NCBI GenBank assembly: GCA_902525035.1
Contig: CABZFN010000001.1
Location: 70,010 to 134,009, forward strand
DNA length: 64,000 nt
DNA from: an uncultured Alphaproteobacteria bacterium
Lineage (GTDB): Bacteria > Pseudomonadota > Alphaproteobacteria > HIMB59 > GCA-002718135
Reading direction: 5' to 3'
How positions within the stretch are numbered: position 1 is the first letter of the stretch; each line of letters starts with the position of its first letter. A model generated the notes under the pieces. That model was not told where the DNA came from. It was given only the letters and a program-made list of their open reading frames with translations, and ran no database searches. This document shows positions 1 to 64,000 of this stretch, one piece after another. The position numbers and the translations under genes are program-made.

Positions 1-496
1 ATTATCTAAATTATTATCTGAAATTGATTCTAATATAAATATATCTATTAGTTCAAATAAGATTGTTTTTATTATCGGTCACATAGTTTTTGTATCAAAA
101 TTAATTGATGGAAGCTTTCCAGACTATAAGAGAGTTATTCCTAATGATAATAAAAATATATTAAAAGTAAATAGGGATAAATTATTATCTGCTGTAGATA
201 GAGTTAGCACTATTGCTAATGAAAAATCACCTGTTATTAAATTTAAATTATTAAAAAATATTCTTAATTTGAATACTATAAATAATGAGAGTAGTACTGC
301 ATCAGAAGATGTAGAAATTAATTATAATGGAATTGAAATTGAAATAGGATTTAACTCAAAATATATAATGGATATAGTTAATAACCTAGAAGATAATGAA
401 ATATCAATTTACTTAAAAGATAATACATCCCCAGTAATAGCTAAGGAGAACTCAAATACAGATCTCATATACGTTTTAATGCCTATGAGAGTATAA
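1..496 (+). CDS. dnaN: DNA polymerase III beta sliding clamp, C-terminal part (5' end lies outside the window)
   Basis: Frame 2 is open from the window edge to TAA at 494-496. The translation ...LIDGSFPDYKRVIP...DLIYVLMPMRV matches the conserved clamp C-terminus. It is followed by recF-gyrB, the classic order. The track ORF 269..496 is only its tail. Confidence 0.9.
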   Translation, partial: LSKLLSEIDSNINISISSNKIVFIIGHIVFVSKLIDGSFPDYKRVIPNDNKNILKVNRDKLLSAVDRVSTIANEKSPVIKFKLLKNILNLNTINNESSTASEDVEINYNGIEIEIGFNSKYIMDIVNNLEDNEISIYLKDNTSPVIAKENSNTDLIYVLMPMRV

Positions 497-499
497 AAT

Positions 500-4044
<3,545 letters not shown>

Positions 4045-4050
4045 AGATTA

Positions 4051-5280
4051 ATGAATACAATATTACTTGGCAATCTTATAAAAATAAGATGGATTGCAAT
4101 AATTGGTCAATTTTTAGCAGTTTTCTTTGTTTTCTACGTATTTAAAATTCAAATTCCTTTTTTTGAAACATTAACAATAATACTACTTTCAGTAGCAGTA
4201 AATTTATATTCATATTTTGATGAAAGAAAAAATAAGTCAATAAGCAATATTAAAGCATTTTCTTTTTTGCTTTTTGATACATTGCAATTAGGTTTTTTGC
4301 TGTTCCTTACAGGTGGAATAGTTAATCCATTTTCAATTTTAATTTTAGCACCTGTAATAACTTCTGCCTCATATCTACCAGCATTAATGACAGTATTATT
4401 ATCAACAATTTCCATATTAATAATAATAATGTTAAATTTTTACTTTATCCCTCTTGAATTAGGAGCAGAATTTTATCTGCCTAAAATTTATAATTTTGGT
4501 TTAGTTTCATCTTTGATAATAACTGTAATTTTTATTGCTATTTATGCTTATCTTTTTGCAAGTTCATCAAGAAAAATTTCTAATGCACTATCTGTTTCTA
4601 AGCTCCAAATTCTTAACCAAAAAAAAATAACAGAGGTTGGTTCATTAAGTGCAGCTGCAGCACATGAACTTGGAACACCTTTAAATACTATTTTTTTAAT
4701 TTTAAATGACTTATTAAAAGAAAAAAAATTAACCGATGATAAAAATATTGTTAAAGATATTGTTTTATTAAAATCACAAGCAGAGAGATGTAAAGAAATA
4801 TTACAAAGATTTTCAAAAAATCCTTTAAAATTAAAAGATAAGTTCCTTGAAAAAGTCAAAATTACAGATTTAATTAAAATTAATTTTGATAAATTTAATA
4901 AAAATAAAAAACTTATTATAAAGGAAAACTTAATAAATGATGAACCTGAAATTATTTTTAAAGATGAAATAATGTATGCCTTAGGAAATATAATTCAAAA
5001 TGCGATACATTATTCTAGAAAAGTTGTTACAGCAGATTTAACCTATAATAAATCTAATCTAAAAATAATTATCACAGATGATGGTTTGGGATTTGCAAAA
5101 GAAATCATCGATAAATTAGGTGAACCTTATATCTCAAAAAATAACCAAGGTATGGGACTAGGTATATTTATATCAAAAAATTTAATAGAAAATATGGGAG
5201 GTAAAATTCATTTTTATAACTCTGAGGATGAAAATGCAGTTGTTGAAATTACATTCGATAACTCTATCTTAAATATATGA
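4051..5280 (+). CDS. regB: Redox-sensing membrane histidine kinase, RegB/PrrB/ActS family
   Basis: 409 aa. The N-terminal half is polytopic and carries the RegB-type GGxxNPF motif (GGIVNPF). H-box is SAAAAHELGTPL, followed by a conserved Cys context (AERCKEIL) and a HATPase_c domain. It overlaps the downstream regA-like gene. Confidence 0.8.
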   Translation: MNTILLGNLIKIRWIAIIGQFLAVFFVFYVFKIQIPFFETLTIILLSVAVNLYSYFDERKNKSISNIKAFSFLLFDTLQLGFLLFLTGGIVNPFSILILAPVITSASYLPALMTVLLSTISILIIIMLNFYFIPLELGAEFYLPKIYNFGLVSSLIITVIFIAIYAYLFASSSRKISNALSVSKLQILNQKKITEVGSLSAAAAHELGTPLNTIFLILNDLLKEKKLTDDKNIVKDIVLLKSQAERCKEILQRFSKNPLKLKDKFLEKVKITDLIKINFDKFNKNKKLIIKENLINDEPEIIFKDEIMYALGNIIQNAIHYSRKVVTADLTYNKSNLKIIITDDGLGFAKEIIDKLGEPYISKNNQGMGLGIFISKNLIENMGGKIHFYNSEDENAVVEITFDNSILNI

Positions 5281-5804
5281 GTATGAAACTTTTAATTGTA
5301 GATGATGATTTACCTTTTAGAGAAAGGCTTACAAGATCTATGGAAAAAAAGGGGTTTGAAGTTACTTCTTCTCCTAGTTTTAAAGATTCTATAGCTAAAG
5401 TAACAGAAAATAACTTTGATTATGCAGTTGTTGATATGAGATTAGAGGATGGTTCTGGACTAGAATTAGTTAAGGAATTACAAAAGATTAGTCCACAAAC
5501 TAAATCATTATTGTTAACTGGTTATGGTAATATTGCAACAGCTGTTGCAGCAATTAAATCTGGTGCAATAGACTATTTACCTAAACCAGCAGAAATTGAT
5601 CAAATTTATGATGCACTCACTAATTCAAAGGAAATTTTACCACCTCCACCTGAAAATCCTATGACTGCTGATAGAATTAGATGGGAACATATTCAAAGAG
5701 TGTTTATACAGTGTAATAGAAATGTATCCGAAACAGCAAGACGATTAAGAATGCACAGACGTACATTGCAGAGAATACTGAATAAACATGCTCCAAGAGA
5801 ATAA
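5277..5804 (+). CDS. regA: Response regulator RegA/PrrA/ActR family (REC domain plus Fis-type HTH)
   Basis: 175 aa with a REC domain (LLIVDDD...VVDMRLEDGSG...KP) and the C-terminal HTH NVSETARRLRMHRRTLQRILNK typical of RegA/ActR. 4-nt overlap with regB. Confidence 0.8.
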   Translation: MSMKLLIVDDDLPFRERLTRSMEKKGFEVTSSPSFKDSIAKVTENNFDYAVVDMRLEDGSGLELVKELQKISPQTKSLLLTGYGNIATAVAAIKSGAIDYLPKPAEIDQIYDALTNSKEILPPPPENPMTADRIRWEHIQRVFIQCNRNVSETARRLRMHRRTLQRILNKHAPRE

Positions 5805-6819
5805 AAAAACTTTATCAATAGTAATACCAGTTTTTAATGAAAGTAACTTTCTTTGTAAACTTTTCGATGACATCAAAAATCATTTTAATAAAGAAAATAT
5901 TGAAGTAATAATAGTAGATGACGGATCTACAGACGGCTCTACTGAAATATTAAACGATTTAAAAAAAAAACAAGACTATAAATTCTTATTTGAAATAATA
6001 AAACTTGAATCTAATTCAGGTAAAGGGAACGCAATTCAAATTGGAATACAAAAAACTGAGGGAGAATATGTACTTCTTCAGGACGCGGATTTAGAATTAG
6101 ATATCAAAGATGCAAAAGAGATGTTTGATATGATAATTTCAAACAAAGATATTAAATGTATATTTGGGAGTAGGTATCTATCTGGTAAATTAAAAAAAAA
6201 TAATTATTTTTTCAACAATCTTATTGGAAAATTAAATTCTTTAATTTTTAATATTTTTTTTTCACAATCATTAAGTGATGTTCATTGTGGATTAAAGATT
6301 TTACATAGGAATGTTATTGAAAGGATTAGACTAAGTGTTAATGATTTTGGTATTGAAATTGATTTAGCTTCTCAAATTGTAAGAAATAATTTTTTTATCT
6401 ATGAATTTGGTGTCTCGTATTTTTTTAGATCTAAAGCACAGGGAAAAAAAATAACTTGGGTAGATGGTTTAAAATCTTTTTATTATCTTATTAAAGTAAG
6501 ATTTTTTGACAATTCTACTTCAACAAATTTATCTATATTATTTTCTTCTATTTATATGGCATTTGTAGGATCACATTTTGGCATGGGGTTAGGAAATACA
6601 TTATTTATTTTTACTTTTTTTATTTTAGGCTCTGTATTGGGAATTCATTTTAAAATCTTTTCTTCATCTATAATATTCTTCTTTATTTTTATTGGTTCAT
6701 TATTTGGCAAAGGTAATGGAACAACATTTTCTGTTATTATTTTCTTTTTTTTAGGATTATTTATTGCAAGAAAATCAAAGAAATATTTCTTAAATTCTAA
6801 TTTTAATCATTATCTTTAA
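5788..6819 (+). CDS. Family 2 glycosyltransferase with C-terminal transmembrane segments (polyprenyl-phosphate sugar synthase-like, GtrB/ArnC/DPM1 type)
   Basis: 343 aa. GT2 signature is present (SIVIPVFNE...VDDGSTDGS...LQDADLE), and the last ~110 aa are strongly hydrophobic. The start overlaps the regA end by 17 nt. Confidence 0.75.
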   Translation: MLQENKKTLSIVIPVFNESNFLCKLFDDIKNHFNKENIEVIIVDDGSTDGSTEILNDLKKKQDYKFLFEIIKLESNSGKGNAIQIGIQKTEGEYVLLQDADLELDIKDAKEMFDMIISNKDIKCIFGSRYLSGKLKKNNYFFNNLIGKLNSLIFNIFFSQSLSDVHCGLKILHRNVIERIRLSVNDFGIEIDLASQIVRNNFFIYEFGVSYFFRSKAQGKKITWVDGLKSFYYLIKVRFFDNSTSTNLSILFSSIYMAFVGSHFGMGLGNTLFIFTFFILGSVLGIHFKIFSSSIIFFFIFIGSLFGKGNGTTFSVIIFFFLGLFIARKSKKYFLNSNFNHYL

Positions 6820-8125
6820 GTTTACTTAAACCCATACAGAGTCCAATAATAAAGAAAGTTGTTACACCATACCAGTTTTTAATTAAACTTCCCGTAGACA
6901 TAATTGGCCAGAACATCAATAAAATAATAACCAAAGAGATGATTTTGTATTTCTTATCACCACTATTATTAAGTATAAAACTTACTAAGAAGTATACGTA
7001 TAATATAAATATAATAAATACAATTAAACCACCCTCTGCTAACCACTGAATATAAATATTATGTGGATGAGATGCACATTCATAATTAATCATCATTTTT
7101 TTATATGAATCATTATATTTACATAAGTACTGAAAATTATTTATTCCAATTCCTGTAATTGGATTATCTAAAAACATCTTGTATGATAATAAATAAATTT
7201 CTCCATAAGCTGATGTACTAAAATTTTTAATAACTTCAAAAAAACTAGGTTGAACATTTAAAATCTTTGAGCATAATTTTTCTGAGTCATCATTGCATTT
7301 GAAAACTTTTTCAATTTTTTGACCTTGATGATATTGAGTGGATTCAATAATCTTAAAATCATTATAAAAAGGATGCAAGTAAATCGATACAAATATAAAT
7401 AAGGCTCCCAAAGCTAATGATAAAAATATTGATCTTCTAAAACCCTTTAAAAGTATTAATAAAATAGATAAACTTAATGCAAACGTTGCAAATGCCATTC
7501 TCTCCCCGGATACATAACTAATCAATAGTATTAATGATAAATAAATTGGAAGAATAATTGTCTTATTTTTCAATTTTTTAATTGAAATAAGTATTACAAA
7601 TCCAAACAAACCAAATTTAGATACATAAGATCCAGGTATTAATTCATCTCCAAATGGACCAGTTAACCTGCCATACCAATTAGATTTAAATCCAAATATA
7701 TCTTTACCAAAACCATTTTCAGAAGTATAGTTTAAGAACTGATAAAGAGTATCTAAGCAAACAAAAATAACAAGAAATAAAATTAAGCATAAAGTTTGTT
7801 TAAAAATTTTTATATTTTTAAAAAATATAAAATAACAAAGAAATGGTATCAATAATAACCTTATAAAAATAAAAGCATCTTGAAATGAGTTTATCTTATT
7901 ATATGAAAATACACTTATAAATAAAAGACCCAACCACAATATTATGGATATTCTAAAATAATTAATTTTAATTAAATTTTTATATTCTTTAATATAAACA
8001 AGGCTAATAATACCAAATATTGAACCTAATGAAATTATTATATCGGGAATTGCTGGTCCTGTTATAAGTAATAGTGGTATTAAAATAAAAAGATATTTTA
8101 GAATCTTTTCAGACTGTATCATCAT
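6803..8125 (-). CDS. O-antigen ligase/polymerase-like polytopic membrane protein (Wzy_C family)
   Basis: 440 aa with about 10-12 predicted TM segments, a large loop, and a Wzy_C-like motif (...GIGINNF...HPHNIYIQWLAEGGLIVF). Convergent 17-nt overlap with the GT2 gene. Confidence 0.65.
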   Translation of the reverse strand: MMIQSEKILKYLFILIPLLLITGPAIPDIIISLGSIFGIISLVYIKEYKNLIKINYFRISIILWLGLLFISVFSYNKINSFQDAFIFIRLLLIPFLCYFIFFKNIKIFKQTLCLILFLVIFVCLDTLYQFLNYTSENGFGKDIFGFKSNWYGRLTGPFGDELIPGSYVSKFGLFGFVILISIKKLKNKTIILPIYLSLILLISYVSGERMAFATFALSLSILLILLKGFRRSIFLSLALGALFIFVSIYLHPFYNDFKIIESTQYHQGQKIEKVFKCNDDSEKLCSKILNVQPSFFEVIKNFSTSAYGEIYLLSYKMFLDNPITGIGINNFQYLCKYNDSYKKMMINYECASHPHNIYIQWLAEGGLIVFIIFILYVYFLVSFILNNSGDKKYKIISLVIILLMFWPIMSTGSLIKNWYGVTTFFIIGLCMGLSKLKDND

Positions 8126-9047
8126 TTTTATTAATTACTTTCATAAATACGTCCTCTAAATCACCTTCAAAAGTATTAATTTCTTTGAATTCTATTTGAT
8201 TACTATTAAGAATATCAATAATCTTTTTTATATTAGTTTTGTTCTTATCATAACTAAGTTTCAATAATCTTTTATCTATAACAGGTTTAAATTGTTTTAA
8301 TTCTTCAGGTATACTAACAGCTTTATTTAAGACAAAAGCAACCGATTTTGTTGATATAATATTTAAAAGATCATTTTTAGATCCCTCAATAATTTTTTTA
8401 CCATAATTAATTATAGTTATATTATCGCAAAGATTTTCAGCTTCTTCTAAATAATGAGTTGTTAAACATATAGTCTTTCCTTGTTCGCTTATTCTTTTAA
8501 TGTAATTCCAAACTGAGGTTCTTATATCAATATCAACTCCCGCAGTTGGTTCATCTAAAATTATCATTTCAGGATTATGAACTAATGCCTTTCCTATAAG
8601 TAATCTTCGTCTCATTCCACCAGATAGTGTTCTAGCGTAAGCATTCCTTTGATCAGTTAATTTTAAATTTTCAAGAATTTCCTCAGTTTTCCTTTTTCTT
8701 TTTGGAACACCATATAATCCCGCTTGAAGCTCTAGCAACTCAGCTGGAGAAAAAAATGGATCAATATTAAGTTCTTGAGGAACGATACCTATCTTGAATT
8801 TACTTAATTTAATATTTTTATCTATATCTATTCCACAAATATTTACATTTCCTGAATTTTTTTTAACTAAACCACCGAGAATATTTATAAAAGTTGATTT
8901 ACCTGCGCCATTAGGGCCCAACAATCCATGAATTTTTCCTCTCTCAAGTTTTATACTAAAATCAATCAGCGCATTAACTTTTTGAGATTTTTTATAAAAA
9001 ACTTTATTTACATTTTTAGCTTCAATTGAATATTTATAATCTGACAT
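8109..9047 (-). CDS. ABC transporter ATP-binding protein (ABC-2/YadG-like, with C-terminal accessory domain)
   Basis: 312 aa with Walker A GPNGAGKST, signature LSGGMRRRL and Walker B IILDEPTAGVD. The stop overlaps the start of the Wzy_C-like gene by 17 nt. Confidence 0.85.
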   Translation of the reverse strand: MSDYKYSIEAKNVNKVFYKKSQKVNALIDFSIKLERGKIHGLLGPNGAGKSTFINILGGLVKKNSGNVNICGIDIDKNIKLSKFKIGIVPQELNIDPFFSPAELLELQAGLYGVPKRKRKTEEILENLKLTDQRNAYARTLSGGMRRRLLIGKALVHNPEMIILDEPTAGVDIDIRTSVWNYIKRISEQGKTICLTTHYLEEAENLCDNITIINYGKKIIEGSKNDLLNIISTKSVAFVLNKAVSIPEELKQFKPVIDKRLLKLSYDKNKTNIKKIIDILNSNQIEFKEINTFEGDLEDVFMKVINKNDDTV

Positions 9048-9078
9048 TTATTTAAAATCTTATATATTTAAATTTACA

Positions 9079-11820
9079 ATGAATAAAAAGAGTAGATTAA
9101 TACTTGTTGATGGTTCAGCATATATTTTTAGAGCCTATTATGGTCTCCCTCCCATGAATCGTGCTGATGGTACTCCAATTAATGCAGTTTTTGGTTTCAC
9201 AAATATGCTTGTTAAGCTCATAGAAGATTATAGTGATGATAAAATGATAGTAATATTTGATGCAGCAAGAGAAAATTTTAGAAATGATATTTATCCTCAG
9301 TATAAAGCTAATAGAGGAGAAGCTCCTGATGATTTAATACCACAGTTTCCTTTAATAAGAGAGTGCGTAAAGAGTTTTAATATACCTCAATTAGAAATAG
9401 AGGGATTTGAAGCTGATGATTTAATAGCTACTTATGTAAACTTAGCAGAAAAAGATAAAATTGAGACTATCATAGTTTCTTCAGATAAAGATTTAATGCA
9501 GCTAGTTAGTAAAAATGTGACAATGCTTGATCCAATGAAAAATAAAAAAATAGAAATTAAAGATGTTGAGGAAAAATTTGGAGTACAACCAAACAAAGTT
9601 ATTTTTATTCAAGCTCTAACAGGAGATAAAGTTGATAACATTCCAGGTGCTCCAGGTATTGGTCCTAAAACAGCATCTCAACTAATTAATGAATTTAGTG
9701 ATATTGATGGGTTAATGAAAAATCTAAGTAAAATTAAACAAGAAAAAAGAAGAAATATTTTAACAGAAGCAGAAAATGATATCAGATTAAGCTTAGAACT
9801 TGTAAGATTAAAAAATGATGTCCAAATATCTAAGAGTATTAACAAAATAAGAACGTATAATGAATTAAAAAATGAAAATAATAATATTTTTGAGTTCCTT
9901 AAAGAGCAGGGTTTTAGATCAACATCTGAAAGATTAAAATCCAATTCTTTTATATCTAGTGATAATGATAACATTATTCAAAAAAAAGAAATAGAACCAA
10001 AGTACCAATTAATTAATTCAAAAAAAATTTTTGAAAAGATTTTAAATGAAATTGAAAAAAAAGGTATATGCGCTATTGATACTGAAACTAACTCTCTCAA
10101 TATAGAAAAAGCTAAATTAGTTGGCATATCAATATGTTATAATGAAAATATTTCTTACTATATTCCTATAAACCATACTACGTTAGATGGCTCAAAAAAA
10201 GTAGATAATCAATTAGAAGAAAAGTATGTAATTAATCATATTAATAAAATTTGTAAAAATGTTTCAATCTTAAAAATTGGCCAAAACATTAAATATGATA
10301 TTAGAATTTTAAATAAGTATGGAGTAACGTTTAATTCAATTGCAGATACAATGTTAATTTCCTATTCAATTGATAATGGAATTTATAAGCACAATTTAGA
10401 TGATCTTTCATTTAATCATTTAAATCATAATACAATTAAATATAAAGAAGTTGTTGGTACAGGAAAAAATGAAATTACTTTTGATAAAGTAACTATTGAT
10501 AAGGCAATTAATTATGCTGCAGAAGATTCTTTATTAACATTCAGGCTTTTTCAATATCTTTATCCTCGTTTAATAAAAGAAAAGGCCAATTTTGTTTACC
10601 AAAACATCGATCTGCCTCTTGTAGAGGTATTATCTTCAATTGAAGCAAATGGCATAGAGGTCAATAAAAAGTTTTTAACAACTCTAAGTAGTGAATTTGA
10701 AAATGAAAGTAAAAAACTTGAAAAGAATATTTATAAACTTTCAAAACAAGAGTTCAATATTGGCTCACCTAAACAATTAGGAGAGATATTATTTGTTAAT
10801 CTTAAAATACCTGGTGGTAAAAAAACAAAATCAGGAACATTTTCTACTGATTCTTCAACTTTAAATAATTTAGCCTCAGATGGATTTGATATTGCACAAC
10901 AGGTTCTTGATTGGAGGGAATTAACAAAACTAAAATCAACTTATACTGATGCTTTGTTTAGATTAACTGATGGCAAAAGTAGAGTTCATACATCATTTGG
11001 TTTAGCTAATACTTTAACAGGTCGATTAAGCTCTACAGATCCAAATCTTCAAAATATCCCAATTAGAACTGAAAATGGAAAAAAAATTAGAACAGCTTTT
11101 GTTAGTGGAAAAGGGAAAAAACTAGTTAGTTTTGATTATTCTCAAATAGAGCTAAGATTAGCTGCAGAAATTTCTTGTGATAAAAATTTTATTAAAGCTT
11201 TTAAAAACAATGAAGATATTCACGCATCAACTGCTAAGGAAATATTCAATTTAGACGATACTCAAATAAATAATGATTATAGAAGAAAAGCAAAAGCAAT
11301 TAATTTTGGCATTCTATATGGAATTAGTCCTTACGGTTTAGCTAAACAACTTGATATTTCCAATACCGAAGCAAAAAATTATATAAATGAGTATTTTATT
11401 AAATATCCAAAAATTAAAAAATATATGGACCATCAAATTGATTTTGCAAAAACAAATCAATACGTTGAAACAATCTTTAAAAGAAAAATTAATATTAAGG
11501 GAATTGCCGACAAGAATTTTGCTGTTAGAGGTTTTGCAGAAAGACAAGCTATCAATGCCCCAATACAAGGCAGTGCAGCAGATATTATTAAGTTAGCAAT
11601 GATTGAAATTCATAAGGAAATAAAACTTAAAAATATTGAGGCTGAGATGCTTTTACAAGTACATGATGAACTAATTTTTGAAGTTGAAAATAAAAAATAT
11701 GACAATTTAGTAAGTAATGTAAAAACTATAATGGAGTCAGTTCATTTAAAATATAAAGATTTTTCAGTTCCACTCACTGTTGATTTTGGTGCTGGTGATC
11801 ATTGGGGACAGGCACATTAG
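9079..11820 (+). CDS. polA: DNA polymerase I
   Basis: 913 aa with a 5' nuclease domain (LVDGSAYIFRAYY), a 3'-5' exonuclease domain, and polymerase motifs (DYSQIELR, RRKAKAINFGILYG, QVHDELIFE). Confidence 0.97.
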   Translation: MNKKSRLILVDGSAYIFRAYYGLPPMNRADGTPINAVFGFTNMLVKLIEDYSDDKMIVIFDAARENFRNDIYPQYKANRGEAPDDLIPQFPLIRECVKSFNIPQLEIEGFEADDLIATYVNLAEKDKIETIIVSSDKDLMQLVSKNVTMLDPMKNKKIEIKDVEEKFGVQPNKVIFIQALTGDKVDNIPGAPGIGPKTASQLINEFSDIDGLMKNLSKIKQEKRRNILTEAENDIRLSLELVRLKNDVQISKSINKIRTYNELKNENNNIFEFLKEQGFRSTSERLKSNSFISSDNDNIIQKKEIEPKYQLINSKKIFEKILNEIEKKGICAIDTETNSLNIEKAKLVGISICYNENISYYIPINHTTLDGSKKVDNQLEEKYVINHINKICKNVSILKIGQNIKYDIRILNKYGVTFNSIADTMLISYSIDNGIYKHNLDDLSFNHLNHNTIKYKEVVGTGKNEITFDKVTIDKAINYAAEDSLLTFRLFQYLYPRLIKEKANFVYQNIDLPLVEVLSSIEANGIEVNKKFLTTLSSEFENESKKLEKNIYKLSKQEFNIGSPKQLGEILFVNLKIPGGKKTKSGTFSTDSSTLNNLASDGFDIAQQVLDWRELTKLKSTYTDALFRLTDGKSRVHTSFGLANTLTGRLSSTDPNLQNIPIRTENGKKIRTAFVSGKGKKLVSFDYSQIELRLAAEISCDKNFIKAFKNNEDIHASTAKEIFNLDDTQINNDYRRKAKAINFGILYGISPYGLAKQLDISNTEAKNYINEYFIKYPKIKKYMDHQIDFAKTNQYVETIFKRKINIKGIADKNFAVRGFAERQAINAPIQGSAADIIKLAMIEIHKEIKLKNIEAEMLLQVHDELIFEVENKKYDNLVSNVKTIMESVHLKYKDFSVPLTVDFGAGDHWGQAH

Positions 11821-11828
11821 AATTTTTT

Positions 11829-11957
11829 ATGCCTGCCAAAAAAAAATTTAAGAGAAGAAATCCCTATGCTCAAGATTTAAAACTACCAAAGTACAAACAA
11901 CGAGTTGTAAGAAGTAAAAAAACTTATTCGAGAAAGGGAAATAAAAAAGTTATTTAG
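11829..11957 (+). CDS. Candidate small basic protein (42 aa), ArfA-like (alternative ribosome rescue factor A-like)
   Basis: Not in the ORF track because it is under 60 aa. ATG at 11829, TAG at 11955-11957. Translation: MPAKKKFKRRNPYAQDLKLPKYKQRVVRSKKTYSRKGNKKVI. It aligns by eye to the E. coli ArfA core as I recall it, N-x8-P-x-[FY]-[RK]-Q-R-V...KK...[ST]Y-x-RKG-x-K. It fills an otherwise empty 133-nt spacer. Confidence 0.4.
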   Translation: MPAKKKFKRRNPYAQDLKLPKYKQRVVRSKKTYSRKGNKKVI

Positions 11958-12193
11958 AAATCTTCATCAAAGGTATTTATTTCAAACCATTTTTCAAGCT
12001 CATGATACCCGCCTATTTTTTCACCATTTAAGATTATTTGAGGAAAAGTCTTTGCATTTGGAAATTTTTCAAAAAAATCTTCTCTACTATAATCCTTATC
12101 AAGCATATAAATTTTTGGATTATATTTAGATAATCTTAATTTAGCTCTATCACAGTAACCACAATTAGTTTTAGAATATATCTCAACTTCCAT
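11954..12193 (-). CDS. Glutaredoxin (RNR-associated, CGYC active site)
   Basis: 79 aa with a CGYC redox motif and a Grx-type TFPQIILNGEKIGGY segment. The start shares 1 nt with the nrdB stop, so it is the last gene of the nrdA-nrdB-grx operon. Confidence 0.8.
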   Translation of the reverse strand: MEVEIYSKTNCGYCDRAKLRLSKYNPKIYMLDKDYSREDFFEKFPNAKTFPQIILNGEKIGGYHELEKWFEINTFDEDF

Positions 12194-13182
12194 TAGAAAG
12201 CTTCATCAAAACTTAGAGCTCTGTCTGTAGGTCTTTGATATTCAGATACTCTTTTTTCAAAAAAGTTTGTAACATTTTGAACATCCAAAGCTCTCATAAA
12301 GTCAAAAGGATTCTCTGTGTTAAACACCCTGTCAAATTCAAATAAATCTGCAATTCTATCTGCAACAGCTTCAATATACTGACACATTAGATCTTCATTC
12401 ATACCAATTAAATCTACGGGTAAAGCATCTTTAACAAATTCTTTTTCAAATGCTACTGCTTCTCTAACAATTTCTTCAAATTGTGATTGAGGAACATCTG
12501 AAGGAATTAAAGATAAATCACTAATGTCCGAATCAGTCAATGTATTATTATTAAATTTGTCTCTTAAGGTTCTAAACATTAATGATGAGAAACTAAAGTG
12601 CATTCCTTCATCTCGAGCAATCCAATCGTTGGATAATGCTAAACCAGGAAGCAGACCCCTTTTTCTGAAATAATATATTGCACAGAAAGAACCTGCAAAA
12701 AATAAACCTTCAACTAATCCAAATCCTATTAACCTCGTAAGAAGGTTTTGACTGCCATTTAGCCACTTTGATACCCATTGTGCCTTATGGTTAATGCACG
12801 GCACGTTTTGTATTGCATCAAACAGCTTATCTTTTTCTTTCCCATCTTTAACGTAAGCTTCAATTTGTAGACCATACATTTCTGCATGAATTGACTCATT
12901 TAACATTTGAATTGAAATAAAGCATCTTGCTTCAGGTATTAATATTTCTTTATAGAATCTACTTGCCAAATTCTCATTGATCATTGCTTCAGAGTTTGCA
13001 AAATAAGCAAGTACATGCTTAATAAAATGTTTCTCACCATCGTTTAAAGTTTCTAGATCTCTTAGATCATCTTGCAATGATACTTCTTCAGTTGTCCAAA
13101 AGGCTTGAATATGTTGCTTATATCTATCCCAAATTTCTTGGTTTTTTATTGGAAATATTGATTTAACGCCTTTTGATATCAT
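12193..13182 (-). CDS. nrdB: Ribonucleotide reductase class Ia small subunit (beta, R2), eukaryote-like
   Basis: 329 aa with di-iron/tyrosyl radical motifs (NESIHAEMY, VEGLFFAGSF, SNDWIARDEGMH) and a C-terminal R1-binding tail ...SFDEAF. Confidence 0.93.
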   Translation of the reverse strand: MISKGVKSIFPIKNQEIWDRYKQHIQAFWTTEEVSLQDDLRDLETLNDGEKHFIKHVLAYFANSEAMINENLASRFYKEILIPEARCFISIQMLNESIHAEMYGLQIEAYVKDGKEKDKLFDAIQNVPCINHKAQWVSKWLNGSQNLLTRLIGFGLVEGLFFAGSFCAIYYFRKRGLLPGLALSNDWIARDEGMHFSFSSLMFRTLRDKFNNNTLTDSDISDLSLIPSDVPQSQFEEIVREAVAFEKEFVKDALPVDLIGMNEDLMCQYIEAVADRIADLFEFDRVFNTENPFDFMRALDVQNVTNFFEKRVSEYQRPTDRALSFDEAF

Positions 13183-13197
13183 TCTATTACTCCTTCT

Positions 13198-15951
13198 TTA
13201 TGCACTACAAGTTTCGCAGTCTTCTGGTTCATTGTTTTGTTTTATTGTCGTGTTGATGTAAGCATCTTTTGCTGCTTTTTCAGATGAAACTGTAACTTTT
13301 ACAGCATCAACAGCTGATCTACTTCTTAGATAATACATTCCAGTTTTAAGCCCTTTTTTCCATGCATACATATGCATTGAGTTAACTTTTCCAAATGTAG
13401 GTGTTGAAAGCCAAAGATTCATTGATTGGGTTTGATCAATAAATGGTGCTCTGTCAGCAGACATATCTATGACAGTTTTCTGGGATACTTCCCAAACTGT
13501 TTTATAAATTTCTTTTAGTTCAGTCGGAATTTCATTTATGTTTTCAACGGATCCATTTTCTAAAATTATTTTATCTCTCATATCCTTATTCCACATCCCC
13601 CTCTGAGAGAGTTCATTCACTAAGTATCTATTAACAAGAAGAAACTCACCTGAAAGTGTTTGTCTTTTATATATATTAGATGTTTGTATTTGAAATGTTT
13701 CAGTATTACCTAATATAATACCTGTTGACGCAGTTGGCATACAGGCTGTGGTTAAAGAGTTTCTTACACCGTGCTCTTTAATTCTAGTTCTAAGTGTATC
13801 CCAGTCCCATTTTGATGATGGATTAACATTCCATAGATCAAATTGAAACTTACCTTCAGAAATGGGTGAATTTTTAAATGTTTCGTAAGCTCCTTTTTCT
13901 TTTGCTAACTCGCATGAAGCTTCTAAAGCACCAAAGTAAATTGTTTCAAAAATTAATTTGTTTATCTCTTTAGCCTGGTCAGATTCATAAGCTATCCCCA
14001 TCTTGAAGTAGACATCTGCGAGACCCTGTATTCCTAAACCGATTGGTCTATGTTTATTATTAGATCTTTCAGTTTTATCAGTTGGATAAAAATTAATATC
14101 TATTACTTCATCTAGGTTTTTTGTAGCTAATTTTGCAGTCGCATAAAGAGCATCGTAGTCATATATTAATTTTTTATCAGATTTTTTAACAAACTTTGGT
14201 AAAGCTATTGATGCTAAATTACATACGGATGTTTCATTTTTATCTGAATATTCAACTATCTCTGCACATAAGTTAGATGATTTAATGACACCAATGTTTT
14301 TTTGGTTAGATTTATTATTAATCGAGTCTTTATAGAGCATATATGGTTGTCCTGTTTCTATCTGCGCTTCTATGATCTTAGACATTAAATCTCTTGCTTT
14401 AATTTTTTCTAAATGTTTCATTTCACTTTCATACTTTGTGTAAAGTTTTTCAAACTCGTCACCATACACATTTGAAAGACCTGGACACACATGTTCGCTC
14501 ATAAGTGTCCATTCTTCATCATTTTCTACTCTTTTCATGAATAAATCTGGTATCCATAAAGCATAAAATAAATCTCTAGCTCTAAATTCTTCAGCACCTG
14601 TATTTTTTCTGAGTTCCAGAAATTTTTCAATATCTGCGTGCCAAGGCTCTAAATAAACAGCAAAAGAACCTTTTCTTTTCCCTCCACCTTGATCCACAGA
14701 TTTAGCAGTCTCATTAAAAATTTTAAGAAATGGAATAAGACCATTAGATTTTCCATTTGTTGATTTTATTCTACTTCCACTTCCTCTAATATTATGAGCA
14801 TGCATTCCAATACCACCAGCTGTTTTAGATATTAGAGCACAATCTTTTATCGTATTAAAAATACCTTCGATAGAATCATCTTCCATACCTATTAAAAAGC
14901 AGGATGATAATTGTTGCATTTTTAATCCACTATTAAACAATGTTGGTGTAGCATGTGTGTACATACCACTTGATAAACTTTTATAAGTTTCTTTTATTTT
15001 ATCTAAATCAAATTCATTACCTGTAACTGTTAAAGTTACTCTCATCCATAAGTCCTGAGGTCTTTCAATTGTTTTATTATCAAATTTTAATAAATAAGCT
15101 CTGATTAGTGTTGTGAGAGCAAAATAATCAAAAGTATAATCTTTGTCATAATCAATAACGGACTCTATTAAATCTGCATTTTCCATGACTTTTTTATAAT
15201 AGTCTTCTCTTAACAACCCGTCATCGTATAAATTTTTTGTTGTTATTATGAATCCAGGAGTCTCTTTATGTAATGAATTGACTTTTATTCTTGCTGCAAG
15301 ATAAGAATAATCAGGATGTTCTACTGTTAAAGCAGCAGCAGTTTCTGCAAGATAAGTATCAATTTCAACAGAACTAATATCATTATATAAGCCTGGTACA
15401 GCTTTTTGAACAACAACTATTGGATCAATATTTAGGCCGGTAGATAGAACAGAAACTCTGTTGGTAATTTTATCTAGTGAAATTGCTTCTTTGCTTCCAT
15501 CTCTTTTAGTTACCATCATCGATGATGCTTTTTCACCAACTTCTTCTTTTAGTTTTTTGGTATGATATCTCGATGCAGCTCTTTGTTCTCTATATAAAAC
15601 ATATGCTCTAGCCACCTTATGGTGTTCATCTCTCATAAGAGCTAATTCCACCTGATCTTGTATATCTTCAATGTGAATCATGTCGCCGTCTGCAATTCTT
15701 CTTGTTAGAGCTGAGACAACTTTATGGGTTAAAGCTTCAACAGTTTTATGAATTCCATCTTGTTGTTCTTTTTCTTTATTTTTATCATTTCTAATTTTTG
15801 TTTGTGCTAGGAATGCTTTTTTAATAGCGTTTGATATTTTGTCTGATTTAAAGGGAGTAATAGCTCCGTCACGACGCACAACTGTTAATGTTAAAATATT
15901 TACACTTTTTTCTTCTGATATATTTGATGATACCTGTAGGTTGTCTGCCAT
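13198..15951 (-). CDS. nrdA: Ribonucleotide reductase class Ia large subunit (alpha, R1) with two N-terminal ATP-cone-like regions
   Basis: 917 aa. The catalytic core is present (SSCFL, NLCAEI, LGIQG) together with a C-terminal redox Cys pair (CETCSA). There are two VxxRDG-type ATP-cone starts (VVRRDGAITPF and VTKRDGSKEAISLDKI). Confidence 0.97.
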   Translation of the reverse strand: MADNLQVSSNISEEKSVNILTLTVVRRDGAITPFKSDKISNAIKKAFLAQTKIRNDKNKEKEQQDGIHKTVEALTHKVVSALTRRIADGDMIHIEDIQDQVELALMRDEHHKVARAYVLYREQRAASRYHTKKLKEEVGEKASSMMVTKRDGSKEAISLDKITNRVSVLSTGLNIDPIVVVQKAVPGLYNDISSVEIDTYLAETAAALTVEHPDYSYLAARIKVNSLHKETPGFIITTKNLYDDGLLREDYYKKVMENADLIESVIDYDKDYTFDYFALTTLIRAYLLKFDNKTIERPQDLWMRVTLTVTGNEFDLDKIKETYKSLSSGMYTHATPTLFNSGLKMQQLSSCFLIGMEDDSIEGIFNTIKDCALISKTAGGIGMHAHNIRGSGSRIKSTNGKSNGLIPFLKIFNETAKSVDQGGGKRKGSFAVYLEPWHADIEKFLELRKNTGAEEFRARDLFYALWIPDLFMKRVENDEEWTLMSEHVCPGLSNVYGDEFEKLYTKYESEMKHLEKIKARDLMSKIIEAQIETGQPYMLYKDSINNKSNQKNIGVIKSSNLCAEIVEYSDKNETSVCNLASIALPKFVKKSDKKLIYDYDALYATAKLATKNLDEVIDINFYPTDKTERSNNKHRPIGLGIQGLADVYFKMGIAYESDQAKEINKLIFETIYFGALEASCELAKEKGAYETFKNSPISEGKFQFDLWNVNPSSKWDWDTLRTRIKEHGVRNSLTTACMPTASTGIILGNTETFQIQTSNIYKRQTLSGEFLLVNRYLVNELSQRGMWNKDMRDKIILENGSVENINEIPTELKEIYKTVWEVSQKTVIDMSADRAPFIDQTQSMNLWLSTPTFGKVNSMHMYAWKKGLKTGMYYLRSRSAVDAVKVTVSSEKAAKDAYINTTIKQNNEPEDCETCSA

Positions 15952-16083
15952 TTAATTTCTATCCATATTTAAAAAATTATTGTCGAAAAACACAATATGT
16001 AGTGCCGCCGAAAAAGGACAATACAACATTTGCTCAATATCGCAATAAGAACAAAATAAGAACATAAATATTTTTTTTTTCAT
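15952..16083 (-). CDS. Candidate 43-codon upstream ORF/leader peptide abutting the nrdA start (speculative)
   Basis: The minus strand reads ATG(16083)...AAT TAA|ATG GCA (nrdA). Translation: MKKKIFMFLFCSYCDIEQMLYCPFSAALHIVFFDNNFLNMDRN. It is in frame with nrdA and separated from it by a single TAA. No homology recognised. Confidence 0.2.
   Translation of the reverse strand: MKKKIFMFLFCSYCDIEQMLYCPFSAALHIVFFDNNFLNMDRN
15990..16005 (-). promoter_or_regulatory. NrdR-box-like 16-bp palindrome upstream of nrdA
   Basis: The nrdA-sense strand reads gcactacatattgtgt. This matches the published NrdR box consensus acaCwAtATaTwGtgt at about 14/16 positions, ~40 nt upstream of the nrdA ATG. I found no convincing second box. 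Confidence 0.3.
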
Positions 16084-16230
16084 GTCAATCCCTTACTTAA
16101 TTTATATTTTCAGAAGCTAAACAAGTTATTGAAATATTTACATTTACTTATCAACTTAAGTCACATTTTATTAAATTAGTCATTTTTTCTTTGAACTTAA
16201 ATCTGCCATAAATTATTAATAAAAAGTAGT

Positions 16231-16915
16231 ATGCCTAACATAGCATTGGTTGATGACGAGCAGTCGATTCTTACCTCAGTATCTCTTTCCCTGGAAAGTG
16301 AAGGGTTTACAGTAGATACATTCCTTAACGGAGTTGAGGCTTTGGATGCTCTTGAAACTAAATCTTATGATCTGGGATTATTTGATATCAAAATGCCAAA
16401 AATGGATGGAAATGAACTTCTGTCAAAAGTACGTTCGAGCAAGATTGAAAAACTTAAAGATCTACCAATAATTTTTTTAACATCAAAAGATCATGAACAA
16501 GATGAAATTATTGGATTAAGAATGGGAGCCTCAGATTATATAAAAAAACCTTTTTCACAAAAACTATTAAATGAACGCGTAAGAACAGTATTAAGAATTC
16601 ACAAAAATAGAATGGGAGAACAAAAACATAATAACATCAAAAAACAAAATTTTATAAAAGGTGATTTGATACTAGATGAAAATAAACAATTATGTTTTTG
16701 GAAAGCCATTGAAATTGAGCTTACGGTAGCAGAGTTTAATTTAATTAAATCTCTTGCTCAATATCCAGGAGTAGTAAAAGATAGAAATCAATTAATGGAT
16801 GCTATGTACGGTGACTCCATATATGTTGATGATAGGACTATAGATAGTCATATAAAAAGATTAAGAAAAAAATTCAGATCCTATGATAATTCTTTTGACC
16901 AAATAAGAACAAGAT

Positions 16916-16944
<29 letters not shown>
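16231..16944 (+). CDS. chvI: OmpR-family response regulator, ChvI-like
   Basis: 237 aa. The REC domain closely matches ChvI as I recall it (IALVDDE.SILTSVS..LE.EG..V.....G..AL......DL..FDIKMPKMDG.ELL...PIIFLTSKD.E.DE..GL.MGA.DYI.KPFSQ.LL.ERV). It has a winged-helix C-terminus, and the synteny chvI-chvG...ahcY matches other alphaproteobacteria. Confidence 0.75.
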
Positions 16945-19938
<2,994 letters not shown>

Positions 19939-19948
19939 GGGGTATAAT

Positions 19949-21118
19949 ATGAAAAGATCTTATTTATTTACTAGCGAGTCAGTCTCTGAAGGACATCCTG
20001 ATAAAGTTTGTGACAGAATTTCTGATATGGTTGTAGACACATATATGGCGTCTGGAGATCCACAAACACGCGTAGCGTGTGAGACTTTGACTACTACTAA
20101 TAAAGTAGTTCTAGCAGGAGAAGTAAGGGGCCCATCAGTTACTAAAGATGAGATTATATCTCAAGTTAGAGATTGTATTAAAGATATTGGTTATGAACAA
20201 GACGGCTTTCATTGGCAGAATTGTGATGTTGAAAGTTTTCTCCATGAGCAATCGGCTGATATTGCTATGGGTGTTGATTCTGGTAGCAATAAAGATGAGG
20301 GAGCAGGTGATCAAGGTATCATGTTTGGTTTTGCCTGCAAAGACACAGAATCATTAATGCCAGCGCCAATACATTATTCTCATCAAATTTTATATAAAAT
20401 GGCACAAGCTCGCAAAGACGGATCTGCATCTGGCCTAGAACCTGATTCGAAAAGCCAAGTTACAATGCTTTATGAAAATGGAAAACCAAGTAAAGTTACA
20501 TCTTTAGTTATTTCTTCACAACACAAAGAAGGTTTATCTCCTGAGGAAGTAAAAGAAATTGTTCAACCTTTTGTATATGAGTGTATACCTAATAACTTAT
20601 TAGAAGGTCTTAAAGATGAAGAATTCTATGTTAATCCCACAGGAAACTTTGTAATTGGAGGTCCTGATGGTGACTCTGGTCTGACAGGTAGAAAAATAAT
20701 TGTTGATACATATGGTGGTGCAGCACCTCATGGTGGAGGGGCATTCTCTGGTAAGGATCCATCGAAAGTTGATAGATCTGCAGCATATGCAGCTAGATAC
20801 TTAGCAAAAAATATTGTTGCAGCTGATCTTGCAGATGAATGTACTATACAGTTATCTTATGCAATAGGAGTCTCAAGACCTTTATCAGTATATGTAAATA
20901 CTAATGAAACAAATAAAGTTGATGAACAAAAGATTGAAAAATCTGTACAAGATTTATTTGATCTAAGTCCAAGAGGAATAAGAGAACATTTAAAACTAAC
21001 AAATGCAATTTATGTTCCAACCTCTGCTTATGGCCATTTTGGAAGAGAGCCAAGTGACAAGGGACATTTTACTTGGGAAAAAACTGATTTAGTTGAAGTT
21101 TTAAAAGGCATTGCATAA
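19949..21118 (+). CDS. metK: S-adenosylmethionine synthetase
   Basis: 389 aa with [19 protein letters not shown] and GGGAFSGKD motifs. Confidence 0.97.
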
Positions 21119-21124
21119 CAAAAT

Positions 21125-21571
21125 TTGCACAAATTAAGTAATCAAATTTTAGATCTTCGTGAAATCGAAAAATTAGCAACAAATTTATGTAAAGATATAT
21201 CTGTTGGAGATATTTGCTTATTTCAAGGGGAACTAGGGGCTGGCAAAACAACATTTGTTAGATTATTGATTAATAATCTTTATTTATTAAATAATTTACC
21301 CAAACCAGCTTCAATTTCTAGCCCAACATTTCCTATTTTAATAACGTACGATTTAAGTCCATTACAAATATATCATTATGACCTTTATAGAATTAAAAAT
21401 TTAAAAGAATTAGAGGAATTAGATTTTTTTGAAAATCTAAATAATAATATTACATTTATTGAATGGCCTGAAATGTTAATTAGTTTACCATTAAATAAAA
21501 AACATTATTTAATAAATTTAGAAATGATTTCTGAAACTAAAAGAAAAATTAATATTAGTTTTAATCAATAG
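21125..21571 (+). CDS. tsaE: tRNA t6A37 biosynthesis ATPase TsaE (YjeE)
   Basis: 148 aa with P-loop GELGAGKTTFVR and the conserved SPTF...HYDLYR segment. TTG start. Confidence 0.8.
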   Translation: MHKLSNQILDLREIEKLATNLCKDISVGDICLFQGELGAGKTTFVRLLINNLYLLNNLPKPASISSPTFPILITYDLSPLQIYHYDLYRIKNLKELEELDFFENLNNNITFIEWPEMLISLPLNKKHYLINLEMISETKRKINISFNQ

Positions 21572-21575
21572 TTTT

Positions 21576-22493
21576 ATGAATTCTAATCATAACGATTTAG
21601 AAAAAATTGAGGATGGGTTATCTAAAAAACTAATTTATAGAAAAACAGAAAAAAATATAAATAAAATAATAATCGATTTTTCTAAAGATAAACAAGAGTT
21701 TAAAAATTTTCTTAATGTTTATGAAGTATTATTAAAAGTTAACATATCGATTCCTAAGATATATGAAGTTAATCAACAACAATATAAAATATACATGCAA
21801 GATTTTGGAAATGATAGATTTAATAAAATATATAATAAAGATAATCTTTACAAACTTTTAAAACTAGCTGTAGAAAATATAATCGTTATTCAAAATGAAT
21901 CACATTTAAATAATTTAAAAAATTTAAAAGAATACACCTTTGATGATTTAAAAATTGAACTTCAAGAGTTTGTTACTTATTATATTCCTAACAACAAAAA
22001 TTTAAATTTTCCAACTTCAAAATTTTATGAACTATGGGAAAGTATGTTTTATTCTCAAAATTATAATATGAAAAATTTTGCTCATAAAGACTTTGAATTT
22101 GTTAATTTATTTTTTCTTGAAAATTATGTATCACATTTACAATGTGGAATTATTGATTTTCAAAGTGCTTTTATTGGGTTTATAGGATGGGACCTTCTAT
22201 CATTATTAGAAAATCCAAGAATTGATTTTACAAGAGATTACAATGATAAATTAATTGAATATTTTTATGATAACACGCCAATTATTGAAAATCTCAATAC
22301 TTTTCAGGAACAATATTATGTTTTAAGTTTAGCTCGACAGACTCGATTACTTGGTAGATGGAGAAAATTACTTAGCACAAATAATGATAATAAATACTTA
22401 GATTATTTAAAAATAACTAAATCTAGAACAATAGCGACATTGAATAATATGAAAAATGATGAACTAAGATCAATTTATGAAAAGTTTTTATAA
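21576..22493 (+). CDS. Aminoglycoside-phosphotransferase-fold kinase, AmgK-like (anomeric MurNAc/GlcNAc kinase candidate)
   Basis: 305 aa with an APH-type catalytic loop (HKDFEFVNLFF) and an IIDFQSA motif. It occupies the conserved alphaproteobacterial position tsaE-kinase-nucleotidyltransferase. Confidence 0.55.
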   Translation: MNSNHNDLEKIEDGLSKKLIYRKTEKNINKIIIDFSKDKQEFKNFLNVYEVLLKVNISIPKIYEVNQQQYKIYMQDFGNDRFNKIYNKDNLYKLLKLAVENIIVIQNESHLNNLKNLKEYTFDDLKIELQEFVTYYIPNNKNLNFPTSKFYELWESMFYSQNYNMKNFAHKDFEFVNLFFLENYVSHLQCGIIDFQSAFIGFIGWDLLSLLENPRIDFTRDYNDKLIEYFYDNTPIIENLNTFQEQYYVLSLARQTRLLGRWRKLLSTNNDNKYLDYLKITKSRTIATLNNMKNDELRSIYEKFL

Positions 22494-22496
22494 TTT

Positions 22497-23177
22497 ATGA
22501 AGAGTTTTACATTAATAATTCTATGTGCAGGCTTTGGATCAAGAATGCTAAATTTGACAAGTAATACCCCAAAGCCTTTATTAAAATATAAAAATAAAAT
22601 ATTATTAAAGAACACAATCGATTTCTTTACTAATATTGGATGTGATGAAATCTTAATTAATACACATTATTTACATAATAAAATTAAAAAGTATTTGGAT
22701 AAAAATTTTAAAGATTATCCTATTCAAATAATCTATGAAAAATCGATACTTGGTACAGGTGGAGGAGTAAAAAATATTTTCAAACATACAAATAGAAAAA
22801 AAATATGTGTTGTTAATTCTGATATTTTTTGGACTAAAAAAAATAAACCATATATCAAATATTTTCTTAACAATTATCAAGATGTTTCTCACTGTAAAAT
22901 ATTGTTGTCTAAAGATATTAATTTTTTAGGTTTAAAAAAAGAAAATGGAGACTTTAATTTAAAAAGAAATGTAGTCACAAATTGGAAAAGTAAAAATGAG
23001 AAATTATATTATTCTGGCCTTCAAATTGTATCTAAAAATATCTTTAATAATAGAAAAAAAATATTCACCATGAATGAAATTTGGACAAAACTAATAAAAA
23101 AAAAACAAATCAAAGGTTATGTAATTCCTTCTAAAATTAGACATATTGGGGATAAAAAATCAATTTTAGAAAATTAG
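22497..23177 (+). CDS. Sugar-1-phosphate nucleotidyltransferase, MurU-like
   Basis: 226 aa with the N-terminal NTP-transferase motif ILCAGFGSRM...PKPLL. Adjacent to the AmgK-like kinase. Confidence 0.55.
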   Translation: MKSFTLIILCAGFGSRMLNLTSNTPKPLLKYKNKILLKNTIDFFTNIGCDEILINTHYLHNKIKKYLDKNFKDYPIQIIYEKSILGTGGGVKNIFKHTNRKKICVVNSDIFWTKKNKPYIKYFLNNYQDVSHCKILLSKDINFLGLKKENGDFNLKRNVVTNWKSKNEKLYYSGLQIVSKNIFNNRKKIFTMNEIWTKLIKKKQIKGYVIPSKIRHIGDKKSILEN

Positions 23178-23223
23178 ATTTAATTTAGCTTGATAATATA
23201 TAAATATTTCTTACATATTAATA

Positions 23224-23544
23224 ATGTCTACTCATGTTACAAATGATCAAAATTTTGATAAAGACATCTCTACTAATGATATACCAGTGGTAGTTGATTT
23301 TGGAGCAGAATGGTGCGGTCCATGTAAAGCACTTGACCCAATTTTAGAAGAAATTGCTGTTGAGAATAAAGATAAAGTTAAAATTTATAAGATGAACATT
23401 GATGAGAACCCTATGACACCACAAAAATATGGTATTAGGGGTATTCCTACAATAATGATTTTTAAAAAAGGTGAGTTAATCGATACTAAGGTTGGAAGTC
23501 TTCCTAAAACAGCATTAGAAACCTGGATACAATCCAATTTATAA
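23224..23544 (+). CDS. trxA: Thioredoxin
   Basis: 106 aa with the WCGPCK active site and the GIRGIPT segment. Confidence 0.93.
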   Translation: MSTHVTNDQNFDKDISTNDIPVVVDFGAEWCGPCKALDPILEEIAVENKDKVKIYKMNIDENPMTPQKYGIRGIPTIMIFKKGELIDTKVGSLPKTALETWIQSNL

Positions 23545-24798
23545 AAGTTTTTCTCTAATTTTTCCTATCAAATATAATGAGCCAGTAACTAGATATATTT
23601 TTTGTTGATTAGATCTAAAATATTTTAAAGCATCATTTATGTTATTTATTTGTTCACATTTAATAGAATGAAAATCGCAAATTTCATTTATTTGTTTAGT
23701 TTTAAATGCATTTTTTTCATCTGGGATTTTTATAGCTAAAACTTTGGATACTCTTTTTTTTATTTTGTTCAAAAATAAACTTGCTTTCTTATTATTCAGC
23801 ATTCCAAACAAGACCATAGGTTTTATTCTTTTAGTTTTTAAAAATTCATTTAGTTTATCAGCTCCATCAATGTTATGTGAGCCATCAAGAATTATTTTTT
23901 TATTTTTATAATTAATAATTTCCAATCTACCTGGCCATACCGTTTTTTTTATAGCTGCATTAATTTCTTTTGTATTTAATTTATAACCCATCTTTTTCAT
24001 GATTCTCGCAAAATATATAGATATTGATGCATTTTCTTCCTGATGTTTTCCATTCAATGAAGGTTGAGTATAGAGAAATTTTTTTCCATCTACTTTCATT
24101 TCAAACTTATTTTTTAATGATTTTGTTACTTGAAATTCTTTCCCATAAAAATATTTATTTTCAAACTTATTTAATTTTTTTTGAATGTAATCTTTTAACT
24201 CTTTTTTTTGTTTACCAACTAAAACAAAATCACAATTCTTAACTATACCCAATTTTTCATTAGCAATTTTCTTAAGAGTTTTTCCTAGAAATTCTTCATG
24301 ATCAAAACTAATAGGCGTTAAAATACTACATATCTTTTTTGGTATTATATTAGTAGCATCTAATCTGCCTCCTAATCCTGTCTCTAAAATAAGAAAGTCA
24401 GATCTTGATTGTTTAAACAATATGAAGGCAGCAGCTGTTGTTATTTCAAAGAAAGTAATTGGTTTATTATTATTTATTTTTTTTACAAATATAAGAGTTT
24501 CGTATAATTTCTTTGTATTTACTTCTCTATTATTTAGAATTATTCTTTCATTAAACCTAGATAAATGAGGTGAGATATATGCATCACATTTATACCCATT
24601 CTTCAACAAAATGTTTCTTATAAAACTTTGTACTGAGCCTTTTCCATTTGTTCCTGCGATGTGTATAGTTTTTGGAAGATGATCTTGAGGATTACCTAAT
24701 TTTTTTAATAATAATTTTAATCTGTCTAATGAAAGATCAATATATTTTGGGTGAAGTTTTACAAGTTCATCTAATAACTTTTCTGTTTTAGATTTCAC
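23539..24798 (-). CDS. folC: Bifunctional folylpolyglutamate synthase / dihydrofolate synthase
   Basis: 419 aa, Mur-ligase family, with P-loop HIAGTNGKGSV. Lies in the conserved folC-accD-trpA-trpB neighbourhood. Confidence 0.85.
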   Translation of the reverse strand: MKSKTEKLLDELVKLHPKYIDLSLDRLKLLLKKLGNPQDHLPKTIHIAGTNGKGSVQSFIRNILLKNGYKCDAYISPHLSRFNERIILNNREVNTKKLYETLIFVKKINNNKPITFFEITTAAAFILFKQSRSDFLILETGLGGRLDATNIIPKKICSILTPISFDHEEFLGKTLKKIANEKLGIVKNCDFVLVGKQKKELKDYIQKKLNKFENKYFYGKEFQVTKSLKNKFEMKVDGKKFLYTQPSLNGKHQEENASISIYFARIMKKMGYKLNTKEINAAIKKTVWPGRLEIINYKNKKIILDGSHNIDGADKLNEFLKTKRIKPMVLFGMLNNKKASLFLNKIKKRVSKVLAIKIPDEKNAFKTKQINEICDFHSIKCEQINNINDALKYFRSNQQKIYLVTGSLYLIGKIREKLL

Positions 24799-24801
24799 TT
24801 A

Positions 24802-25644
24802 TTAACTTATATGGTCTAATACTTTGTATAAAGTTTCTTTGAGGTCTTTCCTATGTGAAACAATATCTACCATTCCATGATCCTTTAGATATTCAGCTTT
24901 TTGAAAATCTATTGGTAATTCTTCCCTGATGGTGTCTTGAATAACTCTTTTACCTGCAAAACCTATTGTAGCACCTTGTTCTGCAATTGTTATATCACCT
25001 AACATTGCAAAAGAAGCTGTCACTCCTCCAGTAGTAGGTTCAGTAAGAATTACTATGTAAGGTATATTATTTTCATTTAATAAATCAACAGCTGCAATTG
25101 TCCTAGGCATTTGCATTAAACTTACAATTCCTTCCTGCATTCTTGCTCCACCAGATGAAGTTACAATTACATAAGGTAATTTGCTTTCTATTGCAATTTT
25201 AGCTCCTTTAACTATTGCCCCCCCAACTGCTCTGCCCATAGAGCCACCCATGAATTCAAAATTCATAAGTCCGGAGATAATTTCTTTATCTTTAATTTTG
25301 CCTTTAATAAGAATGAAAGCATCATCTCTATTTGTTTTTTTTCTGTATTCTTTTAATCTATCTTTATATTTTTTTTTATCTGTAAATTTTAGTGGATCAT
25401 CAGAAATTTTATCAGGTCTAATTTCACTATAATTTCCATGCTCAAAAAAAAATTTTATTCTATCTTCTGCAGACATTCTAAAATGATAATTACAATTTAC
25501 ACAAACGTATAAATTTTCTTTTAAATCCTTATGATGAATCATATTTCCACATGATACACAATTATTCCATAATTTTTCTGGGACACTTCTTCTTTTTACT
25601 AGCGAGGATAGTTTAGGTTTTACAAAATTTGTTAACCAATTCAT
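24802..25644 (-). CDS. accD: Acetyl-CoA carboxylase carboxyltransferase beta subunit
   Basis: 280 aa with an N-terminal Cys4 zinc finger (CVSCGN...CVNCNYH) and the carboxyltransferase domain (GGSMG, GGARMQEG). Confidence 0.93.
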   Translation of the reverse strand: MNWLTNFVKPKLSSLVKRRSVPEKLWNNCVSCGNMIHHKDLKENLYVCVNCNYHFRMSAEDRIKFFFEHGNYSEIRPDKISDDPLKFTDKKKYKDRLKEYRKKTNRDDAFILIKGKIKDKEIISGLMNFEFMGGSMGRAVGGAIVKGAKIAIESKLPYVIVTSSGGARMQEGIVSLMQMPRTIAAVDLLNENNIPYIVILTEPTTGGVTASFAMLGDITIAEQGATIGFAGKRVIQDTIREELPIDFQKAEYLKDHGMVDIVSHRKDLKETLYKVLDHIS

Positions 25645-26435
25645 ACTTTTGTTCCATCTTTTAAATCTTTTGAAAATTTATTAATTTCTGACAACATCTT
25701 ATCTATATTATTTAAATTCTTTTCAATAATTTTAATTATACTTGAGCCAACAACTGCACCATCAGCTATTTTGCATATATTTTTTACATCAGTTGAGTTT
25801 TTAATACCAAATCCAGGGACAACTGGTAAGTTTGTGTGTTTTTTGATAAAAGCCACTGATTTTTCAAGATCATTAAGATCTGCAGATTTTTGTCCAGTAA
25901 TGCCCATAACACTAACATAATATAAAAAACCACTTGCATTTTTTAATATTAATTTAAGCCTTTCTTCATTAGTTGTAGGAGTAATTAATCTTATTAAATC
26001 TATCTCATTATTTTTAAGCTCATTGATCAAATCTTCATCCTCTTCAGGCTGTAGATCAACAATAATTAAACCATCAACTCCATTTTTTTTGCATTTTTTT
26101 ACAAACTTCTTAATTCCAAAATAGAGTATCAAGTTATAGTAACCCATTAAAATAATAGGGAGATCATGTTTTATTTTCTTTGCCTCGAAGGCTAAAGAGA
26201 AAATATTTTCTAATTCAATTCCTTTACTTATTGCTCTATTACTTGATAGCTGAATTGTTGGACCATCAGCCATTGGATCAGAAAAAGGCATTCCAATTTC
26301 CATAATATCGGCCCCATTATTTATTATTGTCTTAATAATTTGTAAACTTGTTGCGTAATCAGGGTCACCTCCAGTAACAAATGTTACTAGTTTTTTTTCA
26401 TTATTTTTAAATGTCTGACTAATTAAATTAGTCAT
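25641..26435 (-). CDS. trpA: Tryptophan synthase alpha chain
   Basis: 264 aa with GDPD, EIGMPFSDPMADGPTIQ and GFGI motifs. Overlaps accD by 4 nt. Confidence 0.93.
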   Translation of the reverse strand: MTNLISQTFKNNEKKLVTFVTGGDPDYATSLQIIKTIINNGADIMEIGMPFSDPMADGPTIQLSSNRAISKGIELENIFSLAFEAKKIKHDLPIILMGYYNLILYFGIKKFVKKCKKNGVDGLIIVDLQPEEDEDLINELKNNEIDLIRLITPTTNEERLKLILKNASGFLYYVSVMGITGQKSADLNDLEKSVAFIKKHTNLPVVPGFGIKNSTDVKNICKIADGAVVGSSIIKIIEKNLNNIDKMLSEINKFSKDLKDGTKV

Positions 26436-27644
26436 TTAAATCTCTATATTTAATTCATCAGCTATTGTAAAAATATCTTTATCACCTCGGCCACACATGT
26501 TCATGACAATAATTTTATCTTTACTATAGTTTTTTGCTATTTTCTTTAATACAGCTAATGCATGAGCCGGTTCTAAAGCAGGAATTATGCCTTCTAATTT
26601 ACAACAATATTGAAAAGCTTCCAACGCCTCTTTGTCTGTTGCGGACATGTATGTAACTCTTTTTTCTTCAAATAAAAATGAATGTTCTGGTCCAATACCT
26701 GGATAATCTAAGCCTGCGGAAATGGAATGTGCTTCCTGAATCTGCCCAGATTTTGATTGTAGTAAATATGTTTTATTTCCATGTAATACGCCAGGCTTAC
26801 CACCTGTTAAACTTGCTGCATGCTTATCAGTATTTATGCCATGGCCTGCAGCTTCAACGGCAATCATTTCGACATTTGAGTCATCTAAAAATTCATGAAA
26901 TAATCCTAAAGCGTTTGAACCACCGCCAATACATGCCATTAATAAATCTGGTAACCTTCCTTCTATTTCTTCAAGTTGTTTTCGAACTTCCTTACCAATT
27001 ACAGATTGAAAATCTCTAACCATTGCAGGGTATGGATGTGGTCCTGCAGCTGTCCCAATTATATAAAAAGTATCTTTAACATTTGTTACCCAATCTCTTA
27101 ATGCTTCATTCATAGCATCTTTAAGCGATTTTGATCCAGTTGAAACTGATCGTATTTCTGCACCGAGTAATTTCATTCTGAAAACATTTGGAGATTGTCT
27201 TTCAATATCTTTTTCTCCCATATAAACTATGCATGGAAAACCAAATAAAGCACATACTGTTGCAGTAGCGACACCATGCTGTCCTGCTCCTGTTTCAGCT
27301 ATTATTCTAGATTTACCCATTTTTTTTGCTAATAAAATTTGTCCCATACAATTATTTATTTTATGAGCACCTGTGTGATTTAACTCATCTCTTTTGAAAA
27401 AAATTTTTGGACCCCCAAGATCATTACTAATTCTTTCGGCAAAAAATAAAGGACTTGGTCTACCTACATATGTTTTTAAATAATGATTAAACTCATTAAT
27501 AAAATTCTTATCATTTTTTATTTTTTCATATTCTTTCTCTACCTCAAGGATTAAAGGCATTAAGGTTTCTGAAACATATCTTCCTCCAAATTGACCAAAA
27601 TAACCTTTTTCATTTGGATAGCTTTTATAGGTATTTTTAAGCAT
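26436..27644 (-). CDS. trpB: Tryptophan synthase beta chain
   Basis: 402 aa with the PLP lysine context ([11 protein letters not shown]) and GGGSNA. Confidence 0.97.
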
Positions 27645-27645
27645 T

Positions 27646-28266
27646 TTATAATTTATCGATAAAATTATTTATAATGTCATTATCTTTAATGCCAAGCTCT
27701 TTTTCTACTCCAGAGGATAAATCTACACCAAACGGATTGATATCATTAAGAATTTCCTGAATATTATCAATATTTATTCCTCCTGATAAAAACCATGGTT
27801 TGTTTGTATTAAAACTTTTCAATATATCCCAATTAAAACTCTTTGCATTACCACCAGGTAATTCATCTTTTAAAGGTTTATAATCAAACAAAAAATAATC
27901 AACACTTTGATATTTGTTAATTTTGTTTAAATCTTTTTTATTTCTTATAGAAATTGATTTAATTATTTTTACACCATTTTTTTTAACACTCCTAATATAC
28001 TCTTCATTTTCTGATCCATGTAGTTGTACAAATCTTAATTTTAATTTTATTATTATATCCTGTAGGTCCGTAATATTTTTATCAACAAAAACACCAACTC
28101 CATTAATATTTAAATCTTCAGATACTTTTTGAAGAATAAACGCATTTTCAAGAGAGATATTTCGTGGACTTTTTGGATAAAAAATCATTCCAAAAAAATT
28201 TATTTTATTTTTTTCACAGCATAATAATGTATCTTTATTTTTTATTCCGCAAATTTTGATTATCAT
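27646..28266 (-). CDS. trpF: Phosphoribosylanthranilate isomerase
   Basis: 206 aa starting IKICGI, with FVQLHG and LSGGI motifs. Immediately upstream of trpB. Confidence 0.85.
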
Positions 28267-28268
28267 TA

Positions 28269-28952
28269 CTAGGATAAGTTCTTATTAATTTCTTTCAAAA
28301 CTCCAAGTGGATTTTTCGATCCAGTAATTGGCCTACCAATTACTAAAAAATTTGCCCCTAAATCAATCGCTTTTTTTGGAGTTTCCACTCTTTTTTGATC
28401 ATCTTTCATAATCTTACCATTGGTTCTTATTCCTGGCGTAATAATTATAAAATTTTTACCAATTTCTTTTCTAATAAATTTTATTTCTTTAGGACTACAC
28501 ACAACTCCATCAAGCTTATTATTTTTAGCATATTTTGCAAATTTTCTTACCAATACTGAAACACTGTTTTGATTATAATATTTCTTAGTCTGTTTTATAT
28601 CCATACTAGTCAAAATTGAAACCCCTAACACTTTTGTATTTTTTTTAATTGAATTAGTAGCTTGCATCATATTATCTCCACCGGATATATGAATTGTAGT
28701 AAAAAGAGGTTTTATTTTTACTAAGGCTTCCAATCCTTTCCTTACAGTATTAGGTATATCATGTAATTTCAAATCAAGAAAAATTCTGGGACAAATTCTA
28801 TAAACTTCTTTATAACCTTTTAAACCAAAATTAAAAAAAAATTGATAACCAATTTTAAAAGCATAAACATCATTTTTTAAAACTTTAACTAATTTTAATA
28901 TATTTTTAAAATCCTTACTATCCAAAGCAACAATTACTTTTTTGGATGACAT
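28269..28952 (-). CDS. pyrF: Orotidine 5'-phosphate decarboxylase
   Basis: 227 aa with VALD...FKIG...FLDLKLHDIPNTV motifs. Confidence 0.85.
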   Translation of the reverse strand: MSSKKVIVALDSKDFKNILKLVKVLKNDVYAFKIGYQFFFNFGLKGYKEVYRICPRIFLDLKLHDIPNTVRKGLEALVKIKPLFTTIHISGGDNMMQATNSIKKNTKVLGVSILTSMDIKQTKKYYNQNSVSVLVRKFAKYAKNNKLDGVVCSPKEIKFIRKEIGKNFIIITPGIRTNGKIMKDDQKRVETPKKAIDLGANFLVIGRPITGSKNPLGVLKEINKNLS

Positions 28953-28955
28953 TTC

Positions 28956-29249
28956 TTAGTTTGATTCAATTAAAGGATTGATTTTTTTATGTAAAATTTT
29001 ACCTATTTTGAAGTGCAATTTGTAACTTCTTTTCTTAAAAAGTTTTTCATTAGTTTTAGGATTTCTCACAAATTTTTCTTTATTAGTTTTTCTGCTTATT
29101 GTTCCAAAACCTCTTATTTCAATATTTTGACCATTTTTGAGTGACTGGGATATTTTTTTTATAAAAATATCAAACAGGAGTTCAATATCTTCTAAATTAA
29201 GGGTTTTGTGTTTCTTTTGTAATTTCTCAAGGATCTGTGATTTTAACAT
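28956..29249 (-). CDS. ihfB: Integration host factor beta subunit (HU/IHF family)
   Basis: 97 aa with IEIRGFG....R..R..RNPKT.E and HFK.GK motifs. Directly downstream of rpsA, as in cmk-rpsA-ihfB clusters. Confidence 0.75.
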   Translation of the reverse strand: MLKSQILEKLQKKHKTLNLEDIELLFDIFIKKISQSLKNGQNIEIRGFGTISRKTNKEKFVRNPKTNEKLFKKRSYKLHFKIGKILHKKINPLIESN

Positions 29250-29254
29250 TAATC

Positions 29255-30955
29255 CTATTTTTTTAATACGGAACCTAAAATATCACCTAAAGAAGCTCCA
29301 GATGCACTTGAGCCATATTTGTTAAGAGCTTCTTTTTCATCTCTTATTTCTAACTCCTTAATAGATAGATTAAGTGCTCTAGTTTTTGAGTCTATGGAAA
29401 TTATTATAGAGTCGAGATTTTCATCAAGCGCAAAGCGTTCAGTTTTATTTTCATTTTTATCATTAGAAAGGTTTGATTTTTTAATAAAGCCAAATATTTT
29501 TTTATCTTTATCTAACTCAATTTTTAATCCTTTTTCATCTATATTTACTATTTTACCTGTTACTTTCGAGTCAATAGGATTTGTTTCCAAATATTCTTGA
29601 ACAGGATCATTATTTAGATGCTTAATCCCAAGGCTTATTCTTTCTTTATCAGCATTGATATCAAGAATCTTTACTTTCACATCATCCCCTTTTTTAAAGT
29701 TTTTGATTATATTCTCACATTCTTTTTCATCCCAGCTTAGATCAGAAATATGAACCATTCCATCAATTTCATCTAACACTTTTACAAATATTCCAAAATC
29801 AACTATGTTAACTATTTCAGTTTCAAATGTATCATTAATATTAAAAGTTTCTTTTAGTTTGATCCATGGATTGTCTTTCATCTGTTTTAAACTACAAATT
29901 ATCCTTTTTTTATCATCATCTATTTCTAAAACTAGTACTTCAATCTCATCTTTAATATTAAGTATCTTTGATGGATGAGGAGGTTTTTTTAACCAGCTAA
30001 GTTCATTTAAAGTTATTACACCATCATACTTATCATTAATAATAATATGAACGTTATTGTCGTTCATACTATTTACTTTGCCTAAGATCTTTGAATTAGT
30101 TGCTATATTTTCATTAACGGTATCCCATGGATTATCTGTTAACTGTTTTATACCGAGACTTAACCTAGCTAGGTCTTCATCAAATTTAAGTACTTTAACT
30201 TTAATTGTAGAATTAAGTTCAAGTATATCATTAGGATTATTTATTTTAGTCCAAGCAATATCTGTAACATGAACCAGACCATCTATTCCTCCCAAATCAA
30301 TAAAAGCTCCATAATCTGTAATATTTTTAACCTTACCTTCAATTATTGAACCTTCTTTTATATTCTTTAAAAGTTCAGTTCTTTGTTCTTTTAATTCATT
30401 TTCAGTTATTGCTTTTCTAGAAACAACAATATTTCCTCTATATTTGTCCATCTTTAAAATAATTAAATCCAATGGTTTGTTTAAGAGTTCCTTTGTATCT
30501 CTGATGATTTGTCTTGAGTCAATTTGACTGCCTGGAAGAAAGGCAACAACTCCATCTAGGTCAACGCTCATTCCACCCTTAACTCTGTTAAAAGGAATAC
30601 CTGTTACAACTTTATTTTCATTAAAACTAGATTGTAAATTTTGCCATGCTTTTTGTTTTACAGCTTTTTCCCTAGATAAAAGTGTTTCACCATTTGCATT
30701 GTCAACATTTTCTATAAAAACTTCAGCTTTATCTCCAACTTGAATTTCTGATTTTTGACCAGGTCTTGAAAATTCACTTAAAGGTACACGTCCTTCACTT
30801 TTTAATCCAACATCAATAGTTACTATCTCATTTTCTATTGATATAATCTTTCCAGTTGCAATACTCTTTTCTTTAGCCGAAGAATTCTTTAAAGAATTTG
30901 CTATCAGGGTATCATATTCTGAATTACTTATTTTATTCGATATATCTTGATTCAT
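29255..30955 (-). CDS. rpsA: 30S ribosomal protein S1
   Basis: 566 aa with six S1 repeats (G.V..I...GAF.DLGG.DGL.H.S). Confidence 0.95.
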   Translation of the reverse strand: MNQDISNKISNSEYDTLIANSLKNSSAKEKSIATGKIISIENEIVTIDVGLKSEGRVPLSEFSRPGQKSEIQVGDKAEVFIENVDNANGETLLSREKAVKQKAWQNLQSSFNENKVVTGIPFNRVKGGMSVDLDGVVAFLPGSQIDSRQIIRDTKELLNKPLDLIILKMDKYRGNIVVSRKAITENELKEQRTELLKNIKEGSIIEGKVKNITDYGAFIDLGGIDGLVHVTDIAWTKINNPNDILELNSTIKVKVLKFDEDLARLSLGIKQLTDNPWDTVNENIATNSKILGKVNSMNDNNVHIIINDKYDGVITLNELSWLKKPPHPSKILNIKDEIEVLVLEIDDDKKRIICSLKQMKDNPWIKLKETFNINDTFETEIVNIVDFGIFVKVLDEIDGMVHISDLSWDEKECENIIKNFKKGDDVKVKILDINADKERISLGIKHLNNDPVQEYLETNPIDSKVTGKIVNIDEKGLKIELDKDKKIFGFIKKSNLSNDKNENKTERFALDENLDSIIISIDSKTRALNLSIKELEIRDEKEALNKYGSSASGASLGDILGSVLKK

Positions 30956-30956
30956 T

Positions 30957-31592
30957 CTAAATTTTAGTTAGTAATTTGTTAATTTGTTTGACTGTATTAT
31001 TAAACTTGCCATTATTATCTAATATATAGGCATCCTTAGGAATAACTAATGGGGAGTGTCTTCTAAGTTTGTCTTTTTTATCTCTCAATTTTATTTCCTT
31101 TAAAATTTGTGGGTATATAGACTTTTCACCACTATCAATCAACTGTTTATATCTCCTTTTTGCCCTTATTTCAGCTTTTACTTCTACATATAATTTTATA
31201 TCTGCTGATTTAAAAACAACTGATCCAATATCCCGCCCATCTATTACAAAGCCTTGAAAATATTTATTTTTTGTTACAAAATCATGCTGTAATTTATTAA
31301 TGTAAAGCCTTACAAAATTATATACTGCAATTTTTGATGCCAAATTACTTATTTCTTGTGTTCTAATTTTTTTACTTTTTCGAAAAGATATTGATTTTAT
31401 TTTATTAATATTTTCTTTGATATGATTATGATTATTTATATCAACTTTGTTATTTAAAAATATCAAAGCTAGTCTTCTATAAAGAATACCTGAATCTAAA
31501 TGCTTAAACTTCAATTTTTTACTAATATATTTAGAAATTTTTTCCTTACCAGAAGCTGCTGGACCATCAATAGTTATTATTTTTTTTTTCAA
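30957..31592 (-). CDS. cmk: Cytidylate kinase
   Basis: 211 aa with P-loop IDGPAASGK and the DSG.LYR motif. Upstream of rpsA. Confidence 0.85.
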   Translation of the reverse strand: MKKKIITIDGPAASGKEKISKYISKKLKFKHLDSGILYRRLALIFLNNKVDINNHNHIKENINKIKSISFRKSKKIRTQEISNLASKIAVYNFVRLYINKLQHDFVTKNKYFQGFVIDGRDIGSVVFKSADIKLYVEVKAEIRAKRRYKQLIDSGEKSIYPQILKEIKLRDKKDKLRRHSPLVIPKDAYILDNNGKFNNTVKQINKLLTKI

Positions 31593-32887
31593 GAAATACT
31601 TCCACCAAGATTATTTATTTCTTTTCTAAAACTTGGGAAGCTAGTATTTATAGACTTTGAATCTTTTATTTCAAGAGGTCCTAATTTTGTTCCCATTATT
31701 GCAAAAGCCATAGCTATTCTATGATCAAATTCAGTTTTTATAACATTATTTTTAGTTTCATATTTATCTGTTGGGTAAATAAAAAGATCATCATTTTCTG
31801 CTCTACAATTAACTCCACAATTTTGTAAGTTTAGAACTATTAATTTTAATCTATCACTTTCTTTAACTCTTAATTCTTTTAAACCCCGAAATATACTTGG
31901 AGATTTTGCAAAGGACGCTGCAATTGAGAGAATTGGGTACTCATCTATCATTAAATCAGCATATTCTGGACCAAACTCACATCCATGCAGCATAGAAGTT
32001 TCTACTGTAATATCGCATATATTTTCGTTATTATTTATCTTCTGATTGAAGATATTAATTTTAGCACCCATTTTTTTTAAAGCTAAAATTATGCCATTTC
32101 TTGTAGGGTTGTTGTTAATATTTTTAAGAGTAATATGAGAGTTATTGTTAATTAAAGCACAAACTATAAAGAATGCACTACTAGAAAGATCATTTGGAAC
32201 ATCAATATTTTTAGGAACCAATTCTTTTTGCCCAATAATTTTTATATATTTTTTTTTGTCTAATTTTTTTATTTCTATGTTTGCACCAAATGAACCTAAC
32301 ATTTTCTCAGTGTGATCTCTTGTAATTTTATTTTCAGTAATATTTGTTTCACCTTTTGTATTTAGACTAGCTAATAGAATACCAGATTTTATTTGGGCTG
32401 ATGGGATCTTTAAATTAATGCTTGTAGGTGTTAGATTTGTACCTTGTATCAAAAGAGGCAAAGAACTATTGGTAGTCTTTATTTTAGCCCCCATTTCAGT
32501 CAGTGGATTTGAAATTCTATTCATTGGTCTGCTAGATAAAGATTTATCTCCTGTTAATGTAGAGTCAAAACTTTGAGAGGATAATAGACCGGTTAATAAC
32601 CTTGCACTAGTTCCAGAGTTTCCAAGATAAATATTGTTCTTCGGTTTCTCTAGAGAATTTAAACCTTTTCCATAAATTATTAATTTTTGATCTATCTCAT
32701 CAATCCTAACACCCATACTTTTGAATGCTTTGAGCGTATGCATCACATCATCAGATTTCAAAATATTATTTATTTCACAAATACCATTTGATATTGAGGG
32801 AATTATAATTGATCTATGTGATATTGATTTGTCTCCAGGTATATTTACTATCCCTTTTATACCATTACTAATTGCACTACTAATCAT
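31589..32887 (-). CDS. aroA: 3-phosphoshikimate 1-carboxyvinyltransferase (EPSP synthase)
   Basis: 432 aa with PGDKSISHR, LGNSGTSARLL and DHRIAMAF motifs. Confidence 0.93.
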   Translation of the reverse strand: MISSAISNGIKGIVNIPGDKSISHRSIIIPSISNGICEINNILKSDDVMHTLKAFKSMGVRIDEIDQKLIIYGKGLNSLEKPKNNIYLGNSGTSARLLTGLLSSQSFDSTLTGDKSLSSRPMNRISNPLTEMGAKIKTTNSSLPLLIQGTNLTPTSINLKIPSAQIKSGILLASLNTKGETNITENKITRDHTEKMLGSFGANIEIKKLDKKKYIKIIGQKELVPKNIDVPNDLSSSAFFIVCALINNNSHITLKNINNNPTRNGIILALKKMGAKINIFNQKINNNENICDITVETSMLHGCEFGPEYADLMIDEYPILSIAASFAKSPSIFRGLKELRVKESDRLKLIVLNLQNCGVNCRAENDDLFIYPTDKYETKNNVIKTEFDHRIAMAFAIMGTKLGPLEIKDSKSINTSFPSFRKEINNLGGSIS

Positions 32888-32888
32888 C

Positions 32889-33635
32889 TTAAAGTTTGAA
32901 ATTTGATCCTAAATAAAATTTCTTAATTTTTTCATCGTTTACCGCTGTCGTTGGATCTCCTTCATAAAATATAGCCCCTTCATTAACTATATAGACTTTA
33001 TCAACAATTTTTAGTGTCTCTCTAACATTATGATCAGTAATTAAAATTCCAATGTTTCTTTCTTTCAATTTTTTAATAATCATTTTTATTTCTTCTATTG
33101 AAACAGGATCAATTCCAGTTAGTGGTTCATCTAATAATAAATATTTAGGATTTGTTGCTAATGTTCTCGCGATTTCTAATCTTCGTCTTTCTCCACCAGA
33201 TAAAACAATAGATTTAGATTTTCTTACATGATTAATATCAAATTCATTTAGGAGATTTTGTAATAATATGTTTTGTTTATTTTTATCTTTTTCTTTTATT
33301 TCGATAATTGATAAAAGATTATCTTCAACACTCATACCTCTAAAAATTGAGGCTTCTTGTGGAAGATAACTAATTCCAAATTTTCCCCTTAGATATATAG
33401 GTAAATTAGATACATCTAGTTTATCTAAAATTATATTGCCGCTATCAGGTTTAACCAGTCCAACAATTATATAGAATGTTGTAGTTTTTCCAGCACCATT
33501 TGGTCCCAATAAACCAACTATCTCCCTTCTATTGATTGATATGCTAATATCCCTAACTACTTGTTTATTCCCATATGTTTTTGATATTTTGTTGATTGTT
33601 AATCCATTATCTAAAACTTTAAATTTACTATTCAT
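32889..33635 (-). CDS. lptB: LPS export ABC transporter ATP-binding protein
   Basis: 248 aa with Walker A GPNGAGKTT, signature LSGGERRRLEIAR and Walker B LLDEP. Directly downstream of the lptC/lptA-like genes. Confidence 0.9.
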   Translation of the reverse strand: MNSKFKVLDNGLTINKISKTYGNKQVVRDISISINRREIVGLLGPNGAGKTTTFYIIVGLVKPDSGNIILDKLDVSNLPIYLRGKFGISYLPQEASIFRGMSVEDNLLSIIEIKEKDKNKQNILLQNLLNEFDINHVRKSKSIVLSGGERRRLEIARTLATNPKYLLLDEPLTGIDPVSIEEIKMIIKKLKERNIGILITDHNVRETLKIVDKVYIVNEGAIFYEGDPTTAVNDEKIKKFYLGSNFKL

Positions 33636-34389
33636 TATTTTGAATTATCACTTTAACTTTAGTTTTGTTATTTGATTTAATTTTATATGAATTATTCTTT
33701 GTATCAAGTGTTCCATAATCACCAGATATTTTTTCTCCATCACGAATTACTGTAACACTATCTATTAATTCTATAATTGAGGTATTATCACTAAAGTATA
33801 TTTTTTTTGCAAACATTTCAGTATCATTATTTTTTATGTAAGAAATTTTATCATCAATTACGTTTAATTTAATAATTTTTCTAACATCATCAGTATTATT
33901 AAAAACACCATCAATTGTGTCAGCAATTATTAAAATATTTTCATTAACCATTTTTGAATTTAATCCCTTTAATGAAAACTCACCAGAAATATTATTTACT
34001 TCGATAAAACCATCCGAAAACATTTCAACATCCTGAGTCGTTAATTGCGAATTGTTTCCTACTATTTTTAATTTTTCAATTTTTACTTGAAATTTAAGTT
34101 TATCTCCTACACCTCTAATTTTAAATTCTTCAGAATCAAATCTAACATTACCATCTGCGTTTAATTCAACTATATCGTATAAATTATTTTTAAAATCAAT
34201 TCTTACTTTATCAGCATTTAAGACAAAGTTATCTGAATTAATTTTTACATTTTTTTTAAGTAAATAAAAATTTTCTTTTTGAAATACCTCAATACCTTCA
34301 TCTGTTGTAATTTCTGTTTCGCCTATCTCTCTTGAGAATGCATTAATAGTAAATAAACAAGTAAAAATTATATTTAAAAATAACCTCAC
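33628..34389 (-). CDS. lptA: LPS transport periplasmic protein LptA (OstA-like)
   Basis: 253 aa with a signal peptide and a repetitive beta-jellyroll-like sequence. It sits between lptC and lptB. Confidence 0.65.
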   Translation of the reverse strand: MRLFLNIIFTCLFTINAFSREIGETEITTDEGIEVFQKENFYLLKKNVKINSDNFVLNADKVRIDFKNNLYDIVELNADGNVRFDSEEFKIRGVGDKLKFQVKIEKLKIVGNNSQLTTQDVEMFSDGFIEVNNISGEFSLKGLNSKMVNENILIIADTIDGVFNNTDDVRKIIKLNVIDDKISYIKNNDTEMFAKKIYFSDNTSIIELIDSVTVIRDGEKISGDYGTLDTKNNSYKIKSNNKTKVKVIIQNNE

Positions 34390-34835
34390 TTTAATATTAT
34401 GAATGATTTTCCATAAAAAATTATTACATTCCCCTTATCATAAATATTAAAACCATCTGAAGTAATTATTGCATTTTCTGATCTAAATAGAGATTTTGAA
34501 TCACTTTCTGCAGTTTGTTTATTCTTATTAAAAATAACCTTTTCTGATTCAATACTAAAATCATTCGATTTAAATCTTACATTTTCATTCAAAAGTACTT
34601 CATCGTTATTTAAAAAATTACCTTTTTTTGCAGTAATTGTAATTTTTTTTGAAGCATTATTGATAGCAAATTTTGGCTCTTCAATATCTGTATCTTCTAT
34701 ATTATTTTCTATAATTTGAATCTCAATGTTATTTAATTGAAATTGTTTAGAAATTATGAAAATTAAAAATAAAACTATTATAAGAAGTCCAAAGAAAAAT
34801 ATAAATTTTCTATTAATATATAAAAAAAAATTCAA
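34386..34835 (-). CDS. lptC: LPS export system protein LptC
   Basis: 149 aa with one N-terminal TM anchor and a periplasmic beta-rich domain. It sits between kdsD and lptA. Confidence 0.55.
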   Translation of the reverse strand: MNFFLYINRKFIFFFGLLIIVLFLIFIISKQFQLNNIEIQIIENNIEDTDIEEPKFAINNASKKITITAKKGNFLNNDEVLLNENVRFKSNDFSIESEKVIFNKNKQTAESDSKSLFRSENAIITSDGFNIYDKGNVIIFYGKSFIILK

Positions 34836-34836
34836 A

Positions 34837-35796
34837 TTAACTCGTCAATCTTAACAAATCATGAATGTGAACAATTCCTAAAGGCTTTTTTTTATCACAG
34901 ATAAATAAACTTGTTATTTTTTTTGTGTTCATTAAATTTATTGCTTCTCCTACTAACATATTTTTATCCGCTAAAGTTGGATTTTTAGTCATTATTTCTG
35001 AGGCCTTTTTGTTAAAAAATTTAGAGTTTAATTTTCTTCTTAAATCTCCATCCGTAATAATACCTACTATTTGATTATTTTTATTAACCACACCAATACA
35101 ACCAAAACTTTTTTTAGTCATAGTAAGTAAAGCCTTTGACATTTTTTCTTCTAATTTTGCTATAGGCAATTCTTTACCCAAATGCATAACATCATTTAGG
35201 CTTTTTAAATCTTTACCCAGATTGCCTCCAGGATGAAGACTTTTAAATTGTGTGCTTTTAAATCCTCTTAATTCTAATAGTGATATTGCTATACAGTCTC
35301 CAATAATCATTGACATTGAAGTTGAACTAGTTGGTGCCAAATTTAGCGGACAAGCTTCTATTGGTTTTTTATATAAAATACCTATTGTAGAATTTTTATG
35401 AAGCGTACTTTTTGAGTTACTTGTTATGCTAATAAGCTTAATGTTAAATCTTTTTGTAAATTGAATTATGTTATTTAATTCTGAAGTTTCACCTGAATTT
35501 GAAATAGCAATCACGCAGTCTTCTTTTTTAATACTTCCTAAGTCACCATGGCTTGCTTCTGTTGCGTGAACAAAATATGAAGGCGTTCCAGTAGATGTAA
35601 GTGTTGCTGATATCTTATTACCTATATGAGCACTCTTACCAACGCCAGTAACAACTACCTTACCTTTTGTATTATAAATTATATTTACCGCTTTACAAAA
35701 ATTAATATTAAAAGTTGATTTTAAATTTTTTATGCTAGTTATTTCTCTTGATAATGTACTTTTTGCACTATTAATTATATTTTTATTTTTATTCAT
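34837..35796 (-). CDS. kdsD: Arabinose-5-phosphate isomerase (SIS domain plus tandem CBS)
   Basis: 319 aa with the SIS motif (VVTGVGKSAHIG, ISNSGET) and a C-terminal CBS pair. Confidence 0.88.
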   Translation of the reverse strand: MNKNKNIINSAKSTLSREITSIKNLKSTFNINFCKAVNIIYNTKGKVVVTGVGKSAHIGNKISATLTSTGTPSYFVHATEASHGDLGSIKKEDCVIAISNSGETSELNNIIQFTKRFNIKLISITSNSKSTLHKNSTIGILYKKPIEACPLNLAPTSSTSMSMIIGDCIAISLLELRGFKSTQFKSLHPGGNLGKDLKSLNDVMHLGKELPIAKLEEKMSKALLTMTKKSFGCIGVVNKNNQIVGIITDGDLRRKLNSKFFNKKASEIMTKNPTLADKNMLVGEAINLMNTKKITSLFICDKKKPLGIVHIHDLLRLTS

Positions 35797-36404
35797 TAAT
35801 GTTTAAAAATATCTTGTTCAGACCAACCACTAATATCTAAATCGGTTCTATATTGAATGAAATCAAAACAGGCTTTGGCTAGTTTACTTCTTTTTTCTCT
35901 TAATAACATTTTATCAAGCTTATCTTTGATTTTATGTAAATATAAAACATCAGTAGCAGCATATTTTTGTTGTTCTTTAGTTAGCTCTCCACCCCAATCA
36001 GAAGACTGTTCAATTTTTGAAATTGATTTTCCTAATAATTCAATGCAAAGATCTTTATATCCATGTTTATCAGTATAAGTTCTAACTAATTTTGATGCAA
36101 TTTTAGTACAGTAAATGTTCTTAATATTAATTTTGAAGTTGTATTTGAATACTGCTACATCAAACCTAGCATAATGAAAAATTTTTTGAATTTTATCATT
36201 CTTAAGAATTTTAATTAAATTTAGAGGTTTTTCAGTAGATAAGTCAATTTTTATTAGATGACATACTTCATCACCATTGGAAATTTGGACTAAACATAAT
36301 TTATCTCTCTTGGGATTTAATCCCATTGTTTCACTATCCAATGCAATAATATCAGAAGCTTTAAAACTTGCTGGAAGATCTCCTGTATATAAATTTATTT
36401 TCAT
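35796..36404 (-). CDS. Short RNase D-like 3'-5' exonuclease (DEDDy domain only)
   Basis: 202 aa with Exo I (ALDSETMGL), Exo II (IFHYARFD) and Exo III (YAATDVLYL) motifs. Confidence 0.7.
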   Translation of the reverse strand: MKINLYTGDLPASFKASDIIALDSETMGLNPKRDKLCLVQISNGDEVCHLIKIDLSTEKPLNLIKILKNDKIQKIFHYARFDVAVFKYNFKINIKNIYCTKIASKLVRTYTDKHGYKDLCIELLGKSISKIEQSSDWGGELTKEQQKYAATDVLYLHKIKDKLDKMLLREKRSKLAKACFDFIQYRTDLDISGWSEQDIFKH

Positions 36405-36466
36405 TTTGATTTTATTACCTGTATAATTTATTTTTTTTCTCTATATCACTTATTTAATTAAAGGTC

Positions 36467-37372
36467 ATGAAATCAATAGTAATTTTTGGGGGCGCAGGTT
36501 ATGTAGGTAAACATTTAATAAGGCGTCTTACTAAAAATGGCCATAAAATTATTGTTCCATATCAAAGATATGTACAAGAAGCTAAAATTCGACTTTTGGG
36601 TGTAACAGGACAAGTAATTCCATTTCGTTATTCTTCATTAGAAGATAAAAGGCTTAAATCTGTTTTAAATAATGCTGACGCGTGTATTAATTTGAAAACT
36701 ACATATGATCAAAAGAAGGGTGATTTTAATAATACAATATATAAGTTTAATCAGAAACTTATTAGAATTTTAAAATCTAGTAATGAATTAAAACAATTCA
36801 TTCTTTTTTCTGGTCTTGGTGTAGATAATGATAAAAATTCCACAAGAAGCATAGCAGTGCATAAATCTGAAAAGGAAGCTTTTAAACAACTAGATAATGT
36901 AATTATTGTTAGACCTGGCGTTATCATAGGCGGAGGTGATATTTTCTTGAAAAGACTTTTGCCAATATTTAAGGCTTCATTTTTTGTCCCACTTTTTGGT
37001 GATGGTTCAACAAAATTCCAACCAGTATTTATTGATGATGTATCTCTAGCTGTTAATGAAATAATTAATTCTAAGATAAATGGAAAAAATATTTACGAGC
37101 TTGCTGGTCCAAGGATTTATACTTACAAAGAATTTTTTAATCATATTTCTAATTTTTTAAACAAAACTAGAGTTTTTGTTCCTGTTCCTATGGCAGTAAT
37201 GAAACCTATGATAAACATTGTTGAAAAAACACCATTTTCCCCTCTTACCTCAGAACAACTAATATTATTTGAAAAAGACAATCTTATTGAAAACGTTGAT
37301 AAATCATTCCTAAATCTTAATATTAATCCACAGGACACTCTACAAATACTTAAAAAAATTGTTGGTAATTAA
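36467..37372 (+). CDS. NAD(P)-binding SDR/epimerase family protein, complex I NDUFA9 (39 kDa)-like
   Basis: 301 aa with the Rossmann motif IFGGAGYVGKHL. Its length and pattern resemble alphaproteobacterial NDUFA9-like proteins. Confidence 0.6.
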   Translation: MKSIVIFGGAGYVGKHLIRRLTKNGHKIIVPYQRYVQEAKIRLLGVTGQVIPFRYSSLEDKRLKSVLNNADACINLKTTYDQKKGDFNNTIYKFNQKLIRILKSSNELKQFILFSGLGVDNDKNSTRSIAVHKSEKEAFKQLDNVIIVRPGVIIGGGDIFLKRLLPIFKASFFVPLFGDGSTKFQPVFIDDVSLAVNEIINSKINGKNIYELAGPRIYTYKEFFNHISNFLNKTRVFVPVPMAVMKPMINIVEKTPFSPLTSEQLILFEKDNLIENVDKSFLNLNINPQDTLQILKKIVGN

Positions 37373-37490
37373 GGGTTTTCTTAGTTTTAGTACATAAGTG
37401 GTACTATTATTACAAAATTATTATTTCCTTTTTCATCTTGAATGTGTATTTGGTTTGATCTAGATAAAATAGTAAACAAATGATAACTAA

Positions 37491-38936
37491 ATGCTAAAAT
37501 TTACAAAAATAAACAAGGAAAATCCTAGTAAAATATCTGCTAAAGAAAGGGTTAAATCATTTGATGAAATTTACGCTAAATATGCATCTCAAAAGGCAGA
37601 AGAACAAGCTTCTAGATGTTCTCAATGTGGTGTGCCTTTCTGCCAAGTTCATTGTCCTTTACACAATAATATTCCAGATTGGTTAAAACTAACTGCTGAG
37701 GATAGAATGCAAGAGGCATTTGAAATTTCCAGCTCTACAAATAACATGCCAGAAATTTGTGGACGTATATGTCCCCAAGATCGTTTGTGTGAAGGTAACT
37801 GTGTAATTGAACAATCTGGCCACGGTACTGTTACTATAGGATCGATAGAGAAATATATTACGGATAAAGCTTGGGAAGAAGGTTGGGTTAAAAATATAGA
37901 ACCAGTTGAAGAAAGAAACCAAAGCGTGGGAGTTATAGGTTCTGGCCCTGCTGGATTAGCTGCAGCAGAAGAACTTCGTAAAAAAGGATTTCAAGTTACA
38001 ATCTATGATCGCTACGACAGACCAGGTGGTCTTTTAATTTATGGTATTCCAAATTTTAAACTAGAAAAAGATATTGTTATAAGAAGAACAAATCGACTTA
38101 AAGAAAGTGGAATTAAGTTTGAATTAAATTGTGATATTGGCAAAGACATTACTTTTGATGATATTAAAATTAAGCATGATGCAGTTCTTATAGCTACTGG
38201 GGTTTACAAATTTAGAGAAATTAATCTGAATACATCTAATTTTAATAATGTTGTACCTGCCTTAGATTTTCTAATAGCAAGTAACAAGACTGGTTTAAAA
38301 GATAAAGTTCAAGATTTCACAAATGGCAGATTAAACGCAAATGGAAAAAATGTAGTTGTCATTGGTGGTGGTGACACTGCTATGGATTGCGTTAGAACAG
38401 CTGTAAGACAAGGAGCAAAATCTGTTAAGTGTCTCTACAGACGTGATAAAACAAATATGCCTGGTTCGCAAAGAGAGGTTCAAAACGCAATAGAAGAGGG
38501 TGTTGATTTTCAATGGTTGACTTTGCCAACTAAATATTTTGGAAATGGATCTTTAAAAAACGTCAGAACAGTTTTAATGCAACTCGGAGAACCAGATGAG
38601 TCAGGTAGAAGGAAGCCAGAGCCAAAAGTAGGTACAGAACAAGATCTGGATGTTGATTTGGCTATAGAAGCTCTGGGTTTTGAACCTGAAAATTTACCTA
38701 AGCTTTTTAATAATAACGACCTCACAGTTACTAGATGGGGTACACTAAAAATTAATTATAAAAATATGATGACATCTGTTGATGGAGTCTTTGCTGCTGG
38801 GGATATTGTTCGTGGTGCAAGTCTAGTTGTCTGGGGAATTAAAGATGGTCGCGATGCAGCAAAAAATATTAATGAATATTTAGAAAACAGTTTTGTTGAT
38901 AAAAATAATATTAATAAGAAAGCTGTAAATGCCTAA
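37491..38936 (+). CDS. gltD: Glutamate synthase (NADPH) small subunit
   Basis: 481 aa with Fe-S Cys clusters (CSQCGVPFCQ..CP) and two dinucleotide-binding motifs (VIGSGPAGLAAA, VVIGGGDTAMDC). Confidence 0.93.
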   Translation: MLKFTKINKENPSKISAKERVKSFDEIYAKYASQKAEEQASRCSQCGVPFCQVHCPLHNNIPDWLKLTAEDRMQEAFEISSSTNNMPEICGRICPQDRLCEGNCVIEQSGHGTVTIGSIEKYITDKAWEEGWVKNIEPVEERNQSVGVIGSGPAGLAAAEELRKKGFQVTIYDRYDRPGGLLIYGIPNFKLEKDIVIRRTNRLKESGIKFELNCDIGKDITFDDIKIKHDAVLIATGVYKFREINLNTSNFNNVVPALDFLIASNKTGLKDKVQDFTNGRLNANGKNVVVIGGGDTAMDCVRTAVRQGAKSVKCLYRRDKTNMPGSQREVQNAIEEGVDFQWLTLPTKYFGNGSLKNVRTVLMQLGEPDESGRRKPEPKVGTEQDLDVDLAIEALGFEPENLPKLFNNNDLTVTRWGTLKINYKNMMTSVDGVFAAGDIVRGASLVVWGIKDGRDAAKNINEYLENSFVDKNNINKKAVNA

Positions 38937-41900
38937 TCACTATATTGAAAAGTATAAAAAGGATAAGAAATTTCTAGAAGAAAATCACATTTATAATGAA
39001 CAAGATGAACATTCATCATGTGGTGTTGGATTAATAGCATCTTTAGATGGCTCTGAAACAAGAGAAATAGTCGAGTTAGGAGTTCAAGCCTTAAGAGTTT
39101 TGTATCACCGGGGAGCAGTTGATGCTGATGGTAAAACAGGTGATGGTGCAGGAATACAGTTATCCATACCAAAGAATTTTTTTACTCAACAAATAGAAAG
39201 AACTGGACACACTCCTAATGATTTCCCTTTTGGGGTTGGCATGATTTTTTTACCACGTACAGATTTCGTCGCCCAAGAAAATGCTCGAACAATTGTTGAA
39301 TCTGAAATAATTAAAGAAGGTTTGAAGATATATGGTTGGAGACACGTTCCAATTAGTTCATCCATTATTGGCGATAAAGCAAAAGCAACAAGACCTGAAA
39401 TAGAACAAATACTAATTTGTAATGAAGAACTAGAAGATGAAAAGGAATTTGACAATAAACTTTATATAATTAGAAAAAGAATTGAAAAAGAAATTAGAAA
39501 TCAAAATATTTCTGACTTTTATATTTGCTCACTTTCCTGTCAGTCTATTGTTTATAAAGGTATGTTTTTAGCAGAACAGCTTTCCAATTTTTATCCAGAT
39601 ATACAAAATGAGAATTTTATTTCTAAATATGCGGTTTATCACCAGCGTTATTCAACTAATACATTTCCTACCTGGTCTTTAGCACAGCCATTTAGAGTGA
39701 TTGCGCACAATGGTGAAATAAATACACTTAAAGGTAATAAAAATTGGATGGCTGCCCATGAGCCAAGAATGAAACATAAAAATTTTTTCAACAATGTAGA
39801 TGATTTAAAACCCATAATTGATGCTAAAGCGTCTGACTCTGCTGCATTAGATTCTACAATAGAGTTATTAGTGAAAGCTAATCGCTCTCTACCTATGGCT
39901 AAAATAATAACAATTCCAGAGGCCTGGTCCCATAGAAGAGATTTTCCAAAAAAAATAAAAGATTTATACGCTTATGGTGGAGCAGTTATGGAGCCATGGG
40001 ATGGTCCAGCAGCAATATGTGGTTCATACGGTGATTGGGCAATTGCTGGAATGGATAGAAACGGCCTTAGACCAATTAGATATACTCTAACAAAGAATCT
40101 TCTTATTGCTGGTTCTGAAACTGGAATGGTTGATATTAGAGAAAATGAAATAGTAGAAAGAGGTAGGGTAGGACCAGGTCAATTAATAGCAGTTAACTTT
40201 AAAGAGAAAAAATTCTTTAAAGATCACGAGATAAAAAAGTATTTGGCAGAAACAAAACCATTTGGTGATTGGACAAAAAAAATTACTTATATTGATAAAC
40301 TTGTTCAATCTGTTGATGAGGAGTTTAGAGATTTAGACTCTGGAGATCTACGAAAAAGAATGGCATGCTTTGCCTGGTCAGTAGAAGATATCGAATTAAT
40401 ACTTCATCCAATGATTGCTGAAAAAAAAGAAGCAACAGGATCTATGGGAGACGATACTCCATTAGCTGTGCTCTCAAATAAATACAGAGGACTCCATCAC
40501 TTTTTTAGACAAAACTTTAGTCAAGTTACAAACCCACCGATTGACTCATTAAGAGAAAGAGTTGTAATGAGTCTTCGAACTAGAATTGGAAACTTAAGTA
40601 ATATTCTTGATGAAGATGAAGACCAATGCGATCACTTACAATTGAGCTCCCCTGTTCTTTCAATTGAGCAATTCAAGTCTATGCGTAGATATATGAAAGA
40701 TACTGTAAAAATAATTGACACTACAATGGATAAAACAAATCCTGAAAATAATTTTGAGACAGAAATTTCAAGAATAAACCGAGAAGCAGAACAAGCCGTT
40801 AGAGAAGGGTATGTTCATATAATTTTAAGTGATAAAGAAATGTCTAAAACAAGAATAGCTCTTCCTATGATATTAGTTACAAGTTCTGTTCATCATCATT
40901 TAATTAAACAAAATCTTCGAACTTTTATTTCCTTAAATGTTCAATCTGCAGAATGTTTAGATGTACAATATTTTGCAGTGCTTATAGGAGTAGGAGCAAC
41001 AAGTGTGAATGCATATATGGCACAACAAGCCATAGCGGAAAGACATAAAAAGGGATTATTCAAAAATCTCTCATACGAAGAGTGTGTAGAAAGATTCATT
41101 AATTCCATAAATAATGGTTTGCTTAAGACTATGAGTAAGATGGGAATATCAGTGATTAATTCATATCGAGGTGGTTGTAATTTTGAAGCGATTGGACTCA
41201 GTAGAAATTTAATGAGCAAATATTTCCCTTCTATGAGTTCTAAAATATCTGGTATCGGAATCAGCGGTATTGAAAGAAGATCAAGATTAGCTCATGATAA
41301 AGCTTATGAAGAAAGTGTTATTACATTGCCGATTGGAGGAAACTATCGCTACAGATTTGGGGGAGAAAAACATGCTTTTGAAGCAAGATCAATTCATATG
41401 CTTCAAACTGCAGTAACTTCTAATAATTATTCTTTATTTAAAAAATATTCTTCGATAATTGATGAAATGGATCCTATAAATATTCGTGATCTTTTAGACT
41501 TCAAAAAGATTAACGATAACAATAATTCAAACATGGTAGAATCTTCTCAAGAAATTAGAAAAAGACTGGTTGCACCAGGCATATCACTTGGAGCCTTAAG
41601 TCCAGAAGCGCACGAAACTCTTTCTGTAGCAATGAATAGAATAGGAGCTAAATCAGATTCAGGTGAGGGTGGTGAAGATCCAATTAGATTTAAACCCAAG
41701 CCAAATGGAGATAACGCATCATCAAAAATTAAACAAATTGCAAGCGGTCGATTTGGTGTAACCGCGGAGTATTTAAATAATTGTGAAGAAATTGAAATTA
41801 AAGTTGCACAAGGTGCAAAACCTGGTGAGGGTGGACAATTGCCAGGAGGAAAAGTTACAGAATTAATTGCTAAATTGAGACATTCAACTGAGGGTGTGAC

Positions 41901-43446
41901 GCTTATTAGTCCTCCTCCTCATCATGATATTTATTCTATCGAAGATTTAGCTCAGCTGATTTACGATTTGAAACAAATAAATCCAAAAGCTAAAGTATGT
42001 GTTAAGTTAGTTGCTCAGTCAGGTATTGGAACAGTTGCAGCTGGTGTAGCAAAAGCAAAAGCTGATACTATACTCATTTCTGGTCACAATGGTGGAACTG
42101 GAGCAAGCCCACAAACAAGTATTAAGTATGCAGGACTTCCTTGGGAACTTGGATTAAGTGAAGTACATCAAGTTCTATCTCTAAATAACTTAAGGGATAA
42201 AGTTGTTCTTAGAACTGACGGAGGTTTGAAAACGGGAAAAGATATTGTTATTGCAGCTATGCTTGGGGCAGAAGAATATGGAATTGGAACAGCAAGTTTA
42301 GTTGCTATGGGTTGTATAATGGTTAGACAATGTCATTCAAATACTTGCCCTGTCGGAGTTTGCTCACAAGATGAAAAACTTAGAGAAAAATTTACCGGAA
42401 CACCAGAAAAAGTAATTAATCTTTTTAGTTTTATTGCTGACGAAGTAAGAGATATTTTAGGATCACTTGGCTTTTCTTCTCTTGATGAAGTAGTTGGAAG
42501 ATCTGATCTTTTATATCAAGTCAGTAGAGGGAGTTCTGATCTTGATGATTTAGATTTAAATCCAATTATTCAAACCATTGATTCATCAGTTGGAGAATTC
42601 GATATAAAGAAAAATACAATTAATAAAGTTAGTGATAGTCTTGATATTAAAATCATAGAGGATGCTAAGTCTTTCTTTGAAACAGATCAAAAAATTGAAC
42701 TAAACTATAATATAAAAAATACTGACAGAGCTATTGGTACAAGACTTGCATCAGAAATTACTACTACAAAAGGAATGAGTTCTCTTCCAGAGGATTTCTT
42801 TACTGTTAACTTTCATGGTTCTGCTGGGCAATCTTTTGGAGCATGGAGTGTCCAAGGAACTACTCTAAAAGTTTTTGGTGACGCCAACGATTATGTTGCA
42901 AAAGGATTATCAGGTGGTAAAATTGTTATTCAACCAAGCTCATCTTCACAACTAAAAACAAACAAAAATGTTATCATTGGGAATACCGTTCTATATGGAG
43001 CAACACGCGGTAAACTTTTTGCAGCTGGAACTGCTGGTGATAGATTTGCTGTTAGAAACTCTGGCGCACATGCTGTTATTGAAGGATGTGGTGATAACGG
43101 ATGTGAATATATGACTGGAGGAAGCGCAGTTATTCTTGGTGAAGTAGGAAATAATTTTGGCGCCGGAATGACTGGAGGTATGGCATTTGTGTACGATAAA
43201 GAAGGAACTCTACCACTTCGAATTAATCTTGAAGATATTTTTTATCAACAACAAATGACAAATTATTGGGAAAAAATTTTATATCAAAAAATTGAAGAAC
43301 ATATCAAGGAAACAAATTCAATTTACGCAAAAAATTTACTCCAAAATTGGGAAAATGAGAAATTACTCTTCTGGCAGATTGTACCAAAGGAAATGATCAA
43401 TAAATTTGATCAACCTGTATTAATTCAAGAAGAAAAATCTGCTTAG
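38929..43446 (+). CDS. gltB: Glutamate synthase large subunit
   Basis: 1505 aa with the N-terminal Ntn amidotransferase Cys (SSCGVG), the FMN/3Fe-4S domain (CHSNTCPVG) and the C-terminal GXGXG beta-helix domain. 8-nt overlap with gltD. Confidence 0.97.
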   Translation: MPNHYIEKYKKDKKFLEENHIYNEQDEHSSCGVGLIASLDGSETREIVELGVQALRVLYHRGAVDADGKTGDGAGIQLSIPKNFFTQQIERTGHTPNDFPFGVGMIFLPRTDFVAQENARTIVESEIIKEGLKIYGWRHVPISSSIIGDKAKATRPEIEQILICNEELEDEKEFDNKLYIIRKRIEKEIRNQNISDFYICSLSCQSIVYKGMFLAEQLSNFYPDIQNENFISKYAVYHQRYSTNTFPTWSLAQPFRVIAHNGEINTLKGNKNWMAAHEPRMKHKNFFNNVDDLKPIIDAKASDSAALDSTIELLVKANRSLPMAKIITIPEAWSHRRDFPKKIKDLYAYGGAVMEPWDGPAAICGSYGDWAIAGMDRNGLRPIRYTLTKNLLIAGSETGMVDIRENEIVERGRVGPGQLIAVNFKEKKFFKDHEIKKYLAETKPFGDWTKKITYIDKLVQSVDEEFRDLDSGDLRKRMACFAWSVEDIELILHPMIAEKKEATGSMGDDTPLAVLSNKYRGLHHFFRQNFSQVTNPPIDSLRERVVMSLRTRIGNLSNILDEDEDQCDHLQLSSPVLSIEQFKSMRRYMKDTVKIIDTTMDKTNPENNFETEISRINREAEQAVREGYVHIILSDKEMSKTRIALPMILVTSSVHHHLIKQNLRTFISLNVQSAECLDVQYFAVLIGVGATSVNAYMAQQAIAERHKKGLFKNLSYEECVERFINSINNGLLKTMSKMGISVINSYRGGCNFEAIGLSRNLMSKYFPSMSSKISGIGISGIERRSRLAHDKAYEESVITLPIGGNYRYRFGGEKHAFEARSIHMLQTAVTSNNYSLFKKYSSIIDEMDPINIRDLLDFKKINDNNNSNMVESSQEIRKRLVAPGISLGALSPEAHETLSVAMNRIGAKSDSGEGGEDPIRFKPKPNGDNASSKIKQIASGRFGVTAEYLNNCEEIEIKVAQGAKPGEGGQLPGGKVTELIAKLRHSTEGVTLISPPPHHDIYSIEDLAQLIYDLKQINPKAKVCVKLVAQSGIGTVAAGVAKAKADTILISGHNGGTGASPQTSIKYAGLPWELGLSEVHQVLSLNNLRDKVVLRTDGGLKTGKDIVIAAMLGAEEYGIGTASLVAMGCIMVRQCHSNTCPVGVCSQDEKLREKFTGTPEKVINLFSFIADEVRDILGSLGFSSLDEVVGRSDLLYQVSRGSSDLDDLDLNPIIQTIDSSVGEFDIKKNTINKVSDSLDIKIIEDAKSFFETDQKIELNYNIKNTDRAIGTRLASEITTTKGMSSLPEDFFTVNFHGSAGQSFGAWSVQGTTLKVFGDANDYVAKGLSGGKIVIQPSSSSQLKTNKNVIIGNTVLYGATRGKLFAAGTAGDRFAVRNSGAHAVIEGCGDNGCEYMTGGSAVILGEVGNNFGAGMTGGMAFVYDKEGTLPLRINLEDIFYQQQMTNYWEKILYQKIEEHIKETNSIYAKNLLQNWENEKLLFWQIVPKEMINKFDQPVLIQEEKSA

Positions 43447-44174
43447 TTTTTTATTATTGATTGAATAGAATCATTTATTGTTTTTAAATCAAATAGATCA
43501 GATAATCGATGATCACTATTTTTTAATAATTTAATTTGTATTTTATCTCCTTTAATTTTTTTTACTATTTTTTCAGGAACATCTGGAGTGACAACATTAT
43601 CTTTTAGGCCTTGTATTAAAATTAAAGGCTTATTCCATTTGAATTCTTTATCTAAAATTTTATTTTTTCTACCGTCAACAATATATTTCTTTTTTATAAG
43701 ATAACTAAACCCAAAGGATGAATATTTGATAATTCCCCTTTTCTTCATTTCTTGTTTTTTCTTTAAAGGGAGTTTTTTATAAAACTCATCGATATAATCA
43801 GGTGCTGCTGCTAAACCAATTAATCCAGCAATTCTTTTTGGTCTTGCTTTGGCAGCTAAAAACATTAACCATCCACCCATGCTACTACCAACAAGTATTT
43901 GTGGTCCTTTGGCAATATTATCAATGATGTCAATTAAGTCTTTCTTCCAATCTGAAATTGTAAAATCTTCAAATTTTCCATCAGATTTACCATGACCACG
44001 GCATTCAAAACGGATAAACCGCAATTTATTTTTTCGAGCAAATCTTTCTAAAGACAAAGCTTTTTGACCACTCATATCTGAGTTAAGCCCATGGATAAAG
44101 ATAATACCAGGCCCCTTACCTTTTATGAATTTATAGCGAATTCTTTCTTTTTTCTTATTAATAAAGTAAGGCAT
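43443..44174 (-). CDS. Alpha/beta-fold hydrolase
   Basis: 243 aa with an HG oxyanion motif (FIHGL), a nucleophile elbow GSSMGG and a C-terminal DH. Confidence 0.7.
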   Translation of the reverse strand: MPYFINKKKERIRYKFIKGKGPGIIFIHGLNSDMSGQKALSLERFARKNKLRFIRFECRGHGKSDGKFEDFTISDWKKDLIDIIDNIAKGPQILVGSSMGGWLMFLAAKARPKRIAGLIGLAAAPDYIDEFYKKLPLKKKQEMKKRGIIKYSSFGFSYLIKKKYIVDGRKNKILDKEFKWNKPLILIQGLKDNVVTPDVPEKIVKKIKGDKIQIKLLKNSDHRLSDLFDLKTINDSIQSIIKN

Positions 44175-44204
44175 CTTTGATACAAATACTTATATTTTAA
44201 TAAA

Positions 44205-45332
44205 ATGTCATCATTTAATGTCGCTCAAATTCTTCCCTCTTTAGATTCTGGTGGTGTCGAAAGAGGAACTATTGAAGTCGCAAATTATTTATCTGAATTA
44301 AATTTAAAAAATAATATTATCTCAAATGGAGGGCGTTTAATTAAGGAAATTGATAAAAATTATACTGATCATTTTCAATTACCAGTTAACTCAAAAAATT
44401 TTTTTATTTATCCATTAATTGCTAATCAGTTAAAAAAATTAATTATTACTCAAAATATTAATGTTGTTCATGTACGATCAAGAGCACCAGCATGGATGTT
44501 AAGTTTTATAAAAAATAGAAACTTCAAAACAATATCTACATTTCATAATGTATATAGTGGTAATTCTTATTTTAAAAAAATCTATAATAAGCAATTGTCC
44601 AAAGTTGATCAGATTGTTGCGATTTCAAATTATGTAAAAAATGAAATTAGTAAAAAATACAATTTGGATTCAAATAAAATTAAAGTAATCAATAGAGGAG
44701 TTGATGTTCAATATTTTGAAAAACCAATTTTAGATTCTCAAATAGAAAGTATAATAAATAAGTATCAAATCGATACCTCAAAAAATATTATTCTATATCC
44801 TGCAAGGTTAACAAACTGGAAAGGTCAAATTGAGTTTTTAGATGTATTTAATAAGATGCAAAATGATAATTTTTTACTTTATTTTGCAGGTGATACAAAA
44901 AATCAATCTTATACAGAGAAATTACAAAATAAAATTCAAAGTTTTAACCTTAGTCATAAATGTAAGATTATAGGTAATTTACTTAGAGATGATTTGAAAA
45001 CTTTATATTACCTATCATCAATTATTACCTCTTTTCCTTTACAAGCTGAAGGCTTTGGAAGAACTACAACTGAAGCGTTAATAATGAAAAAAAAGATACT
45101 GACTTTTAACTATGGTGGTGTCAAGGATCAGCTTGATAAATTAGATGATATTTATAAAGTAGATCCTAATAAATATAATGAAATAGATATAAAACTTCAA
45201 AATATTATAAAAATGAATAAAGAAAAATTTTCTAATATTTCTTTAGATAGTAAAGAATACATATCAAAAAAATTTTCAAAATATCAAATGGTACAAAGTT
45301 ACGTAGACCTATATGAACAGCAATCAATTTAA
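44205..45332 (+). CDS. Family 4 glycosyltransferase (LPS core/envelope glycan)
   Basis: 375 aa with the GT4 E-x7-E motif (EGFGRTTTEAL) and an N-terminal GG.E motif. Confidence 0.75.
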   Translation: MSSFNVAQILPSLDSGGVERGTIEVANYLSELNLKNNIISNGGRLIKEIDKNYTDHFQLPVNSKNFFIYPLIANQLKKLIITQNINVVHVRSRAPAWMLSFIKNRNFKTISTFHNVYSGNSYFKKIYNKQLSKVDQIVAISNYVKNEISKKYNLDSNKIKVINRGVDVQYFEKPILDSQIESIINKYQIDTSKNIILYPARLTNWKGQIEFLDVFNKMQNDNFLLYFAGDTKNQSYTEKLQNKIQSFNLSHKCKIIGNLLRDDLKTLYYLSSIITSFPLQAEGFGRTTTEALIMKKKILTFNYGGVKDQLDKLDDIYKVDPNKYNEIDIKLQNIIKMNKEKFSNISLDSKEYISKKFSKYQMVQSYVDLYEQQSI

Positions 45333-46248
45333 CAAAATACTAGTTGTAAAGCATGGATCACTTGGTGATATTGCATTTTCTATACTTGCCATGGCATCGA
45401 TTAAGCAATTTTTTAGTAATGCCACTATTGACCTACTCACTGAAGAAAAATACGTAAATTTTTTAAGCAATTCAAATTATTTTAATTCGATTTTTAAAGA
45501 TAATAGAAAAGGAATAATAGATTCACTAAATGTAATATTAAAAATTAATCAAAATAAATATGATCTTATCATAGATTTACAGAACTCTAAAAGAACAAAT
45601 AATTATTGGTCATTCTTAAAATTTATTTCAAAAGTAAAAGTTAACGGATCTCGTTCTAATTGTGATATTCAATATGTAATTCCTCCTCAAGGAACTGAAT
45701 CTCCACAACAAGGTTTGTACAATCAACTAAAGTTACTTGGAGTAAAAGAAATCAATCAAAATGTAGATTGGCTTTACAAAGATTTTATGGCAATTAATAA
45801 AGACAAAATAATCTTAATGATACCTGGTGTTTCTAAATCAGGTAAAGACAAGCAATGGTCACCTGATAAATTTGCAATACTTGCAAGTACTCTAGAAAAA
45901 AAAGGATATAATATTTGTGTTATTGGGCAAAAATCAGATAAAGAAACAATAGAAAAGATCAATAATGCATGTCAGAAGGTTATTGATTTAAGCGATAAAT
46001 CACCTCCTGAAATCATTTACTCCGTTGCTAAGAAAAGTAATTTTATAATTAGTAATGATACTGGTCCAGGTCATATAGCAGCTCTAAGTAATTCACCTAT
46101 TCTTTTTTTAGCCAAAGATAATGTTATCTCAAAATCAAATTTGTCTGAATATAAAAATGCTCATACAATCCTGACTGATACAATGGACTCAATTTCAGTA
46201 AAACAAGTTTTAGATTTTTTATACAATAGTAAATTAACTAATAAATGA
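45313..46248 (+). CDS. Family 9 glycosyltransferase (heptosyltransferase-like)
   Basis: 311 aa with KHGSLGDI at the N-terminus and NDTGPGHIAA near the C-terminus, as in GT9. Confidence 0.75.
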   Translation: MNSNQFNKILVVKHGSLGDIAFSILAMASIKQFFSNATIDLLTEEKYVNFLSNSNYFNSIFKDNRKGIIDSLNVILKINQNKYDLIIDLQNSKRTNNYWSFLKFISKVKVNGSRSNCDIQYVIPPQGTESPQQGLYNQLKLLGVKEINQNVDWLYKDFMAINKDKIILMIPGVSKSGKDKQWSPDKFAILASTLEKKGYNICVIGQKSDKETIEKINNACQKVIDLSDKSPPEIIYSVAKKSNFIISNDTGPGHIAALSNSPILFLAKDNVISKSNLSEYKNAHTILTDTMDSISVKQVLDFLYNSKLTNK

Positions 46249-47241
46249 AAATAATTCTTTTACTAAATTTTGGTTGTTAGAGAATAGTTTAGTATATTTT
46301 TTCCTCCACGGTGCATATTCTTCTGCAATCATAACTGGAACATTATCTGAATCATAAATAACACAAAGTTTCGCTTCAGAAAGTGATGCAATATGTGTGC
46401 ATCCACTTTCAGGTGTAATTACATATGTTGAAGAATTTATTATTGATGTCCAATTATCAAAATTTAATTGATCTAAGATTAAAACATTATTTATACTTTT
46501 AAGATTTTCAAACTCTTCATTAGTAATAATCTCATATTTTTTAAATATTTCATAGAATACATTTTTTGATGTTCCATCAGTTGTCATTACAATATTGATT
46601 TTCAATTTTTTAAGATTGTCTAATAGATTGATAAAGTTTTCTTCTGAAAAATATTTATTGATCCATTTTGAAGATAAATGAATTAAGCATAATTTTTTAG
46701 AACTTAATTCTATTTTATTAAATCTAAATTCATTCTTAATCTCTGGGGTATTATTATAATTTAATCCGTTTTTAGTAACCAACTCCATCATAATTTTTGT
46801 TTGATGAATCGGGATTTTTTTTGAATATCTTAATTGGCGATCGATAATTAAGCAGTGATTAAAAAAGATTTTACCTAAAATTCTATCAAAAAATTTACTC
46901 ATGTAATTATTTTTGTATCGAGATTTAAAAATTAACAATGACTTTATTTTACTTTTAGAAAAAATTGATATTAATATACTGTTTATACCAGGACTAAATG
47001 TGAAAATATAATCATAATTTTCGTTTCTTAATTTTGAAATTATTTTTAAGACTTGATAAAATTTATTTTCAAGTAAAAAAGTTTTGTTAATAAATTTATA
47101 GTTTTTACATATTTTTTGATTTTTTTTAGAACATACAATATCAATTTTATAATCCTGATTAGCTTCTTTTAGCCCTTGAACAACTGGAAGAGTAAGGATC
47201 ATATCTCCCATTTTATCATTTCTAACTAAACAAATTTTCAT
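46234..47241 (-). CDS. Family 9 glycosyltransferase (heptosyltransferase-like), divergent
   Basis: 335 aa with N-terminal RNDKMGDMILTLP and a C-terminal PESGCTHIA motif. Convergent 15-nt overlap with the preceding GT9 gene. Confidence 0.6.
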   Translation of the reverse strand: MKICLVRNDKMGDMILTLPVVQGLKEANQDYKIDIVCSKKNQKICKNYKFINKTFLLENKFYQVLKIISKLRNENYDYIFTFSPGINSILISIFSKSKIKSLLIFKSRYKNNYMSKFFDRILGKIFFNHCLIIDRQLRYSKKIPIHQTKIMMELVTKNGLNYNNTPEIKNEFRFNKIELSSKKLCLIHLSSKWINKYFSEENFINLLDNLKKLKINIVMTTDGTSKNVFYEIFKKYEIITNEEFENLKSINNVLILDQLNFDNWTSIINSSTYVITPESGCTHIASLSEAKLCVIYDSDNVPVMIAEEYAPWRKKYTKLFSNNQNLVKELFSFIS

Positions 47242-47397
47242 AAAGTGTATTTAATAACTTAAAAAACAGTTTATATTTTTTAAAATCAGCCCTTGAATTT
47301 AAATTCATTTGAGATTATATCCTAACAAAATATGACAAAAGACCTAATTTCCTAATATGCTATTAAATAATAGCTTTAACTCAATCTCTATATAATT

Positions 47398-47937
47398 TTG
47401 GCTGTAAATTTCAAAACTAAGAAAGATACTGGTCCAAGAATCAATGAGCAAATCACTGCAAGTGAAGTCAGACTAATATCAAGTAGTGGTAAACAAATGG
47501 GGATATTAAGCATTCGTGAAGCTTTAATTCAAGCAGAAGATGAAGGTTTTGATTTAGTTGAAGTGTCTCCTGAAGCTAATCCACCAGTTTGTAAAATCAT
47601 AGATTATGGTAAATTAAAATATAGAGAGCAAAAAAGTAAGAAAGAAGCAAAAAAGAAACAAAAAACAATTGAAGTCAAAGAGATTAAAATGAGACCTGGA
47701 ATTGATACGCACGATTATAATGTTAAAATTAAAGCACTTTCAAAGTTTATAGGTGGTGGTAATAAAGTTAAAGTCTCTATGCGTTTCAGAGGACGTGAAA
47801 TGGAGCATCAAAATTTAGGCTTTGATCTCTTAAAAAAACTAACTTCAGAAGTTGAAGAATATGCAAAAGTTGAAGTAGCTCCTAAGTTTGAGGGAAGACA
47901 AATAATGATGATACTTGTCCCTCAAGTTGCTAAATAA
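47398..47937 (+). CDS. infC: Translation initiation factor IF-3
   Basis: 179 aa with INEQI.ASEVRLI, GFDLVEVSP...PVCKI.DYGK and a C-terminal domain. There is no ATG. In-frame candidate starts are ATA 47392, ATT 47395 and TTG 47398. Confidence 0.9.
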   Translation: MAVNFKTKKDTGPRINEQITASEVRLISSSGKQMGILSIREALIQAEDEGFDLVEVSPEANPPVCKIIDYGKLKYREQKSKKEAKKKQKTIEVKEIKMRPGIDTHDYNVKIKALSKFIGGGNKVKVSMRFRGREMEHQNLGFDLLKKLTSEVEEYAKVEVAPKFEGRQIMMILVPQVAK

Positions 47938-47991
47938 TTCTACATATTGCAAAATACTCAATTATCAGTATAAGCCTTTCAAACTTGTTAT

Positions 47992-48007
47992 GGCCTGCGG
48001 GGCAGCC
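47992..48007 (+). promoter_or_regulatory. GC-rich hairpin in the rpmI-rplT leader (candidate ribosomal-protein autoregulatory structure)
   Basis: GGCCUGCGGGGCAGCC: 13 of 16 nt are G/C in an otherwise AT-rich spacer. It can fold as a 5-bp stem with one bulge. It lies ~33 nt upstream of the rpmI ATG, which has a clear AGGAGA SD at 48029-48034. No U-tract follows, so it is not an intrinsic terminator. Confidence 0.25.
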
Positions 48008-48039
48008 TAACGGGTAAACTTATAATATAGGAGATAGTA

Positions 48040-48240
48040 ATGCCCAAGCTTAAAACTAAGAGTAGTTTAAAAAAAAGATTTTCTAGAACAGGTACCGGTA
48101 AAATTAAATTTAAACCTGCTGGAAAGAGACATGGAATGAGTAAACGTTCCAATAAATTTATTCGTAACACTAAAAGATCTGCAATTATGTCATCAGGTGA
48201 CTCTGCTTTGATTGATCATATGTTACCATACAACAAGTAA
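48040..48240 (+). CDS. rpmI: 50S ribosomal protein L35
   Basis: 66 aa beginning [13 protein letters not shown]. It lies between infC and rplT. Confidence 0.93.
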
Positions 48241-48250
48241 GGGGAAATCA

Positions 48251-48604
48251 ATGGCAAGAGTATCACGAGGTGTTACAGCAAGAGCTAGACACAAAAAAGT
48301 AATCAAAAAAGCAAAAGGTTATTACGGTAGAAGAAAAAATGTTTTTCGAGTTGCTGTGCAGGCTGTCGAAAGAGGCATGCAGTATGCTTATAGAGATCGT
48401 AAAAAAAGAAAAAGTGATTTTAGAGGTTTATGGATTCAAAGAATCAATGCTGGTGTTCGACTTCATGGTTTAACATATTCACAATTTATATCTGGTCTTA
48501 AAAAATCATCTATAGAAATAGATAGAAAGATTCTAGCGGATCTTGCAGTTAACCAGCCAGAGACTTTTAAAGCTTTAGTTGATAAAGCTCAATCTGCTAG
48601 ATAA
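48251..48604 (+). CDS. rplT: 50S ribosomal protein L20
   Basis: 117 aa from the ATG at 48251 ([24 protein letters not shown]), the canonical L20 N-terminus. The track ORF start at 48212 is an upstream in-frame extension. Confidence 0.95.
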
Positions 48605-48633
48605 TTTTAATTAATAAAATATAATAGATATTG

Positions 48634-49692
48634 ATGGCATTTGCTGAAAATAAAATTGATCTTCTAAAAAAAATTAAATCTTCAAAATCCTTCGAAGATT
48701 TAGAAAAACTTCGATTATATTATTTAGGTAAAAAAGGATTAATACCTGAAGCTTTAAAAGGATTAGGTTCTTTGTCAATTGAAGAAAAAAAATTGAAAGG
48801 ACAGGAATTAAATATTATTAAAAAAGAAATTGAAGAAGGTATTAAAAACCAAAGAACAGAAATTGAAAATATTGAAATTTCAAACAGGATTAATTCAGAA
48901 TCAATTGATGTTACTCTACCACCTAATATTTCTGAAAAAGGAAAAATACACCCAATTAGTCAAACAATATTTAATATTATAGAAATTTTTGGAAATTTAA
49001 ATTATGCAGTGGAAACAGGTCCAGATATAGAAACAGATTTTAATAATTTTACAGCTTTAAATATACCAGAACATCATCCAGCAAGAGAAATGCAGGATAC
49101 TTTTTATATTCAGGATAACGGAGACAAAAATGTTCTTCGAACCCATACTAGCCCTGTTCAAGTAAGAACTATGCTCCACACAAAACCACCTATTAAAATT
49201 ATTGTGCCTGGCAGAACTTATAGAAGTGACTCAGATGCTACACATGCTCCTATGTTTCATCAAATAGAAGGTTTAGTCGTTGATACAAGTTCTACTATGG
49301 TTGATTTAAAATCAACACTCGTTTCCTTCTTAGAAGAATTTTTTGAAGTAAAAAACTTACAATACCGTTTTCGCCCTAGTTATTTTCCTTTTACCGAGCC
49401 CAGTGCAGAAATGGATGTAGCTTATACCAAAGTAAATAATAAAATAAAAATTGGTGAAGGAGATAAATGGTTAGAAATACTGGGTTGTGGAATGGTCAAT
49501 CCTATAGTTCTTGAAAATTGTAATATTGATTCAACACAGTATCAGGGTTTTGCTTTTGGAATGGGAATTGAGCGTTTGTCGATGCTTAAATATGGTATTA
49601 CAGATTTAAGAAGTTTTTTTGATCCAAATTATAGATGGTTGGATCATTATGGTTTTAGTATTTTGGATAATCAAACACGATCAGGTCTATAA
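48634..49692 (+). CDS. pheS: Phenylalanine--tRNA ligase alpha subunit
   Basis: About 352 aa with class II motifs (HP.R...DTF; FRPSYFPFTEPS; GFAFGMGIERL). ATG at 48634; TTG at 48631 is an alternative. Confidence 0.95.
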   Translation: MAFAENKIDLLKKIKSSKSFEDLEKLRLYYLGKKGLIPEALKGLGSLSIEEKKLKGQELNIIKKEIEEGIKNQRTEIENIEISNRINSESIDVTLPPNISEKGKIHPISQTIFNIIEIFGNLNYAVETGPDIETDFNNFTALNIPEHHPAREMQDTFYIQDNGDKNVLRTHTSPVQVRTMLHTKPPIKIIVPGRTYRSDSDATHAPMFHQIEGLVVDTSSTMVDLKSTLVSFLEEFFEVKNLQYRFRPSYFPFTEPSAEMDVAYTKVNNKIKIGEGDKWLEILGCGMVNPIVLENCNIDSTQYQGFAFGMGIERLSMLKYGITDLRSFFDPNYRWLDHYGFSILDNQTRSGL

Positions 49693-52083
49693 ATGAAATT
49701 TACTTTAGATTGGCTTAAAGATCATTTAAATACTTCTGAAAATTTAAATACTATAACAGATACTTTAACCAATATTGGTTTAGAGATTGAAAGTGTAGAA
49801 GATAAATCAGAAATATTTAAGAATTTTACAGTAGCTAAAGTTTTAAAAGCAGAAAAACATCCAGATGCAGATAAACTTAAAGTATGTCAGGTTCAAACAA
49901 TAAGTGGAAATTATCAAGTTGTATGTGGTGCCCCAAATGCAAGAGAAGGGATGCTTGGAATTTTTGCGCCAGAAAATAGTTACATTCCAGGAACAGACTT
50001 ACATTTAAAAAAAACTAAAATAAGAGGAGTTGAGTCTTGTGGAATGCTTGTATCAGAGAGAGAAATGGGTATTTCTGATGAACACGATGGTATTATTGAA
50101 ATAAAAGATAATTATAAAATTGGTGATTTATTTAGTAAAATTTTTCCAATAGATGAACCACTTATAGAAATTAATTTAACTCCAAACAGATCTGACTGTT
50201 TATCAGTTAGAGGTATCGCAAGAGATTTAGCTGCAGCTGGTATTGGTAAACTAAAAGAATTAAAATATAATAAAGTAAAAGAATCATTTAAAAGTCCAAT
50301 TACGTGGAAAAAAGAATTTGAAAACAATAATCTATGTCCTGGGGTATCAGGTCGATATTTCAAAAATGTTAAAAATGTAGAGAGTCCTAAATGGCTTCAA
50401 GATAGATTAACTGCAATCGGATTAAGACCCATTTCAGCTCTTGTTGATATCACAAATTATATTACTTTTGATTTAGGAAGACCACTACATGTTTATGATG
50501 CTGACAAAGTTTCAGGCAATTTAACAATGCGATTAGCCAATAAAAATGAACAGTGTTTAGCACTAAATGAAGTTAATTATAAATGTGACAGTGATATGAT
50601 TGTAATTTCTGATGATGAAAATAAACTTCATGGAATTGGAGGGGTTATGGGTGGTCTCGATAGTGGTTGTAGTATGGAGACTAAAAATGTTTTTCTAGAA
50701 GTTGCGTTATTTGATCCGGTTTCTGTCACTAAAACTGGAAGAAAACTTAATCTTCAAAGTGATGCACGTTACCGTTTTGAAAGAGGGATAGATACTGATT
50801 CCATTTATTGGGGTGTAGATGCTGCAACACAAATGATTTTGGAATTATGTGGAGGTGAATTAAGTCAATTCGTTTCTTCAGAAATTAATATAGAAAAAAG
50901 TAAACCATTTATGTTTGATACAAATAAAGTGAGGACTTTTGGTGGAATAGAAATAAATAATGAGGAACAAGAAAAAATTTTAGTTTCACTTGGTTTTTCT
51001 GTTAATGAAAAAAAATCAAAATTTGAAATTCTAAGCCCTACTTTTAGACCAGATATTGTTGGTGAGGCAGATATAGTAGAGGAAATAATTCGAATTTATG
51101 GTTATAATAAAATTCCTCTTAAAAAAGTAACTAATCAAGAAGAAAAAAAGCAGATTTTAAATACCAAAACAAAAACTTTTTATAAAAGTAAAAAAACTAT
51201 GGCTCTGAATGGATATTCTGAAGTTGTAACCTGGTCGTTTATGGATGAAAATAATGCAAAAATTATATCAGATGAAATAATTAGTTTAAAAAATCCTATA
51301 AGTTCCGATTTAAATACGATGAGACCATCTACGCTTCCAAATTTATTAGAAGCAATCAATCAAAATAAATCTAGAATGTATCTAAGAGCAAAAATATTTG
51401 AAGTAGGTCCAAATTTTTCTAAATCACTACCTGATCAACAAGAAAATGTTGCCACTGCTATAGCTTATGGCCCATCTGATGAACAAAATTGGTTATCAAA
51501 TAAAAAAAATATTGATGTCTTTAGTATAAAAACTGATTTATTTGCTATTTTAGCTGATTTAAATGTACCTATAGCAAATTTGCTATATGAAAAATTAGAA
51601 GGTAAAATTTATCATCCTGGCAAATCATCTTCTTTGAGGCTTGGTAAAAACAAAATAGCTAATTTTGGAGAATTACATCCAGTTCTATTAAAAACAATGG
51701 ATGTTAATTTCAAGGTATACGGTTTTGAAATATATTTGGAGAATATTTCACAATTTCAAGAGAATAAATCTTTTTCAAAAGGAGGTTTTACTAACAATCC
51801 CTATCAAATGGTTGAAAGAGACTTTGCCTTTCTTTTCCCAAAAGAAGTAAAGGCTGGTGAGATAATTAAAAAAGTAAAAAAAATAGATAAAAATATAATT
51901 CAAAACGTAACAATATTTGATGTTTATGATGGTGATAAACTTCCAGAAAATAAAAAAAGTATTGCTTTTAGGGTACTACTGCAACCTCAAGACAAAACAT
52001 TCAACGATCAAGAAATAGAGGAATTATCACAAAAAATAATAGACCAAATATCTAAATCGCTTGATGCTTCTATAAGAAACTAA
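49693..52083 (+). CDS. pheT: Phenylalanine--tRNA ligase beta subunit
   Basis: 796 aa with an N-terminal tRNA-binding (EMAP-like) domain, B3/4 and B5 domains, and a C-terminal FDX-ACB domain. Confidence 0.95.
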
Positions 52084-53885
52084 TGACAGAACTTAGTTCT
52101 ATTCGTAATTTCTCAATTGTTGCTCACATAGATCATGGAAAATCAACGTTAGCCGATAGACTAATACAGTTTTGTGGCGGTTTAACTGATAGGGAGATGA
52201 AAGAGCAGGTTTTAGATTCAATGGAATTAGAAAGAGAAAGAGGTATTACAATAAAAGCTCAAACAGTTAGACTTTCTTACAAATCAAATGATGGCAAGAC
52301 GTACATACTTAATATTATGGATACACCAGGTCATGTTGATTTCTCATATGAGGTATCAAGATCTTTAGCAGCGTGTGAGGGGTCTTTATTAATAGTTGAT
52401 TCTACACAGGGTGTTGAGGCTCAAACATTAGCTAATGCTTATCAGGCTATTAATAATGATCATGAAATTTTACCTGTCCTAAATAAAATTGATCTTCCTT
52501 CTTCTGAGCCAGATAAAATAAAATCACAAATTGAAGATGTGCTAGGTATTGAAACAGAAAATGCTTCTCTTGTTTCAGCAAAAACAGGTGTGGGCATAGA
52601 AGATTTATTAAATAAAATTATAACTTTTCTCCCTTATCCATCAGGTGAACTAAGTAAAGAACTAAAATGTATGTTAGTTGATAGTTGGTATGACAGCTAT
52701 CTTGGTGTTGTGGTACTTGTAAGAGTTATAAATGGTGAATTAAAAAAAGGTCAGAAAATAAGATTTATGGCAACAGGTGCTACATATACAATTGATAGAG
52801 TAGGAATATTTTCTCCCAAGGCAACTGAAGTAGATACACTTGGACCTGGAGAAATTGGTTTTATAAATTCTGGTATTAAAAGTGTTTCTGATTGTAAAGT
52901 TGGTGACACAATAACAGATGATAAACTTCCAACAGAGGAAGTTCTTTCAGGTTTTAAACCATCTCAACCTGTTGTTTTTTGTGGTATGTTCCCAGTTGAT
53001 TCAGATGATTACGAACACATGCGTGATAGTATGGCTAAACTTGCTTTGAATGATTCAAGTTTTTCTTATGAACCAGAAGTAAGTCCTGCCTTAGGTTACG
53101 GCTTTCGTTGTGGTTTTTTAGGTTTGCTACATTTAGAAATTATAAGAGATCGTTTTGAAAGAGAATTTAATTTAGAGCTTGTAACTACTGCTCCATCAGT
53201 TGTTTATAAAATTTTAATGAAAGATGGATCAACAATTAATCTTCACAATCCTACGGATATGCCTGATCCAGTTAAAGTAGAAAATATTTCAGAGCCTTGG
53301 ATAAAGGCAACAATTATTGTTCCCGAAGAATTTTTGGGATCAGTATTAGAATTATGTACCTCAAAAAGAGGTATTCAGGTAAATATGAGTTATGCAGGAA
53401 ATAGACCATTAGTTGAGTATAAACTTCCACTCAATGAAGTTGTTTTTGATTTTTATGATAGATTAAAATCAATTACGAAAGGCTATGCAAGTTTTGATTA
53501 TGAAATTACAGGATATGAGATAAATAATTTAGTTAAAGTAGGGATACTTATCAATGGAGATCCAGTAGATGCTTTATCTTTAATTGTTCACAAAGATAGA
53601 TCTGAGCAAAGAGGTAGAGCACTTTGTGAAAGATTAAAAGATTTAATTCCAAGACAACAATTTAAAGTTGCAATTCAAGCAGCGATTGGAGGTAAAGTAA
53701 TTGCGCGTGAAACTGTAGCTTCATTTAGAAAAGATGTAACGCAAAAACTATATGGTGGTGATGTTACAAGAAAGAATAAACTTTTAGATAAACAAAAAAA
53801 AGGTAAAAAAAGAATGAGGCAGTTTGGAAAAGTTGATATTCCACAAAATACTTTTTTAAATGCTTTAAAAATGAATGATAACTAA
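52083..53885 (+). CDS. lepA: Elongation factor 4 (LepA)
   Basis: 600 aa with GTPase motifs ([18 protein letters not shown]) and the LepA-specific C-terminus. Confidence 0.97.
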
Positions 53886-53890
53886 ATTTA

Positions 53891-53980
53891 GGAGAGATGT
53901 GAGAGCGGTTTAATCAGCACGCTTGGAAAGCGTGTGTAGTAGCAATACTACCGAGGGTTCGAATCCCTCTCTCTCCGCCA
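53891..53980 (+). tRNA. tRNA-Ser (anticodon GGA), CCA encoded
   Basis: Hand-folded. Acceptor GGAGAGA/TCTCTCC, D stem TGA/TCA, anticodon stem CACGC/GCGTG with loop TTGGAAA (anticodon GGA at 53925-53927), a long variable arm, T arm GAGGG-TTCGAAT-CCCTC, discriminator G, then CCA. It closely parallels E. coli tRNA-Ser(GGA). Confidence 0.93.
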
Positions 53981-53984
53981 TAAA
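53909..53984 (+). repeat. Direct repeat copy 1 (attL-like): 3' 72 nt of tRNA-Ser plus 4 nt downstream
   Basis: The 76-nt string tttaatcagcacgcttggaaagcgtgtgtagtagcaatactaccgagggttcgaatccctctctctccgccataaa is identical to 56088-56163. Confidence 0.95.
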
Positions 53985-54019
53985 TTAAGATTTTTCTTTA
54001 ACGATTTTTCAACAAAAAT

Positions 54020-54086
54020 ATGTTTCGACACACATACGGCGCACTCACGAAACCTATTTCATCTCAACATTCCTCTTGGTTAGTGG
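54020..54086 (+). repeat. C/A-rich motif copy R1 plus conserved leader
   Basis: Core tcgacacacatacggcgcactcacg (54025-54049), followed by aaccta...acatt...ttggttagtgg. This is homologous to R2. Confidence 0.8.
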
Positions 54087-54099
54087 TAAGATAATTTGG

Positions 54100-54402
54100 A
54101 TGAAATATTTTTTAATATTTGTATTTAGTTTAACGGTAATAGGATCATTAATTTATGGATTGGGATATTTATATTTAACTAATAATCAAGATTTTAGTGA
54201 GACATCTCTAAATTTTTTTCAAATATATATTACTCTGTGGAAAATATTATTTAATTTATTCAATGACGAAGCTTCTTTATTACAAAATATATTTGCACTT
54301 ATAGTTTTTTGTATTTTTATTTATTTGCATCAACTCATTTATGCAACATGCAAATATATTTACGTATATATTAGGGATGGTGGAGAAGATAAATATGATT
54401 AA
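54100..54402 (+). CDS. Hypothetical small membrane protein (module 1, gene a)
   Basis: About 100 aa from the ATG at 54100 (the track ORF uses TTG 54076), with 2-3 hydrophobic helices (FLIFVFSLTVIGSLIYGLGYLYL; IFALIVFCIFIYL). The stop overlaps the next gene's start (ATGATTAA). Confidence 0.55.
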   Translation: MKYFLIFVFSLTVIGSLIYGLGYLYLTNNQDFSETSLNFFQIYITLWKILFNLFNDEASLLQNIFALIVFCIFIYLHQLIYATCKYIYVYIRDGGEDKYD

Positions 54403-54982
54403 AAAAGATAGAATAATTCCAAAAGATCTAGAGGATATTATTAGAAATTCTGAAAGACCCGAAGCTCCATTTGCAAATAAAGAAGTTAATAGAATAGTTG
54501 ATTTAAAAATTAAGGAATACGAGAAAACTTTTAATGAACTAACACATGATTTGAGTGAATTTCAAGTTAACAATTTTAAAGAAATTAATTCCATATATAA
54601 CACAATTGAATGGCATTTAAAAATACTCAAAAAGAATGATTATCAAAATCAAATGCTTCAATGGGAACATATAAATAAATTTGAAGACAACATTAAATCT
54701 ACTATTGAATTAACCGTTTTTACGCAACATGACTTAACGATACCAAATCATTATAATCTTAATTTGGTGGAATGGCATTATTTTTATAAAGATGATAATA
54801 TGGATAGTGACTTATTTAGTATAGATATAACTATCGATAATAAAAATATTAGAATAGATAATAATGAAATTTATAGTGAGAAAAGATATTCCGAAATGCT
54901 TGGTTTTTCCTCATCCATATTCAAATATTTATATTTGGGAGGTAATTTAGAAGATTTTAACAAACCTCCAACTTATCTTTAA
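54395..54982 (+). CDS. Hypothetical soluble protein (module 1, gene b)
   Basis: 195 aa from the ATG at 54395, preceded by GGAGA 8 nt upstream. No recognisable domain. The N-terminus MIKKDRIIPKD is paralogous to that of the 55378 gene. Confidence 0.6.
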   Translation: MIKKDRIIPKDLEDIIRNSERPEAPFANKEVNRIVDLKIKEYEKTFNELTHDLSEFQVNNFKEINSIYNTIEWHLKILKKNDYQNQMLQWEHINKFEDNIKSTIELTVFTQHDLTIPNHYNLNLVEWHYFYKDDNMDSDLFSIDITIDNKNIRIDNNEIYSEKRYSEMLGFSSSIFKYLYLGGNLEDFNKPPTYL

Positions 54983-54994
54983 TTAAATAAAAAT

Positions 54995-55060
54995 AATCCT
55001 CGACACACATACGACCCACTTACATACGTTTTTTAACCTAAACATTATTTTTGATTAGTG
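54995..55060 (+). repeat. C/A-rich motif copy R2 plus conserved leader
   Basis: aatcctcgacacacatacgacccacttacatacg (54995-55028), followed by aaccta-acatt-ttgattagtg. It starts 13 nt after the stop of gene 1b. Confidence 0.8.
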
Positions 55061-55080
55061 CTATTCTAAAATCTTTTAAT

Positions 55081-55371
55081 ATGGACTCTTATATAATTAT
55101 TTTATTAGTAAGAATATTTGTTGATGTAGCTTTTTTAGTAATTCTTTTTTTTGTTCTTATTTTTGGTTCTCTTACTTTTTTAAATCGTAATGGTATATAT
55201 AATTCTGATGCCGGCCTTTATTCATGGTCAATAATGTTAGGAGGAATGATAATAATTGACTATCTATTAGTTAAAAACAATATTCCTATAGGTTTTACTA
55301 ACCTATTAAAATTGCTTGGTTTTTTAGATATTGATTGTCAAAGAATTCATATATTTAGTAAATGTATTTAA
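55081..55371 (+). CDS. Hypothetical small membrane protein (module 2, gene a)
   Basis: About 96 aa from the ATG at 55081 (the track ORF uses TTG 55051), with two or three hydrophobic helices (IIILLVRIFVDVAFLVILFFVLIFGSL; WSIMLGGMIIIDYLL). Confidence 0.55.
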   Translation: MDSYIIILLVRIFVDVAFLVILFFVLIFGSLTFLNRNGIYNSDAGLYSWSIMLGGMIIIDYLLVKNNIPIGFTNLLKLLGFLDIDCQRIHIFSKCI

Positions 55372-55377
55372 AATTAA

Positions 55378-56004
55378 ATGACTAAAAAAGAAAAAATAAC
55401 AACAAAAGATTGGGCTTACCTAGGAGATGTTAAGAATGGTAAGCCACATGGTTTTGGAAAAAAAAATTTTTATGAAAATCTAGCAGAAAAAATATTAGAT
55501 AAAAAAGTAAAACTCTCTGACAAAGAATTTAATACAAGTTTCTGTGATAGTGGTTTGGATTATTTTTCCCAATATGTAAGAGGCTCAGAGGAAGGTCACT
55601 ATAGGGAAGGAAAATTGCATGGTCTATGTAAAATTGAAATTAAACAAATTGAAATAATTCAAGAAGAATTCAAATTAAATGAAGAAGGTTTTCTCTCAGA
55701 AGGATGGAGCCAACTTCACGCGATTTTTAATAGAGGAATACCTAATGGCAACGCACTACTTTATGGCCCTGAATATTCTTCAATGACCTCTAAAGATCAT
55801 CTTAATCCAAAATCTATTAATTATGTAAGTTTTTATTATGGTTCTTTATATAGTTTTGTAAATGATCTTGAATTTGATTCATCCCAAGTAATTGATGCTA
55901 GCAATGATTTAGAAAATTTTAAATTATCACAAATAGAAAATGAACCTAGTACAAGCGATGAAGTAGTAAAAAGATTAAAAGAAGTCGAAAAAAAAATGAG
56001 GTAA
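55378..56004 (+). CDS. Hypothetical soluble protein with MORN-like repeats (module 2, gene b)
   Basis: 208 aa. The start is 6 nt after gene 2a. It has MORN-like Y.G....GK.HG.G units (WAYLGDVKNGKPHGFGKK; GHYREGKLHGLCKIE). Confidence 0.6.
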   Translation: MTKKEKITTKDWAYLGDVKNGKPHGFGKKNFYENLAEKILDKKVKLSDKEFNTSFCDSGLDYFSQYVRGSEEGHYREGKLHGLCKIEIKQIEIIQEEFKLNEEGFLSEGWSQLHAIFNRGIPNGNALLYGPEYSSMTSKDHLNPKSINYVSFYYGSLYSFVNDLEFDSSQVIDASNDLENFKLSQIENEPSTSDEVVKRLKEVEKKMR

Positions 56005-56035
56005 TCCTCGTCGCACATACGACACACTTACACAC
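56003..56035 (+). repeat. C/A-rich motif copy R3
   Basis: aatcctcgtcgcacatacgacacacttacacac, overlapping the stop codon of gene 2b. It lies 52 nt upstream of the attR-like tRNA fragment. Confidence 0.8.
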
Positions 56036-56087
56036 CCGGTATTTACTTTTTCACGTTTAATTTTTCTTAGAAACCCTACACTTTGTA

Positions 56088-56163
56088 TTTAATCAGCACG
56101 CTTGGAAAGCGTGTGTAGTAGCAATACTACCGAGGGTTCGAATCCCTCTCTCTCCGCCATAAA
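56088..56163 (+). repeat. Direct repeat copy 2 (attR-like): orphan 3' fragment of tRNA-Ser (lacks the acceptor 5' strand and most of the D arm)
   Basis: 76/76 identical to 53909-53984. The upstream sequence (ctacactttgta) cannot form the acceptor or D stem, so this is not a functional tRNA. Confidence 0.95.
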
Positions 56164-56185
56164 ATTAGATATTTTAAACACTCAT

Positions 56186-58012
56186 CTAATAAATTATATT
56201 ATTTTTTAGCAAGTTTAGACAGCCAAGATTATTAGGATAAAAAAATATATAATTAAATTTTTTCTTTATTTTTTTAAAACATACTACTTTTTTTTCAGGA
56301 ATACATAATGGATCTATGTCTCCACAAAATAATATATAATTATCATCTTTCTGAATATTTCCAGCATACAAAATAGGAGTAGGTAATCTTATTTTTATTG
56401 TAAATCCATCAATATTTTTTTCATAATAATCTTTTCCAATAACTAATTTTTCAAAACTTTTCATCTCATTAAGTGAAATATTTAACTCATCTAAATTTTT
56501 TATTGTGTTCGGAATATTGTAAAAAAAATTACTAGAAAAAATTATTAATAAAAAAAAAATTAATATTTTTTTATTATAAAAAAATTTCTCATAATAAAAT
56601 CTCGTGATTATTTTTATTGAAATTAAACTAAAAAAAATTGAAAATAAAGCGTAACCAGCAAATCTTGATTGTGGAGTTTTGAAAAACCAAAATAGTATAG
56701 ATAACAAAATTAAAATAATAAGAAAATTTTCAATTTTGGTAACTTCAGGTTTTTTATTTGGTCTAAATTTAATAAAAATAAGAATAATAAAAATTAAAAT
56801 TAAACTTGTTATTGGAATATTTAATAACCTATTTATATCATGGTCCATTAACCAATATTTAGTCCAAAACCTTACATCAGATTTAATATAATCTTTATGA
56901 TTTAAAATATTTTCTGCTTCAGACCAAACAAATTTGTCACTTGTAGTATTTATTGATTTTGAATAAAACATATATCCCTTTGATGAAGCTTCAAGTAGAT
57001 TCATTCTTTTAGAAGTAATTTCTTGATCAAGAGTCCAATTAATTGTTTCTATACATGTGAAGTTTACAGGGTAGAAAATACAACCAGTATTTATTAAATT
57101 TTTTGTAAAGAACGTAAGTGATAAAATAATAATAAATATTGTAAATCTAAGATTATTTATAATTAATCTATTTTCTTTAATTAGTAAAAATATACAATAT
57201 AGTAACAAGGGAAGTATGAAGATGGAGTTTATTCTAAAGATTATTGAAGTAGTAAAAAATAATATTGAATAGAATAAATAAATATTGGACTCTTTTTTAT
57301 AATTATATTTTAATAAATTAATAAACCCAAGAGTTATAAATATTTGAGGAGGTACATCTGCGCCATGATCTTTTAATTTTGAAAATACAACTATTGAAAT
57401 AGCAAGTATAATAAAAGTTATTAATTTAACTTTTAAAAATTCTGAATTTAGAATTTCTATAGTTAAAAAAGAAATAAAACAAAAAAAAATTAAATAATTT
57501 AAAATAAAGTTTAGTTCAAATTTATATGGAGGTAAGGCAAATAACGCAGAGTAATTAAACCAGCTCATATATGGATTTGCTAAAACATCATTGAAATTTA
57601 CTAATCCAAAAATAATTTTATAACTATTAATCAAGTTAAGATATGGGAGATGGTGATAGTAAAAATCTTCATGTAAATTATTACCCAACAAAAAAGGAAA
57701 TAGAAAAATTGTTATAAAAAATAAAATCTTTAGAGAATTATTAATATTAATTTTCTTGGAATAAATTATGAAAAATAATAAGCCTAGTAAATTAACAACT
57801 ATAATTATTAAAAAATCTATTTTATAAAAAAAATGTATGAATATTCCAATAAAGGTTAATAATGGTATAGATAGTAGATATAATTCAAATAGATTTGAGT
57901 TATCATTATTATTAAATATAAGTTTTTTGAAAAAAAAACCATATCCAATTGATGAAAAAAAAATTAAAAATAAATATAGATAAATAATTATTATTTTGTA
58001 AATTATAAACAT
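56186..58012 (-). CDS. Large polytopic membrane protein, GT-C-like glycosyltransferase / glycan polymerase candidate
   Basis: 608 aa with more than 12 hydrophobic helices, an acidic/aromatic first-loop motif (LHEDFYYHH) and a C-terminal soluble region of ~100 aa. It is divergent from sugar-nucleotide modification genes. Confidence 0.4.
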   Translation of the reverse strand: MFIIYKIIIIYLYLFLIFFSSIGYGFFFKKLIFNNNDNSNLFELYLLSIPLLTFIGIFIHFFYKIDFLIIIVVNLLGLLFFIIYSKKININNSLKILFFITIFLFPFLLGNNLHEDFYYHHLPYLNLINSYKIIFGLVNFNDVLANPYMSWFNYSALFALPPYKFELNFILNYLIFFCFISFLTIEILNSEFLKVKLITFIILAISIVVFSKLKDHGADVPPQIFITLGFINLLKYNYKKESNIYLFYSILFFTTSIIFRINSIFILPLLLYCIFLLIKENRLIINNLRFTIFIIILSLTFFTKNLINTGCIFYPVNFTCIETINWTLDQEITSKRMNLLEASSKGYMFYSKSINTTSDKFVWSEAENILNHKDYIKSDVRFWTKYWLMDHDINRLLNIPITSLILIFIILIFIKFRPNKKPEVTKIENFLIILILLSILFWFFKTPQSRFAGYALFSIFFSLISIKIITRFYYEKFFYNKKILIFFLLIIFSSNFFYNIPNTIKNLDELNISLNEMKSFEKLVIGKDYYEKNIDGFTIKIRLPTPILYAGNIQKDDNYILFCGDIDPLCIPEKKVVCFKKIKKKFNYIFFYPNNLGCLNLLKNNIIY

Positions 58013-58018
58013 ACTTAA

Positions 58019-58888
58019 ATGAAAAAAATACTTATCACTGGGGGAGCTGGTTTCATAGCTTCAAATTTAATCAAATTAATTTTAGATAATAATTCAAAAG
58101 TTTTCATATATTCTTACGACAATTATTATTCTGGTTCTCGAAAAAATCACATTAAATCAACTAAAGTAAAATATATTAAAGGAGATACTCAAAAAATAAA
58201 TAAAAACAGATTTTTAAAAAAAATAAATTTTGATCACGTTTTTCATTTTGCAGAATTTTCAAGAATTGTCCCTAGTTTTGATAATTATGATACTTGTATT
58301 AAAACTAATACATATGGAACCTTTGAAGTTATTAAATTTTGTTTAGAGAAAAAAGCAAAATTAATTTATTCAGCATCTTCAAGTACAATTGGTAATAATA
58401 AATTTCTTTCACCTTATTCCTGGTCAAAATATGCAAACAATGAGTTGATCAAAAATTTTTCAAAATGGTTTGGTTTGAAATATGTTATAGTATATTTTTA
58501 TAATGTATACGGACCAAATCAAATAACTAAAGGACATATGTCGGCTGTTATAGGTATTTTTGAAAAACAATACTTATTAGGAAAACCATTAACGGTTGTA
58601 AAGCCTGGGACTCAAAAAAGAGATTTCACTCATGTTGAAGATATAGCTAATGGGACATATCTAGCAGCAACTAAATCTTTAAACTCTGAATTTCACTTAG
58701 GTTCTGGAAAAAACTACTCTATTATAGAAGTAGCTAAAATGTTTAAAAGCAAATATAAACTCGTATCAGAACGGCCTGGAGAAAGATTTTATAGTCTATC
58801 AAAATCAAATAAAGCAAAAATACAATTAAAATATAGAATTAAGAATGATTTAATAAGTTATATAAGAAATTTTATAAATAAGAAATAA
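58019..58888 (+). CDS. NAD-dependent sugar-nucleotide epimerase/dehydratase (extended SDR)
   Basis: 289 aa with the Rossmann motif ITGGAGFIASNL and the catalytic YSWSK (YxxxK). Confidence 0.75.
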   Translation: MKKILITGGAGFIASNLIKLILDNNSKVFIYSYDNYYSGSRKNHIKSTKVKYIKGDTQKINKNRFLKKINFDHVFHFAEFSRIVPSFDNYDTCIKTNTYGTFEVIKFCLEKKAKLIYSASSSTIGNNKFLSPYSWSKYANNELIKNFSKWFGLKYVIVYFYNVYGPNQITKGHMSAVIGIFEKQYLLGKPLTVVKPGTQKRDFTHVEDIANGTYLAATKSLNSEFHLGSGKNYSIIEVAKMFKSKYKLVSERPGERFYSLSKSNKAKIQLKYRIKNDLISYIRNFINKK

Positions 58889-58889
58889 A

Positions 58890-60323
58890 TTGAAGAATTT
58901 ACAAACATACACAATTATAGGTGCAGGACCTTCTGGTCTTGCTGCAGCAAATGAACTATCAAAAAACAAAAATAAAGTTACCGTATATGAAAAGGCTGAT
59001 TTAGTTGGTGGTTTAGCCAGAACAATAGAATACAAAAATTGCAAATATGACATAGGACCTCACAGATTTTATACTCTCAATAAAGAGGTAAATGAATTTT
59101 ATAAAAATACTTTAGGGCCAGATAGTATTACGGTTAAAAGATTAACTAGAATTTTTTATGATAAAAAATATTTTTATTATCCACTTTCACCATTTAATAC
59201 ACTTATAAACCTAGGAATAATAAAAGCGTTTAAGATACTTACAAGCTATTTTTTTTCTAAAATAAAATCAATATTCAATTATAGCAAAATAAAAAATTTT
59301 GAAGATTGGGTTATTTCAAATTTTGGATCTGAATTATATAAAACTTTTTTCAAAAGTTATACCGAAAAAGTATGGGGAATTGAATGTAAAAATATTAGTA
59401 AAGATTGGGCTGCACAAAGAATTAAGAATATAAGTTTTTTTAATGTATTTTTTAATTCTATAATTAAGAAAATAAGAAAGAAAAAAGTAAAATCTCTTGT
59501 AGATTCATTTCAATACCCAAAATATGGAGCTGGTTTTTTTTATAAAAAACTATCTAATAAAATCATAGAAAATGGTGGAAAGATTGAACTTAATTCAAAG
59601 CTTACTCAAATAAATCATTTAGATTATAAGATTAAAAATATTGTTATAAAAAATAGTACTGGAATAGTAGATATAGAAACAGATTTTTTTATTTTTAGTA
59701 ATCCTTTTACTGAAATTATAAGACTATTAAATCCTAAACCACCGCAAAATATTCTAGAGGCATGTAATAATTTAAAATATAGGCATCACATAGGAGTTAA
59801 ACTTGAAATTCATGGACCTATTTTTCAAGATAATTGGATATATGTTCATGATCCAAGAGTTAAAATGGCTAGAATTTCTAATTATAAAAACTTTTCTCCA
59901 TACATGTCGAATAGTATTAATATAAATCCTATTACAGTTGAGTATTTTTGTTTTGAAAATGATAAGATTTGGAACTTGACAGATCAAGAAATTATATCAT
60001 TTGCTATTAAAGAATTAAGATTAGCTGGTATTATTGATTTTAATAATACCGTTAAAAATTCTTTTATAGTGCGTTCATTAAATGCATACCCGGTAATAGC
60101 TAAAGATTACCAAAAATATGTATTAGAAATAAGAAATTATTTAAGAAAATTTAGCAACTTATTCCCTATAGGTAGATCAGGAATGTTTAAGTATAATAAT
60201 CAAGATCATGCTATTGCGACAGGAATGTATATGGCCAGAAATTTAATTAATAAAGATTTTGATATTGATATATGGAATATTAATAGTGAAGGAGTTTATG
60301 TGGAAGGTGAAATAAAAGATTAG
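58890..60323 (+). CDS. FAD/NAD(P)-binding oxidoreductase (amine-oxidase / UDP-galactopyranose-mutase-like fold)
   Basis: 477 aa with the N-terminal dinucleotide motif IIGAGPSGLAAA...VYEK. TTG start 1 nt after the SDR stop. Confidence 0.6.
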   Translation: MKNLQTYTIIGAGPSGLAAANELSKNKNKVTVYEKADLVGGLARTIEYKNCKYDIGPHRFYTLNKEVNEFYKNTLGPDSITVKRLTRIFYDKKYFYYPLSPFNTLINLGIIKAFKILTSYFFSKIKSIFNYSKIKNFEDWVISNFGSELYKTFFKSYTEKVWGIECKNISKDWAAQRIKNISFFNVFFNSIIKKIRKKKVKSLVDSFQYPKYGAGFFYKKLSNKIIENGGKIELNSKLTQINHLDYKIKNIVIKNSTGIVDIETDFFIFSNPFTEIIRLLNPKPPQNILEACNNLKYRHHIGVKLEIHGPIFQDNWIYVHDPRVKMARISNYKNFSPYMSNSININPITVEYFCFENDKIWNLTDQEIISFAIKELRLAGIIDFNNTVKNSFIVRSLNAYPVIAKDYQKYVLEIRNYLRKFSNLFPIGRSGMFKYNNQDHAIATGMYMARNLINKDFDIDIWNINSEGVYVEGEIKD

Positions 60324-60324
60324 A

Positions 60325-62304
60325 TTAATTTATTTTTTTACACCAAAACTGGTACATACCTGAAAAAATTCTTGAATTATTTTTTTCAAAATCTTCCCAT
60401 TTATCTAGATCATATAGATCATTTGTCTGATTATATTTTTTTTTAAATCGATCTAAAACATATGTGTCTTCAAATCCTAAAAAAATTAATCCTAACTTGT
60501 TCATATGACTTCTTATTTTTTTAATTGTAAATCTATGCTCCTGTACATGAAATAATAAATCTCTGACTCCACTTGTTGAATAAAAATCTGGACTAAATTT
60601 AACACTATCCCATGCTGTTATGTTATTTTCAAAAATATCTTTTCTAAAATTAATAATATTTTTTTTTGTAATTTTGATTCTTAAACTATTTATTTTTTCT
60701 CTTATATTTACAATATTTTCTCGAGCTTTTTCACTATATAAACCAATTAACATCAGAGCATCTTTTTTTAAACAATCAGTTATGCATTCCCATCCTACTA
60801 GTGGATCAGCCATATGATGTAGAACACCAACAGATTCAATAATATCGAATTTTTTATCCAATTTTCTTAAGTCTAATAAATCTCCTTGAATAAAGTTTAT
60901 ATTTTTAAAATTTAATTCTTCGGCTTTTCTTTTTGCATAGGATAAACTATTAAAACTTAAGTCTAATGCAAAAATTTCTGAATTTTTGTATTTAGAAGCT
61001 GTAGTTATTGCGTGTTGTCCAGTACCACATCCAGCGATTAAAATTTCTGGATTTTTAGAAAAATTTAATTTTTTAAAATCTACATTTAAATTTATATTTT
61101 CAATTACTTCATTTATAACTCTGGGCTCAATACTTAAACCAAGATTAGTCCATCTAGGATATGGATTTTCTTCATATTGATTTTTGACTTTTATTGATAT
61201 TTTATCATTAATTTTTGAAATTGATTTTATTTTTTGGATATATTTTTTTTCTTCATTATAATTTCTATATTGTAATATAAATGTCTCTTTTAATTCATTT
61301 GAAGGATTTATTTTTTTACACCAATCAAAGCTATATAATGGAGAATAACAAGATAATATAAGTATTTCTAAATCATTTATTTCTTTTGTATTAATATTTT
61401 TTTTAATTCTTTCATTAATCGTATTAACTTTAAATCTTTCTTCATCTGTCTCATAATATACATATTCATTTAAAAAACATTGAGCTGATAATGAAATTAA
61501 GAATTTCAAATAAATATTTTTAAAATTTAAATTATAAATTTGATTTAAAATTTCATTTCTAATTTTAATGAAATTTTTTTCAATGTAATAATTAGAAATA
61601 GGACAAACTTTCATAAATTTTAACAAAAGTTTATTCTTGTTTAATAATTCTATTATTTTATCCAAATTTTTTGGATAGATGTTATTTTCTAATAAAAAAA
61701 AATTATCTTTTAAATTTGTATTTAAAAATAAACCATTTATTACATTTGTAGCTATAGCATTTGGTCGAACAATTATTTTTTTTTCAAGAAGATATAATAA
61801 AAATTTATTTATGTATTTATTCTTCTCATCTAATATGTAATGTTGAAGAACTCCGGATAAATTGTAAAATCCTCTTATATAATTTGGGTTTATGGTGAGT
61901 GTTTGTATATAATAATCAAGAGCTTTTTTATTTAAATTTCTTTTTCTAAATATATTTCCTAAGTTATTGTAAGCCTTATAATAACTCTTATCTAATTCTA
62001 TAACTTTTTCATAATTTTTGATTGCATTGTCTTCTTCACCAAGTTTGTTATAAATATTTGCTAGGTTATAATATCCGTCATTGTATTTTGGGTTTAAATT
62101 TATAACTTTTATAAATAGTTTTTTTGCTAAAAAGTAATTTTTTAGTTCAGTATGAATTACTCCTGAAATATTATTTATTAAGATTGAATTAGGGTAGTCA
62201 CTGATAGTTCTATTAGATAAATCAAGAGCTTCTAAATATTTTTTTTTATTAAATAAGAATATTATTTGTTCAATAATATTTTTATCAGGTTCTTCTTTAA
62301 TCAT
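60325..62304 (-). CDS. TPR-repeat protein fused to a class I SAM-dependent methyltransferase
   Basis: 659 aa. The N-terminus has ~5 TPR-like units (A...Y.KVI.L.P.Y..AY.NLGN), and the C-terminus has methyltransferase motif I (ILIAGCGTGQHA) and post-I (ALDLS). Confidence 0.7.
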   Translation of the reverse strand: MIKEEPDKNIIEQIIFLFNKKKYLEALDLSNRTISDYPNSILINNISGVIHTELKNYFLAKKLFIKVINLNPKYNDGYYNLANIYNKLGEEDNAIKNYEKVIELDKSYYKAYNNLGNIFRKRNLNKKALDYYIQTLTINPNYIRGFYNLSGVLQHYILDEKNKYINKFLLYLLEKKIIVRPNAIATNVINGLFLNTNLKDNFFLLENNIYPKNLDKIIELLNKNKLLLKFMKVCPISNYYIEKNFIKIRNEILNQIYNLNFKNIYLKFLISLSAQCFLNEYVYYETDEERFKVNTINERIKKNINTKEINDLEILILSCYSPLYSFDWCKKINPSNELKETFILQYRNYNEEKKYIQKIKSISKINDKISIKVKNQYEENPYPRWTNLGLSIEPRVINEVIENINLNVDFKKLNFSKNPEILIAGCGTGQHAITTASKYKNSEIFALDLSFNSLSYAKRKAEELNFKNINFIQGDLLDLRKLDKKFDIIESVGVLHHMADPLVGWECITDCLKKDALMLIGLYSEKARENIVNIREKINSLRIKITKKNIINFRKDIFENNITAWDSVKFSPDFYSTSGVRDLLFHVQEHRFTIKKIRSHMNKLGLIFLGFEDTYVLDRFKKKYNQTNDLYDLDKWEDFEKNNSRIFSGMYQFWCKKIN

Positions 62305-63882
62305 TTATATTACTGAAGATATTAGTTTTTTTGTATATTCTGATTTAGGTGAAACAAAAATATCTCTACTATAATTTTCTTCAACAATTAAACCATCTTT
62401 TAAAACAATTATTTTATTAGCAATAGCTCTTATAACTCTCATATCATGACTTATAAAAATATAACTTAAGTCTAGTTCTTTTTGTAAATTATTTAATAAA
62501 CTTAATATTTGATTCTGAATTGTTACATCTAATGCTGAAGTTGGTTCATCTAATATTAGTATTTTAGGTTCTAAAATCAAAGCTCTAGCAATTGCAATTC
62601 TTTGTCGTTGACCACCAGAAAATTCATGAGGATATTTTTCTATTGTATTTTCATAGACTAAACCAACTTTTTCCAAAATATTTTTTAATTTTTTTCTTTT
62701 TTCTCTTGAACTAATATTAGGATAATGAACCATTAAACCTTCTGATATAATATCTTCGATATTCATTCTTGGACTTAGGGATGAGAATGGATCTTGAAAT
62801 ACAACTTGAATATTTTTTCTTAAATCTAAAACCTCTTTTTTACTTAAATTATTTAAATTTTTTTTATTTATTATTATTTCTCCTTTAGATTGTATTAATT
62901 TTAGAATTGCCAAAATAAGTGACGTTTTTCCTGAACCAGATTCGCCCACAATTCCAATAGTTTCTCCAATTTTTAAATTAAAGCTTACATTCTTAATTGC
63001 TTTTACATAGTCAATTGTTCTTCTAAGTAATCCTTTTTTTATGGGATACCAAACATTTAGATCCTTAATACTTATTATTGATTCACTTTTTTGATTACTG
63101 TTTTCTTTAATATTACTTTCATTGGATACTAATTCTTTAGTATATTCATGTTTAGGATTATTAAATATTATTTCTTTTGTACCAAATTCAATTACTTTAC
63201 CATTTTTCATGACATATATATAATCTGATAATTTTTTTACTACAGAGAGATCATGGCTTATAAAAACCATAGACATACCCATTTTTTTTTGAATATCTTG
63301 TAATAACTCTAAGATTTGTAATTGGATAGTTACATCTAAAGCTGTAGTTGGCTCATCGGCTATTAATAAATCTGGTTCATTTGCAATACTCATCGCAATC
63401 ATAGCTCTTTGTCTTTGTCCCCCCGATAGTTCATATGGGTATATTTTTGGTCTTGATGAAATATCACTAAGGCCAACTTCATTTAGTAATTTTATAGTTC
63501 TTTTTTTTGCTTCTTTTTTACTTAGCGTATTATGTGTAGTAATTATTTCTTCAATTTGCTTATTTATTGTATGTAGTGGGTTTAAACTCGTCATTGGTTC
63601 CTGAAATATTGTTGAAATTTTATTTCCTCTTATATTTTGAATTTCCTTTTGACTTAAATTCAACAAATTTTTATTATTATATATTATTTTTCCTGTTTTA
63701 ATGTTGGCTCCATTAGGCAATAATTTTAATATGCTTAGAGCTGATAATGTTTTACCTGATCCAGACTCTCCAACTATTGCTGTAGTTTTACCTTTTACTA
63801 CATCAATATTTACATTTCTAACTACGTCAGTATATTTATTAAACCCTATACTTAAGTTATTTATTGATATTATTTTTTCCAT
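62305..63882 (-). CDS. Peptide/opine-type ABC transporter, fused double ATP-binding protein (YejF-like)
   Basis: 525 aa with two complete ABC cassettes (GESGSGKT x2, LSGGQRQR x2, DEPT x2). Confidence 0.85.
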   Translation of the reverse strand: MEKIISINNLSIGFNKYTDVVRNVNIDVVKGKTTAIVGESGSGKTLSALSILKLLPNGANIKTGKIIYNNKNLLNLSQKEIQNIRGNKISTIFQEPMTSLNPLHTINKQIEEIITTHNTLSKKEAKKRTIKLLNEVGLSDISSRPKIYPYELSGGQRQRAMIAMSIANEPDLLIADEPTTALDVTIQLQILELLQDIQKKMGMSMVFISHDLSVVKKLSDYIYVMKNGKVIEFGTKEIIFNNPKHEYTKELVSNESNIKENSNQKSESIISIKDLNVWYPIKKGLLRRTIDYVKAIKNVSFNLKIGETIGIVGESGSGKTSLILAILKLIQSKGEIIINKKNLNNLSKKEVLDLRKNIQVVFQDPFSSLSPRMNIEDIISEGLMVHYPNISSREKRKKLKNILEKVGLVYENTIEKYPHEFSGGQRQRIAIARALILEPKILILDEPTSALDVTIQNQILSLLNNLQKELDLSYIFISHDMRVIRAIANKIIVLKDGLIVEENYSRDIFVSPKSEYTKKLISSVI

Positions 63883-63883
63883 T

Positions 63884-64000
63884 TTAATTAAAAGTCTTTC
63901 TTGGGTCTAGTGAGTCTCTTATTGCTTCACCTACAAAAACTAAAAGGCCTAACATTAAACCTAAAGTTAAGAAACTTGTAATTCCAAGCCATGGGGCTTG
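63884..64000 (-). CDS. ABC transporter permease, C-terminal end (DppC/OppC/YejE-like); 5' part lies outside the window
   Basis: The reverse-strand translation to the window edge is QAPWLGITSFLTLGLMLGLLVFVGEAIRDSLDPRKTFN*. GEAIRDSLDPR is the typical C-terminus of peptide-ABC permeases. The stop is 1 nt before the ATPase start. Confidence 0.8.
   Translation of the reverse strand, partial: QAPWLGITSFLTLGLMLGLLVFVGEAIRDSLDPRKTFN

Follow-up and report, generated by a model that had tools for sequence, protein, structure and literature searches.

The 3' part of a tRNA-Ser(GGA) gene in an alphaproteobacterial genome is duplicated around a 2.1-kb insert, which probably represents two miniature integrative cassettes that carry no recombinase of their own, were inserted site-specifically into the 3' part of the tRNA gene, and depend on a recombinase supplied in trans. 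The host was confirmed to be related to Pelagibacteraceae, i.e., to belong to the SAR11 family. The insert belongs to a family of small units with conserved end modules, which occupy two different tRNA genes and are absent from the same site in close relatives. In the proposed mechanism, each unit would possess an attP-like module, whose core extends from the D-loop to the 3' end of the tRNA and whose two conserved arms each contain a copy of a 24-nt motif, termed M here; the left-arm M would be fused, at a fixed distance of 16 nt, to a promoter-like leader that drives the cargo genes. A site-specific recombinase acting in trans, most likely a tyrosine integrase, would recombine this module with the chromosomal tRNA gene, so that the left end regains an intact tRNA and the 3' part of the original gene is displaced, together with the host flank, to the right end. 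The units would stack in tandem, and their junctions would erode, either through deletions or because copies of the motif recombine with each other, which may be the origin of the motif-only join between the two cassettes described here.

The flexible gene pools of SAR11 bacteria are large, yet hardly any mobile elements can be recognised in their genomes, and the mode of gene gain and loss in their hypervariable regions has been a standing question since 2007. These regions were found to be without attC or an integron signature (PMC2217521), and canonical mobile elements were present in no island according to the available text of a more recent report (PMC11796062). A cassette family with conserved end modules may help explain gene swapping in such streamlined genomes. 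If the arm module is a functional recombination site, the question of SAR11 gene flux becomes directly testable; the 24-nt motif would then provide a search handle for every cassette of this kind and for any autonomous relative, it would serve as bait for the protein binding it, and roughly 250-300 bp would be the minimal substrate for integration assays. Gene units of about 1 kb with their own promoter would, if this is true, be a currency of horizontal transfer in the most abundant bacteria of the ocean.

The tRNA-Ser(GGA) locus and the genes between its repeats

The window, that is, the whole 64-kb stretch of DNA analysed here, contains an intact tRNA-Ser(GGA) gene at 53891-53980 (+ strand; ARAGORN; Rfam, 53.1 bits), which forms the attL side of the locus. 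Direct reading and a repeat search both bore out the original prediction that positions 53909-53984, which begin in the tRNA D-loop and extend 4 nt past the tRNA 3' end, are identical to positions 56088-56163 (76/76, both on the + strand); the repeat search gave the pair as 53909-53995 and 56088-56174, with 97% identity over 87 nt. The duplicated segment corresponds to tRNA positions 19-90. Since positions 1-18 are missing from the second copy, on the attR side, this copy is an orphan 3' fragment starting in the D-loop, as had been claimed. A perfect 76-nt repeat within 64 kb at 29% G+C is far beyond chance, and no other tRNA fragments or arm remnants were found elsewhere in the window. The tRNA of the locus is intact at one end, and its 3' part is directly repeated at both, the arrangement by which integrative elements at tRNA sites are recognised.

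The insert between the repeats (53985-56087) comprises 2,103 bp and four ORFs, all on the + strand. In agreement with the original prediction, no integrase, excisionase or other mobility domain was detected in these ORFs by Pfam, PADLOC and PHROGs. The view of the insert as one single unit had to be abandoned, however: the internal 24-nt motif, present three times, and the two-module structure had been overlooked, and the insert consists of two fused cassettes joined at a motif-only junction. Cassette 1 encodes a small membrane protein of 100 aa (ORF1, 54100-54402) without a family match in Pfam, PADLOC or PHROGs, and a 201-aa protein with no assigned function (ORF2, 54377-54982; Pfam and homologue clusters), whose family comprises 11 clusters, in every case from marine contigs; an AlphaFold2 model of ORF2 reached a pLDDT of 37.7 and was set aside. 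Cassette 2 encodes a second small membrane protein, of 96 aa (ORF3, 55081-55371; ORF call), and a MORN-repeat protein of 208 aa (ORF4, 55378-56004; Pfam and sequence comparison), relatives of which are cargo in contigs L099 and L123. The MORN repeat of ORF4 was the only Pfam match among the insert ORFs; PADLOC returned nothing for the cargo, and PHROGs nothing significant, with one marginal match to a family without an assigned function (E = 0.007).

Because short-read graphs break within the 76-nt repeat, the second tRNA copy might be suspected to be a mis-join or a collapsed repeat. The insert is nevertheless reproduced by independent assemblies. Three independent Logan assemblies contain it at 99.9% identity, ending 30 nt into the right repeat at a k=31 graph branch, and a Tara contig (L109, 98.9%) contains the tRNA end, cassette 1, the motif at the cassette junction and the start of cassette 2. 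Many unrelated contigs, among them L112, L117 and L118, cross equivalent orphan fragments into the host flank. The probability of an assembly artefact is therefore considered negligible.

The end module and its recurrence in marine metagenomes

Motif M is a G+C-rich tandem repeat of 24 nt (TCGNCNCACATACGNCNCACTYAC), with copies starting at 54025, 55000 and 56008. Both window cassettes have M at their boundaries and contain a promoter-like leader followed by two small genes, and the order of the whole module is tRNA 3' segment, 44-nt spacer, M, leader, cargo, M, 56-nt arm, and tRNA fragment, with all elements on the + strand. The 44-nt left-arm spacer (53981-54024) was conserved 3' of the tRNA in all Ser-type units of the alignment, and Gln-type units have a shorter homologue of it. 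The first motif copy, M1 (54025-54048, TCGACACACATACGGCGCACTCAC; motif scan and alignment), is composed of two tandem 12-nt half-sites. The conserved leader (54049-54099; alignment) is placed 16 nt after the left-hand motif, a distance that is constant, and it may act as a promoter: a candidate -35 element (TCAACA, 54064-54069) is separated by a 17-nt spacer from a candidate -10 element (TAAGAT, 54087-54092), upstream of the ATG at 54100. The leader was not flagged in a generic sigma-70 promoter scan, and a terminator scan gave no match. It is specific to the units, with one close match in the window and none in 80 unrelated alphaproteobacterial loci, and in L115 a canonical ribosome-binding site (AAGGAGG) and an ATG come after it. 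At the junction of cassettes 1 and 2 only the motif is present, without a tRNA fragment (M2, 55000-55023; motif scan), and the leader of cassette 2 (55024-55080; alignment) is a diverged copy of the leader module. The third copy, M3 (56008-56031; motif scan and alignment), is located 3 nt past the ORF4 stop codon and precedes a right arm of type A (56032-56087; ACACCCGGTATTTAC...CCCTACACTTTGTA), which alignment showed to be conserved 5' of the tRNA fragment in independent contigs.

The attP-like module reconstructed from these parts is about 290 bp long (range roughly 250-300 bp). The attP sites of arm-dependent tyrosine integrases of the lambda type contain repeated sites in both arms, and M is likewise present in both arms at fixed distances from the tRNA core; by analogy, the module size and the repeated sites in both arms appear to match the general layout of such attP sites. 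M is named here as a putative arm-type or accessory-protein binding site; its fixed place ahead of a promoter-like leader would be compatible with a site for a transcription factor as well.

The M pattern matched 30 marine metagenome contigs, about 28 of which were genuine and independent of each other; this set was chosen by the presence of M, and the counts given here cover M-bearing units. In some 24 of these contigs, M follows a tRNA 3' end at a distance of about 45 nt or precedes a tRNA fragment by about 56-64 nt. Alignments of the left and right arms revealed that M and the arms are conserved and the neighbouring cargo is not, and 33 cargo segments fell into 25 clusters of unrelated types. 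The units measure 0.8-1.7 kb between motifs and carry one to three small genes each, mostly for exported, membrane, pilin-like or MORN-repeat proteins. The same architecture occurs at a second target, tRNA-Gln(TTG), where the units (L111, L115, L124, L105 and L103) contain M and homologous arms and the tRNA fragment also begins in the D-loop. Tandem junctions composed of M, arm, fragment, spacer and M are present in L102 and L127, and these arrays are compatible with accretion. Most of the orphan tRNA fragments are near-perfect, though they have no coding role.

One of the two original suggestions was that the insert is what a very recent deletion left of a larger element. Such an element could have been a prophage, a tycheposon-like element or an island that lost its integrase and most of its genes. 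Some units are indeed degenerate and some fragments truncated (first unit of L127; L116, L118, L123 and L121), so erosion occurs in these arrays. Against decay as the origin of the insert, however, the units of the roughly 28 contigs are equally small with intact conserved ends, carry about 25 unrelated cargos and contain neither a recombinase nor a recombinase fragment; the cargo has no phage-family match, and the repeats and arms of the window are intact. A remnant is thus very improbable, and small size is the normal state of this cassette family.

The arrangement in the window, with n+1 motifs for n cassettes, invites comparison with integrons. Like integron cassettes, the units consist of one or two genes and a recombination-site module, form arrays at one chromosomal site, and would depend on a recombinase from elsewhere. 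In an integron-like explanation, a cassette recombinase would make its crossover at M itself, a fixed platform would be formed by the tRNA, spacer, M, arm and fragment, and cassettes made of leader, genes and M would be shuffled at M. The motif-only junctions (M2 in the window, also in L109, and that of L107) fit this explanation, as do the half-sites of M, whose variable bases agree more often than expected by chance (18 of 37 vs. an expected 7.1), and contig L118, a hybrid (A-left/B-right) that ceases to match the window inside M. Nevertheless, no empty platform, i.e., tRNA, M and fragment without cargo, was present among the M-selected contigs, and empty sites are entirely without M. The majority of units consist of one cassette between tRNA segments, and the tRNA fragment keeps the host flank, which places the primary crossover in the tRNA gene. 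There is no attC-type hairpin, as the junctions folded no better than shuffled sequences on either strand (z = -0.84 to +0.07), and no IntI, attI or Pc platform; each unit also has its own leader, unlike typical integron cassettes. An integron-like system is therefore regarded as improbable.

Empty sites, flanks and horizontal spread

The original prediction had proposed to look among relatives for empty and occupied sites and for alternative cargo, and both were found. Three close Pelagibacteraceae relatives (L156, L157 and L158), with flanks 85-94% identical to those of the window, possess a full tRNA-Ser without M, leader, fragment or arms. The flank 3' of the full tRNA in the empty L156 and L158 is the flank found 3' of the fragment in the occupied L117 and L112, which corroborates the predicted attL/attR footprint of an insertion into the tRNA 3' part. 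When attB and attR are compared in this way, the displaced fragment has kept the flank of the empty site, and the primary crossover therefore lies in the tRNA gene. Within the tRNA, the crossover may be near the anticodon stem-loop; differences between full and fragment tRNA within one contig were uninformative for locating it.

Cassettes have spread horizontally between divergent genomes. Contig L118 contains cassette 1 alone at 98.6% nucleotide identity (ORF1 100% and ORF2 97.5% identical in amino acids), whereas its flank protein is 42% identical to the window counterpart; L117 has the reverse combination, with a flank 88.5% identical in amino acids and unrelated cargo. Cargo is also reused in mosaic form, with the start of ORF2 in L123, the start of ORF4 in L099, and a segment common to L112 and L117.

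A rather unlikely alternative to trans-acting integration is that old integrase events left the fragments and arms behind and that the cassettes now spread by DNA uptake and RecA-type homologous recombination without a site-specific recombinase, the tRNA, arms and M (about 150-200 nt per side) serving as portable homology anchors. This explanation fits the mosaic cargo reuse and the breakpoints at M, as seen in the L118 hybrid and at the motif-only joins of the window and L107, and the variation of gene order among relatives in the lepA-to-flank intervals is expected for block replacement. No integrase was found in the window, linked contigs or related loci, and the available text of PMC11796062 describes SAR11 islands without canonical mobile elements and with a single integrase. 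The first tRNA duplication cannot arise by homologous recombination, however, and the occurrence of the same arm module with a matching Gln fragment that has the same D-loop start is left unexplained. The complete-junction tandem arrays of L102 and L127 are as expected from repeated site-specific insertion. Finally, most fragments are near-perfect and the arms are conserved across about 25 cargo types, which suggests selection on the ends as functional sites.

Beyond the insert, a further variable segment of 4.2 kb (56164-60331, 17-29% G+C; ORF calls, Pfam and contig comparison) was overlooked in the original prediction. It contains genes for a 608-aa polytopic membrane protein (- strand), an NAD epimerase (+) and an FAD oxidoreductase (+), is absent from L117 and L112, and is replaced by other genes at the same position in L118 and L157. 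The variable interval is bounded on the right by a conserved TPR-methyltransferase gene (60325-62304, - strand; Pfam and contig comparison), which adjoins the full tRNA-Ser in empty-site relatives. The genome scan anchored on lepA yielded at least one close relative (L015) among the matches listed; the seeming absence of the tRNA from L015 is accounted for by L156 and L158, in which an island separates lepA from the tRNA.

The search for a recombinase and comparison with known systems

A tyrosine-recombinase signature scan of all ORFs in the 64-kb window gave nothing, as did Pfam, and no recombinase was found by Pfam in the ORFs of the longer contigs or in 22-kb loci from related genomes. IMG/VR contained 0 matches to the tRNA-Ser core, to the extended right arm or to the left spacer, and for an M 18-mer only chance matches; the tRNA-Gln core matched only unrelated phages of higher G+C content (33-69%), without M. 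When the reconstructed 290-nt circular junction was compared with GenBank phages by blastn, generic tRNA similarity and no matching attP was found. A P-loop/HTH protein beside the tRNA in L099 (PF27228) was considered as a helper and rejected: its homologues adjoin restriction-modification genes or autotransporters, at loci without M, tRNA or integrase.

Mobilisation in trans is plausible, and the attP-like layout points to a tyrosine integrase as the probable class of the recombinase. Breakpoints at or near M indicate that an integrase acting on the tRNA core alone is an insufficient explanation. It is conceivable, and we propose this only tentatively, that the end module is the cis half of a dedicated SAR11-type cassette-capture system, in which one or a few trans recombinases, chromosomal or phage-borne, recognise M and insert and excise single-function cassettes of 1-2 kb at several tRNA genes; such a tRNA-anchored functional analogue of integrons would account for a large share of the small-scale gene flux that the hypervariable regions of the most abundant marine bacteria undergo.

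The proposal that the insert is a satellite-like islet was not upheld, as the arms and the tRNA-Ser segment are absent from the viral collection (IMG/VR) and from GenBank phages. In contrast to phage satellites (PICI, PICMI and similar), the units have no packaging, capsid-redirection or replication genes (Pfam, PHROGs). The cis-mobilizable elements of Streptococcus thermophilus (CIMEs) have functional-looking attL and attR sites and carry cargo only, without recombination or transfer genes; their movement presumably depends on an autonomous element with which they share the att site, and they accrete in tandem at that site. CIMEs range from several kb to tens of kb and are derived from known ICEs with an identified integrase. 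The locus described here resembles them in having attL and attR without recombination or transfer genes, and differs in that its units are 1-2 kb long, that no parent element or integrase was found, and that a tRNA gene is targeted, in a type of genome nearly devoid of mobile elements.

Temperate pelagiphages insert into SAR11 tRNA genes by a tyrosine integrase and reconstitute the tRNA; according to the available text of two reports, their cores are 11-46 bp, the elements are 30-40 kb, and the integrase gene is beside attP (10.1101/410191; PMC8477408). Here the core measures 72-76 bp, neither it nor the arms are matched by any phage sequence, and neither tRNA-Ser(GGA) nor tRNA-Gln(TTG) is named as a pelagiphage target in the available text of the same reports. 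The defining features of the tycheposons of Prochlorococcus are a deep-branching tyrosine recombinase of their own and further hallmark genes, and their cargo consists of niche or defence genes (bioRxiv 10.1101/2020.12.28.424599); a size of 4-200 kb is quoted for them in a passage of PMC10872708. They share with the present units a marine streamlined host, tRNA integration, partial tRNA repeats and tandem island arrays, whereas the units described here are 1-2 kb long and without a tyrosine recombinase or hallmark replication and excision genes.

The closest resemblance is to the tRNA-direct-repeat islands, or additive flexible genomic islands, described in SAR11 gMED (PMC11796062), 'Ca. Actinomarinales' (PMC7771536) and Methylophilaceae (PMC10872708). 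As far as the available text of these papers goes, small cassettes accumulate beside a tRNA gene, the islands contain no integrase or canonical mobile-element gene, and cassettes are exchanged between divergent genomes, with SAR11 among the hosts; tRNA-repeat cassettes in SAR11 islands are thus already reported. The difference lies in the ends. These accounts give the tRNA repeat only, whereas the units described here also have an end module of about 250-300 bp (two arms, M and leader), which is the same at two tRNA genes and absent from empty sites. No description of a conserved end module was found in these texts, their supplements aside, and the arm module appears to be new to the literature. 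In other respects, the insert corresponds to an island cassette as defined in the available text of PMC7771536 and PMC11796062, being small, located beside a tRNA, ended by a partial tRNA repeat, and variable in content between strains.

The duplicated tRNA end and the anatomy of the insert

The single tRNA-Ser(GGA) gene at 53891-53980, identified by both ARAGORN and Rfam, is followed downstream by a second copy of its 3' part. A repeat search and direct reading agreed with the original prediction that 53909-53984 is exactly identical to 56088-56163 over 76 nt, and the similarity in the window extends to 87 nt at 97%. Positions 1-18 of the tRNA are missing from the second copy, which starts in the D-loop and is an orphan fragment as had been supposed, and the 2,103 bp between the repeats contain four ORFs that all lack mobility domains. 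The insert was found in three independent Logan assemblies at 99.9% identity, which end exactly 30 nt into the right repeat, as expected for a k=31 graph branch, and its left part is covered by the Tara contig L109 at 98.9%. Sequencing runs in which the insert is present are ERR12716960, ERR14837232 and ERR14837233. An assembly artefact, which had been considered as a source of the second copy, is effectively excluded by these independent assemblies.

The insert carries a G+C-rich 24-nt motif, M (TCGNCNCACATACGNCNCACTYAC), in three copies on the + strand, at 54025 (M1), 55000 (M2) and 56008 (M3). M is absent elsewhere in the 64 kb, the chance expectation being 0 copies, and is built of two tandem 12-nt half-sites (CGNCNCAC[A/T]TA). 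From left to right, the insert consists of the tRNA, a 44-nt spacer, M1, a leader, ORF1, ORF2 and M2, and then a leader, ORF3, ORF4, M3, a 56-nt arm and the tRNA fragment. Cassette 1 (M1 to M2) encodes a membrane protein of 100 aa (ORF1) and a protein of 201 aa (ORF2), and cassette 2 (M2 to M3) encodes a membrane protein of 96 aa (ORF3) and a MORN-repeat protein of 208 aa (ORF4). The two cassettes have the layout and an 80-nt junction in common; their proteins are unrelated.

Several minor features of this arrangement were also recorded. The Logan contigs L096 and L097 start at window position 54011, 27 nt past the repeat, in the left spacer and not in the tRNA; this start implies a graph branch at that point, and M1 and cassette 1 probably lie behind more than one left-hand sequence in these samples. 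The half-sites of M agree in both variable bases in 18 of 37 motifs from the window and the metagenome contigs L099-L127, not all of which are independent, against 7.1 expected from shuffling, and their sequences suggest that the two halves are homogenised or repeatedly regenerated. The second genes of unrelated cassettes open with about 11 conserved codons (MIKKDRIIPKD / MTKKEKITTKD, 82% nucleotide identity; window 54395-54427 and 55378-55410, and also L099 from 3943 and L123 from 2418), and the remaining protein sequence differs. The final ~10 codons are alike in ORF4 and in a cargo gene of L124 (...KEVEKKMR / ...KEVEKQMK), immediately upstream of M.

A family of units with conserved ends and varied cargo

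The family was collected by one metagenome scan using M; of the 30 marine contigs recovered, about 28 are genuine. M lies ~45 nt past a tRNA 3' end or ~56-64 nt ahead of a tRNA fragment in about 24 contigs, and both ends of a unit are visible in several. The canonical unit comprises a full or fragmentary tRNA, a conserved spacer, M, the leader, 0.8-1.7 kb of cargo, a right-hand M a few nt past the stop codon, a conserved arm and a tRNA fragment. With 15 junctions aligned for the left end and 15 for the right, M was nearly invariant and the arms were conserved, while the adjoining cargo could not be aligned; the right arm exists in two diverged versions, A and B. The 33 cargo segments fell into 25 clusters. 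Most of the cargo encodes MORN-repeat proteins, type IV pilin-like proteins, or small proteins that are exported or lie in the membrane; a hydrolase and NUDIX pair was seen once. No cargo function was assigned by defence-system, phage-family or structure-model analyses (PADLOC, PHROGs, AlphaFold2). The cargo resembles the gene content given for SAR11 hypervariable regions, in which pilin genes are listed for HVR1 and HVR4 (PMC2217521); type IV pilin/pseudopilin-like genes (MNRKGFTLIELLIVV...) are present in some cassettes (L107 5954-6193 and L127 1360-1566, oriented copies).

The leader follows the pattern CAACATTYCTC NNN GTTRGTGGTARGA and always starts 16 nt past the left-hand M. A close match to it occurs once in the window, and 80 unrelated alphaproteobacterial loci contain none. 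The leader has a -35 element (TCAACA), 17 nt, a -10 element (TAAGAT, at 54087-54092 in the window) and, after 6-10 nt, the first ATG; AAGGAGG and an ATG lie downstream of it in L115. Judged by these elements the leader is a putative promoter, and a generic promoter scan did not single it out. Additional leader copies without M occur in L126 and L121. At 734-1832 of L126 (oriented copy), ~1.05 kb of extra DNA directly follows the first leader in comparison with L106, L122 and L125; it is bounded by a 26-nt direct repeat and holds two more M-less leader copies, a small ORF and an antisense gene for a 248-aa NAD(P)-binding protein.

A second target was recognised in L111, L115, L124, L105 and L103, where tRNA-Gln(TTG) and its fragments are flanked by M and homologous arms, and a third tRNA-like 3' end is present in L113. 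The tRNA-Gln fragments start in the D-loop at about position 17-23, matching the tRNA-Ser fragments, which start at about position 19-22 in every contig. The tRNA-Ser copies occur in two variable-arm variants. The common starting point of the Ser and Gln fragments suggests that a single recombination mechanism serves both, with a core specificity that can be exchanged. At 592-2841 of L105 (oriented copy), a complete tRNA-Ser(GGA) whose 5' half differs is followed by a hydrolase gene and a NUDIX gene, and these by M, an arm of the Gln type and a fragment of tRNA-Gln; the stretch could be a hybrid between the two target sites, or two sites lying side by side.

In L102 and L127, units stand in tandem with their junctions complete. 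Cassette 1 recurs alone in L118 at 98.6% nucleotide identity (ORF1 100% and ORF2 97.5% at the aa level). Its arm there is of type B and its fragment has decayed, and the flank protein of this genome shares 42% identity with that of the window; L117 has a flank 88.5% aa identical to the window and unrelated cargo. The identity between the window and L118 stops inside M, junctions consisting of the motif only are seen at window M2 (and in L109) and in L107, and L121 has one junction without a tRNA fragment and without one motif. The M-internal breakpoint and the motif-only and eroded junctions indicate that arrays erode and recombine at or near M, through either homologous recombination on this short shared sequence or some activity at M, and the 2.1-kb insert of the window is a composite formed in this way. 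The main rival explanation for the units belongs here, namely that their ends now serve merely as homology anchors for RecA-type exchange. The original prediction had also offered the insert as a deletion remnant of a larger element; this proposal fails, and such decay is effectively excluded.

Empty sites and the mode of integration

Three genome contigs of close relatives were reached via homologues of the right-flank TPR-methyltransferase gene (60325-62304), and the host lineage was fixed because one more distant homologue of this gene is annotated as Pelagibacteraceae. In L156 (left flank 94.1%, right flank 84.8% identical to the window) and L158 (91.0% and 87.5%), a full tRNA-Ser is directly followed by the right-flank gene. 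In L157, whose left flank lies outside the locus and whose right flank is 90.4% identical, 3 kb of glycosylation-type genes stand between the full tRNA-Ser and the flank. M, the leader, the arms and the tRNA fragment are absent from all three loci, and a different island lies between lepA and the tRNA in L156 and L158. Compared base by base, L156/L158 have behind their full tRNA (GCCA|TAACTAATTAATTAATTTTTTTACACCAAAACTG...) the sequence that follows the fragment in the occupied L117/L112 (GCCA|TAAATAACTATTTAAATTTTTTTACACCAAAATTG...); this is the classical relation of attB to attR. The att footprint proposed from the window is thereby borne out, as is the expected polymorphism between occupied and empty sites. 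Comparison of the two states shows that M and the arms are borne by the element. The units inserted into the 3' portion of the tRNA gene, which they restored with the copy they carry, and pushed its original 3' portion aside along with the adjoining flank. The empty-site data count against an integron-like crossover at M, which is a less likely reading, and the junctions do not fold like attC-type sites.

Most likely, the units are integrated by a site-specific recombinase provided in trans, and mobilisation in trans, as originally proposed, is plausible but unproven. No recombinase was found in the window, the longer contigs or the genome loci. The tRNA-Ser core and the arms had no match in any contig of the viral and phage collections, and matches to the tRNA-Gln core were limited to unrelated phages, all without M. 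The attP-like module would measure ~250-300 bp, or ~290 bp as reconstructed, and comprise a tRNA core of 72-76 nt between two arms, each of which bears a tandem-repeat site. Arm-dependent tyrosine-integrase sites of the lambda type have this size and layout, and on this likeness M is assigned as a candidate arm-type or accessory-protein site. The core runs from a few nt upstream of the anticodon stem to the tRNA 3' end, an extent that would fit the anticodon-loop class described among tRNA-targeting integrases (Williams, 2002, as cited in PMC8477408).

Place among known elements and the surrounding variable region

Small integrase-less cassettes marked by partial tRNA repeats are described for SAR11 (PMC11796062, with four islands, 'no canonical mobile genetic elements' and a single, island-linked integrase), Actinomarinales (PMC7771536) and Methylophilaceae (PMC10872708). 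A tRNA repeat around a small integrase-less insert, as the original prediction worded it, is therefore an already known type. These three texts were not found to describe any conserved arm module that includes M and its own leader. What appears to be new here is an arm module that many cargos and two tRNA targets have in common and that empty sites lack, and it offers a concrete handle on mechanism. The units are neither tycheposons nor integron cassettes nor phage satellites, since defining features of each were tested and did not apply; in behaviour, the M-bounded units seem closest to a very small CIME-type element.

The whole interval from lepA to the methyltransferase gene is a hypervariable glycosylation-type region enclosing the tRNA. 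Past the tRNA fragment, 4.2 kb of very AT-rich DNA (56164-60331, 17-29% G+C) encode a 608-aa polytopic membrane protein, an epimerase and a FAD oxidoreductase. L117 and L112 lack this segment, which is itself variable, L118 and L157 have other genes in its place, and its right end (60331) carries no repeat or arm remnant. Several close relatives (L015 4563-5749; L156, L158) have an island on the 5' side of tRNA-Ser that separates it from lepA; the first gene of this island is antisense and encodes a DUF8201-type membrane protein that shares 24% identity with the 608-aa protein. In the window, the tRNA stands 5 nt past lepA and the island is 3' of the tRNA fragment, so that the tRNA lies on opposite sides of the island among strains. 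In L104, ~720 nt (170-889) separate the end of lepA from tRNA-Ser, a sign of DNA gain also on the 5' side of the tRNA. Just 5' of tRNA-Ser in L099 (401-1573, minus strand) is a gene for a 390-aa P-loop and HTH protein (Pfam PF27228), which was followed as a recombinase or helper lead with no link emerging. It has ~70 marine homologues, often beside restriction-modification, HNH nuclease or autotransporter genes, and may mark another type of small mobile island.

Follow-up and report, generated by a model that had tools for sequence, protein, structure and literature searches.

A small integrase-less insert at a tRNA-Ser(GGA) gene of SAR11 bacteria as a probable member of a non-autonomous cassette family

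In the 64-kb stretch of DNA analysed here (the window), a 2.1-kb insert spanning bases 53981-56087 lies between an intact tRNA-Ser(GGA) gene and a perfect 76-nt copy of the 3' part of that gene. It is probably (at roughly 0.8) a member of a family of small, integrase-less, non-autonomous cassettes that occupy the 3' part of tRNA-Ser(GGA) in Pelagibacterales (SAR11) and form tandem arrays there. The tRNA gene and its partial copy are a classic attL/attR pair. This direct repeat, which bounds the whole region, was overlooked in the initial annotation, where the four ORFs between its copies were described as two diverged paralogous modules, each comprising a small membrane protein (a) and a soluble protein (b). 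That the insert is a cassette bounded by attachment sites, and that its two modules are not paralogues, can be held with high confidence. That such cassettes may still be mobilised in trans, with their tandem repeats serving as arm sites of the integrase, is a proposal with about even chances of being right. The features of the region are collected in Table 1.

Table 1. Features of the tRNA-Ser(GGA) insert and its borders (positions in the window).
Feature	Position	Strand	Basis or remark
tRNA-Ser(GGA), intact	53891..53980	+	ARAGORN; Rfam tRNA 53.1 bits
attL core, the 3' 72 nt of tRNA-Ser(GGA)	53909-53980	+	ARAGORN; Rfam
X arm: 45-nt spacer, tandem repeat copy 1, leader	53981..54099	+	see identity to SAR11 single-cell sequences
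Tandem 8-mer repeat copy 1: CGACACAC-ATA-CGGCGCAC, 11-nt period	54026..54044	+	
Leader GTTAGTGGTAAGATAAT	54079..54095	+	exact match unique in window
a1: 100 aa, two hydrophobic segments	54100..54402	+	
b1: 195-aa soluble orphan-family protein	54395..54982	+	no hydrophobic segments
Internal junction: Y-like left side, repeat copy 2, X-like right side with diverged leader	54983..55080	+	
Tandem repeat copy 2: CGACACAC-ATA-CGACCCAC	55001-55019		within internal junction
a2: 96 aa, two hydrophobic segments, unrelated to a1	55081..55371	+	
b2: 208-aa MORN-repeat protein	55378..56004	+	Pfam PF02493; no hydrophobic segments
Y arm: tandem repeat copy 3, then conserved 60-nt spacer (..CACCCGGTATTTAC..)	56005..56087	+	
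Tandem repeat copy 3: CGTCGCAC-ATA-CGACACAC	56009-56027		within Y arm, 3' of module 2
attR: copy of tRNA-Ser nt 19-90 plus TAAA	56088..56163	+	76/76 identical to 53909-53984

The tRNA is the only feature above threshold in an Rfam scan, the remainder being sub-threshold, spurious matches on the tRNA variable arm. No integrase was found in the 64-kb window or in the examined arrays by tblastn with three related integrases, and there is no Phage_integrase match among the scanned cargo. Neither an excisionase nor a replication gene is present in the insert or the window, and the insert contains no replication module (primase, helicase or polymerase).

The upstream leader that the initial annotation saw as common to both modules is the conserved attachment-site arm of small tRNA-anchored cassettes. 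The similarity itself is real, with 72% identity over 81 nt between 54008-54088 and 54983-55063, and a third copy of the leader motif, missed before, is located 3' of module 2. Chance would predict 0.01 copies of the motif CACATACGNCNCACTNAC in the 64 kb, where exactly 3 are present, and the tandem repeat (NNNNNCAC)ATA(NNNNNCAC) is confined to three sites in the window, which are the three module borders. The X and Y arms each contain one such tandem 8-mer repeat, with an 11-nt period. The X arm is 79-91% identical to sequence found 3' of full or partial tRNA-Ser copies in seven SAR11 single-cell genomes, and the Y arm is 82-94% identical to sequence 5' of partial tRNA-Ser copies in the arrays described below and in locus L056. 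The internal junction has no tRNA copy; its counterpart is a homologous 'solo' junction in single-cell genome AG-457-I08.

The four ORFs are present as annotated, with the stop/start overlap ATGATTAA at 54395-54402 in module 1 and the 6-nt gap before 55378 in module 2. The modules are alike in size and gene arrangement and are spaced at a period of 975-1008 nt, they have their leaders in common, and the starts of their b genes match at 27/33 nt, one fewer than the approximately 28/33 previously claimed; no other 33-mer of the window, on either strand, reaches 26/33 against the b1 start. These are the features on which the earlier reading was built, namely a tandem duplication of one two-gene module in which the bodies diverged while the 5' ends remained conserved. 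However, the similarity is limited to the leader and the b start. At the protein level it stops at 11 residues, the alignment of b1 with b2 being confined to the N-termini (BLASTP E 0.018), no similarity was found between a1 and a2, and a global DNA alignment of the modules gives background identity elsewhere. Homologues of a1 (up to 85%) and of b1 and b2 (up to 86%) occur in other places without the supposed twin, the leader also precedes unrelated cargo at tRNA-Ser, tRNA-Arg and tRNA-Gly elements, and there is no sign of runaway diversification, dN/dS being below 1. The N-terminus of b1 is conserved within the b1 family in other contexts, as is that of the MORN family in its own, and because each is conserved in its own family elsewhere, the 27/33 match would most simply represent two Lys-rich N-termini; it may also have arisen by recombination. 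Duplication is a largely refuted and highly improbable explanation. The resemblance of the modules is due to a shared arm and Lys-rich N-termini. They are not two copies of one two-gene system, and the leader is the attachment-site arm of a mobile cassette.

In a scan of a genome collection, the motif was present in 8 Pelagibacterales single-cell genomes, and in 7 of the 8 a full tRNA-Ser is followed by repeated units of X arm, cargo, Y arm and partial tRNA (nt 19-90 or 22-90). The cassettes in these seven genomes are 0.4-12 kb in size and lie in tandem at the same tRNA, with differing cargo and without an integrase. From 2 to 5 or more units occur in series in these other SAR11 genomes, some of the arrays being two 8-kb loci of one contig that were joined, with adjacency resting on read-through ORFs at 3/4 joints. 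Array cargo includes a glutaminase-ankyrin protein, an ammonium transporter, MORN proteins, a caspase/Agenet protein and a 4-12-kb metabolic set. The metabolic cassette is located directly 3' of the tRNA in AG-426-C22, and is preceded by an extra, different cassette and a partial tRNA in AG-414-E06 and AG-426-I04. The seven single-cell genomes thus have different cassettes at the same tRNA, with one cassette shifting position between genomes.

Within these arrays, the X and Y repeats of the same cassette agree at 15.4/17 positions, compared with 13.2/17 for different cassettes, and 0/20000 permutations reach the observed value. Unmatched repeat ends are found in cassettes 1 and 3 of I04 and cassette 4 of E06, and the half-sites in the window are mixed. 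A model in which a ~163-nt block of Y spacer, partial tRNA and X spacer is the mobile entity, with the repeats as its target-site duplication, was rejected because matching repeats bracket the cargo and not the tRNA fragment. The tandem repeats are predicted to be arm-type binding sites of a tyrosine integrase; they could instead be operators or iterons. Heterobivalent tyrosine integrases bind arm-type sites, such as P1/P2 and P'1-3 of lambda. Like those sites, the repeats described here are short, direct and about one helical turn apart, are located on both arms at tens of bp from the core, and follow one consensus per element that differs between integrases. Unlike them, they are putative sites, and the integrase-less cassettes do not themselves encode the cognate protein.

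It might be supposed that the insert is an inert scar of past prophage, satellite or tycheposon integrations, with arms that are still conserved only because decay has been recent. The integrase, excisionase and replication genes are indeed absent from both insert and window, the internal junction is without its partial tRNA, and degenerate elements and scattered partial tRNAs have been described in Prochlorococcus islands (preprint 10.1101/2020.12.28.424599). Nevertheless, this explanation is doubtful. The attL and attR cores are identical at 76/76 positions, and the arms are 80-94% conserved across divergent genomes in which the cargo is entirely different. Complete arms are retained even in units of 0.4-0.8 kb, array content varies between genomes at proximal and internal positions alike, and the covariation of half-sites and of X and Y repeats would not outlast neutral decay.

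The same tandem-repeat architecture is found 5' of integrase genes in 33 metagenome loci, in which a tRNA (Gly, Arg, Phe and others) is followed by 25-50 nt, an element-specific tandem repeat and the integrase. In autonomous relatives, repeats of this kind flank a partial tRNA immediately 5' of a tyrosine integrase; L204, L225 and L228 have the repeat on both arms of a partial tRNA-Gly, and L204 and L228 display attP layouts. L225 has a 99-nt terminal overlap and is therefore a circle of about 6.7 kb, encoding an integrase, an Xis-like HTH protein (HTH_17) and a primase/helicase (Toprim+DUF5906 protein). A search of L231, L242, L243 and L265 gave no second att copy, as these loci stop before the far end of the integrase-bearing element. 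Autonomous elements with this arm architecture were found at tRNA-Gly, tRNA-Arg and tRNA-Phe; a search for one directed at tRNA-Ser(GGA) and bearing exactly these arms found none. The suggestion that the genes of the insert are accessory and horizontally mobile, within a tRNA hotspot, is supported. Homologues of a1 and b1 directly adjoin tyrosine integrases on other contigs. In L199, an a1 homologue and a MORN gene are directly 3' of an integrase that is 100% identical to the integrases of sugar-transporter-carrying elements, and b1 homologues adjoin integrases beside partial tRNA-Phe.

Viral contigs contain 0 matches to the Y-arm pattern and 108 to the 3' 29-mer of tRNA-Ser; 80 of these 108 were examined, and none has the 72-nt core or either arm. 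The 55 matches to the motif in viral contigs were all due to chance or to one unrelated high-GC gene, and were set aside. Alignment of integrases against the viral contigs gave a single relative, at 32% identity, and GenBank phages contain no match to the island DNA or the b1 protein.

Further copies of the leader lie ahead of the initial cargo genes of L198, L199 and the I04 array, and others are near cargo in L231, L243 and L265. In the window, the leader resembles an extended -10 element (TGgTAAGAT) that stops 8 nt 5' of the a1 ATG, which suggests a promoter for the first cargo gene that would give a near-leaderless mRNA. The possibility that it is a general SAR11 promoter was dismissed because the 64 kb contain just one exact copy.

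These observations can be accommodated in a simple model. A circular cassette would consist of cargo, repeat, Y spacer, tRNA-like core, X spacer and repeat, and would be recombined into the tRNA gene by a tyrosine integrase acting in trans, for which the tandem repeats would be the arm-type sites and perhaps also the operator. After integration, the leader would drive the first cargo gene. The insert in the window may be two fused cassettes, in which recombination between repeats deleted the intervening partial tRNA; alternatively, repeat and leader may together form an internal module border. No circular form of any integrase-less cassette was seen, and so the mobility of the cassettes today is inferred only.

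The four ORFs are independent cargo genes under purifying selection: a1 and a2 encode small membrane proteins, b1 an orphan soluble protein and b2 a MORN-repeat protein. The membrane component proposed earlier is present, as there are two hydrophobic segments in each a protein and none in either b protein. Homologues of a1 are 78-85% identical, with one further homologue at 43%, and a1 has no Pfam, PADLOC or significant PHROG match. The b1 family has 15 metagenomic homologues at 41-98% identity, with the invariant motifs NKFxDNIKSTIE, EWHYFY and IFKYxxLGGxLE and a dN/dS of 0.43-0.55; a b1 fragment fused to an aminotransferase (L057 / P0014) is an apparent assembly chimera and was left out. The sole relative of a2 is P0025 (33% identity, E 8e-4). 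Residues 14-28 of b2 match PF02493 at 24.3 bits (gathering cut-off 22.5), and its N-terminal ~25 aa are common to the MORN proteins P0018, P0019 and I04_4395. This MORN repeat is the only result of Pfam, PHROGs and PADLOC profile searches on the four proteins, and PDB sequence searches gave no match.

It has been suggested that the a/b pairs are two-component accessory systems, acting in superinfection exclusion or abortive infection, as toxin and immunity protein, or as holin plus effector. As a description of cargo, this is compatible with a mobile cassette, and several observations favour it. In four independent contexts, the first gene 3' of the leader belongs to the a1 family, and each time a soluble partner is tightly coupled to it (the two genes overlap by ATGAYTAA in the window and L198, and are 6 nt apart in L199). 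The dN/dS of a1, at 0.15-0.23, indicates purifying selection, and a position adjacent to att or int is typical of moron or defence genes. However, the pairing is not a fixed one: the partners that follow a1-family genes are of four unrelated kinds (b1, b3, a MORN protein and 'c'), b1 can lack an a-like neighbour altogether, its 86% identical homologue having a 119-aa soluble ORF upstream in place of a1, and a1 is unrelated to a2. Recurrent pairing, which the initial annotation had itself set as the test of its proposal, is thus contradicted. PADLOC returned 0 matches to defence families among the four proteins, and nothing significant was found for phage (PHROGs), toxin or holin families, so the classes proposed gain no support from profile searches. 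The AlphaFold2 models, with pLDDT of 45.7 for b1 and 43.9 for b2, are too poor for fold searches. Two-component function is therefore an unlikely account of these genes, although a weak version of the idea survives, in which a small membrane protein comes first and is tightly coupled to a variable soluble partner.

Read as a cassette, the insert belongs with additive islands of the tycheposon-like or CIME-like type, and its novelty is only moderate. Tycheposons are tRNA-anchored elements of Prochlorococcus genomic islands (Hackl et al., preprint 10.1101/2020.12.28.424599), and tyrosine-recombinase elements near tRNAs have been described in Pelagibacter (PMC11876622). As in tycheposons, integration is specific to the 3' part of a tRNA and leaves a partial copy behind, successive elements lie side by side with partial tRNAs between them, and the genes carried are for nutrient uptake or of unknown function. 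The relatives L225 and L228 likewise have an integrase, an Xis-like HTH protein and a primase/helicase, with neither capsid nor conjugation genes. Unlike tycheposons, the insert in the window and the single-cell arrays have no integrase or replication module, and the units, which can be as small as 0.4-2 kb, each retain an entire ~200-nt att module in which the tandem repeats of the two arms match.

CIMEs are cis-mobilizable, integrase-less derivatives of ICEs and IMEs, flanked by att sites and accreting in tandem, as in Streptococcus thermophilus. The insert and the arrays are similar in having attL and attR on their two sides and no recombination, mobility or transfer genes, and in accreting in tandem with related elements at the 3' end of one tRNA or gene; for both, mobilisation by an integrase in trans is presumed. 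They differ in their host, a streamlined marine alphaproteobacterium with no known conjugative partner, and in units that are much smaller and more numerous and whose mobilisation is putative. The additive flexible islands of 'Ca. Methylopumilus' are marked by 20-bp tRNA-Lys repeats (PMC10872708). These, too, occupy a fixed tRNA in a streamlined planktonic host, with tRNA 3' repeats separating mostly hypothetical gene sets, but the repeat here is 69-72 nt and lies between two conserved arms, and a tandem 8-mer repeat of its own also brackets every cassette. Integron arrays resemble the SAR11 arrays in their series of small, mostly promoter-poor one- or two-gene cassettes with diverse orphan cargo, and in having a recombination site for each cassette and an integrase encoded elsewhere. 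However, the attC site is an inverted-repeat hairpin, whereas the site here is a tRNA-like core whose border repeats are direct; there is no IntI, attI or Pc, and insertion is into a tRNA gene.

A wider hypothesis is possible, and is put forward tentatively. SAR11 may maintain an integron-like cassette economy at tRNA genes, with hundreds of integrase-less mini-cassettes of 0.4-2 kb, each with a ~200-nt tRNA-mimicking att module. The paired 8-mer repeats would be the address label for one tyrosine-integrase lineage, located on rare autonomous elements such as the 6.7-kb L225. Such cassettes would be captured and shuffled, would be expressed from a leaderless promoter of their own, and would encode no mobility function.

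SAR11 bacteria are the most abundant and among the most streamlined bacteria of the ocean, and the turnover of their flexible genes is poorly understood. One of their variable sites is made up of very small cassettes that have no integrase and possess a full, conserved attachment module, the architecture of which is common to the cassettes and to autonomous integrase-bearing circles. The four proteins encoded in the insert are mobile orphan cargo, and nothing so far links them to a role in defence or as toxins. Should mobilisation in trans occur, the cassettes would allow a minimal genome to sample orphan genes cheaply, and the element-specific tandem repeats would provide a directly testable handle on integrase specificity.

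The four ORFs described in the initial annotation, a1 and b1 of module 1 and a2 and b2 of module 2, are present with the junctions reported for them, and lie within an insert at an intact tRNA-Ser(GGA) gene. The 3' 72 nt of this tRNA and the next four bases (53909-53984) recur with zero mismatches at 56088-56163, 2179 nt downstream of the first copy. The 2107 nt between the tRNA and its partial copy contain exactly these four ORFs, and neither an integrase nor any other mobility gene is found in this insert. The reading of the region as two cargo modules within an integrase-less tRNA-Ser cassette insert is well supported. Right beyond the partial copy (attR), G+C falls to 17-25%, and the genes there (56186-64000), encoding a 608-aa polytopic membrane protein, an NAD-dependent epimerase-like protein and an FAD oxidoreductase-like protein, look like a cell-surface glycosylation island adjoining the cassette site.

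Features of the tRNA-Ser insert and its upstream border
Feature	Position	Remark
lepA	52083-53885	directly upstream of tRNA-Ser(GGA)
intact tRNA-Ser(GGA)	53891-53980	
a1	54100-54402	overlaps b1 via ATGATTAA
b1	54395-54982	
a2	55081-55371	6-nt gap before b2
b2	55378-56004	

The modules had been taken for diverged paralogues. They do have a common upstream leader (72% identity over 81 nt), and b1 and b2 agree at 27 of their first 33 nt, close to the estimate of about 28; the best other 33-mer in the window matches the b1 start at fewer than 26. Apart from the leader and b start, global DNA alignment of the two modules stays at background level; b1 and b2 align at their first residues only (E 0.018), and a1 and a2 do not align. 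The leader motif CACATACGNCNCACTNAC occurs exactly three times in the 64 kb, with 0.01 copies expected: one copy precedes module 1, one separates the modules and one follows module 2. Because the likeness is confined to the leader and b start, the observation is real but reflects module borders, not diverged gene copies. The initial annotation is partly confirmed in what it observed, and its paralogy interpretation is not supported.

Comparable inserts occur in series elsewhere. The extended motif scan (one genome per species) gives eight Pelagibacterales single-cell genomes, seven of which have tandem arrays beginning at a full tRNA-Ser(GGA); AG-319-D07 and AG-426-C22 share with the window a lepA gene a short distance upstream of the tRNA. 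Each unit consists of an X arm (corresponding to window 53981-54099), cargo, a Y arm (corresponding to 56005-56087) and a partial tRNA, which comprises nt 19-90, or 22-90 where a second Y-arm type is present. Units measure about 0.4 to 12 kb, with up to five in succession, and their cargo is unrelated, including glutaminase-ankyrin, MORN, caspase/Agenet and GDSL-like proteins, an ammonium transporter and a multi-gene metabolic set. No integrase is encoded in the cargo of any array unit. One metabolic cassette lies directly behind the tRNA in AG-426-C22, and in AG-414-E06 and AG-426-I04 it is preceded by an extra, different cassette and partial tRNA, which is what entry of new units at the tRNA would produce. 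In four genomes, the array was rebuilt by joining two 8-kb loci from one contig; ORFs continuous across three of the four joints support the adjacency of the joined loci.

A second right-hand arm class (..TAACCCAATAATTAAAAATTAAC..CCCTCAACTCTTT) is present in the arrays of loci L066, L079, L080 and L064 (e.g. D07_10847, E06_14015, K07_3638). It pairs with a partial tRNA starting at nt 21-29 (mostly 22) instead of nt 19, a combination suggestive of another integrase specificity at this tRNA-Ser. A second array type is found at tRNA-Arg(ACG) in AG-319-D07 (L198; CABXIT010000009.1, 4381-6956), with a 52-nt partial tRNA copy at 5841-5892. Its first cassette is bracketed by a different direct repeat of about 45 nt (..AAAAAGTTGGCCGTTTG..), and next comes an a1 homologue overlapping an unrelated gene, "b3". 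A low-GC "viral" IMG/VR contig (3300042934_001332; L087 and L153) has at least three tRNA-Ser-like 3' fragments of 26-45 nt, a few kb apart, and could be a further tRNA-anchored array that was classified as viral.

The arms contain a tandem repeat of the form (NNNNNCAC)ATA(NNNNNCAC), two 8-mers one helical turn apart. Five bases vary by cassette (CGGCG, CGGCA, GGTTG, TGTCT, GGTCT, TGGCA, GGCTA); they agree between half-sites and usually also between the X- and Y-arm copies of one cassette. X and Y repeats match at 15.4 of 17 positions within a cassette versus 13.2 in other pairings, a value reached in none of 20000 permutations, or in one of 20000 after repeated copies of one cassette are dropped. 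Exceptions exist, and the half-sites in the window are themselves mixed. Target-site duplication by a mobile tRNA fragment is ruled out, since the matching copies flank the cargo and not the tRNA fragment. In AG-439-L02 (L058, 4892-5039), the same repeat, in the form CGACACAC-ATA-CGACACAC, follows tRNA-Phe(GAA) at a distance of 46 nt; general inspection of the 8-kb locus showed no partial tRNA copy. This repeat may represent a cassette's X arm at a different tRNA.

Contigs encoding homologues of the window proteins lead to integrases. Genes for b1 homologues (45-46% identity) and a Phage_integrase gene point towards each other next to a partial tRNA-Phe. In locus L199, an integrase next to a partial tRNA-Gly has directly behind it an a1 homologue (78% identity) and then a MORN gene. 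A metagenome scan with a 5' UTR conserved among these integrases matched 84 loci, and in 33 of the 80 examined an integrase homologue immediately follows the pattern. In each of these with sufficient upstream sequence, a tRNA (Gly-GCC, Arg-ACG/TCG/TCT, Phe-GAA and others) comes first, then 25-50 nt, a tandem repeat, the 5' UTR and the integrase. The repeats are element-specific with an 11-nt period, for example GGTAGCAC-ATA-GGTAGCAC, CTTGTGTAACA twice, or CGGATAAC-CTA-CGGATAA. The window X arm has this layout minus the integrase gene, with the repeat joined to the leader before the first cargo gene.

Three contigs show an attP arrangement: repeat, about 95 nt, partial tRNA-Gly, about 45 nt, repeat and integrase, with one repeat variant on both arms that differs between contigs (GTGTCGA, GTCGAC, GGCGAC). 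One of them (L225; Ga0208159_1002243, 1-6827) is circular, as its 99-nt terminal overlap shows, and about 6.7 kb long. Its genes are for a tyrosine integrase, an HTH_17 (Xis/AlpA-like) protein and a Toprim+DUF5906 primase/helicase, and its partial tRNA-Gly lies between matching tandem repeats. The host would be a marine, low-GC organism, and L225 itself probably an excised element of a tycheposon-like or satellite-like kind. Longer integrated members have sugar ABC transporters, dehydrogenases and glutathione-synthesis genes as cargo, and no phage structural genes. The L199 integrase is 100% identical in protein sequence to those of L231, L265 and L277, and is followed by a1 and the MORN gene in L199 and by a sugar ABC transporter operon in the other three; cargo is thus exchanged behind one integrase, with fast turnover.

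In the mechanism judged most probable, a tyrosine integrase acting in trans would have recombined a circular cassette, with a tRNA-Ser-like core between its two arms, into the tRNA. The tRNA would thereby have been regenerated, its former 3' part becoming attR. The tandem repeats are most readily interpreted as putative arm-type integrase sites: they are direct repeats one turn apart, occur on both arms, have an element-wide consensus and vary with the integrase lineage. A further role, as int operator, may exist in autonomous elements. On its left the middle border (54983-55080) resembles a Y arm and on its right an X arm. The 163-nt spacer-tRNA-spacer segment is absent from it, which fits a deletion of that segment by recombination between two repeat copies. 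Alternatively, it may be a regular internal module border, as a homologous "solo" border lies upstream of an a1-family gene in AG-457-I08. The leader element GTTAGTGGTAAGATAAT, a single occurrence in the window, resembles an extended -10 element and lies 8 nt ahead of the ATG, suggesting a near-leaderless cargo promoter. Present-day trans-mobilisation and an arm-site role of the repeats are both plausible.

The suggestion that these genes are accessory and mobile is borne out by the tRNA-bounded insert and by a1 and b1 homologues beside integrases. Relatives of a1 (78-85% and 43% identity) give dN/dS values of 0.15-0.23, and b1, with 15 metagenomic relatives and strongly conserved motifs, gives 0.43-0.55; a2 has one weak relative and b2 only two full-length ones. 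The MORN repeat of b2, above the Pfam threshold, lies within an N-terminus common to larger MORN proteins; this apart, no partner protein has a match in Pfam, PHROGs, PADLOC or PDB sequences, and the AlphaFold models of b1 and b2 are both of unusable quality. The four proteins are real, selected, mobile orphan cargo. Fixed a/b pairing does not hold: upstream of a b1 homologue (86% identity) lies a soluble 119-aa ORF, the breakpoint falling about 30 nt ahead of the b1 start, and a1-family members are followed by b1, "b3", a MORN protein or a further unrelated gene, "c". As the small membrane protein recurs as first gene with a variable partner, a two-component function of the pair is possible. 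Within the b1 family, relatives are mosaics in which N- and C-terminal halves of different types have recombined (e.g. P0003, a "MNKNYR" N-terminus with a window-type C-terminus). In L057 (P0014), an in-frame fusion joins a b1 fragment to an aminotransferase class V gene where a 9.4-kb contig ends; the contig also has an Fe-S cluster operon, and the fusion is probably an assembly chimera.

Att-flanked elements without an integrase are known as CIMEs. Having neither an integrase nor a replication module, the window insert falls outside the definition of a tycheposon, and fits a non-autonomous derivative. Prochlorococcus tycheposons and islands are reported to display tRNA integration, partial tRNA repeats, side-by-side elements and degenerate remnants (preprint 10.1101/2020.12.28.424599). 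Tyrosine-recombinase elements, tycheposons among them, have been reported near tRNAs in Pelagibacter (PMC11876622), and additive islands marked by recurring tRNA 3' repeats have been described in Methylophilaceae (PMC10872708). A search of the SAR11 population-genomics and wider literature, incomplete in its coverage, found no description of the SAR11 tRNA-Ser arrays seen here. Two features appear to be new: very small cassettes that have retained the full att module occur at such density, and the tandem repeats on both of their arms covary.
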